Of a DNA stretch of 64,000 nt, positions 1 to 64,000 are shown piece by piece. The notes beneath the pieces were generated by a model. That model was given only the letters and a program-made list of their open reading frames with translations, was not told the DNA's origin and did no database searches. Every line of letters begins with the position of its first letter. The first letter of the stretch is position 1. The position numbers and the translations under genes are program-made. Source of the DNA: Macrostomum lignano (lineage: Eukaryota); NCBI GenBank assembly GCA_002269645.1, contig NIVC01000302.1, positions 192,303-256,302 of the forward strand, written 5' to 3'.

Positions 1-292
1 GCCTGGCAACCAGCAAAAGTTCTCGAGCAGACTGGGCCGCTGAGCTTCCGAGTCGAAACAAGCGACGGCCTGATCTGGCGCCGTCATGCCGACCAACTGC
101 GGGGCCGGCGAGTCGAGAGCGACGAACCTGACGGTCCAGCAGCCGGGACCGAGCCAGCTGAAGCTGCGGACTCGACCGGGACCGGCGCGGAGCACCCGGA
201 GCCGGAGCCGACGCGCCCTGCGGACTGCAGCCTGCACGCGGCGACGGCCACCTGAGAAGCTGACCTACTCGAAACTCTGGAGCTGTGATTGA
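1..292 (+). mobile_element. 3' end of Ty3/gypsy-type LTR retrotransposon pol (integrase C-terminal tail), probably frameshifted
   Basis: Frame 1 from base 1 reads AWQPAKVLEQTGPLSFRVETSDGLIWRRHADQLR, the typical W..GP.S..V....G..WRRH.DQLR tail of gypsy integrases. The usual terminal RSTR..RRPPEKL motif lies in frame 2 (ORF 86-292). A PPT and LTR follow directly. Confidence 0.8.
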
Positions 293-311
293 TAGGGAGC
301 GGACTTCTTCT

Positions 312-509
312 GAGAGGGGAAAAGTGTCATGACTTATGGGGTGGGGCCGCGTGGTAGGGGTGGAGCTTGTTTAGTAAGCCTAGTTAGCAGTACGTACGTT
401 AATGTACATGCGCGGGCCACCGTGCCCCTTGGCCTATAAAATATACAGAGCGTGGAGGGTTTTGCCTCAACTGAGTTTACTCCAGAATAAGCGACTTGAC
501 TTCATTACA
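312..509 (+). mobile_element. Polypurine tract (312-324) and 185-bp 3' LTR (325-509)
   Basis: GAGAGGGGAAAAG is immediately followed by TGTCATGA...TCATTACA (TG..CA ends, 7/8 inverted match). TATAAA at 435 and AATAA near 486. Confidence 0.8.
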
Positions 510-1127
510 GATGCTTCTATTGAAAACATGCGAATTGAATAGCAACACTGTGCTGCAGCGGGAGCAAAGCTAAGCACGGGACGGTGCATGAGAGGCTTGC
601 TGGTGTACCGATTAGAAAGCTGGCGACGCACTCAGCATACTGCTACAAGTAGCAAGGCAGTAAGACTGGCTGATTTTAAGCATTTTATGCGCATGCAGTT
701 TTAAAAACCTTTGCAGGTTGTTTACAAAATCGAACTATCAAATGGTCGATAGGGAGAGCTTTGGTCAGTTAAATAAACCAAAATATGAAGGCGGAATCAG
801 CATTGGATTTGCAGCTCATCAAGTAAATGGTTGCGAACGGCGGGCTCGCAGGCAGGTTTGCAAACTTCAGCGGTTCTTTGGTAATTCGGGAGGCGCTGAA
901 GCAGACAGTTACAGATCAGGCTTGGTCTGACTGCAGTTGTCTCTCAGCGTCTGCAGGACCTCCGGGTCTCTCATTGCGCTGTCAAACGAACGGTTTTGAT
1001 GAGGACTCGCGCACAGGCAAGGCGCCTCTCGGAGCAGTAGCTCAAATTTGTGCGCCATCAGAGCCCGGAAAACTCCCAAGAAGGCGCTACAAGGAGCTAA
1101 TTAACAGGTGAAGAACACCGGCGCGGA

Positions 1128-1440
<313 letters not shown>

Positions 1441-2022
1441 CATGAATTTTGAATGAAAAGTTGTATTTTTGACTAAGCACAATATTTGACAAGCTGTTGG
1501 ACAAAATCCTAAATGCGAAAATTATCATTAATTTTTAGTTCATTAAGGGCTAATAGTTCGTATTGAAACGGAACATATTAAGGCAATCAAGGCGACGGAC
1601 TCAAGTGTATTGTTGTGACTTTATGGTGAGCATCATTTTTAGGCAATTAGAAAATTTATAATAGCTGGTAACTACTCAATCTAAATATACTATAAAAACT
1701 CTTAAAGGAGGCTAGGTGTTAAGGCAAAACTTGTGTGAGGAAGATTACAATTTCACAAAATACGAGTATTGCGTAGTATTGCGCATAAACTGCGGGAATG
1801 TGGTGCATGGCCACATAAAGTGGCATAATCGCTTACTCGTAAACTGAAATTTAGCAAATACGCGAGGGAAAGAACAATGAATAAGAGGGAAGACTTAAAA
1901 AAGTAATTGTAAAAAGGGCTACTAATGATAAAAAAATGGTAATGCAACTGCAAGAGCATTAGTCATGGATATAATTGTGTCGGTGCAGCTGTCAATCAAA
2001 GTATCATTGTGAAATAATTTGA

Positions 2023-2969
2023 TCATTCAAGCCCGGTGCTGATGACTCCCAGTTCCTCTAGCAGCGATTTCGGCTCGTCGCATTCCTGAAAATTTTAATT
2101 CGGAAATTCTAAGAGTTCTTTTAGCTGAATAATATACGCCAGTAGTTTAAAACTTTCTCAAGCAATTGTGAAAGACAGTTGACAATCCATTATAACAAAC
2201 TGGCTTCTCGTGCATAGGAAGAGTCCCAGCTGGCACGTATACTTTTGATAATCTGATTTTAAATTCTTATTTCAAACACGTACTTCTTGCAGGAGATCTT
2301 GCGCAGCAATTGCTTTCAGCACATTCTTCTTGCTGGTCTCCTGAACCTCGCCAGCCAGCATGAATTCGTCTAGCATGAAGTAGGCCCGCTCGAAATTAAA
2401 TATGATGTCCAGCTCGCACACCTGCGCATAATTTATTGCATGTTGCTATGGAACTTATATTATAAGAATTTATATAAAATATATCAATTAAAAAGGATGT
2501 AAAAATGCAAACGTTTCACGCTTACACTGCCAAAGTATTTGTCCAACAGTTCAACATAGCGATGAATAATTTCCAAGCAGAGAAGCTCGTTGTCCTGCTG
2601 CTCGATGCCGCAGCAAAAGTACAAACTGGCATATCTGAAATTAATTAAATTTTGCCGTGAAGATGAAAAATATACAAAAATCATCTCTTTTCTGCCTCAC
2701 CTTTTATACACAATCTTTAAATCTTTCCACTCAATAAAGGCGCACATCTTGGGCTTCCGCGCAAGCACCATGGTCATCACATCGCGAATTATCTTCTTTT
2801 TAGCTTTCTCCGAGTGAGATGTATACCATTTTTGGAGACGCAATTTCCCTTGTCGACTGAATAGAAGCATATAGTGCATCTGAAAATGAAGACAATAAGA
2901 TTTTCAAATGGCTACACATGTTCTTTGTGCCACCAGTTAACAGTTGCTTATACGTAATGCTCCTACCAT
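2023..2969 (-). CDS. AP1S: AP-1 clathrin adaptor complex sigma subunit, about 163 aa, 5 coding exons
   Basis: Exons (minus strand): 2969-2967 (ATG only, followed by GTAGGA), 2879-2701, 2634-2526, 2421-2284, 2085-2023. All introns are GT-AG and phases are consistent. Protein [20 protein letters not shown]...[56 protein letters not shown]... is a typical sigma-1 adaptin. Confidence 0.95.
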
Positions 2970-4306
2970 TTTAATACAGTTATAGAAGTCGACGAAACAA
3001 TTTTTTTGTATTACAATCCACGTTTTCTTCTATCTAAATTTGACTTGACTTATAACTCTGCAATGTAAGGAGACAACTCTTAAAGGTAATGGAAGTCTCA
3101 GATCAGAGACACTGAGGAACGGAATTAATCGTAAATAAAACTTGTAAATCGCAAAAATTTAAGCCGATACCTGATGTAAATACAAAAAAAAATGTCGAAG
3201 GTAAATTCAGAAGCACTATTTTTTAAATGCAAGGCATTTTATAAAGTTAAATATATTAGTATGTTCCACAATTATCATTATAACAAAGTAACTTTTTTTA
3301 AATAAAAAATTTTGCAATAAAATAGGTTATATTGCTAAAATACATATTTTTGTGTATTTATTTTTTTAAAATCATGCTGATTTTTGTTCTTTAACACCTG
3401 TAAAAAAATTCGTGCGTGGCACGCGTTTTTAACTTGTATGTTCCTGTAAAATTTAATATCTTTCCATGCCAAATTATAGAGAACTTTGTCTCAGCTTTTG
3501 CCCTTTAGAACAAGTCCCAAGTCTATCTACCTTGCTAGCTACGCCTGCAATGTGTATGCCCGGCATCCTGATATCCTGCTCTCCGCAGCATCTGTGCAAG
3601 AAATTTTGAGTCGAAAATCCATTTTTGCATGGGAAAATTCTCTAAAAATAGTAATTGTCTTGACCTGACTTCCTGACTATAGGATTAGGATTATAATTTT
3701 TCTAGAATCGTAATATTTTAGAAAAGATATTTAGAGTTTTAGTATCAGTTTGATTAAGATCCAATTCTACCTCTTAATTTTATACCTTCAAGGTTTAAGG
3801 CTTAAGGCTTTATTGATATAGTAGTAGTATACATTTAAATATATTTCCTATAGATCTGTCTAGGGCTATCTGTATTACCTCGATATATTTATTTATTATA
3901 TTATTATTACATTAGACACTTATGATATTATATTAAGACAAAATGAAGACAAAATGTTGCTATTCTTTTACTTAGGAAAGTGGCCTTTATATGAGCCAAT
4001 TCAATTTGTTAAAGACTGTGCCATGGATTACCTATGCTAAATATGTATACAGAGGTATAGATTTATAATGCACAGAATTTCATTGTTAATAGTTATAAAT
4101 ATAGTAATCTATATCACTTTAATAGTAATAAAAACTCTACATTGGAATATTGGATGCTTTTTTAAAAATGTTTTGGTTAAACTTATTTATATAATAAAAC
4201 TCAATTTAAACTATATATGTTATATAAAACTAAAAGTATAATGATGGTGATAGTATCTATAATATAATGATAAGATTCTTAGATATCAAGGGGAAGGGTC
4301 TAGTAG

Positions 4307-4310
<4 letters not shown>

Positions 4311-4338
<28 letters not shown>
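4311..4338. repeat. (TA)n microsatellite
   Basis: Direct observation. Confidence 0.9.
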
Positions 4339-4340
<2 letters not shown>

Positions 4341-4505
4341 TTATTGAAGAATTGGGAAGAGTAGGAAAAGGCAATCATAAAAGTCTAACTAAGGGTCTAC
4401 AGGAAAAAATTTAAACATGTTAACTAATACAAATGGCTCAACCAATTTTCATCAAACTTGCATTATTAAATAAAAATTTTTTCAATGAATATATATATAT
4501 TATGG

Positions 4506-5376
4506 CAGTGTTGGGCACCAGTCCATTAATAAGCGTTAATCCGTTAATAAGCATTAATAAGCATTAAGATTTTTCATTAACGTTAACGGACTGTCGTTAT
4601 GATTTTTAACTAATGGATTAACGAATTTATGTTAAAAATTTTGTGAATTAATGATAAATTCATCGTTAATGGTAGTGTCTATGTCAATGACCAAAGACAC
4701 AAAGAAGGAACAAAAAATATAAGTCTTACAAGAAATTTAAACATTACAAATGTATTTGAGCTTACCTATATGCCTAAATATAATCTCTTTATTTATGACA
4801 ATGATCATACAGACGTCCATGTAATTAATAACTTCTTACAAATAAACTTTGAAATAATGAATTAAAATAGTGTGAAACTTTATTTCTTGCACGTGAGCAT
4901 CAATCGCTTTGATTCACTTCTGTCCCAATCTTTCGCAACTTTTTGCTGCACCTGCTAATGGTACTGAAACAACCTTCCTATGCATATTTAATTATGAATT
5001 TCTTGCTATTAGCTTTTTAAGTTTCAAATAAAATAAGTTACTCTTTTTACCATATGCTTTACTTTTAGTAGTATTATGCATGCAAGTTTTAAAAATGATT
5101 ATTTATTACTTTTTTAGCTTTCAAATTGCTTAGATGACCTCTGTGTTTCGCTAAAAAGATGGAATAGCAAAGACATGCAATACGAAGTCTGTTTTGGAAA
5201 AAACATGCAAGATTTCCGTATTTTCTGTGTTAACTTTAACAGATTAACGCTTATTAATGATTATCAGTTAACTTTCAGTTAACTTAGGAGTTAAAAAGTT
5301 AAGATTTTTTTGTTTTAACGCTAATGCTTTTGCTATTAACAGAAGTTAAGATTTTCATTAATGGTGCCCAACACTG
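4506..5376. mobile_element. Non-autonomous hAT element (MITE), 871 bp
   Basis: 15-bp TIRs CAGTGTTGGGCACCA / TGGTGCCCAACACTG, with a perfect 8-bp TSD TATTATGG at 4498-4505 and 5377-5384. Many internal GTTAA/TTAAC motifs and no ORF. Confidence 0.92.
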
Positions 5377-6074
5377 TATTATGGCTAAAAAGTTGTTTAG
5401 TGCTAAGAGTATTAAACTTTTATAAATTTCAAACAAAATTATTGACTAAGAATGCATTTTAACTTTAACTGCCTTAATCCTTTAATAAGTTATATTAGCA
5501 GTTGGTTGGTCATAGATAAGTTTTTACTTTTATCTTTAAAGATAAATTTCTTTCTAGTTTAGGATACAAAACTAGATTTTATTATCTTCATTATCCTATC
5601 ATATATGTCTACTTATAAGAAATGCAATATAGGGTCCTAGGTAGAAGATATCAAAGGTAATGCTTTACTATTGGGTCATCATATTTATGATACCTATTGG
5701 AAAAGATGCTTCTTTACTAATGACCAAATGAGATAATTAGCTAGACAGAGCAATAAATTATCTATTGTTGATAGTAATAACAATCGGTAAGAAGATAGAG
5801 TAGATACTAGCTCTATTTGGATTCTAGACAATTCGATATGACTAATTTGTCACCACTATATCAATTCAGTACACCATTTTACCTTCTATTTTTATTCAGA
5901 CTGTCTGTGGCCAAAATTGTCCCCAAGTGACATGCATATGCAGATTTGAAATTCCAAAAAACAATTTGTTACATTCTATTTCAACAAAGGGATAAAACAC
6001 AACATATTGACAAACATAAGAGTAAAATGAAAATAAAACAGGAACAAGGCAATTTCAGTTGGCTAACTTGAGAC

Positions 6075-6400
6075 ACCTAACCATCAATTGCCTGTCCACC
6101 AAGACAGTGAGGGATGTATGTAAACACATGGTTGAACCACTTGGTGCACTTGTCCACAGAGATGCAGCCAACAGTTCTGTCCACCATGTTGTACAGAATG
6201 TCTCACCAATAGGCCGCCATTGACTGATTCCCATGCTGCTCAGCTATTGGAGCAATGAAATTTTGCTGGTCTGCTGCCAGTTTTCTCTTCAGAGTGTCCT
6301 TCCAACAGGAGATTAAGTTCTTCACGGGACTAAAAAATGGACTGTATGGTGGAAGCTGCTTGACCTGAATGGTGTCCGGAATCTCGTAGGCTGCTTTTCC
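6075..6400 (-). pseudogene. Degenerate Tc1/IS630-family DDE transposase fragment
   Basis: Minus strand gives LPPYSPFFSPVKNLISCWK (LP.YSP..NPIE..W motif). After a stop, a downstream stretch reads YNMVDRTVGCISVDKCTKWFNHVFTYIPHCL, resembling the C-terminus of this family. Broken by stops. Confidence 0.65.
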
Positions 6401-6897
6401 GCTCTCCCTGACCTCACAATCGTGTTCGCTATTGACCTCTTGACTCCAAGTTGGCGCGCCAGTTCCACAAGTCATCCCCACGATTAGCAGCGCTGATGAT
6501 ACGGTCTCTGTCACTGTTGCTTAAACAATAGTGCACTGCCGAGGCTGCTGTTTCATGATATCTTGATCGAATTCTGCTTCAAATTCATCGATTCCATCTT
6601 CTTCCAGCAATTCATCGTCTTCTTCAATCTGATATTCAGCATTCATATCGTTTCTTATTGCGCAAAGATTTTGCAGTTTTGCAGTACAGGAAAAACAAAA
6701 AGTTAGATTAATGTACTGAAAATGTACTCGGATCTATGTGCAAAAATCTCTGTCTAAATAGAATGAAACATTGTTTATTGTTTGGAAAAGGACTTGAAGT
6801 GAAAAATAGTCTTCTACTACGCTCTATATCGCAAAACTCTCTTAGTAGTTTAGTCCTACTTAACAATCAAATTATGATGAGTTGCAGCTGTAATACA

Positions 6898-9800
6898 ATG
6901 CGACTCAGGCTGTTCACTGGGAAGCATTTCATCTTTGTCTGTCTGGCCATCTGGTCATTGGCGCTGATCTACATGAGCAATCAACGATTCGAGGCGCCAG
7001 CAGAAGACGAAAAGTCCTTCTCTTGGACCCTGAAAGATTTGCGGGAAAGGATTAACGATCTGAAGCTGCAGTCAGATAAAATTGTTTTGTTTTCGGATCA
7101 GTTAAAGTGAGTATTTCAGACAGAACTGACTACTGTAGTGCTGTGTATCTTTTGTGCGAAGCAAGGGGAAATGAACCATGAGGATGCTTGGGTGGCTTCC
7201 TAAACATGCATTTTCTGTTTGACTGCCTATTCATTATCTCTTCTGCATGACCTCTTTGTATCTATTTCACCGATCTGGCGATCTCCCTCTTCTCAGGACT
7301 CTGTTTCAGCTGTTATATTTTAAATTTAATTGTCCATGTGGCCTCTTATTTTCCTTTTTCTTTTCGTGCGGCCTCTCTAATCTACCTGTCTCTCTCTCAG
7401 TGCTGCCTCTCTAATCTACCTGTCTCTCTCTCAGTGCAGCCTCTCTAATCTACCTGTCTCTCTCTCTCTCTTAGTGCAGCCTCTCTAATCTACCTGTCTC
7501 TCTCTCAGTGCTGCCTCTCTAATCTACCTGTCTCTCTCTCAGTGCAGCCTCTCTAATCTACCTGTCTCTCTCTCAGTGCAGCCTCTCTAATCTACCTGTC
7601 TCTCTCTCAGTGCAGCCTCTCTAATCTACCTGCCTCTCTCTCTCTCTCTCAGTGCAGCCTCTCTAATCTACCTGCCTCTCTCTCTCTCTCAGTGCAGCCT
7701 CTCTAATCTACCTGTCTCTCTCTCAGTGCTGCCTCTCTAATCTACCTGTCTCTCTCTCAGTGCTGCCTCTCTAATCTACCTGTCTCTCTCTCAGTGCTGC
7801 CTCTAATCTACCTGTATCTCTCTCAGTGCAGCCTCTCTAATCTACCTGTCTCTCTCTCAGTGCAGCTTCTATCTAATCTACCTGTCTCTCTCTCAGTGCT
7901 GCCTCTCTAATCTACCTGTCTCTCTCTCAGTGCTGCCTCTCTAATCTACCTGTCTCTCTCTCAGTGCTGCCTCTCTAATCTACTTGTCTCTCTCACAGTA
8001 CAGCCTCTCTAATCTACCTGTCTCTCTCTCAGTGCAGCTTCTATCTAATCTACCTGTCTCTCTCTCAGTGCTGCCTCTCTAATCTACTTGTCTCTCTCTC
8101 AGTGCTGCCTCTCTAATCTACCTGTCTCTCTCTCACAGTACAGCTTCTCTAATCTACCTGTCTCTCTCTCAGTGCTGCTTCTCTAATCTACCTGTCTCTC
8201 TCTCAGTGCAGCCTCTCTAATCTACCTGTCTCTCTCTCAGTGCAGCCTCTCTAATCTACCTGCCTCTCTCTCTCTCTCAGTGCAGCCTCTCTAATCTACC
8301 TGTCTCTCTCTCAGTGCAGCTTCTCTAATCTACCTGTCTCTCTCTCAGTGCAGCCTCTCTAATCTACCTGTCTCTCTCTCAGTGCAGCTTCTCTAATCTA
8401 CCTGTCTCTCTCTCAGTGCAGCCTCTCTAATCTACCTGTCTCTCTCTCAGTGCTGCCTCTCTAATCTACTTGTCTCTCTCTCAGTGCTGCCTCTCTAATC
8501 TACCTGTCTCTCTCTCAGTGCTGCCTCTCTAATCTACTTGTCTCTCTCACAGTACAGCCTCTCTAATCTACCTGTCTCTCTCTCAGTGCAGCTTCTATCT
8601 AATCTACCTGTCTCTCTCTCAGTGCTGCCTCTCTAATCTACCTGTCTCTCTCTCAGTGCTGCCTCTCTAATCTACCTGTCTCTCTCTCAGTGCAGCTTCT
8701 ATCTAATCTGCCTGTCTCTCTCTCAGTGCTGCCTCTCTAATCTACTTGTCTCTCTCTCAGTGCTGCCTCTCTAATCTACCTGTCTCTCTCTCAGTGCTGC
8801 CTCTCTAATCTACCTGCCTCTCTCTCTCAATGCTGCCTCTCTAATCTACCTGTCTCTCTCTCAGTGCAGCCTCTCTAATCTACCTGTCTCTCTCTCAGTG
8901 CTGCCTCTCTAATCTACCTGTCTCTCTCTCAGTGCTGCCTCTCTAATCTACCTGTCTCTCTCTCAGTGCTGCCTCTCTAATCTACCTGTCTCTCTCTCAG
9001 TGCTGCCTCTCTAATCTACCTGTCTCTCTCTCAGTGCTGCCTCTAATCTACCTGTCTCTCTCTCAGTGCTGCCTCTCTAATCTACTTGTCTCTCTCTCAG
9101 TGCTGCCTCTCTAATCTACCTGTCTCTCTCTCAGTGCTGCCTCTCTAATCTACTTGTCTCTCTCTCAGTGCTGCCTCTCTAATCTACCTGTCCCTCTCTC
9201 AGTGCTGCCTCTCTAATCTACCTGCCTCTCTCTCTCAATGCTGCCTCTCTAATCTACCTGTCTCTCTCTCAGTGCTGCCTCTCTAATCTACCTGTCTCTC
9301 TCTCAGTACAGCTTCTATCTAATCTACCTGTATCTCTCTCTCAGTGCAGCCTCTCTAATCTACCTGTATCTCTCTCTCAGTGCAGCCTCTCTAATCTACC
9401 TGCCTCTCTCTCAGTGCTGCCTCTCTAATCTACCTGTCTCTCTCTCAGTGCTGCCTCTCTAATCTACCTGTCTCTCTCTCAATGCTGCCTCTCTAATCTA
9501 CCTGTCCCTCTCTCAGTGCTGCCTCTCTAATCTACCTGTCTCTCTCTCAGTGCTGCCTCTCTAATCTACCTGTCTCTCTCTCAGTACAGCTTCTATCTAA
9601 TCTACCTGTATCTCTCTCTCAGTGCAGCCTCTCTAATCTACCTGTATCTCTCTCTCAGTGCAGCCTCTCTAATCTACCTGTCTCTCTCTCAGTGCTGCCT
9701 CTCTAATCTACCTGTCTCTCTCTCAGTGCTGCCTCTCTAATCTACCTGTCCCTCTCTCAGTGCTGCCTCTCTAATCTACCTGCCTCTCTCTCTCAATGCT

Positions 9801-12100
9801 GCCTCTCTAATCTACCTGTCTCTCTCTCAGTGCAGCCTCTCTAATCTACCTGTCTCTCTCTCAGTGCTGCCTCTCTAATCTACCTGTCTCTCTCTCAGTG
9901 CTGCCTCTCTAATCTACCTGCCTCTCTCTCTCAATGCTGCCTCTCTAATCTACCTGTCTCTCTCTCAGTGCAGCCTCTCTAATCTACCTGTCTCTCTCTC
10001 AGTGCAGCCTCTCTAATCTACCTGTCTCTCTCTCAGTGCTGCCTCTCTAATCTACCTGTCTCTCTCTCAGTGCTGCCTCTCTAATCTACCTGTCTCTCTC
10101 TCAGTGCTGCTTCTCTAATCTACCTGTCTCTCTCTCAGTGCTGCCTCTCTAATCTACCTGTCTCTCTCTCAGTGCTGCCTCTCTAATCTACCTGTCTCTC
10201 TCTCTCTCTCAGTGCAGCCTCTCTAATCTACTTGTCTCTCTCTCTCAGTACAGCTTCTCTAATCTACCTGTCTCTCTCTCTCTCTCAGTGCAGCCTCTTT
10301 AATCTACCTGTCTCTCTGTGTCACCGGCCTCTCATTTAGCTGTCTCTTCGTGTGAACTCTCACTTTCGCTTTCTATTCACCCCAAAATTTCTAATATAAC
10401 CAGGTTAATCGCTTCCTGGAGTTACCCAATTTATCTCACCACCGGCCCCCCTCAGGCCGATGTACGAGGAGCTACTCAGATTAAGGCACTCAGCGCTCAG
10501 TTCTCAGCTGCCGGCTTCATCAATAGGCGGCCAATTTGCTACAGCCAGCCGCAACGGCGATTCAATGGCTGCGCCCAGGCTCGACTGGGGTCACGAGCGG
10601 CTGCGCCGGCGGGTTCAAGACGGCATCCGGGAGGTGCGCTTCATGCTCAACGGCCAGCTGGCCAAGCTGCGCAAGGAGCTCTCGGAGAAGCGACCGTCAG
10701 CCAGCGAGATCGACGGCCGTCTAGAGGGCCTGGCCGAGTCTGTCAACGAAATTATTCGACTAGTCGGCGTCGAGGGCGAAGCTCTCGCCGAAGCTGGCGG
10801 AGCTGCCGATTGGCGTCGCCGTCGACTTTCCCGCCTGCAAACGGAGCTGGTCAATCGGATTGTCAAACTGCAGAATCCTCAGCAGTGCCAATCGGCTAAA
10901 AAGTTAATTTGCAATCTAAATAAAGGCTGCGGTTTTGGTTGCCAGGCGCATCACGTGCTTTATTGCATGACCCTTGCCTACGCCACTGGCCGCACCTTCG
11001 TGTTGGACAGCGTCAATTGGCGCTATTCTAGGGGCGGATGGACCTCCGTGTTTGAGCCGCTGAGTAAAACTTGCACAGAGCGGGGCTCGGCTGGCGCCAA
11101 GCAGTGGGGCTGTGAGTTGCTAGGGCTTTTTTGCTTCCTTTTGTGCCTTGCTTTTGGTTGATTCTGTTCATTTAGCTATCGGTACTGACTTTCTCTGACC
11201 CCTCTCATGATTGTCTGACCCCTCTCATGATTGTCTGACCCCTCTCTTCCAAGATTATATGACCCCTCTCTTCCATGTCTATCTGACCCCTCTCTTCCAT
11301 GTCTATCGGACCCCTCTCATGATTATTTGACCCCTCTCTCTCTTCCATGTCTATCTGACCCCTCTCTTCCATGTCTATCTGACCCCTCTCTTCCATGTCT
11401 ATCTGACCCCTCTCTTCCATGTCTATCTGACCCCTCTCTTCCATGTCTATCTGACCCCTCTCTTCCATATCTATCTGACCCCTCTCTTCCATGTCTATCT
11501 GACCCCTCTCTTCCATGTCTATCTGACCCCTCTCTTCCATGTCTATCTGACCCCTCTCTTCCATGTCTATCTGACCCCTCTCTTCCATATCTATCTGACC
11601 CCTCTCTTCCATGTCTATCTGACCCCTCTCTTCCATGCCCCTGTGACCCTTCTCAGCTTCTCCTGGTTTTTTTCGATGCCTCTCTTCGACGTGTGCACTT
11701 TGGCTTAACGAAATTTGTTGCAGATTAAAATTCAAGGCAAGACGAGCACAAATTAGATGAAATTGTTCAATGCTATTCATTCCACTTGGGTTGGGCCTTA
11801 GTAGTAAAGCTGGCTTAAAATAATGTATTTTATGCAAAACTGTATCTCGGTAGGCCTTTTAATTAGATTATATAATACATGGTTATATATTTTATAGAAA
11901 TAGAAACAATTTCGCCTGTCAAATGCATCAATTTGCCCGAGTTGGGATTACTTTTAGGGGTTAAAAATCCCACGACTGAGAAGCTTGAGGCTGAGCTGAC
12001 ACAATTCCGCGGGGGCGGCTTCTCCACTTGATTTGCGTTGCCGTGCCAAAATCAATTTCCTTATCCTGTGAAGCGAACGATGGCAAGCAGCTCTTCTAAG

Positions 12101-12187
<87 letters not shown>

Positions 12188-15100
12188 CTCCACTTGGTTC
12201 GTGCGTCATGCTCTGCGGCGGAGGGTGTGATTTTTATTCTAGAGAGCTAGTAAGCATTTTCCCTAATAACTGCGGCATTAGTGTATTCATACACGTATTT
12301 TTAGTACCAGCTATTTTTATGATCATTTATTGCTTCGTCGAATATTGACATCATTAATCTGCTCATTCTTAGTAGTCACAGTCTTCACAGGTGTTCTTCA
12401 TCATTCACACTCTTCACAAGTAGATAATCACTTGTTTATTCACACTCTTCACAGGTACATGTTCACTTGATTATTCACACTCTTCACAAATAGATGTTCA
12501 CTTGTTTATTCACACTCTTCACAAATAGATGTTCACTTGTTTATTTACACTCTTCACAAATAGATGTTCACTTGTTTATTCACACTCTTCACAGGTAGAT
12601 GTTCACTTCATTATTCACACTAATCACAGGTAGACGTTCTCTTGATTATTCACACTCTTCACAAGTAGATGTTCACTTGATTATTTACACTCTTCACAGG
12701 TAGATGTTCACTTCATTATTCACACTAATCACAGGTAGATGTTCTCTTGATTATTCACACTCTTCACAAGTAGATGTTCACTTGATTATTTACACTCTTC
12801 ACAGGTAGATGTTCACTTCATTATTCACACTAATCACAGGTAGATGTTCTCTTGATTATTCACACTCTTCACAAGTAGATGTTCACTTGATTATTTACAC
12901 TCTTCACAGGTAGATGTTCACTTGTTTATTCACACTCTTCACAGGTAGATGTTCACTTGTTTATTCACGTGTTCATTTGGGTATTTCACACTCTTCATGG
13001 ATATTGACTCGGGTAATCCAATCGCCATGTATGTATGATATAATTATTAATCTGCACATTACTATTGTTGATCTTGACGCAAATTATGTATTGATGACGC
13101 GCAGAAATCCCGCACCTACGACAGCCTCTCAGAAATATCCCATCCTTTCCAGCCACAGGAGCCGAGGACGCTCAGCTAGTCGAAGTACCCATCATTGACG
13201 CCATGGCGCACAAGCCGCCCTACTTGCCGCAGGCGATACCGGCCGATCTGTACGAGGAGCTGTCCGGACTGCACGGAAATCCGTTTGTTTGGTTTGCCGG
13301 CGTTTTATTAAACTATATTATGCGGCCTAACGCCGCGTTTCAACGCCAGCTGGACGATAATGCGATTCGATTGGGATTTGCCAAGCCTATTGTTGGCGTT
13401 CAGGTGAGCTGCTGCTCAAATGAGCCGGTGTTTGGCGAATGTGTGAGAGTGAGTATGAGCAGATCGGGTCAGATTGAGTATGAGCAGATCGGGTCAGATT
13501 GAGTATGAGCAGAATGAGTCAGATTGAGTATGAGCAGAATGAGTCAGACTGGGTATGAGCAGATCGGGTCAGATTGGGTATGAACAGATCGGGTCAGATT
13601 GAGTATGAGCAGATCGGGTCAGATTGAGTATGAACAGAATGAGTCAGATTGAGTATGAGCAGATCGGGTCAGATTGGGTATGAGCAGATCGGGTCACATT
13701 GGGTATGAGCAGATCGGGTCACATTGGGTATGAGCAGATCGGGTCACATTGGGTATGAGCAGAATGGGTCAGATTGGGTTTGAGCAGAATGGGTCAGATT
13801 GGGTTTGAGCAGATCGGGTCACATTGGGTATGAGCAGATCGGGTCACATTGGGTATGAGCAGAATGGGTCAGATTGGGTTTGAGCAGAATGGGTCAGATT
13901 GGGTTTGAGCAGAATAGTCAGATTAACTATGAACTGATTGTGGATGAACAGATGGGAAATGGCTCCAAAATGATGAGATCAAGAATGACCTCAAAATGAT
14001 CTGATCAGGAATGACCTCAGAATTACTAACCAGATCACCAATGAAATGACTTCAGAATGATCAGATCAGGAATGACCTCGGAATGATCAGATATCAAGAA
14101 TGACCTCTCGACTTACCGCCGCTCATTCAGGTCAGACGTACCGACAAAATCGGCAGCGAAGCGGCGTTCCACGACATCAGCGAGTACATGGTCTGGGTAG
14201 AAGAGTTCTACAAGACGTACGAACTGCGCCACGGCCGGCCGGACAAGATGCGCGTCCTTCTGGCCACAGACGATGCCAATTTGTTAAACGAAGCCGCCAG
14301 ACGTTACCCGGCCTATACGTTTCTGTCTGACACGTCCAGCTCCAGATCTGCCAGCGTTCGAGACCGATACTCCGACGGCGGACTGCGCGGCGTTATTAGC
14401 GACGTGTTGTTGCTTAGCAAAACTGATTATCTGGTGTGCACGTTCTCTTCTCAGGTGTGCCGACTGGCGTACGAACTGATGCAGGTGAGAGGCTGCGATG
14501 TTTTAGAGGGGAACTGGACTACTAGTAAGCTTTGTTCGAGGTTTTAGATTACCAGGCGTTCCCGACCACACCTGTCCCCGGTCACGCCTGTCCCCGGTCA
14601 CACCTATCCTCGGTCACGCCTATCCTCGGTCACACCTGTCTCCGGTCACACACCTATCCTCGGTCAGTCACACCTATCCCTGGTCACATCTATCCCCTTT
14701 CACACCTGTCCCCAGTCACACCTATCCTCGGTCACACTTGTCCCCAGCCACACCTGTCCCCAGTCACACCTTTCCCCTGTCACACCTGTATCCGGTCACA
14801 CCTGTATCCGGTCACACCTGTACCCGGTCACACCTGTCTCCGGTCACACCTGTATCCGGTCACACCTGTACCCGGTCACACCTGTCCCCGATCACACCTG
14901 TCCCCGATCACACCTGTCCCGATCACACCTGTCCCCGATCACACCTGTCCCCAGTCACACCTATCCCCAGTCATACTTGTCCCCAGTCACACCTATCCCC
15001 AGTCACACCTGTCTCCAGTCACACCTTACCTCTGTCACACCTGTATCCGGTCACACCTGTACCCGGTCAAACAATTAGGAATCACTCCTGCCCTAGATCA

Positions 15101-15512
15101 CACCAGTTTTAATAATCCGTACCCAAGGTTTTCAAAGCTGGTACGCACTGCACTTCCTATGTCACAGCATAGCCATCCATCGCCTAGCCTTGAAAAATAG
15201 TTTATTTCCAATCCAACCAACTAAAAACATTGCAAGGTTGGCCGCGACGACTCCTCTGACCGCTTTCACTCCCTAGACGATGTGTACTATTTCGGTGGCC
15301 AGTTGCCCCTAGAGGTGACGGCCAGATTTGCGCACAAAGCTCGCGACTCATCGGAGCTGGACCTGAGCCCAGGCGATGTGATAGGTCTGGCTGGCAACCA
15401 TTGGGACGGCTACAGTCTTGGCCAGAGCAGGCGGCTAGGCAGGAATGGCCTGTTCCCGGCTTACAAAACTGAGCTAGTAGTGCGCAAAGCCGAGATGCGA
15501 CCCGGTCTGTAG
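6898..15512 (+). CDS. FUT8: Alpha-(1,6)-fucosyltransferase, about 581 aa, 5 exons
   Basis: Exons 6898-7106, 10456-11111, 13153-13403, 14131-14484, 15237-15512 total 1746 nt with consistent phases. Contains an N-terminal type II TM segment, a coiled coil, [65 protein letters not shown] and a C-terminal SH3 ([10 protein letters not shown]...GLFPAYK). The last acceptor is AAG. Confidence 0.95.
7371..10317 (+). repeat. About 34-bp minisatellite filling FUT8 intron 1
   Basis: Unit CAGTGCTGCCTCTCTAATCTACCTGTCTCTCTCT, roughly 85 copies. Confidence 0.97.
11188..11645 (+). repeat. 24-bp minisatellite in FUT8 intron 2
   Basis: Unit CTATCTGACCCCTCTCTTCCATGT. Confidence 0.95.
12102..12184. repeat. (CT)n microsatellite
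   Basis: Direct observation. Confidence 0.97.
12380..13000 (+). repeat. 35-bp minisatellite in FUT8 intron 2
   Basis: Unit CACTTGTTTATTCACACTCTTCACAGGTAGATGTT. Confidence 0.93.
13448..13920 (+). repeat. 25-bp minisatellite in FUT8 intron 3
   Basis: Unit GAGTATGAGCAGATCGGGTCAGATT. A second degenerate GATCAGGAATGACCTC-type repeat follows at about 13975-14105. Confidence 0.93.
14565..15065 (+). repeat. GTCACACCTGTCCCC-type minisatellite in FUT8 intron 4
   Basis: Variable short unit containing GTCACACCT. Confidence 0.9.
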
Positions 15513-15833
15513 CATCCCTAGGCCCCAAATTTAGTCAAATAAATACTACCAGGTAATTGCCAAATTCTATGCAAAGAAACTAACATACGATTTCTCCTTC
15601 TTAGTACTGATATTAATTTTTTTCTGAGTAGTGCAAATGCTCGTGGCTGGCAAAATGCCAAAGTTCTCGTCTTTTATTTCATTGATTATTATGGACAATA
15701 GAAGTAAAGGATGCCACACTCACACTAGCAAAACTGTAAGTACGAGCTATTTTCAACACTAAATTGACAAAAAGTGTCGCCTTTTTGACGGGAAAAACGT
15801 GCGCTGGTAGTAATGCCACTGTGTTCTTTAAAC

Positions 15834-16187
15834 CAGGGGTCGGCCTCTCTCTATACGGCACTCGGGGGTCCTTTGGAGCTTCACAAAATCAATCCGGCCC
15901 ACTCATGCTTTGTCTCTTCTCTCTCATCTCCCCTCGTCTCTCCTCTCCTCTCCTCTCATCTCCCCCCTCTCCTCTCCCCTCTCTGTCTTCTATCCTCTTC
16001 TTTATCCTTTTATCTCTCATCTTATTTTACTTTGTGTTACCTCTTCTCTCTACTCTCCTCTTTATCCTTTTATATGTCATCTCATCTTACCTTTTGTTTC
16101 CTCTTCTCTTATTCTGGCTCTCTATTTTGCCTGGCTTGCAGCCATTTTATATGACTCTTAAGGTAAACAAGAGTTGGCCGACCCCTG
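15834..16187. mobile_element. Non-autonomous hAT (Charlie-like) element with CT-rich interior, 354 bp
   Basis: 12-bp TIRs CAGGGGTCGGCC / GGCCGACCCCTG. 8-bp TSD CTTTAAAC / CTCTAAAC (7/8 match). Confidence 0.8.
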
Positions 16188-17266
16188 CTCTAAACCGATA
16201 TAGCAAAAAGTGGGTTTGTACCATAGACAAAACTCGGGCCGAGAAACAGCCATGCTAGAAGCAGCTGATATTTTGTTTAGAAAGTCGCTGTCGCTTCCTT
16301 TATTTTAAACTCGAAAGTTTAGAAGGTGATAATTTTTGTTAATTTAGTTCTAAAAATAACTGAAGACTTTCTGTCTGGCTAATTTAAGTAATCTTTCTGC
16401 TTTTATTTGTCTCATGATTACTACTTTATTACTAGATGTCTTTTAGCTAACTCTAGTTTCCTGTAAAATAATCGCATTGTTTAGCGCGGTTTTTAATTAC
16501 CTGTATTTTAATTGCACGTACTTGATAAGTATTTGCCTGTTTTACATTGGTTCCCTGTGTGTATTGGTAATATTGGATTACAACCAATAGTCTGATTGAT
16601 TTATGTGTACTACTGACATAAGTAGTATTTCCTAGATGATTTTCTTTCTTACTGCGTCTATGCGTTGTGCCAAATTGTGTAGCTTCTATCTAGGAGTCCA
16701 GTATAATTCCTAACTGTTTGTAGTTTCCAGCCAAGGCTGTGTATTTAGCACATGAAATTACAGGTTAATAGAAGAAGCAAATCTCAGAAGTCAGGTCCCA
16801 ATACGTGTGATTGATTAATTGCATTCAAATTGATTGATAATTTAACAACTCTTCGAGTCAATTTTCTGTCCGTTAACTAATTATCAGTGCCTAATGTTGC
16901 TGCTAAATATTGTTCTTAGCTTTGGGTGTGTGTGTGTGTGTGTGCTTTTTATTGCATTTCTCAGCTTTCGTGCTCTTATGTACTTCTTGCTGTTGTTAGA
17001 ACTGTAGACTAAGCAATTGTCTGTCTGCACCGAAGGCTGGCGTGTTAAGCGATTCGAACTTAGAAAACTAAGTAGCTTTAATTAGCCTATAAACTCGCGT
17101 TGAATGTTTAAATTGAGAGCTACCGTTTGTTTGAAATTTCAAGTTTTAATAGAATTTTGAGCTTGCGAAACTTTTTGAACTTGTGAAGTTCTTAGCTTGT
17201 GAAATTTCGAGGTTGTGAAGCGCACAGCTAATAAAACGCCCGCTCTGCAGTAACCAGGATAAAAAT

Positions 17267-17462
17267 AAAGGGCCTGTCAACTTAAGCTCAAAAAGTGGAG
17301 CCCGAGTAACCTATGTACACAAATGATACGTCATCCTGCTCACAGTGACACCAGGAAGCTGGATTTGGCAAAACAGTTACAAAAATTGAACCTGAGATGT
17401 TAGAGAACAAGCAAGGGGAAATTAAGGACTCCACTCTATGAGCTTAAGTTGATAGGCCCTTT
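17267..17462. mobile_element. Short MITE-like inverted-repeat element (Harbinger-like ends)
   Basis: AAAGGGCCTGTCAACTTAAGCTCA versus TGAGCTTAAGTTGATAGGCCCTTT (24 bp, 1 mismatch). No clean TSD. The same end sequence recurs at about 33244. Confidence 0.65.
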
Positions 17463-17984
17463 GAAATCTAGCAATTTAACAATTCAAATCGTATTGTTCT
17501 TTCTGTCATTAACTGATATTAAAAGTGCACTAATAAACGATTCAGTAAAGACAGAGTGATTTATAGCTGTTTGCATTCCAATTTATAATCTAACCTGATC
17601 CACTTAACTTAACAAAGATTGAAGTCATTCGATTGTAATTTATTATTCGAGAAATTGTTCATTTACGAATAGAATGCTCTTTGTAGATTTTCTTTTAGCT
17701 AAGCTAATGGCTCTTTTTTATTGAGCTATTTAAAGCTTATTGGCTGACTGCTTCTGCCATATCTCCGCCCGTTTCTTTACTGTAGAAGTTTTGCTTTCGA
17801 TTTTATAGCTGTTATAGTATTGTCTGCTCTTTTATTGCTGCATATTTTCTGTGTTATTATTGTCTGCCTTGTTTCAGTTAAATAGAAGATTTCAGTACAA
17901 AATATAAAACAATTAATTTATCTTGATTCTAATTTTTTGTTTCTATTGCATATGAGACAATATTGGGTTCCGGCACGGTCTCTG

Positions 17985-18955
17985 CTGTCGATCTCACTGT
18001 GTCTGGTCTAAGTCTCTCTACTGTCTATCTTACTGTGTCTAGTCTCAGTCTCTACTATCTATCTTACTGTGTCTAGTCTCAGTCTCTACTATCTATCTTA
18101 CTGTGTCTAGTCTCAGTCTCTACTATCTATCTTACTGTGTCTAGTCTCAGTCTCTACTATCTATCTTACTGTGTCTAGTCTCAGTCTCTACTATCTATCT
18201 TACTGTGTCTAGTCTCAGTCTCTACTATCTATCTTACTGTGTCTAGTCTCAGTCTCTACTATCTATCTTACTGTGTCTAGTCTCAGTCTCTACTATCTAT
18301 CTCACTGTGTCTAGTCTCAGTCTCTACTATCTATCTTACTGTGTCTAGTCTCAGTCTCTACTATCTATCTCACTGTGTCTAGTCTCAGTCTCTACTATCT
18401 ATCTTACTGTGTCTAGTCTCAGTCTCTACTATCTATCTTACTGTGTCTAGTCTCAGTCTCTACTATCTATCTTACTGTGTCTAGTCTCAGTCTCTACTAT
18501 CTATCTTACTGTGTCTAGTCTCAGTCTCTACTATCTATCTTACTGTGTCTAGTCTCAGTCTCTCTACTATCTATCCAGTGTGTCTAGTCTCACAGTCTCT
18601 CAACTATCTATCCAGTGTGTCTAGTCTTAGTCTCTTAACTATCTATCCAGTGTGTCTAGTCTCACAGTCTCTCAACTATCTATCCAGTGTGTCTAGTCTC
18701 AGTCTCTCTACTATCTATCCAGTGTGTCTAGTCTCAGTCTCTCTACTATCTATCCAGTGTGTCTAGTCTCACAGTCTCTCAACTATCTATCCAGTGTGTC
18801 TAGTCTCACAGTCTCTCTACTATCTATCCAGTGTGTCTAGTCTCAGTCTCTCTACTATCTATCCAGTGTGCCTAGTCTCACAGTCTCTCTACTATCTATC
18901 CAGTGTGTCTAGTCTCAGTCTCTCTACTATCTATCTCACTGTGTCTAGTCTCAGT
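17985..18955 (+). repeat. 34-bp minisatellite upstream of the NRF1-like gene
   Basis: Unit CTGTGTCTAGTCTCAGTCTCTACTATCTATCTTA, with a variant block in the 3' half. Confidence 0.95.
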
Positions 18956-18982
18956 CTAAAATGAGAGCAACTCAGTTTTAAA

Positions 18983-21900
18983 ATGTTTAGGTTTTCAAAC
19001 TCCGAGTGTAATCAGGCACTCGCATTGAATATCCCGCATCTTCAGTCTAAGCGTCCGTTGGTTGCTGAGGTCGGCGGCGCTGCCAAACGGCGCTGTAGAG
19101 TCGCAGCCCGTCGTCGGCAGAAAAACGACAGCGAAGCCGCCTCCGGGTCGTTTCGCGATCTCGCCCGTCGGGCCAGCCTGCTGACTTGCAGCGGCGCCGA
19201 CGATGGCGCCACGGTGCGCCTGTGCGCCGTTGTCATGCTGGAGCGTCGGCCGCGTCATCGAGGAGGCGACGGCGGCGGTGGCGGCAGCATCAGCGAAATC
19301 TACGGCGATGACAACGACGACGACGCATTCCAGTGGCGGCTGAGGGTGGCCGGAAGCGAACCGCTGCGCAGCCACCTCCGTCTGCTTGGGCCCGACATTG
19401 AGGCTCTGACGCGCGAGTCGCTGTCGACTCTATCGGCCGACGCAGCTACCGTTGCCTCAGCCTCCGAGGCCGGGCCGCAGCCGATACTGCAGCTGCCCGA
19501 GCCGATAGTTAAAGGCCGTCGGGTACAATTAGAGGACATGCCAATTAACGAATTGCGCCGGTTTGTGCCGGACCTGCTCAAGTTGGTCACTGGCCGGACC
19601 CAGCTGCGCTGGGACGATCCCGCAGCCATGCCGCTGTGGTGGCCAGACTGCCTGCTGCCCTGGCGGAATGTCAAGCAGGTCAGGCGGTCAATGAGTTCAG
19701 TTTAATACTGTACGCTGGTACGCACTCATACACATGCTCACACAGGGTGCACAGCGGTCCTGACTTTCTAACCGTCAGGCATGTACACTCTGTGCCTTGG
19801 GGGCTGGCCCTCATGGGTCCCGAATGAATGTGGCCGAAGCACGGATTCGAACCAACAAAGGGTCGCGACGCGATCGAGTCAGACGCGTTTGCCGCTGAGA
19901 TGTTCTGTCTGCTCCAGTGGCTTCTTCTTAATTCCTTAGATGGGAGCGTTTTCATTGTGTAGGACTTAAAAGGAATAGTGTCGTTCTAGCTCGTAATTAG
20001 AGAATTGTGTGTGTATTAATATTTCATTTACAAAGAACTGGAAATAGACATAATAGGCGAGTAACTGTGGCCCAGCAAGTTCACAAAACAGTCTCTCATC
20101 TGATGCTTCTCTCTCAGTAAGCTAGTCCTTACAGCCATTTGCTTTTTAAACCAACTGTTCTCTGAAAGAATAATTGGAGACTATATGGACTGCGTTTTTA
20201 GCATTACTTGAATAGAATAGAACTGTCAGCATTGTCCCTTCGTGAAGACATGCTCATAGTTCGTAGTCACACGGTGTGGGGGTTGCTGAGATGCCAAGGC
20301 TCACGGGGGGAGGGAGTTGCTGAGATGCCAAGGCTCACGGGGGAGGGGGTTGCTGAGATGCCAAGGCTCACGGGGGAGGGAGTTGCTGAGATGCCAAGGC
20401 TCACGGGGGGAGGGGGTTGCTGAGATGCCAAGGCTCACGGGGGAGGGAGTTGCTGAGATGCCAAGGCTCACGGGGGAGGGGGTTGCTGAGATGCCAAGGC
20501 TCACGGGGGGAGGGGGTTGCTGAGATGCCAAGGCTCACGAGGGGGGGGGGTTGCTGAGATGCCAAGGCTCACGGGGGGAGGGAGTTGCTGAGATGCCAAG
20601 GCTCATGGGGAGAGGGTTGCTGAGATGCCAAGGCTCACAGGGAGAGGGTTGCTGAGATGCCAAGGCTCACGGGGAGAGGGTTGCTGAGATGCCAAGGCTC
20701 ACGGGGAGAGGGTTGCTGAGATGCCAAGGCTCACAGGGAGAGGGTTGCTGAGATGCCAAGGCTCACGGGGAGGGGGTTGCCAAGGCTCACGGGGAGAGGG
20801 TTGCTGAGATGCCAAGGCTCACTAGGAGAGGGTTGCTGAGATGCCAAGGCTCACAGGGAGAGGGTTGCTGAGATGCCAAGGCTCACGGGGAGAGGGTTGC
20901 TGAGATGCCAAGGCTCACTAGGAGAGGGTTGCTGAGATGCCAAGGCTCACAGGGAGAGGGTTGCTGAGATGCCAAGGCTCACGGGGAGAGGGTTGCTGAG
21001 ATGCCAAGGCTCACGGGGAGAGGGTTGCTGAGATGCCAAGGCTCACAGGGAGAGGGTTGCTGAGATGCCAAGGCTCACGGGGGAGGGGGTTGCTGAGATG
21101 CTAAGGCTCACGGGGAGAGGGTTGCTGAGATGCCAAGGCTCACGGGGGGAGGGAGTTGCTGAGATGCCAAGGCTCACGGGGAGAGGGTTGCTGAGATGCC
21201 AAGGCTCACAGGGAGAGGGTTGCTGAGATGCCAAGGCTCACGGGGAGAGGGTTGCTGAGATGCCAAGGCTCACAGGGAGAGGGTTGCTGAGATGCCAAGG
21301 CTCACGGGAGAGGGGGTTGCCAAGGCTCACGGGGAGAGGGTTGCTGAGATGCCAAGGCTCACGGGGGAGAGGGTTGCTGAGATGCCAAGGCTCACAGGGA
21401 GAGGGTTGCTGAGATGCCAAGGCTCACGGGGGGAGGGAGTTGCTGAGATGCCAAGGCTCACGGGGAGAGGGTTGCTGAGATGCCAAGGCTCACGGGGAGA
21501 GGGTTGCTGAGATGCCAAGGCTCACGAGGGGAGGGGGTTGCTGAGATGCTAAGGCTCACGAGGGGAGGGGGTTGCTGAGATGCTAAGGCTCACGGGGAGA
21601 GGGTTGCTGAGATGCCAAGGCTCACGGGGAGAGGGTTGCTGAGATGCCAAGGCTCACGGGGGGTTGTTGCGATGCCAAGCATCAAAAGGAGAGTTAGGTT
21701 TACTTTGGTACGGTTAGACCATAACTTTTAAGGTGTAGGGGGTTAATTTGTGCCTCAATGGAGAATGCCAAGGCTCGCAGTGGGGTTGCTGCTCACTTCG
21801 AATTTTCTAATAATGCACGTTTTGCGTGCCGAAAAAGGTGGCTTCTATATGACTTTGTTTGCTCAGTATATTTATTAGTCGATATTGGGTTTTGGGGAAT

Positions 21901-23251
21901 AAAACGTGATTGGTCGATAATTGGTAAAAAAAAGTTTTGGCAAAAGAGTGGGACATGAATAGTGAGGGCCACAGAGTGCAGTGTACGCCCTGCAAGCTTT
22001 TTTGATTAGTTTTTAAAAATATTCTACTTTCTTTATTACCTGCCCTATAAGGGGCTAAGATTGCTAGATAAGTATTGTAGGCGCTGTACGCGTATTAAAA
22101 TTATTTTAAATTTGTTCAGCAACAAAATTTAATCCTTTATAAGTTCAGCGTTTTTCAAGGCTCAGGGCAGCGTTGAAAAGAACCGCTGAATCTCCGCCGC
22201 TGTCATGGAGAAGTTCGCGATCGCAACGGCCCTAACGGTGCCCTGTAGAAAATGATTTGGCCAACGCCGACCAATTTGAATAATGTAGCAGAAGCTCGAG
22301 GTCGGAGCGGTCGCTCCAGTTGACAGCACAAATGAGCCATTGAAAAACATTTGCCTATCTGTTTCTGATTGGCTCAGTCCGATGTCGATCCAAGTGTTCG
22401 GATTGTTTGGGAGAATTTGAGATGCTTTTGCACCTGTTAGGCCTGGAGAACGATTGAACAGCATGTTCGGCATGCTGTACTCCCAGAAATGCGGGCCAAA
22501 ATTCCCTAAGTTGTCGCACTGGCCGGCTTCCATGAACGGCTGGAGTCTCGGCTGCCTCTTCAGCCGCAGAAGCCAGGTGAAGGAGCCCCCGTTCACTACG
22601 TTTCCCACATCCTCGGTAGCCGCGTACGAACACGCCCCGTTGAACTTGGCTCCGTCCTCAGTCCAGTCCACGTTCTCGCTGTGCAGCCGGTAGTTGCCGG
22701 GCTCGGCCTGGCACACGAGGTTGTCAAACCGGCTGCCGCCTCCTGCCAGCCACGCGGCCACAAAGCGCGCACCGACCGACTCGGAGCATCTCGACAGAGA
22801 CGAGAAGCGGTACACGCTGCACCGGCTGTCGCTCAGAGACTCGGTCGCGTTGCGGGCCTGAATGTGCCGGCACACCGTCTGGTAGCGGAAGAGGCAGCAC
22901 GCAGCGGTGCGCTCATTCCACTGCGCAACCAGGTCTCCGGGACTGGCGCCCGCCTTCATCATGCAGGGCGCCACGCTGGGCGCCTTCCAGCAGCCTTGAG
23001 CGACGGTCTCGTTGAGGCAGCGGTCGCCGAGTTTGCACCACTTCGTTCTGCAGCTGGCGAAGACGGCTGTAACCGCGTTAGTTAGCAAAATGAAAGCGTA
23101 GAGCTTCAACATTTGCTGCTTTTCTAGCTAGGCGTGCTTGTTAATTGAGGTAATTTAGTATCTGAAAAAGCAAGTCAAGTCAGAACTTTATTGAGACAAA
23201 ACCCATAACTACTTTGCAGGCCGAGAAGCCATCTTTATACTGAAAGAGAGA

Positions 23252-23302
<51 letters not shown>

Positions 23303-26015
23303 CTGACAGCGATGCAACTCAACCCAGCACCCCTTCCAGCCTGTTTGTTGATTGACTAAGTTCAATATCATTACAAACGCTGCAAATGCAGCAGCCTTTC
23401 TTAATGCGCTTCGTTCTCGCTCCTAATTGGCCTCTTAAAAAGGAATTTTTTAATTTCTTTCTCTATTCCTTTTTACATCTCTACCATTGCCATTTTTTCG
23501 TCAAATGCCTATCTTGTCGTTAACAGCAGAACGACCAAGGAGTGGTGGGAATTCACCCCCGCCTGCCTCTTGACAATTTTTGTTGCTGCATCGGAGCCTA
23601 GTAACTCAGGCACAAGAAATTCAAGAATATATTGAAACCATCTGTTGTGCACCACTCCAACAATTGCCAGTTATTCTGACTTTTCAGATATTCTTCAACA
23701 TATACCTGGGTGAAAAGGGGCCGAAAGATGTAAATTAAACTGTGTACCCTAATTGTTCTGATGGTGTCTCATAGTCACCCACGGCTACAGATAACTAGCA
23801 CCTGGGCTTTTTCCCATTTGAGTACAATATGCTGCATGCATCATTCTCAATTATCACTTTTCGATTCGACTTAGGTCAGCATATGGTTTCTCTGGTTCGT
23901 TCAAATTACGCTTAATAAGAAGATGCTACCGGGTGGGTATAGATCAGGGTTTTCAATATCCGGCCCTCGGGTTCTTTTGAAGCTTCACAAATTCTTGTGT
24001 CTCTTCAGCTCCCTTTTTTATGTCCTCTCTTATCTCCCCTCCCCTCCCCTCCTCTCCCATCTCCTCTCTTATCTCTTCTCTCCTCTTTCCTCCTCTCTCC
24101 TTTATTATCTCCGTTCTCTCCCCTCCTCTTCCCTCTCTCTCATCTTCCCTCTCATCTTCTCCCTCCTCTCTCATCTCCCCTCCTCTCCCCTCTTCTCTCT
24201 TTTTTCTTCTCTCTCTGACCCGCAGTCACGCGCTAGATTCTATACCTGACCTTTAAGTTAAAAACTTCTACCAAACGCCTTGGCAGGAAGAAGGACGCTA
24301 AGTCAGCTCGAGTTAAGGTTGGGTCACGTTCAAATTTACGAATAGAAAGTCATACCTGTCTGTAACCTGTCTCTAACCAATCTTTTAGCTGGCTTGAAAA
24401 AATGCAGATCAATGCAGTACATGTGCAGTTCCTTCAAACCATACAGTGTTTTGATTCATCGTCCAGTTAATACAGTTACAATGACAGTTAATACTCTAAC
24501 TATCAAAACAGCCCTTAACAAATTAACAACGAAACCATTAAGTAAATTCGTTTGCTCTGTACGACTATGAAAGTATTGGCTCCGCTACACCTCCCGTGCT
24601 CCCGCAGGATTGGCGCACATCGGACCAACGCGCCCTGATCCGTCACCACGCGGACGCTCTGCGCGAAGTTGTGCGCCATTGTTACAAATTCTATGGCCAA
24701 TCTCACTTATTAGAACTGCCAATCATTGAGTCTAATCAGCAGCGGCTAGTGTCTGAGTCAGACTTTGGGCCCTGCTTAGAAGCTGAGGAAGTTTTACCTG
24801 AATCGGAGCTGCACCCAGTTGACGTGGCGGCTGGCGAGGCTCGAAATCTTTCTGAACTGGTTGAGTCTCGAAATCTTTCTGAACTGGTTGAGTCTCGAAA
24901 TCTTTCTGAACTGGTTGAGTTTCGAAATCTTTCTAAACTGGTTGAGGCTCCAGTTTTCCCAGTACAGCTGCGGTCTCTTGGCACTCAGACTGGAGCGGTC
25001 GCAGATCCACCGCCTCCGCCGCCGCCACAGCCGCAGCAGAGCGCAATGTGGATTCGTGCACCAGCGAAAACTCTGTCTATTTCGGCCCCGATTGCTTCCA
25101 GGTGCTCATTTGGATTATTTGGATCTTGTGTGCGAAAATTGGTCGCGGTGGGTTGTTTCAAGGCACATAGAGTGTACAAGCCTGACGATTAGATAGTCAG
25201 GGCCGCTGTACACCCTGTGTGAGCGTGTGCGTGAGTGCCTGCCTGCGTACAGTATTGGCGCACTTTTATGTACTCGTAGCTCAGGAGTCAGTGGAATGGG
25301 CAGAATCGCCTCAGCACTGGTTGCGGGACGATGTTACCAAAGGCGTTATGCCAGGGTGCCCACAGGCATCTCGTAGCACTAGCGATTATGACAGGTCATT
25401 TTACTTTCTAGCTGTAAATTCACGACTGTCTGAATCCACCCGCATAGGTGCGGTCAAACCTGCATCGTGAAGCTGGAGTCGCGGTCTACGGATCCTCAGC
25501 CGCATCAACCAACGCTGCCGGAGCTGCAAGAACAGCTATCGGATCAGACTGCAGCTCGTGCATCGGGACCTCGATCGCCAGAAATTGTAGACCATCGTCG
25601 TCGAGTCACTGATGTCTCCCAATTACAGGACGACCCGTCAAGAAGTCCGTCAAACTCTGACAGCAGCAGCCAACGCGCAGCGAATGTTCGCCTGCCCGTT
25701 CTGGTCCGTCGCGGCCGTCCGGCTCGCCTTGACGAACTGGACGTTAATTCAATCCGCAGACTACTGCTCCACCTGGTCGGCCTGTGGAACTGGGGTACCG
25801 AAGATGTTGAACCGCGTCGCCGTAGGCCGCGTCGGATTCGTTGGGGCTGCAGCGACAAGCGGCCGGCCTGGTGGCCGCTGGACGTCATGCCGTTCCTTAG
25901 CATTAAGGACGACCGTCGGGCGCCGGATGATCGGCGGGACCTTTGTTATACTAGCGCTCTGCGCCAGGTTGTCAGGGCGTGCTATCGTTACTACGGCCAG
26001 GAGCACCTGATCTAA
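18983..26015 (+). CDS. Protein with two NRF1/EWG (Nrf1_DNA-bind)-like modules, 3 exons
   Basis: Exons 18983 (or 19046)-19678, 24608-25101, 25448-26015; the second donor GTGCTC is weak but in phase. Module 1: LPEPIVKGRRVQLEDMPINELRRFVPDLLKLVTGRTQLRWDDPAAMPLWWPDCLLPWRNVKQ|DWRTSDQR...ADALREVVRHCYKFYGQSHLL. Module 2: LPVLVRRGRPARLDELDVNSIRRLL...RWGCSDKRPAWWPLDVMPFLSIKDDRR...YTSALRQVVRACYRYYGQEHLI. Both align by eye to NRF1 LPPL.IDG....DKMT..QLRAFIP...GRGKPGWG....P.WWP..IPWANV...WTQALRTIVKNCYK.HG.EDLL. Confidence 0.8.
19720..19905 (-). mobile_element. tRNA-derived SINE-like element (copy 1)
   Basis: Minus strand has an A-box-like TCTCAGCGGCAAACGCGTC and a B box GGTTCGAATCC. About 55 bp of the body is shared with 53437-53490. 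Confidence 0.65.
20278..21680 (+). repeat. 31-32-bp G-rich minisatellite in intron 1 of the NRF1-like gene
   Basis: Unit GGGTTGCTGAGATGCCAAGGCTCACGGGGAGA. Confidence 0.96.
22162..23112 (-). CDS. Nested intronless secreted protein, 316 aa: Cys-rich N-terminal region plus LamG/concanavalin-like domain
   Basis: Continuous 951-nt ATG-to-stop ORF, GC-rich against AT-rich flanks. Signal peptide MLKLYAFILLTNAVTAVFA. The C-terminus FTWLLRLK...WIDIGLS...QMFFNG...IQIG...FLQGTVRAVAIANFSMTAAEIQRFF matches the LamG/pentraxin pattern by eye. Confidence 0.75.
   Translation of the reverse strand: MLKLYAFILLTNAVTAVFASCRTKWCKLGDRCLNETVAQGCWKAPSVAPCMMKAGASPGDLVAQWNERTAACCLFRYQTVCRHIQARNATESLSDSRCSVYRFSSLSRCSESVGARFVAAWLAGGGSRFDNLVCQAEPGNYRLHSENVDWTEDGAKFNGACSYAATEDVGNVVNGGSFTWLLRLKRQPRLQPFMEAGQCDNLGNFGPHFWEYSMPNMLFNRSPGLTGAKASQILPNNPNTWIDIGLSQSETDRQMFFNGSFVLSTGATAPTSSFCYIIQIGRRWPNHFLQGTVRAVAIANFSMTAAEIQRFFSTLP
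23244..23300. repeat. (GA)n microsatellite
   Basis: Direct observation. Confidence 0.95.
23945..24220. mobile_element. Degenerate relative of the CT-rich hAT MITE at 15834
   Basis: CGGCCCTCGGGTTCTTTTGAAGCTTCACAAATTC resembles CGGCACTCGGGGGTCCTTTGGAGCTTCACAAAATC at about 15856 and is followed by a similar CT-rich tract. The right TIR was not found. Confidence 0.5.
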
Positions 26016-26657
26016 TTTGACTGCCGCCAGCCTGCTAATTACGGTTATCTCTAGCAAATATTATAAAATTTCTGTCTGCTTGTGTCAGTCACTTTCGAAT
26101 GCATTTTTAATGAATTCGTTTCAATTATGTGCTGTTATAGTATCAGTTTCTAAATTTGTTGAAATGTTTCGGAAAATAATATTAAATTGCTCATTGCTGC
26201 GCCCGCGGAAAGGCCGATACGACTGCAGTGTGTAAAAATTGTGCATTATACGAGTAAAATTTGATGGTCCTTCTATACACATATCATCGCTCATTTTATA
26301 TAGTCTTTATATAGTCTCGGAATGTATGGCAAAAAAACTGTTGGCGGGTAATTTGTTTGTGCTAAGAAATTGACGAGCAATAACGTTTATCGTAATAAAT
26401 CGAGCTCTCTAGAAGATTTTGCAGATTCAGTATCTATGCTTTTTGATTAACTAAAAAATTTGTCACATTGGCGTCGCACTAATTTTAGGCAGTGATTGTT
26501 GGGCTCCCGTACCATCTTAGTCTCCTTCAATCTTTCAGATTGCATTAAAGTAGTATTGTAGCATTAATAGCGAGAGAATTGGCATCTTATCTTTCATTGG
26601 AATTGTGAAAAAGTACAAAAATGTAGTCGTTTCGTCTTGGCCCTAATTAGGAGAAAG

Positions 26658-26830
26658 ATCAGCTCAGCGGTAAACGCGTCTTGCTCTCGCGCCACGACAC
26701 GGTTGGTTCGATCAAGGACCACTCTATATACAGTGGTCCTTGGGTTCGATTCCGTGCGCGGGCAAATTCATTTGGGGTTTGTGCACGAGAATTGGTTCAG
26801 GTTGGATTTTTTATGCGATTCACACCCATG
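26658..26830 (+). mobile_element. tRNA-derived SINE-like element (copy 2) with an interrupted B box
   Basis: AGCTCAGCGGTAAACGCGTC (A-box-like) ... TTGGTTCGAT[insertion]TCCGTGC. The head is homologous to the copy at 19843-19900. Confidence 0.65.
26713..26742. mobile_element. 30-bp TIR-only insertion with 8-bp TSD
   Basis: CAAGGACCACT-ctatatac-AGTGGTCCTTG, flanked by GGTTCGAT at 26705-26712 and 26743-26750. Confidence 0.75.
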
Positions 26831-27079
26831 ATAGTCAACCCCCATACGTAGCTTATGAATCTGGCGGCTAACTAATGCGGTACCGTAACTTGGATGCACC
26901 GTAATTTAGGTGACAACGTCAATACACCGTAACTTGGTTGTTCTTTTTATATAAAGCAAATATTAATCGGCTACATGGAGCTAAATATTTCATATTTGAC
27001 CATGTTTTATCGAGGCATTGGGCCAGTGGATTTATATTTTGTTAAAAGAAAACTTGTTAAGTTCATCATTGTTTTAAAA

Positions 27080-27461
27080 GGGTCTCCCTAAAACACGCCC
27101 CGCACCGCCCCGACCGCTACACATTATAACATTTTTTGTCAATGCAGTATTTGATTGCAGAGGAAAGTATTTGTTGTAAGAGTAATGGAATAAATAAATT
27201 CAATTATCATTGTAAATAATAGCATTATTTTTCATTTTCTCGTTTCTATTATAAAATTATAGTATTATTATTTTACTAATATTACTATTTATATCACTTA
27301 TTATTCACCGAATTGTATATTTCATAGTAAAAAAAACTAAATTCGATACAAACTTGAAGCTTAACAGAGATCTAACTCACTTTGAAATGTCTTCAGTTTA
27401 GCCAAATTTGTTATAATGTGTAGCGGTTCGGGGCGGCGCGGGGCGTGTTTTAGGGAGACCC
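27080..27461. mobile_element. Foldback/MITE-like element with about 52-bp GC-rich TIRs
   Basis: GGGTCTCCCTAAAACACGCCCCGCACCGCCCCGACCGCTACACATTATAACA and its near-perfect reverse complement ending at 27461. AT-rich interior; no TSD seen. Confidence 0.75.
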
Positions 27462-28298
27462 GTTTTATAATGATTTGTCATCCTATGACTTACAAGAACT
27501 ACTACACGATCCTAACATCCTATATATTTACAAAAATCATATTAATCACCCAATACACACTTTTCGGAAAATTATTAAATATATAGACTTATATTGGCCA
27601 AACAGGCTAACTGCCTGAACCAACTTACTACTACTAATAAAATGTTATTGAAGGCATTATGGTGCAATACGCACCATATGCCTTAGTCTAACAAAATAGA
27701 ACTAACTACTAAATTTCAGAGTGCAATTTTCAAATTTTAGCCATCGCCTTTCTAGGCCTATCCATCCACACAAAAACATAGGGTGTTACTTTCAATGAAG
27801 ATAAATTGTAGATCTAAGGTTGAAGGATCCTAGGCTAGGTGCAGCTTTTCAAGTTGCTTTGTAGGCCAGGGTCCCAGGGGCAGGGACCCAGGGTAGGTGG
27901 CCTATTTTAATCTAGTCTATAGGCCTACTAGGCCTAGCCTATGCCTATGGTTTTAAAATAGTGTAAAAAGGGGCCTAAAATAACCAAAGCCTATTTTTGT
28001 GTTCATATCATATGATAGATTGGAAAATATTTTTTCTGGATATGTTTAATAACTTTATATTGATGATCTTACATTTTATAAGCTTTAATAAAAACAAGAT
28101 TAGGCCTATTCATTTTTTGCATATAAAAAAACCAAACTAATATAAATGAAATAAAAACATTTTTATATTATTTGATTGAATTTGGATTAGCCTATAATGC
28201 AAATATTAGCCAGGATACTAAGGTATAAGACTAAGACCAAGATGGCCATATATCAAAATGGCTACAACATTTAATCTCTTCTTCTGTCTATTCTATCG

Positions 28299-29030
28299 GG
28301 GTGCCAACAAAATGGCCACACGACAAACGGCCACACGATGTAATAATTTGTAATAATATGAGATAAGAGAAGTAGAGGGTTGAATGCACATTTAAGTAGA
28401 AAGATAAATGATGAACAATCGGGGGGGGGGGTGGCATACATGGGGGCCAAGGCATTAGTCAATTAAGAATAAAGGTGGATGGTTGCAGAGAGAGGAGCTG
28501 CAACCATCCACCTTTACTCAAATAACAATTTAACAACAGTGCAAAATATCTTATGGCAGTTAGTAGTTATCTCAGATGCGAAATTTTTCATTTCATTTTT
28601 CATTTTTAACAATGGACGACAGTTGTCCAAAGTGTTTACTTAGAGTCAGACCTCGCCAGCATGCATTGTGCTGCAATCGCTGCAGCAGATAGCACCATCG
28701 ACTTTGTCTGAAAGGTGAGTTGCTATTTCCTCTTTGCTTTTGGATCCTTTTCGGCCTACATAAATTTCACAATATATTCACTTCACTTATGAAAAAGAAA
28801 GAATCAAAATGAAAAAGAAGTGCATTCACTTCTTTTGCATTTTGATGCTGATGCAAGTACCAAAGCTAAAAATAACAAATAGAACATAACAACATAACAT
28901 AACAAATAGAACAAAGTCAATCTGCAACCCTTTTTGTTTTATGTGGCCGTTTTGTCATGTGGCCATTTTGACGGTGTGGCCGTTTTGTCGTATGGCTGTT
29001 CCGCGTGTGGCCATTTTGATGGGCATCCAT
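28299..29030. mobile_element. MITE-like element with repeated TGGCCACAC subterminal motifs
   Basis: Left end GGGTGCCAACAAAATGGCCACAC; right end reverse-complements to GGATGCCCATCAAAATGGCCACAC. Multiple GTGGCC motifs at the right end. Confidence 0.55.
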
Positions 29031-29733
29031 TTTATCTACTATTGATTTGCAAATTATAGTCTATTGTAATATCATTATCAAGTAGGCCCCTATATTTTAA
29101 CCAACTCTAAATACTAGGTCTATCCAATAATATATTTGAAATAAATTATTTTTAAGGCCTAATATTTCAATATTTTTTAGTTTTTGCATGCCCTACTAAT
29201 TAGTTTCAATTTTTTTCAATAATGATACTATTTAAAAAGTTTAACATGGAGTCATCTACAAGTATATTTATTAGTTTTAAATCTATTCTTATTGATATCA
29301 AATTTAAAGCTATGGTCATCCTGGTATATGGCTATCTTGGTCATGCTAATACTATATTATATATTAGTAATGTATCATAAAGTTGATGGTATATTATATA
29401 CTATTGGCTTAAGCAATCTTATAACACTATACTTATCTTTTTTAGATAATGTCTGTTCCAATAGAGGATTTTTCTTAGTCTGGGTGTTACTAGGACCAAT
29501 GGGTTATAGCTTATACTTTGGTAGATTTTCTGCCTTGAATTAGGTTCTTAGATTTTTAATCTAATTATTCTTACATAATCTTACCTATTGTAGATATTCT
29601 GCTATTAAGGCAATTTCTTAGATTCTAAATTTAGAGGTCTCATTCTAAATAGTTTATTCTCTCAATCTTTGGGCAATTATTCCAATGCTACTGTCTGCTA
29701 CTCAAAGTAATTAACATAGAAGTAAATGCTAGC

Positions 29734-30843
29734 CCCGTTGGATTTTGAGTTTTTAAAGTAGGCATGAAAGGTGAAGAGTTTTACACCTTCTGCCTCACTT
29801 TCGCCTCTTTTATGCCTATTTTGTGTCACTTGTGCACCGCGTGTTCACCTGAGTGCCTCTGCAGGGTCAGAAGGTGAATATAAGGCACAAAATAGGTGGT
29901 AGGGACACAGGTGTCATAGGGGAGTTCGGTGTATTAAAGGTGCACAGTGTGTATTGGAGGCACAAAAGGTGAACAAAGTAGGAATTGGGGGCATTGGTGG
30001 AGTGAAAGGTGAAAAAAGGTGCGCTGTGGTGGAGGTGCATAAAAAGTGTACAGTGTGTACTAGAGGCACAAAAGGTGAATAAAGGTGCACAGTGTGCATT
30101 GGAGGCACAAAAGGTGAACAAATGGTGCACAGTGGGCACTTTAGGTGTAGAGGCAATGCAAGGGGCATTCCAACTTGCAAAAATTCTTTGCTACTTTTCC
30201 TTACTATTCTTTAAACAGATTCAAAGCTTTTCATCACTTTTTGGAACTTTTCCTAAGTATTTGAAAGTTATTACAACTTACCAGTATAGGAAATGTTTAC
30301 TTTTGTGGTTTGTCAGGATCAGGAAGGGGATATCAGCAATTAGTATAGGTTTAAATAAAGCTTTTCTATGTTCGATCTGTGCGTGCAATGTACGAGTATG
30401 TAACTCTCAGTTAATTTTTTGTTACTGATTATTAATGCATTAATTCGTGCATAGGCATGAAAGGTGAGCGAGGTGCGCAGAAGAGGCACTTTTGGGGTCT
30501 ATTTCGAGCGTGTTTTGGAAATGCACCTGTATACATATTTACGCTGCAACATGTACACCTTATGCACCTCTGATTCACCTTTTGTGCACTTTCTGCGCCC
30601 CTTCAGCACCTTTACTGCCCCTACCGCCGCAGCCAATCAAAATTGAGAATTCACCTACTGCCTGACCACTTCACCGATTTTACACCTTTCATGCCTCTTT
30701 TCAAAAATATTGGTGACATTTAGGCATAAAAGGTGCACTCAGGTGCATTTCTAAAACACACACAAAATAGGCCACCAAAGTGCCTCTTTTGTGCACCTCG
30801 CTCACCTTTTGTGCCTCTGCAGGTGCATAACTTTTCCAACGGG
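29734..30843. repeat. Complex of direct and inverted GAGGCAC/AAAGGTG/GTGCAC motifs, probably a non-autonomous DNA element
   Basis: TAGGCATGAAAGGTG occurs at 29760 and 30453 and inverted at about 30683. Region 30455-30500 is an inverted match to 30780-30815. Ends CCCGTTGGA / TCCAACGGG. Confidence 0.45.
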
Positions 30844-31711
30844 AGCCCTAAGGCTTATTATCAATTTTATCTCCAAATAAAATAGCTGGAAAAATATCAG
30901 AATAGCTTGAATAATTAAGAGAAGAAAATAGGATCAAAAAGTGAGTTTATTTAATTTGGTTTTATCTTGTTCCTATTTGTACTAAAAATTTTCCTTATTT
31001 CCTTATTGTTTGAAACAAGAATCTGACAATAATATATAGAATATACAAACTATTTTTAATATTTGTACAATATAACAGAATAGGCAGAACTTTATAAATA
31101 CAATTTTCTAAGAAATAGAAATGAAGCCCATCACAAGTATATGTATTATATAAATATGCTTAATTGATTATATAAAAAATAATAGAAGTCTAGAAATTCT
31201 TAGAAGGGAGATACAAGCTATGTATCTGCCTTGGAACTATAATACAGTGCAAATGAGTCTAAATAAAGACAGACAACAAGCAAACAATTTAATACTTTTA
31301 TAAAAAAACATTGTTTTATCTCACTTGATTAATACTTGATATTTATACTAGTAAGAACATATGTCATCTTATCTATAGCATATTTTGACATGCTCTAAAA
31401 CTGGTCCAGCTAAATATTAGCAGTGATTATGGTAGACAAAATGTCAATTTTCAAAAAACAATCTGTAGGTTTTCTAACAAAGCAAATAGAATTTTTTACA
31501 CAAATAGAATATATATACAATTTCTGCTTAGTTTAAATATCATGCCAAAAAGGCATAGGCAACTTAGCACTGTTCCTACAACTTAGCAGGCTTATATCTA
31601 GACAAAAAAGCCACAAAACCAAGACAAGAGGACTTATTGACTAAAATTCCCCAGCTGACTGTATTGTTTCTTTCAGCCAGCCAATATCACTATTAAGGTT
31701 GAAGCCTCCGC

Positions 31712-34700
31712 ATGCCAAAGCAGCAGCGACGTACCTCAGCCGCCTGCAGTCGTCGCATAGCCGACTATTTTCTGCCAGCAAAATCGGCACCCAGTGCGCT
31801 CGAATCGTCCTGCTTTATTGTTGAAAATTGTAATGATAATGAGCAAAGCGAAGGTAGAAAGCTGCTATCCTCCGCGCCACTGGTGCGTCGTCAAGCATTC
31901 CTTGCTGCTGACTTTTGTCAGCCTGGGCCAGCTAGTGAGAAGGACTCGGATAAGGGAGTTTCTGCTTCCAGATTCTGTTGGCCTTTCCCGCCCGCTTGGT
32001 GCATCCACGTTGGCTGGCAAGCTCCAGCATCGCTGTTCAGTGACAGCTGTTTAGCTGGCGTGTGCACCGCTGACTGCACTACTGGCAGTGTACTTTATAA
32101 CTATGGCGATCGAGGGAACTCGGCTAGCTTGATTGACTCCGCCGCTGCTGTTGTCCAGTTCCGGTTGGACCGCCTGCCAATTGTTGGCGAACATTTCAAT
32201 ACAGCCGCTGAGTTGGCCAATGTGCGCGCATTGCAGCCAGGTTTCCCAGCTGGTCGCTACCTGACCGAGCTGCGTGCGGCTATTGCTAATACTAATGCTA
32301 ATAACAATAGAGGGCTACCTTGCTCCCGTCGCTCTCTTGACGAACTTCTGGCGCCTCGCTGCGCAGCTGGCGTGCTTGGCAACGCTGAAGCTGTGAGAAA
32401 TTTGTCAGATTGGCTGGCTTCAGCTGCAGTTTCGAATAGTAGTTGCTCGAATCGCGTGGCGCTAATTGAAGGCCCCGGCCGGAGCTGCGTAGCCCGGGCG
32501 ATTGCGCGTCAGCATGGCTTGCGCGTTTTTGAAATTGGCGCCGAGGAGCGGCGACACGGGGCTAAGCTGGCGCAGCGGCTGCACCAGGCGGCCACGTGTT
32601 GTCAGGTGGAGCGAAAGCGGCGTCATCGCAACGATTCGGACGCTGAAGATGAGACTGATTCGCTCGATGGCGCACCTGTAAGCTTGCGGTTAATGGCCTA
32701 TTGAGTGAGTTTACTGTATAAAAATATTCGCAGGAAGGTTTTAGGCACACTATTTGCGGGCAACATCGTCTCACTACTGGCGCTGATGGCAAGTCTGCAC
32801 ATTAACTTTAATTTTGACATCCTGAACTCAGACCCAGGCTGTCAAATGGCACTGGAATTCTAAATAAATACATAATTTATTATTTATATCTTAATATATA
32901 TCTACAGTTTATTTAGGTTTAGGCCCAGAGGGGAGACCCATTGCACAAACGCGCTCGCAGAACAGGCGGGAGTGGCAGGCAGCAGCAGCCTGAGAGGGGT
33001 CAGTGCAGAGCGCCTGCAAATTAGCGCTTGTAAAGCAAATTGACGCAATTTGTGTCAAATAAAATCGAATACAGCAACTGTATAAAATGTTTATAGCGGC
33101 CATCATAGCAAACTAGTTTCATTTACATAAAACTCAACGATGTTATTAAAAAATTGCGAAACACCTGCAAAACATCACGTGCTAATGCCGATTACCTAAA
33201 CGTGTTTTATTGGGCTAGTTTCTATCTAAAACTGACGACTAGAAGGGCCTGTCAACAGAGGCAAAAAATTAAATCCTAATCTCAAAGTCTATAGTTTCAT
33301 GCACGATATCACTGATGTGCGCAGGCTGATAAGGTTAAAAAAATGTTCTATACTGTCAGTCAAAAGTTCCGGAACCCTTGCTTGCTGGCTGAGTCTATGG
33401 AGCAAACACACATGGGAACGAATCGGTTTGCGCGCAGTGTTCAGCCTGGCTAACATTAGTCTATGGCCAAAACTTGTGTTGAAATCAACAGGCTCTTATG
33501 GATTCTTGTGCAGTCAGCTTTCATGTGAGAGTAAAAAAGAGTAAAAAACAATTGCTTGTTTGTCTTTTCCTCACTTTTTTTCTCTAACCTTTATGTACAT
33601 AACACTGGCCTGTTCACACGCGCTCCTTCGAATAAACTTTTTCTTGACCACATCATGGAGCTGAGATCCGCAGCTTTCATTTGAATCAAGTTACAATTGA
33701 AACGGACTGAAATTATGTCCGCTAGAAGACATCGTAGCAAGGGTTCCGGAACTTTTGACGGACAGTATACTTTCTATATTTGCTAAATTGCGGGGCAAAA
33801 AAATTCAGGTTGAAAAAGTTCACCCATTCATTCTAATGAAAGTTGAAACGTCCGCTACATACGATACAATTTCTGTTAATGTAATGGAGCTTTTGTCTAT
33901 GGTAGCAAGGCTGGCACAGCGGAATTTAATTTGGTCCAACAAGCATCAATTTGGTCCATAGCGACTATGAAACCCAGTAATGAGTTACAGCTGCAGTGTA
34001 TTACGATTTATATAAACAAATTTCACTGTGCCAATACAAGGTGACGTCACAAATGCAATCTGTTCAACTATAACAAAACAAAAAAAAGCATTTCAACATG
34101 TCAAAACTCCGCTTCCATCACGAGGTCCCTTGGCGTTTGTTCGACAGTCTTAGCAAATGGTCCACGATTATGTGACTGATCTTGCTCCCCTGCAACAGTT
34201 GCAAATGAGACATTGCTCTCGTCCTCACTGCTTGTGTCAGTCATGTCTGAATTAAGATCTGGGGGTGAAGCCAAAGATCATATATACACAAGATGGGCCA
34301 TCATTCACCGCTTATGTGGCCATAGAAGCTAATGTAAAAGAAGAAGCAACTCGCGACAGCGCGAGAATCAGCTACTGAACTCAGTAGTCTCTACAGTGCA
34401 TGCATCATTTTTAATTTGATTGAGTAGCTTTTTATTTATTTCATGAAAAGTTCTATCACATTCTCAAAAATAGCGTCCCTAAGCTACTGAACTCAAAATT
34501 TAAGCAACCCATGTCGGGTTTTTTTCGCACAAGTGACGAAAAACAGCGGTCGCGCTTTCCCTATTGCTGCAATACAAAGTGGCGCATTTAGGGAATAAAG
34601 ATCTATGGGTGATGCTATGAACGAAATTAAATGCTACTGTGCCAGCCTTGCTACCATAGACAGAAGCTCCATTACTTTGGCAAACGTATCTTGGATTAGG

Positions 34701-35997
34701 CTGTGAAAAGTCCCGGGTTCGATTCCTGATGTGCCCACACGTGTGCGTGCTTTAATTTGCGAAAGCGCCAACCAACGCATTCACAAATCCGCAGGCCCTA
34801 TCCGTCAGCAGCTCCTGGCTAATCTTGCTAGACGATGCCGATCAACCGTTGGACGACGAGCCATCGTTGCGTCGCCTAGTGTCCGGCGTCTGCGCATCCA
34901 GTCGCAAGCCCCTGCTGTTGGCCGCCGCCGACGCCGAGTCGCTACGACGCGGTCTCGGCCTGACCGACGCGGCGCCGATTTTTAAGCTACGCCGGCCCAG
35001 TCGACCTCTCGTGGCGGCCTACGCTCGCGTGGTCTGCCTGGCTCTTGGCTGTCGATTGTCGGCCGACGCGGCAATCGAACTGGTCGACGCCTGCCGTGGC
35101 GACATTCGCCAACTGTTGAACCTGGTGCACTTTGTATTGCCGGAATCTGGCGCCGGTGATTGTCGATTGTCGATTGCGGTACCGCCGGCGCCTATTGATG
35201 CTGCACTGCTGCTTCTAGGAGGAACTAATTCTGCTGCTTCTACGCTGAATACGATTTCGCAATCTGCCGACGTCCTCGCCTTCGCCGACTGGCTGCGTAA
35301 ACGTCGTCGCCGATGCGCCGAGGCGGCTGATCAGTTGGCGTCGTCGGGGCTCAGCCTGTTAGCTCGGCTTTCTTTACCTAGCAAACAGATTGGCCAGTCA
35401 CTGTCTGGAGGATCAGCTGAGTTGCCTAGCAACCAGACTGGCCAGTCGCTGTCAGGAAAAGGATCAGCTGAGTTGCCTAGCAACCAGACTGGCCAGTCGC
35501 TGTCAGGAAAAGGATCAGCTGAGTTGCCTAGCAACCAGACTGGCCAGTCGCTGTCAGGAGGAGGATCAGCCGAGTTGCCTAGCAACCAGACTGGCCAGTC
35601 GCTGTCAGGAAAAGGATCAGCTGAGTTGCCTAGCAACCAGACTGGCCAGTCGCTGTCAGGAGGAGGATCAGCCGAGTTGCCTAGCAACCAGACTGGCCAG
35701 TCGCTGTCAGGAGGAGGATCAGCTAAGTTACCTAGCAACCAACTGCCACTGATAGAGCCGCGGCCAGGTCTCGGTCGTCTACTCCGAGACCTTCGCCAGC
35801 CGCTGCCCAGCTGTCGCCCGTTCGGTCGCCAGGAGTCCTTGGACCGAGCTGAATTCGCCCGCTGCCTGGCCGCATCCGCTGGCTTCAACAGGCGTTCGCT
35901 TGTTCGATTAGTTGATCGTAAACTCAAATTGTCGCTCAGCGATTCCGCTATGCACTACCTGTTGAAATGCAACACGTTGGCAAGCTCAGAGTCCTAG
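31712..35997 (+). CDS. ATAD5: ATAD5/ELG1-like RFC large subunit, about 722 aa, 2 exons
   Basis: Exons 31712-32677 (donor GTAAGC) and 34795-35997 (acceptor CCGCAG), phase 0. Motifs: N-terminal RRIADYF; ALIEGP...ARAIARQHGLRVFEIGAEERRHG...LHQAATCCQV (compare ATAD5 FEVNASSQRSG..LKEATQSHQV); WLILLDDAD; SSRKPLLL; KLRRPS; CRGDIRQLLNLVHF. Confidence 0.75.
33353..33765. mobile_element. Tc1/mariner-type MITE in the ATAD5 intron, 413 bp
   Basis: TA|CTGTCAGTCAAAAGTTCCGGAACCCTTGCT ... AGCAAGGGTTCCGGAACTTTTGACGGACAG|TA. About 30-bp TIRs with 1 mismatch and a TA TSD. Confidence 0.85.
35374..35745 (+). repeat. In-frame 51-bp tandem repeat (about 7 copies) in ATAD5 exon 2
   Basis: Encodes (LPSNQTGQSLSG[K/G]GSAE)n. 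Confidence 0.9.
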
Positions 35998-36249
35998 ATA
36001 CCGTTCGCTAGATGCATTTTATATGTGCTCATTTTTTGGCAATCTGTGTTTTCTGTTAACTAAATTTACATCAATTTAACAATTGACGCAATGTGCATTT
36101 ATGGATGTGTGTTATTACTACTTATATGTATATTAATTTATTTATTAACGCCTTCGTTAATTGAAATTTTGGACAGTACAAATAATACTTTTTTTAAATC
36201 GTCGTTTGATATTTTAAACTGATTTAAAATAAATTTAGTTGCTACGCCA

Positions 36250-36450
36250 CCACCAGCCTCCCAGATCCTCAGTTGCTGTCCTGCCAGTCTCCCAGATCCT
36301 CAGTTGCTGTGCTGCCAGTCTCCCAGATCCTCAGTTGCTGTGCTGCCAGTCTCCCAGATCCTCAGTTGCTGTGCTGCCAGCCTCCCAGATCCTCAGTTGC
36401 TGTGCTGCCACCCTCCCAGATCCTCAGTTGCCGTGCTACAACCCTCCCAG
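36250..36450 (+). repeat. 31-bp minisatellite between ATAD5 and CTNNBL1
   Basis: Unit CCTCCCAGATCCTCAGTTGCTGTGCTGCCAG. Confidence 0.93.
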
Positions 36451-36581
36451 ATACTAAATTCTCAGACCCTGCTTCTCACTGCTAACATTCCAAGGCGCCT
36501 GAAACTGAAGCTACGTGTAGGCTCCGGCCCAATTCCTTTACCATCGAGAATCGAGATATAAAATTTCCCTTACATTTGCAG

Positions 36582-39500
36582 GACATCACCGAGGTTCTGT
36601 CCTACAAGCCGGCCACGCCCGGCCAGCGCCGGACGCGTTTCTCGGACAACACGGACACAGGCTACGTGGAGCGGAAGCGAGCTCGTCTGGCCGTTGCCGC
36701 CGCCACCGCCTCAGCCTCAGCGTCGGGTACCGGCGCTGGCGTCGCTCGATCATCTCGAGTGCCGCCCTCTGCATCGGCGCCGCAGCAGCCAGCTGGCCTT
36801 AATAAAGAGGCCGTCCTGCGCGCCCTCGAAGCCGACGACAATGCGGAGGGCGATGGCGCGAAAGTCGACGGCGACGATGCCGACGCTTCCAAGCCGTCAA
36901 AGGCTGACAGCGTGTCCGGGATGCGCCTGCTGATGCTTCAACTGGAGAAGCGAGCGGCTAGGAATGCCGAACTTCGAGTGAAATATTCGGATAATCCGGA
37001 GAAGTTCATGGAGTCCGAGGTTGAACTGCACTCAGCTCTGCAGGAGCTGCACACCTTGCCCACTGTGCCAGCCGCTTATCCTGTGCTGTGCGAACTGCCT
37101 GTACTGGACACCCTGCTGCAGTTGGTGCTGCACGAGAACACCGACATTTCTATTGCTGTCATTGATCTAATAGAAGAGATGACAGACACTGATGTATTGG
37201 CCGAGAATCCGGACGATACTGAACAGCTGATTGCCAAACTGATGGATGCCCAGCTGGTCATGATGCTGGTGCAGAATCTTGACCGTCTGGATGAGACTAT
37301 CAAGGAGGAGGCTGACGGAGTGCATTCGTCTTTTGGTTAGTGATGTTGCTGTGCTTGTGTTATTTGGAGAATTTTAGCTCGTATGACTAATCCTCCTTCA
37401 CTGGGGTCTGTTTCACTTGTTCAGTTAAGCTAAACGTCTGTTCACTCTGTTGAATGACGAGCTGGTCACCATGACAGTCTATACTGGTCACTCTCTGACT
37501 AGCAATCCTGGTCACTTTGCCTGACAATCTGGTCACTGACTGACAATCTGGCTATTTTCTGACTGACATCTGGTCACTGACTGACAATCTGGCTATTTTC
37601 TGACTGACATCTGGTCACTGACTGACAATCTGGCTATTTTCTGACTGACACCTGGTCACTCTAAATGACCATTTGGTCACTCTGCCTGACATTCTAACCG
37701 CTTTCTAACTAACAATCTGGTCACTATCTGACAGACAATCTGGTCACTATCTGACAGACAATCTGGTCACTTTCTGACTGATACAGTCTGGTCACTCTCT
37801 GACTGACAACCTGGTCACTCTCTGACTGACAGTCTGGTCACTCTCTGACTGACAATCTGGTCACTCTCTGACTGACAAGCTGGCCACTTTCTGACTGACA
37901 ATCTGGTCACTGCTCTCCCCAATCGCAGGCATAATCGAGAACCTGTGCGAGGCCCGACCGGACTGCCTGGAGCAGATGGCGTCTAAGCAAGGCCTGCTAG
38001 CCTGCTTGCTTAAACGCATTGGCAAGCGGGGCTTCAGTCCCAATAAGCTGTACGCTAGCGAGCTATTGGCCATACTATTGCAAAGCTCCGAGCCCAATCG
38101 TCTGCTACTAGGAGAGCTCAAAGGCGTTGATATTCTGCTCAACCAGCTGGCCCATTATAAACGGCAGGATCCGGCAGATTCTGAGGAGCGCGAGCTGATG
38201 GAGAATCTCTTTAATTGTCTGTGCAGCGCCCTGCTAGCCAAGGCTAATAAAGACCGATTCCTGCGAGGCGAAGGGCTGCAATTGATGAATCTGATCCTCA
38301 GGGAGAAGCGGGTTGCCAGGCCGTCGGCTCTGAAGGTAGCCTGACTGACTGACTCACTGACTGACTGACTGACTGACTGACTGACTTATTGACTCACTCA
38401 CTGACTCACTGACTCACTGACTGACTCACTGACTGACTCACTGACTGACTGACTGACTGACTGACTGACTGACTTATTGACTCACTCACTGACTCACTGA
38501 CTCACTGACTGACTCACTGACTGACTCACTGACTGACTCACTGACTGACTGACTGACTCACTGACTGACTGACTGACTCACTGACTGACTGACTGACTCA
38601 CTGACTGACTGACTGACTGACTGACTGACTGACTGACTGACTGACTGACTGACTGACTGACTGACTTATTGACTCACTCACTGACTCACTGACTCACTGA
38701 CTGACTCACTGACTGACTCACTGACTGACTCACTGACTGACTGACTGACTCACTGACTGACTGACTGACTCACTGACTGACTGACTGACTCACTGACTGA
38801 CTCACTGACTCACTGACTCACTGACTGACTGACTGACTGACTGACTGACTGACTGACTGACTTATTGACTCACTCACTGACTGACTGACTCACTGACTGA
38901 CTGACTGACTGACTGACTGACTGACTGACTGACTGACTGACTTATTGACTCACTCACTGACTCACTGACTCACTGACTGACTCACTGACTGACTCACTCA
39001 CTGACTCACTGACTGACTGACTGACTCACTGACTGACTGACTGACTCACTGACTGACTGACTGACTGACTGACTGACTGACTGACTTATTGACTCACTCA
39101 CTGACTCACTGACTCACTGACTCACTGACTGACTCACTGACTGACTGACTGACTCACTGACTGACTGACTGACTCACTGACTGACTGACTGACTCACTGA
39201 CTGACTGACTGACTGACTGACTCACTCACTGACTCACTGACTCACTGACTGACTCGCTGACTGACTGACTGACTTATTGACTCACTAACTGACTCACTCA
39301 CTGACTCACTCACTGACTCACTGACTGACTCACTGACTGACTGACTGACTCACTGACTGACTCACTGACTGACTCACTGACTCACTGACTGACTGACTGA
39401 CTCACTGACTGACTGACTGACTCACTGACTGACTCACTGACTGACTGACTGACTCACTGACTCACTGACTCACTGACTGACTCACTGACTGACTGACTGA

Positions 39501-42500
39501 CTGACTGACTGACTTATTGACTCACTTACTGACTCACTGACTCACTGACTGACTCACTGACTGACTCACTCACTGACTCACTGACTCACTGACTGACTGA
39601 CTGACTCACTGACTGACTGACTGACTGACTCACTGACTGACTGACTGACTGACTGACTGACTGACTTATTGACTCACTCACTGACTCACTGACTCACTGA
39701 CTGACTCACTGACTGACTCACTGACTGACTGACTGACTCACTGACTGACTGACTGACTCACTGACTGACTGACTGACTCACTGACTGACTGACTGACTGA
39801 CTGACTGACTCACTCACTGACTCACTGACTCACTGACTGACTCGCTGACTGACTGACTGACTTATTGACTCACTCACTGACTCACTCACTGACTCACTCA
39901 CTGACTCACTGACTGACTCACTGACTGACTGACTGACTCACTGACTGACTCACTGACTGACTCACTGACTGACTCACTGACTCACTGACTGACTGACTGA
40001 CTCACTGACTGACTGACTGACTCACTGACTGACTCACTGACTGACTGACTGACTGACTCACTGACTCACTGACTGACTCACTGACTGACTGACTGACTGA
40101 CTGACTGACTTATTGACTCACTCACTGACTCACTGACTCACTGACTGACTCACTGACTGACTCACTGACTGACTGACTCACTGACTGACTGACTGACTGA
40201 CTGACTGACTGACTGACTGACTCACTGACTGACTGACTGACTGACTGACTGACTCACTGACTGACTGACTGACTCACTGACTGACTCACTGACTGACTCA
40301 CTGACTGACTCACTGACTGACTCACTGACTGACTGACTGACTGACTGACTGACTGACTGACTGACTGACTGACTGACTGACTGACTGACTGACTGACTGA
40401 CTTATTGACTCACTCACTGACTCACTCACTGACTCACTGACTGACTGACTGACTGACTGACTGACTGACTGACTCACTGACTGACTGACTGACTCACTGA
40501 CTGACTGACTGACTCACTGACTGACTCACTCACTGACTGACTGACTCACTGACTGACTTATTGACTCACTGACTGTCTCACTGACTGACTGACTGACTGA
40601 CTGACTCACTGATTCACTGACTGACTCACTGACTGACTGACTCACTCACTCACTGACTGACTCACTCACTCACTGACTGACTCACTGACTGACTCACTGA
40701 CTGACTCACTGACTCACTAACTGACTCACTGACTCACTCACATAACCACCGCAGGTGCTGGACTACGCACTGAACGGGCCAGACGGTGCGGATAACGCCT
40801 TAAAATTCGTGGACATTCTCGGCCTAAGAACTATCTTCCCGGTGTTTATGCGACCGCCAAAACCGAAAAAAAGCGGCTTCTCAGTACAAGAGATTGAAGA
40901 GCACCTGTGCTCAATATTGCACAATCTGTTGCGGCACTGCGCTAATTCGCCTACGCACAAGACTAGGATTCTGGCTAAGTTTGTTGAGAACGATCACGCC
41001 AAGATGGAGCGGCTGGCTGAGCTGCATTTCAAATGGCGCGATTCTGTCAAAGCGGCTGACAGGCGGCTGCTGGCTGAACGGCGCCAGCCGGAGCTGTGGA
41101 ATGCTAGCACTGAGGAGGAGCTGGAGGAGGAAGTCTATCTGAGACGGTGCGGGCTGGTTAACAGATTAAATCTGTCAAGAATTAGAGGATTAACGCTGCT
41201 GAGATTAGAGGGTCACTGTTGGCGTTGGTGGTTTGTGGATTTTATCGATAGGAGATTAGCGAATTATCCATAGGAGATTAGCAGATCATCTATAGGAGAT
41301 TAGCAGATCATCTATAGGAGATTAGCGGATTTTCTATAGGAGATTAGCGGATTATCTATAGGAGATAAGCGGATTATCTATAGGAGATTAGCGGATTATC
41401 TATAGGAGATTAGCTGATCATCTATAGGAGATTAGCTGATCATCTATAGGAGATTAGCTGATCATCTATAGGAGATTAGCTGATCATCTATAGGAGATTA
41501 GCTGATCATCTATAGGAGATTAGCTGATCATCGATAGGAGATTAGCTGATCATCTATAGGAGATTAGCAGATCATCGATAGGAGATTAGCTGATCATCTA
41601 TAGGAGATTAGCAGATCATCTATAGGAGATTAGCTGATCATCGATAGGAGATTAGCTGATCGTCTATAGGAGATTAGCAGATCATCTATAGGAGATTAGC
41701 AGATCATCTATAGGAGATTAGCGGATTTTCTATAGGAGATTAGCGGATTATCTATAGGAGATAAGCGGATTATCTATAGGAGATTAGCGGATTATCTATA
41801 GGAGATTAGCTGATCATCTATAGGAGATTAGCTGATCATCTATAGGAGATTAGCTGATCATCTATAGGAGATTAGCTGATCATCTATAGGAGATTAGCTG
41901 ATCATCTATAGGAGATTAGCTGATCATCGATAGGAGATTAGCTGATCATCTATAGGAGATTAGCAGATCATCGATAGGAGATTAGCTGATCATCTATAGG
42001 AGATTAGCAGATCATCTATAGGAGATTAGCGGATTTTCTATAGGAGATAAGCGGATTATCTATAGGAGATTAGCGGATTATCTATAGGAGATTAGCTGAT
42101 CATCTATAGGAGATTAGCTGATCATCTATAGGAGATTAGCTGATCATCTATAGGAGATTAGCTGATCATCTATAGGAGATTAGCTGATCATCTATAGGAG
42201 ATTAGCTGATCATCTATAGGAGATTAGCTGATCATCGATAGGAGATTAGCTGATCATCTAAAGGGGATTAGCGGATTTTCTATAGGAGATAAGCGGATTT
42301 TCTATAGGAGATTAGCGGATTTTCTATAGGAGATTAGCGGATTTTCTGTAGGAGATTAGCGGATTTTCTATAGGAGATTAGCGGATTTTCTATAGGAGAT
42401 TAGCGGATTTTCTGTAGGAGATAAGCGGATTTTCTTTAGGAGATTAGCGGATTTTCTGTAGGAGATTAGCAGATTATCTATGAGATTAGCGGTTTATCTG

Positions 42501-42914
42501 TAGGGGATTACAAAATTACCTGTCTTGATAAGGCAATCATACTTGTTGAAAAGATTAGTGAGATTTGAAAAAAATATGACAAGCCAATTTAGTATCATCT
42601 TTTTAAAGCTAATCCTATATGACTCCACCAGGCTATTTTAGTGTTTAATTTTCCTACTTGTCCTCAGACTGGAAATGGGCCTGTTCACCCTGCAGCTGGT
42701 GGACCTAATCCTGCTCCAAGTGTGCGCCATGTCGCCGCCAGATGCTGGCGTTGTTCGGCCAGTCCGCCAGATGTTCAACATGCGATCCAGTCCGCTGCCC
42801 GCCGTGCACGGAGTTGTCAAAGAGCACCTGGCGCACAGCGATGACGCAGAGGAGAAGGCCCGGCTGGAGCCGCTGCTGGCCGTGTTTAAAGAACGATTCG
42901 GATTGGCCGAGTGA
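36582..42914 (+). CDS. CTNNBL1: Beta-catenin-like protein 1 (PRP19/CDC5L complex), about 600 aa, 4 exons; start codon not in the genomic frame
   Basis: Exons 36582-37335, 37929-38335, 40755-41146, 42668-42914 (1800 nt, phases consistent). Motifs: DITEVLSYKP, NAELRVKYSDNPEKFMESEVELH, LLQLVLHENTDISIAVIDLIEEMTD, NKLYASELLAILLQ, EERELMENLFNCLCS, FLRGEGLQLMNLILREK, VLDYAL, FVENDHAKMERLAELH, YLRRLEMGLFTLQ. Confidence 0.95.
37470..37915 (+). repeat. About 21-bp CTGACTGACAATCTGGTCACT minisatellite in CTNNBL1 intron 1
   Basis: Direct observation; degenerate copies. Confidence 0.88.
38341..40742 (+). repeat. (CTGA/CTCA)n tetranucleotide array filling CTNNBL1 intron 2
   Basis: Starts 5 nt after the donor and ends about 12 nt before the acceptor. 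A recurring CTTATTGACTCAC landmark indicates higher-order duplication. Confidence 0.97.
41250..42500 (+). repeat. 22-bp minisatellite in CTNNBL1 intron 3
   Basis: Unit CTATAGGAGATTAGCTGATCAT and variants. Confidence 0.96.
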
Positions 42915-42958
42915 ATTTCACTGCCAAGGACTACTGTCAGATGGACTGGAGTGCGCTT

Positions 42959-45900
42959 CATAGTTGCCACCCCTGCTCAAATTTTGAGCAATTGCTCAAA
43001 AAAATTTAAGCTGCTCAAATGCTCAATTTTATTTGGTTCTGCTCAAAAAAGTAATTATTTTTTTGCTTGTCTATTTTTTACTTCTATTGCTAAAAAGTCA
43101 TTCTAAATAAAGTAAGAAAGGTCAAAATGATTCTTGTTCCTTCTTTTTGGGTCATTAGTTTTGTAATTTTCTCTATAAACTTATACGTATAAGTCTATGT
43201 ATAAGTATATTATATGTATAAGTAGTGAAAGTACTAAAGTGGGAATCTAGGGAAGTAGTAGTTTAGGTACTACGCTCGTATAAAATTCAAGTCACATTTC
43301 AGCCACATTCTAATGCCCACTGATCGAAAAACGAAGTGGAATGCTACCTGGTTATCTGAACATGACCATTCTGGGGTCAAAATATCACGATGGTGCCAGA
43401 AAGACGACGACAATGACGATGAAGCCACATGTAGATTGTGCAACCGTGGAGTAAATTTTCGTCAACATGGCATTGCTGCTTTGCGACAACATGCTGATGG
43501 TGCAAAGCACAAGGCTCTTTCTCGGGCTATGGTTGCTGCTTACAGTCAGCAAAAAATCAATGCTTTTTTCCCAATCACTCCATCTGAGAACCAACAACTA
43601 AAAAAAGTGGAGGCAGAGGCATCTTTGCCCCAACAGACCATGGCGGCGAGCCTACGATTCGGACTGCTTGTTGTTCGGAAAGACCTATCATTCAAAACTA
43701 TGGACGAAATTTCTGAAACACTGCCTGTTGCTATTCCTGATAGCAGTGTTGCTCAGAACTTTTCATGTGGAAGAACCAAGACAACGTACCTGGTCACTGA
43801 TGCACTTGCCCCACATGCTAAGGAGGAAATGTTTAAGAGCCTTCGTGACTCTCCCTTTTCAATTCTGCTTGATGAGGGCACGAAACGTGACCGCTGCTGG
43901 CTGGTTTTACTGGCCCGCACTTTCTGCATTGAAAGGCAGAAGGTAATTCTTGTCTACATTGGTTCAGAGGAGCTTAAAAATTCATCGGCGTCAAATATGA
44001 AGGACACAGTTTTGTCGTTGCTATCCCAAGCCAAATTGCCTGCAAGGAATGTTATTTCCGTGATGACAGATTCCTGCAATGCAATGAGAGGTATGCGAGA
44101 TAGCTTGATGAGTAATCCTTGTTGACAAAGATCCTGTCCCTAAAATAATTCACCTTTCACATTTCAGGCATCCACAATGGACTTCTCACCAAGCTGAAAG
44201 ATGCTATGCCGCAGCTTATTGATGTTGGAGGCTGCAGTCTCCATCATGTACATAATAGTGTTCAATATGCAACTAAGGCATTTGACAGCACTGGCGAGGC
44301 TGAAGGACTGATGGATGATGTCTATAACTATTTCCGATTTGTGAAAAGGCGCGGAGCATTCCATGAGGTATGAATTTAAACTTTGCTTAATCTTGAATGT
44401 GCTTTTCTTCCCTGACAAAAATTAAAATTTTTAGATTCAGGATGCACTGGACCTGGCTGAACACGTGTTCATCCGCCGAGTCGAAACTCGCTGGCTCCAG
44501 ATTCTAAACGTCATTCGACGGATTCTAGAGCAATGGGAGGCCCTGAAGCTGCACTTTGAGAAAGCTAGTGCCTCAGAACTGGACAACATTCGGGCACGAC
44601 GAATCAAGCTGGCCCTTACTGATGAGATGCTAGCCAAGCTCCAGTTCTTAAGCCAAGTGCTGCCAAGATGCGAAGCATTCGAGAAAATTTTTCAGCGGGA
44701 GAGCACTCAGGTTCACCACTTGGCTTCTTCGCTGGAAAAGCTTTTTAGTGACATTCTTCTTTGCTTCATGCGGAGTGAAGTTGTTGAAAACAGCCGCTCT
44801 CTTTCAGACCTGGTTGACAGGGCTACTGATCGCAACAATCAACTAATGAACAAAGATCTAATCATCGGCTCGGCCACCCGTGAGACTGTTGCACGGTTAC
44901 GTCAGATGGAGCAGATTGGCTTTTTTAAGTCAGTTCGCTGCTTCTTTTCTGAAATTATTAGTCGACTGTTTGCCTACTTACCTTTCAACAACAAGGTGCT
45001 TTCTGGCCTTCAGTTTGTGGATCCTGAATACATGTTGGGATCAGACTTCAACTTTGACAACAGCATTCTACGTGTTGGGCGTGCTATGAGCACAGTCATT
45101 TCTGCCGACTTGCTGGATGATATCCGGCTGGAAGCTACAAGGCTTCGACTGACCTGCCCAACTGAGAAAGCAAAGGAGACACCAGAGGCTTTTTGGGCAC
45201 AGCTTTCTGTTGAAGATTATCCTCATCTTTCTAAACTAGGTCGTGCTGCCTGCTGCATACCGCACGGTAATGCAGATAGTGAACGAGTTTTGAAATGGGT
45301 GGCCAACAACTTGACCAAGCAGCGCAATAGGCTAGGAGAAGTTACGCTGGACTCGATTTTGGCTGTGAAAGTTTGGATGAAATGCAACAGCACTGGCCCA
45401 GCCAAGGTCACTATTGATTCTAACCTGCTGGACACAGCTTTTCAAGCCAAAAGCAAAGCCGATGAGCGACGACGAGCTAAGCAAAACGAAAAGGCCATGA
45501 AGCGACTTCAGCAAGCACTGGAGGAGCAGCGACGACTGGTTACTGAAAAGGAGAAAGAGCTCCAGCAGCAGAAGCAACAAAAGCAGGCAGAGGCCCAAAC
45601 AAAGATTGACGAAATGCGCAAGAAGGCTCAGGACATGCTCGCACTTGCTGATAAGGAGGAGCATGCCCTACGCAAGCGGCATGGTGACAGTGAAGAAGCA
45701 AAATCAAAGAAGAAGAAGAAATGACTATGTTTGTACATTTTATCAGCTTAAAATTTACTGAATGTTTGTAGTAACTATAACTCTAAGCTTCATGCTGTAG
45801 TCTTTATTGTCTGAGGTGCTTCTTTTTATTTTTGTCTGCGCAACTTGAAACAATTTTCCTTGTACATGTAAACCATTTTTGTTTTCGAATTTACTAAATG

Positions 45901-46010
45901 TCTGTCATAGTGAAAAGAAAAACTGGTTTGTGGGAAGGATGCGAGTTTTTGACCTGCGCTAAAAATTAGTCCTTGCGCTACTTTTCTTCAAAAACTGGGT
46001 GGCAACTATG
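42959..46010 (+). mobile_element. Full-length autonomous-looking hAT transposon, 3052 bp
   Basis: Perfect 14-bp TIRs CATAGTTGCCACCC / GGGTGGCAACTATG and a perfect 8-bp TSD GTGCGCTT (42951-42958, 46011-46018). Repeated subterminal TGCTCAA motifs on the left and TGCGCTA on the right. Intact transposase inside. Confidence 0.95.
43313..45724 (+). CDS. hAT-family transposase, about 755 aa, 3 exons
   Basis: Exons 43313-44090, 44168-44367, 44435 (or 44441)-45724. N-terminal zinc finger (W..W...ATCRLC...LRQHADGAKH); catalytic FSILLDEGT, MTDSCNAMRG, GCSLHHVHN (CxxH), RRVETRWL, PHGNADSERV; basic C-terminal coiled coil with a KKKKK NLS-like end. No stops. Confidence 0.92.
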
Positions 46011-46093
46011 GTGCGCTTCTTTAGGGTTATTTTTCCTATATGGTTAGAGGTTCTTCATAACAGCATATAGACAGGTGGAATTCTAAGGCTCAT

Positions 46094-46745
46094 GATGCTG
46101 TTAATAGTGCTGTTAAGGAAGTTGTTAATGCTGTTAAAAATGCTGTTATTAGTCCTGTTAAGGATACTGTTAATAGTGCTGTTAATGATGCTGTTAATAG
46201 TGCTGTTAATGATGCTGTTAATAGTGCTGTCAAGGATGTTGTTAATAGTGCTGTTAAGGATGCTGTTAATAGTGCTGTTAAGGATGCTGTTAATAGTGCT
46301 GTTAAGGATGCTGTTAATAGTGCTGTTAAGGATGCTGTTAATAGTGCTGTTAAGGATGCTGTTAATAGTGCTGTCAAGAATGCTGTTAATAGTGCTGTTA
46401 AGGATGCTGTTAATAGTGCTGTTAAAACTGCTGTTAATAGTGCTGTTAAGGATGCTGTTAATAGTGCTGTCAAGAATGCTGTTAATAGTGCCGCTAAGGA
46501 TGCTGTTAATAGTGCTGTCAAGGATGCTGTTAATAGTGCTGTTAAGGATGCTGTTAATAGTGCTGTTAAGGATGCTGTTAATAGTGCTGTCAAGGATGCT
46601 GTTAATAGTGCTGTTAAGGATGCTGTTAATAGTGCTGTCAAGAATGCTGTTAATAGTGCTGTTAAGGATGCTGTTAATAGTGCTGTTAAGGATGCTGTTA
46701 ATAGTGCCGCTAAGGATGCTGTTAATAGTGCTGTTAAGGATGTTA
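46094..46745 (+). repeat. 24-bp (12+12) minisatellite
   Basis: Unit GCTGTTAATAGTGCTGTTAAGGAT. Confidence 0.96.
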
Positions 46746-47224
46746 TTACTCGTAATAGTGCTCGAAATCCGATTCAGACATTGGACACAGGAAAGTCAGC
46801 TAAATCTCATGGGTTAATAAGTTTTCAACTTATAAACGGGCTCTTAGATTTCTTTACAAACTTCGGAATATAAAAAAACAAATTACACTGTTAAAAAACA
46901 CAATAGTCACTTTTTGTGCCGCTTCAGTTTTTTTTAGTTTTTGTCAGCCTGCTTTGACATGCTTTTGTATTATACCTGATGCATATATTGAAGGGACAGT
47001 CGGTTACAGAGTCGGACTAATTGTAGCCTGTATTCATCATGTGCTTGTCCGCTCTATAGTTATAATGGCCTGTTTTTCATATAATGCGCTTAATAAGTAA
47101 ATGTAGCACTGATCGATACTAATAGTAGTATATGATTCTATGTTCATTGTTCAATCGTATATGCGTGTGATCTTATTTCCGTTTCATTCATTTACTGTAA
47201 TTGTTTAATTTTCAGGACTTAGTT

Positions 47225-49555
47225 TCAAGCTTGTGAAGTTTCCAGCTTGTTGAGTGAAGCTTCGAGATTGTAAAGTGAAGATTCCAGCTTGTTGAGTGAA
47301 GCTTCGAGATTGTAAAGTGAAGTTTCAAGCTTGTTGAGTGAAGCTTCGAGATTGTAAAGTGAAGTTTCAAGCTTGTTGAGTGAAGCTTCGAGATTGTAAA
47401 GTGAAGATTCGAGCTTGTTGAGTGAAGCTTCGAGATTGTAAAGTGAAGATTCGAGCTTTTTGAGTGAAGCTTCGAGATTGTAAAGTGAAGATTCCAGCTT
47501 GTTGAGTGAAGCTTCGAGATTGTAAAGTGAAGATTCCAGCTTGTTGAGTGAAGCTTCGAGATTGTAAAGTGAAGTTTCCAGCTTGTTGAGTGAAGCTTCG
47601 AGATTGTGAAGTGAAGCTTTTGAGATTGTGAAGTGAAGCTTTGAGATTGTAAAGTGAAGCTTTTGAGATTGTGAAGTGAAGCTTTTGAGATTGTGAAGTG
47701 AAGCTTCGAGATTGTGAAGTGAAGCTTTTGAGATTGTGAAGTGAAGCTTTTGAGATTGTGAAGTGAAGCTTCGAGATTGTGAAGTGAAGCTTCTGAGATT
47801 GTGAAGTGAAGCTTTTGAGATTGTGAAGTGAAGCTTTTGAGATTGTGAAGTGAAGCTTTTGAGATTGTGAAGTGAAGCTTCTGAGATTGTGAAGTGAAGC
47901 TTTTGAGATTGTGAAGTGAAGCTTCGAGATTGTGAAGTGAAGCTTTTGAGATTGTGAAGTGAAGCTTTTGAGATTGTGAAGTGAAGCTTCGAGATTGTGA
48001 AGTGAAGCTTCGAGATTGTGAAATGAAGCTTTGAGATTGTAAAGTGAAGCTTTTGAGATTGTGAAGTGAAGCTTTTGAGATTGTGAAGTGAAGCTTCTGA
48101 GATTGTGAAGTGAAGCTTTTGAGATTGTGAAGTGAAGCTTCGAGATTGTGAAGTGAAGCTTCGAGATTGTGAAGTGAAGCTTTTGAGATTGTGAAGTGAA
48201 GCCTTTGAGATTGTGAAGTGAAGCTTCGAGATTGTGAAGTGAAGCTTTGAGATTGTGAAGTGAAGCTTTTGAGATTGTGAAGTGAAGCTTTTGAGATTGT
48301 GAAGTGAAGCTTTGAGATTGTGAAGTGAAGCTTTTGAGATTGTGAAGTGAAGCTTCTGAGATTGTGAAGTGAAGCTTTTGAGATTGTGAAGTGAAGCTTT
48401 TGAGATTGTGAAGTGAAGCTTCGAGATTGTGAAGTGAAGCTTCGAGATTGTGAAGTGAAGCTTTTGAGATTGTGAAGTGAAGCCTTTGAGATTGTGAAGT
48501 GAAGCTTCGAGATTGTGAAGTGAAGCTTTGAGATTGTGAAGTGAAGCTTTTGAGATTGTGAAGTGAAGCTTTTGAGATTGTGAAGTGAAGCTTTGAGATT
48601 GTGAAGTGAAGCTTTTGAGATTGTGAAGTGAAGCTTCTGAGATTGTGAAGTGAAGCTTTTGAGATTGTGAAGTGAAGCTTCGAGATTGTGAAGTGAAGCT
48701 TTTGAGATTGTGAGGTGAAGCTTTTGAGATTGTGAAGTGAAGCTTCGAGATTGTGAAATGAAGCTTCGAGATTGTAAAGTGAAGCTTTTGAGATTGTGAA
48801 GTGAAGCTTTTGAGATTGTGAAGTGAAGCTTCGAGATTGTGAAGTGAAGCTTTGAGATTGTGAAGTGAAGCTTCGAGATTGTGAAGTGAAGCTTTGAGAT
48901 TGTGAAGTGAAGCTTTTGAGATTGTGAAGTGAAGCTTTTGAGATTGTGAAGTGAAGCTTTTGAGATTGTGAAGTGAAGCTTTTGAGATTGTGAAGTGAAG
49001 CTTCTGAGATTGTGAAGTGAAGCTTTTGAGATTGTGAAGTGAAGCTTCGAGATTGTGAAGTGAAGCTTCGAGATTGTGAAGTGAAGCTTTGAGATTGTGA
49101 AGTGAAGCTTTTGAGATTGTGAAGTGAAGCTTCGAGATTGTGAAGTGAAGCTTCGAGATTGTGAAGTGAAGCTTTTGAGATTGTGAAGTGAAGCTTTTGA
49201 GATTGTGAAGTGAAGCTTCGAGATTGTGAAGTGAAGCTTCGAGATTGTGAAGTGAAGCTTTGAGATTGTGAAGTGAAGCTTCGAGATTGTGAAGTGAAGC
49301 TTCGAGATTGTGAAGTGAAGCTTTGAGATTGTGAAGTGAAGCTTTTGAGATTGTGAAGTGAAGCTTTTGAGATTGTGAAGTGAAGCTTCGAGATTGTGAA
49401 GTGAAGCTTTTGAGATTGTGAAGTGAAGCTTTTGAGATTGTGAAGTGAAGCTTTTGAGATTGTGAAGTGAAGCTTTTGAGATTGTGAAGTGAAGCTTTTG
49501 AGATTGTAAAGTGAAGCTTTTGAGATTGTGAAGTGAAGCTTTTGAGATTGTGGAA
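47225..49555 (+). repeat. 20-22-bp minisatellite upstream of MSH2
   Basis: Unit GAAGTGAAGCTT(TT/T/C)GAGATTGT, about 100 copies, with a composite variant at the 5' end. Confidence 0.97.
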
Positions 49556-49743
49556 TTCAACAGTTTTTGTTTTCATCAACTGTTGACTGTTTGTCGTGTC
49601 GAAAAATGTATAAAATAGTGCTTTCATTGGTTTAAAGCAAGCCTAAGTTATGATTTACAATAAGCATGCAGTAAAGAGGTGAGAGACAATCTCATTTATT
49701 TGCCCTGAATTGCACTAAATTTCCAGCCGCCAGCTTGTCAAGC

Positions 49744-56791
<7,048 letters not shown>

Positions 56792-57371
56792 TAATGGGGG
56801 CAATGGGGGCTTGGCTTTGGATATCAGTTTTTATCGTCACTGACTACTGATCAACAATTAATAAGTAGTGTGATTTGATCTCAAAGCAGTTTTACTATTT
56901 TGGTGCAGTTCTCGCATATTTTGCGTCACCAGTGGATCTCATAACCTACCCCTGAACCCGAACTTCTGAAACTGTTAAAATTGATTTATAAAAGCATTTT
57001 CCCCATAAATTTGTGCATTTTTGTGCATTTATTAATCGAACTCTTCATTATAGCTCCAATCATTGGACTGTCATCTTTGTGAAACAAGAAATTAAAGCTT
57101 TCGAATGAAGGAAACGGATCAGGCCCTTTCATATTTTTATAACAAATTTAATAAACCCGTTCTGGTTGACGGCAGTTTCTTTGTATTTTCTTTTGTATTG
57201 GTTTTTTGTTTAGCATCTATCTAGCTACTTTTATAGTAGTAGATCGCCTACTTTTGTAGTAGTAGATCGCCTACTTTTTTAGCATTAGTAGTAGTAGTGA
57301 AAGAAGTAGTAGTAGTAGTAGTAGTAGATTAACAAATAGCTAAGTGTCCATCAGTAGGTTATTATAGACAG

Positions 57372-58260
57372 AACACCTGTCCACCAGTAGCTTATTATAG
57401 ACACACCTGTCCACCAGTAGCTTATTATAGACAGACACCTGTCCACCAGTAGCTTATTATAGACAGACACCTGTCCACCAGTAGCTTGTTATAGACGGAC
57501 ACCCTCCACCAGTAGCTTATTATAGACGGACACCTGTCCACCAGTAGCTTATTATAGACAGACACCTGTCCACCAGTAGCTTATTATAGACAGACACCTG
57601 TCCACCAGTAGCTTATTATAGACAGACACCTGTCCACCAGTAGCTTATTATAGACGGACACCCTCCACCAGTAGCTTACTATAGACAGACACCTGTCCAC
57701 CAGTAGCTTATTATAGACAGACACCTGTCCACCAGTAGCTTATTATAGACAGACACCTGTCCACCAGTAGCTTATTATAGACAGACACCTGTCCACCAGT
57801 AGCTTATTATAGACGGACACCTGTCCACCAGTAGGTTATTATAGACAGAACACCTGTCCACCAGTAGCTTATTATAGACAGACACCTGTCCACCAGTAGC
57901 TTATTATAGACAGACACCTGTCCACCAGTAGCTTATTATAGACAGACACCTGTCCACCAGTAGCTTATTATAGACGGACACCTGTCCACCAGTAGGTTAT
58001 TATAGACAGAACACCTGTCCACCAGTAGCTTATTATAGACGGACACCTGTCCACCAGTAGGTTATTATAGACAGAACACCTGTCCACCAGTAGCTTATTA
58101 TAGACAGACACCTGTCCACCAGTAGGTTATTATAGACAGACACCTGTCCACCAGTAGCTTATTATAGACGGACACCTGTCCACCAGTAGCTTATTATAGA
58201 CAGACACTGAGACACCTGTCCACCAGTAGCTTATTATAGACACACCTGTCCACCAGTAGG
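57372..58260 (+). repeat. 32-bp minisatellite between MSH2 and the VWA5A-like gene
   Basis: Unit ACACCTGTCCACCAGTAGCTTATTATAGACAG. Confidence 0.96.
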
Positions 58261-58317
58261 TTACAGAGACAATTACCTGTATTTATGAAACTGGTTTCCA
58301 ATCTTCATGCAGCCGCA

Positions 58318-64000
<5,683 letters not shown>

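What the first reader, a model, noticed from the sequence alone, without database searches (positions are those of the whole stretch)
36570..36615. CTNNBL1 lacks a genomic start codon: Met1 may come from the AUG at the end of the spliced leader
Seen: the conserved N-terminus D-I-T-E-V-L-S-Y-K-P starts exactly after a clean acceptor (TTACATTTGCAG|GAC, 36582). The frame is closed by TAA at 36483 with no ATG in between, and the next in-frame ATG is 113 codons in (36921). I found no ATG|GT mini-exon in the about 580 nt back to the ATAD5 stop. Established: vertebrate CTNNBL1 begins MDVGELLSYQP, so exactly one residue (Met) is missing, and flatworm spliced leaders end in AUG that can initiate translation. 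Inference: SL(AUG)+GAC ATC gives MDITEVLSYKP, so translating this spliceosomal protein would depend on trans-splicing. By contrast, the AP1S gene here does carry its own cis ATG-only exon (2969-2967).
Basis: partly seen in the sequence, partly recalled or inferred. Interest (0 to 1): 0.78.

Follow-up and report, generated by a model that had tools for sequence, protein, structure and literature searches.

The report
CTNNBL1 start codon supplied by spliced leader
In the flatworm Macrostomum lignano the CTNNBL1 gene has no start codon of its own and almost certainly gets it from the AUG at the end of the trans-spliced leader. This mechanism has been known in flatworms since 2006, so this is an ordinary new example, not a new mechanism.

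Summary
The window is Macrostomum lignano, assembly Mlig_3_7, contig NIVC01000302.1.

- **The sequence.** CTNNBL1 (Pfam CTNNBL, E = 6.9e-160) begins at 36582, directly after ...CCTTACATTTGCAG, with codon 2 (GAC) of the metazoan N-terminus M-D-[VI]-x-E-L-L-S-[FY]-[KQ]-P. An in-frame TAA lies 99 nt upstream. There is no ATG in any frame in 36129-36581. The next in-frame ATG is at 36921, behind three out-of-frame ATGs.
- **The annotation.** GenBank annotates this gene (PAA85852.1) and a second copy (PAA77058.1) as 599-aa "partial" CDSs that start exactly at this acceptor. Because of the upstream stop, that is only possible if the transcript model's 5' end sits at the acceptor. The published pipeline sets such ends from leader-containing reads.
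- **The leader.** The published 35-nt M. lignano spliced leader ends in ATG. Joining it gives MDITEVLSYKP.
- **The neighbours.** The upstream ATAD5-like gene lies 584 nt away on the same strand and has an AATAAA. In the second copy the two genes share one transcriptional-unit name, which fits an operon.

I saw no leader-junction reads, so the evidence is strong but indirect (confidence about 0.85). The mechanism is established (Cheng et al. 2006) and has been noted for Macrostomum. This is a new member of a known kind and of low interest.

The parts
31712..35997 (+). Upstream ATAD5-like AAA+ gene. It has its own genomic ATG (MPKQQRR...) and a TAG stop at 35995-35997. It is the likely upstream cistron.
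   Evidence: Called gene L003 5131-9416, which is window 31712-35997. Close copies are named BOX15_Mlig001294g1/g3/g4. The only matches among solved structures are human ATAD5, E = 1.7e-6.
35902..35903 (+). GT inside the last ATAD5-like exon (CGCTT|GTTCGA). Older ML2-based models use it as the donor that fuses ATAD5-like to CTNNBL1.
   Evidence: UniProt A0A1I8FYJ3 (P0161) reads ...GFNRRSL|DITEVLSYKP. P0001 uses the same place in a shifted frame.
36101..36106 (+). ATGGAT followed by GTGTGT. It lies in the presumed 3' UTR of the upstream gene.
   Evidence: It is conserved in all three copies, like its whole surroundings. It is not used in the GenBank CDS.
36228..36233 (+). AATAAA, the likely poly(A) signal of the upstream gene. 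All six intergenic ATGs lie upstream of it.
   Evidence: It is conserved in L001 and L002.
36253..36452 (+). A 31-nt tandem repeat, 6.5 copies, in the intercistronic region (the outron). Copy number differs between the gene copies.
36483..36485 (+). In-frame TAA that closes the reading frame 99 nt upstream of the acceptor.
   Evidence: It is conserved in all three copies.
36568..36581 (+). 3' splice site CCTTACATTTGCAG, the presumed spliced-leader acceptor.
   Evidence: It fits [T/C]TNCAG. The same context occurs upstream of AP1S, with 2 hits against 0.04 expected.
36582..37335 (+). CTNNBL1 exon 1. It starts with codon 2 (GAC = Asp2); Met1 is not encoded in the genome.
   Evidence: The GenBank partial CDS starts here. 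Exon 1 differs between copies by only 4-5 substitutions and no indels.
36841..36879 (+). Three out-of-frame ATGs (36841, 36853, 36877), opening ORFs of 30, 26 and 18 codons. They precede the next in-frame ATG.
36921..36923 (+). Next in-frame ATG. A start here would drop the conserved N-terminus and the KRAR basic patch, and would begin about 14 residues inside the matched Pfam domain.
37929..38335 (+). CTNNBL1 exon 2.
   Evidence: The spliced product is identical to PAA85852.1.
40755..41146 (+). CTNNBL1 exon 3.
42668..42914 (+). CTNNBL1 exon 4, including the TGA stop.
   Evidence: The called gene ends at L003 16333, which is window 42914.
2967..2969 (-). Control: AP1S start codon at the end of a cis exon (ATG|GTAGGA), spliced to ...TTTTCAG|ATGCAC at 2879.
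   Evidence: The GenBank CDS runs from 2969 to 2023; the product MMHYMLLF... is complete.

Best explanation
CTNNBL1 of Macrostomum lignano is a spliced-leader trans-spliced gene whose genomic coding sequence starts at codon 2.

The pre-mRNA is probably a polycistronic transcript that also carries the upstream ATAD5-like gene. It is cut at the acceptor CCTTACATTTGCAG|GAC (36581|36582) and joined to the 35-nt leader, which ends in ...UUGCAUG. The leader's terminal AUG becomes the first AUG of the mRNA and lies directly in frame with GAC AUC ACC.... Scanning ribosomes would then make the 600-residue protein MDITEVLSYKP..., whose N-terminus matches other animals residue for residue.

Shown here:
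- the gene structure;
- the missing genomic ATG, in three gene copies;
- the 5'-partial CDS in the public annotation, starting exactly at the acceptor;
- the correct reading frame when the published leader sequence is joined.

Inferred:
- that the annotated 5' end reflects leader-containing reads;
- that translation starts at the leader AUG;
- that the two genes form an operon.
For: 1. Identity. The window is 100% identical to NIVC01000302.1 over 26,333 bases. The spliced product equals PAA85852.1. Pfam CTNNBL scores E = 6.9e-160.

2. The start codon is missing from the genome. There is an in-frame TAA 99 nt upstream, no ATG in 36129-36581, and the conserved motif starts at residue 2 immediately after the AG.

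3. The annotation. PAA85852.1 (this locus) and PAA77058.1 (copy L001) are both labelled 'partial', both are 599 aa, both begin DITEV, and both called genes start on the G of GAC. Given the upstream TAA, an ORF caller can only give a non-Met start exactly there if the transcript model's 5' end lies within 2 nt of the acceptor. In the published pipeline such ends are set by peaks of leader-containing reads (PMC5730564). The same annotation does find a cis exon ending in ATG for AP1S, so it does not simply miss such exons.

4. The leader ends in ATG followed by a GTAAG donor, and about 30% of genes are trans-spliced, with an excess of conserved genes (PMC8629364). The acceptor TTGCAG fits [T/C]TNCAG.

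5. In the modelled mRNA the leader AUG is first and in frame. The next three AUGs are out of frame, and the next in-frame AUG would remove 113 residues, including the conserved N-terminus.

6. Operon context. The upstream gene is on the same strand, 584 nt away. That falls to about 384 nt once the 200-nt tandem repeat is subtracted, under the published 1-kb operon threshold. An AATAAA sits at 36228. In copy L001 the two genes are Mlig001294g4 and g5, so they share one transcriptional-unit name.

7. Precedent. In S. mansoni the leader AUG is in frame in 28% of trans-spliced mRNAs, and more than 40 cDNAs need it (Cheng et al. 2006, as cited in PMC9851317). The final ATG of the Macrostomum leader has been called a likely translation start codon (PMC10468722).
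Against: - I saw no read, EST or cDNA carrying the junction ...TTGCATG|GACATC. The protein collection holds no M-prefixed version of the protein.
Only CDS coordinates were, so the leader site is deduced from the CDS start and not read from a track.
- Older ML2-based UniProt models join this acceptor in cis to a GT inside the ATAD5-like last exon (A0A1I8FYJ3). Flatworm acceptors can serve both cis- and trans-splicing (PMC12582326).
- The leader AUG has a T at position -3, a weak Kozak context.
- There is no protein-level evidence.
Confidence: 0.85

Rival explanations
1. An upstream cis exon supplies the start codon. Candidates are ATGGAT|GTGTGT at 36101-36106 (giving MDDITEV...) or a more distant exon spliced to 36582.
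For: ATGGAT followed by GT exists and is conserved in all three copies. Donors in this gene are themselves weak matches to GT[GA]AG (GTTAGT, GTAGCC, GTGCGG), so GTGTGT cannot be excluded on sequence. AP1S in the same window does use a cis exon ending in ATG.
Against: - The transcript-based GenBank CDS is 5'-partial at the acceptor in two copies. A cis exon would have extended it or made it complete, as happened for AP1S.
- The candidate lies about 105 nt after the upstream gene's stop and before its AATAAA, so it sits inside that gene's 3' UTR.
- It would add one residue relative to the gap-free match to orthologues.
Confidence: 0.05
2. CTNNBL1 is made as a read-through fusion with the ATAD5-like protein, by cis-splicing from 35901|35902 to 36582, as in UniProt A0A1I8FYJ3.
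For: A 1209-aa ML2-based model joins ...GFNRRSL to DITEVLSYKP in frame. A second ML2 model (P0001) uses the same donor. The two genes share a transcriptional unit in one copy.
Against: - The later RNA-seq-guided annotation separates the two genes, giving ATAD5-like its own stop and full 655 aa.
- Chimeric gene models split at leader acceptors are a described annotation artefact in flatworm operons (PMC12582326).
- ML2 models of this region are visibly frameshifted and chimeric.
- The donor GTTCGA is weak.
- An in-phase GT is easy for a gene finder to pick when no ATG is available.
- At most this is a minor isoform.
Confidence: 0.03
3. Translation starts downstream at ATG 36921, or at a near-cognate codon. 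This gives an N-terminally truncated protein, and the leader AUG is skipped or absent.
For: The leader AUG has a poor -3 base. ATG 36921 is in frame.
Against: - Three out-of-frame AUGs lie before 36921.
- The first 113 codons look coding: GC is 68% against 46% upstream, GC3 is 73%, there are no indels between copies, and the N-terminal motif and basic patch are conserved.
- Leader AUG initiation has been shown experimentally in another flatworm (Cheng et al. 2006, as cited).
Confidence: 0.05
4. It is an assembly error or a pseudogene copy: the real gene has a genomic ATG that this assembly lost.
For: The assembly is of a neopolyploid genome with duplicated and inverted blocks. Older ML2 models have indel errors.
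Against: Three separately assembled copies agree base for base around the acceptor. All four exons are intact in all three copies.
Confidence: 0.02

Closest known systems
Schistosoma mansoni mRNAs that use the spliced leader's 3'-terminal AUG as initiator methionine (Cheng, Cohen, Ndegwa and Davis, J Biol Chem 2006; cited in PMC9851317, PMC12582326, PMC7653826, PMC5832876)
   Same: A flatworm leader ending in AUG is joined in frame to an exon that lacks its own start codon. The leader AUG is the first AUG of the mRNA.
   Different: It is a different species (a free-living macrostomid) and a different leader sequence. Here there is no experimental proof of trans-splicing or of initiation for this gene.
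slORFs: open reading frames created by spliced-leader addition (slORFfinder, PMC9851317)
   Same: The ORF exists only on the trans-spliced transcript, and genome-only annotation misses its start.
   Different: slORFs in nematodes, Oikopleura and trypanosomes mostly use near-cognate NUG codons and often form alternative ORFs. Here a canonical AUG restores the ancestral, conserved Met1 of the main ORF.
Downstream genes of M. lignano operons (Ustyantsev and Berezikov 2021, PMC8629364)
   Same: A same-strand upstream gene lies within 1 kb after repeat adjustment. The intercistronic region is rich in repeats. The acceptor is of the [T/C]TNCAG type. The gene is conserved. The two genes share a transcriptional-unit name in one copy.
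   Different: That paper does not discuss the leader AUG as a start codon and does not mention this gene.
AP1S in the same window (cis exon ending in ATG)
   Same: Codon 1 is separated from codon 2 by a splice junction, and the acceptor context is similar.
   Different: The ATG is genomic (2969-2967) and is joined in cis, and the GenBank CDS is complete.

Membership tests
Flatworm mRNAs initiated at the spliced-leader AUG | The species has a leader RNA whose exon ends in AUG, directly before the GU donor. | tested here: met
   Species identified by 100% identity to GCA_002269645.1. The published M. lignano leader ends ...TTGCATG and is followed by GTAAG (PMC8629364). The leader gene itself is not in the window.
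Flatworm mRNAs initiated at the spliced-leader AUG | The mRNA is trans-spliced to the leader at the acceptor in question. | tested here: inconclusive
   Support is indirect but strong. The 5'-partial GenBank CDS starts exactly at the AG| in two copies, which given the upstream TAA requires a transcript 5' end at the acceptor. The pipeline sets such ends from leader-containing reads. No junction read was seen.
Flatworm mRNAs initiated at the spliced-leader AUG | The leader AUG is in frame with the main ORF, with no stop in between. | tested here: met
   The model mRNA (leader plus exon 1) gives MDITEVLSYKP... with the frame open.
Flatworm mRNAs initiated at the spliced-leader AUG | There is no genomic in-frame AUG that could give the conserved N-terminus. 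| tested here: met
   TAA at 36483, no ATG in 36129-36581, next in-frame ATG at 36921. The same holds in L001 and L002.
Flatworm mRNAs initiated at the spliced-leader AUG | Translation actually begins at the leader AUG. | not testable with these tools
   This needs N-terminal proteomics, ribosome profiling or a reporter.
CTNNBL1 (beta-catenin-like protein 1, Pfam PF08216) | A CTNNBL domain covers most of the protein. | tested here: met
   E = 6.9e-160, residues 100-564 of 599. The protein is 43-54% identical to named CTNNBL1 proteins of many phyla.
CTNNBL1 (beta-catenin-like protein 1, Pfam PF08216) | The conserved extreme N-terminus M-D-[VI]-x-E-L-L-S-[FY]-[KQ]-P is present. | tested here: met
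   DITEVLSYKP aligns to residues 2-11, and 22 of 23 orthologues start this way. Only Met1 is absent from the genome.
M. lignano operon (polycistronic unit resolved by trans-splicing) | A same-strand upstream gene lies within 1 kb (repeat-adjusted) of a trans-spliced downstream gene. | tested here: met
   The gap is 584 nt, or about 384 nt after subtracting the 200-nt tandem repeat. The threshold comes from PMC8629364.
M. lignano operon (polycistronic unit resolved by trans-splicing) | Both genes lie on one primary transcript. | tested here: inconclusive
   In copy L001 the genes are Mlig001294g4 and g5, which share a transcriptional-unit prefix. In this window's copy CTNNBL1 has its own unit name, Mlig011045g1. 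No RNA data were seen.

The most novel reading that the evidence does not exclude
All copies of CTNNBL1 in M. lignano have lost the genomic start codon for good: CAG now stands where ATG stands in other animals. A factor associated with the Prp19/CDC5L spliceosome complex could then be made only from leader-trans-spliced mRNA. That would be an obligate coupling, possibly a feedback, between trans-splicing and the supply of a splicing factor. It might be shared across Macrostomum or flatworms, and it might be marked by an extended acceptor signature, CCTTACA(T)TTGCAG, also seen at the 5' end of AP1S.
Probability: 0.12. Interest if true: 0.45.

Novelty: new member of a known kind. Interest (0 to 1): 0.22.

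Why it matters
The value is mainly practical.

- **Annotation.** The GenBank and UniProt entries for this protein are labelled partial or are chimeric, yet the ORF is very probably complete once the leader's ATG is added. The same is likely true of many "partial" M. lignano proteins, because the annotation pipeline trimmed the whole leader, ATG included.
- **Experimental design.** Anyone who designs transgenes, N-terminal tags, knock-ins or RNAi or in situ probes for such genes in this transgenic model needs two facts: the gene may have no promoter or start codon of its own, and an ATG must be supplied.

Biologically it is one more case of a mechanism shown in schistosomes in 2006. It does show that the mechanism also operates on a deeply conserved gene in a free-living, early-branching flatworm.

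Tried and rejected
- **Direct transcript evidence.** Neither the exon-1 query nor the full-length M-prefixed query found any protein starting MDITEV in the 5.8-billion-cluster collection. The 90% cluster holds only the two partial GenBank proteins and one chimera.
- **Papers and supplements.** Supplements of PMC5730564, PMC5816591, PMC5173321 and PMC12582326 mention neither CTNNBL1 nor the gene ids. PMC8629364 has no supplements held. Full-text searches for CTNNBL1 with Macrostomum, and for the gene ids, found nothing. Cheng et al. 2006 and Wasik et al. 2015 are not held, so they are cited only through papers that cite them.
- **The P0001 N-terminus.** I looked for the MPRASTGVPL N-terminus of UniProt A0A1I8FAJ8 as a possible real upstream exon. 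It is not encoded in the window. It corresponds to a shifted frame of the ATAD5-like last exon in an indel-ridden older assembly, so I rejected it as a gene-finder artefact. Its locus is not on record.
- **Rebuilding the ATAD5-like protein.** Enumerating GT-AG introns to rebuild the 655-aa protein gave 182 solutions, so I abandoned it and used a protein search instead.
- **Leader RNA gene or any Rfam family in the window.** None found.
- **Similarity between the acceptor regions and the leader sequence.** Only weak local matches, which I judged to be chance.
Full report
**What the window is.** The exon-1 peptide first hit a Macrostomum lignano UniProt model with long identical stretches in shifted frames. 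The full-length query then found GenBank protein PAA77058.1, "BOX15_Mlig001294g5, partial [Macrostomum lignano]", at 99% identity. Its cluster mate PAA85852.1, "BOX15_Mlig011045g1, partial", equals the product I spliced from the window. The locus of PAA85852.1 (L003, GCA_002269645.1, contig NIVC01000302.1) is identical to the window over all 26,333 bases. Window position x therefore corresponds to record position 192302 + x.

**Check of the observation.** The sequence reads ...aaatttcccttacatttgcag|GACATCACCGAGGTTCTGTCCTACAAGCCG, with GAC at 36582.
- In that frame a TAA lies at 36483-36485, and there is no ATG before 36921.
- The 584 nt between the upstream gene's TAG (35995-35997) and the acceptor hold six ATGs, all in 36012-36128. 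None is followed directly by GT, and 36129-36581 has no ATG in any frame.
- The gene model is four exons: 36582-37335, 37929-38335, 40755-41146 and 42668-42914. It encodes 599 residues. Pfam CTNNBL matches at E = 6.9e-160 over residues 100-564.
- Of 23 metazoan orthologues read in full, 22 begin M-[DE]-[VI]-x-[ED]-[LI]-L-[ST]-[FY]-[KQ]-P. These come from nemerteans, molluscs, arthropods, echinoderms, a hemichordate, a brachiopod, an annelid and a frog. The window's DITEVLSYKP aligns to residues 2-11 without a gap.

So exactly one residue, Met1, is not encoded. Two further copies in the same assembly (L001 on contig NIVC01000768.1, and L002 elsewhere on contig NIVC01000302.1) have the same acceptor, the same in-frame TAA and no in-frame ATG. 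All four exons are intact in both.

**What the public annotation implies.** Both GenBank CDSs are flagged partial, both are 599 aa, both begin with D, and both called genes start on the G of GAC. The in-frame TAA lies only 99 nt upstream. A 5' end upstream of that TAA would close the frame, and the ORF caller would then choose Met at 36921. A 5' end between the TAA and the acceptor would add residues such as ...FPLHLQ. The observed start is therefore only possible if the transcript model's 5' end lies within 2 nt of the acceptor.

In the published pipeline (PMC5730564), leader-containing reads were trimmed and mapped. Their peaks were used to cut transcriptional units into mRNAs with exact boundaries, and ORFs were then called with TransDecoder. 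In copy L001 the ATAD5-like gene is Mlig001294g4 and CTNNBL1 is Mlig001294g5. They share a transcriptional-unit prefix and have consecutive numbers, which fits one unit cut between them. A poly(A) site would lie near the AATAAA, about 350 nt upstream of the acceptor. A cut exactly at the acceptor therefore points to a leader-read peak.

As a control, the same annotation gives AP1S in this window a complete CDS (MMHYMLLF...) whose first codon is the genomic ATG at 2969-2967, followed by GTAGGA. The pipeline does recover cis exons that end in ATG when they exist.

**Mechanism.** The published M. lignano leader is CGGTCTCTTACTGCGAAGACTCAATTTATTGCATG, followed in the leader RNA gene by GTAAG. About 30% of genes carry it, with an excess of conserved genes. 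The top motif at trans-splice acceptors is [T/C]TNCAG, which TTGCAG here fits (PMC8629364).

Joining the leader to exon 1 puts its AUG at mRNA position 33, as the first AUG and in frame, giving MDITEVLSYKP.... The next three AUGs (36841, 36853, 36877) are out of frame and open ORFs of 30, 26 and 18 codons. The next in-frame AUG (36921) would remove 113 residues, including the conserved N-terminus and the KRAR basic patch.

The first 339 nt of exon 1 look coding. GC is 68% and GC3 is 73%, against 46% GC just upstream. Across the whole of exon 1 the three copies differ by only 4-5 substitutions and no indels, while the intergenic repeat region varies in length.

The surroundings fit an operon:
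- a same-strand upstream gene;
- an AATAAA at 36228, downstream of all six intergenic ATGs;
- a 31-nt repeat of 6.5 copies at 36253-36452;
- a repeat-adjusted distance of about 384 nt, under the published 1-kb criterion.

**Rivals.**
- **(a) A cis mini-exon such as ATGGAT|GTGTGT (36101-36106).** It exists, but it lies in the upstream gene's 3' UTR before the AATAAA. It would add a residue, and the annotation does not use it.
- **(b) A cis-spliced ATAD5-like/CTNNBL1 fusion.** UniProt A0A1I8FYJ3, from the older ML2 assembly, joins ...GFNRRSL|DITEV through a GT at 35902. ML2 models here are frameshifted or chimeric. Chimeras split at leader acceptors are a described artefact in flatworm operons. 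The later annotation gives the ATAD5-like gene its own stop.
- **(c) A downstream or non-AUG start.** The three decoy AUGs and the conserved N-terminus argue against it.
- **(d) An assembly error.** Three concordant copies exclude it.

None of the rivals exceeds about 5%.

**What is missing.** I could not see a read or cDNA with the leader-exon junction. The protein collection has no M-prefixed version. The supplements and full texts I could search do not mention the gene. The conclusion rests on an inference from CDS coordinates plus published pipeline logic, so my confidence is 0.85, not near-certainty.

**Comparison with what is known.** Use of the flatworm leader's terminal AUG as initiator methionine was shown for S. 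mansoni by Cheng et al. 2006: it is in frame in 28% of trans-spliced mRNAs, and more than 40 cDNAs need it (as cited in PMC9851317). Later flatworm genome papers repeat it as a general feature. For Macrostomum itself, Wiberg et al. [quoted passage not shown] No paper in the searchable library names CTNNBL1. The case is therefore a new member of a known kind. The idea that a spliceosome-associated protein depends on trans-splicing is a fair remark, but nothing here suggests regulation.

**Verdict.** The mechanism is ordinary for flatworms. The main value is as an annotation correction: the "partial" CDS is very probably complete once the leader's ATG is added.

Noticed in passing
window 36568-36581 (+) and 3058-3070 (-): Two presumptive mRNA 5' ends share nearly the same 3' splice-site context, CCTTACA(T)TTGCAG: the CTNNBL1 acceptor and a site 91 nt upstream of the AP1S start codon. 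The pattern CTTACATTN{0,2}GCAG gives 2 hits against 0.04 expected. If AP1S is trans-spliced there, the leader AUG would open an 8-codon uORF (MSYKSSQI*) ahead of the genomic ATG. This may be an extended trans-splice acceptor signature.
   Followed up: partly
window about 42960-46095 (annotated gene 43310-45724, +): A hAT-family transposase gene (Dimer_Tnp_hAT, 756-aa annotated product) sits between CTNNBL1 and the MutS-family gene in this copy only. It is absent from the other two copies, L001 and L002.
   Followed up: partly
NIVC01000302.1: L005/L003 (record about 191-245 kb) against L002/L004 (record about 300-343 kb, opposite orientation): One contig carries two inverted copies of the whole AP1S ... 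ATAD5-like - CTNNBL1 - MutS block, at about 93-98% identity. This could be a real inverted duplication in this neopolyploid, or two homeologous regions joined in assembly.
   Followed up: no
L002 14388-18865: The third copy has all four CTNNBL1 exons intact (99-100% identical, no gaps), but no CDS is on record for it.
   Followed up: partly
UniProt A0A1I8FYJ3, A0A1I8GA01, A0A1I8FAJ8 (P0161, P0165, P0001): Older ML2-based gene models of this region are chimeras of neighbouring same-strand genes (ATAD5-like+CTNNBL1; a 2198-aa GT23-domain fusion with ATAD5-like) or are frameshifted. Gene finders merge operon genes that lack their own ATG.
   Followed up: partly
L001 16793 (corresponding to about window 49729, +): The CDS of the MutS-family gene begins SSMSATDE, two codons before its Met, at a position not preceded by AG. 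This looks like a 5'-partial call reaching an ordinary transcript start, not a leader site.
   Followed up: no
window 47215-49642, 60077-62681, 11231-11725, 54245-56553 and others: There are very long tandem-repeat arrays in introns and intergenic DNA, including about 2.4 kb and about 2.6 kb arrays that read open in several frames. This fits the repeat-rich intergenic regions described for M. lignano operons.
   Followed up: no
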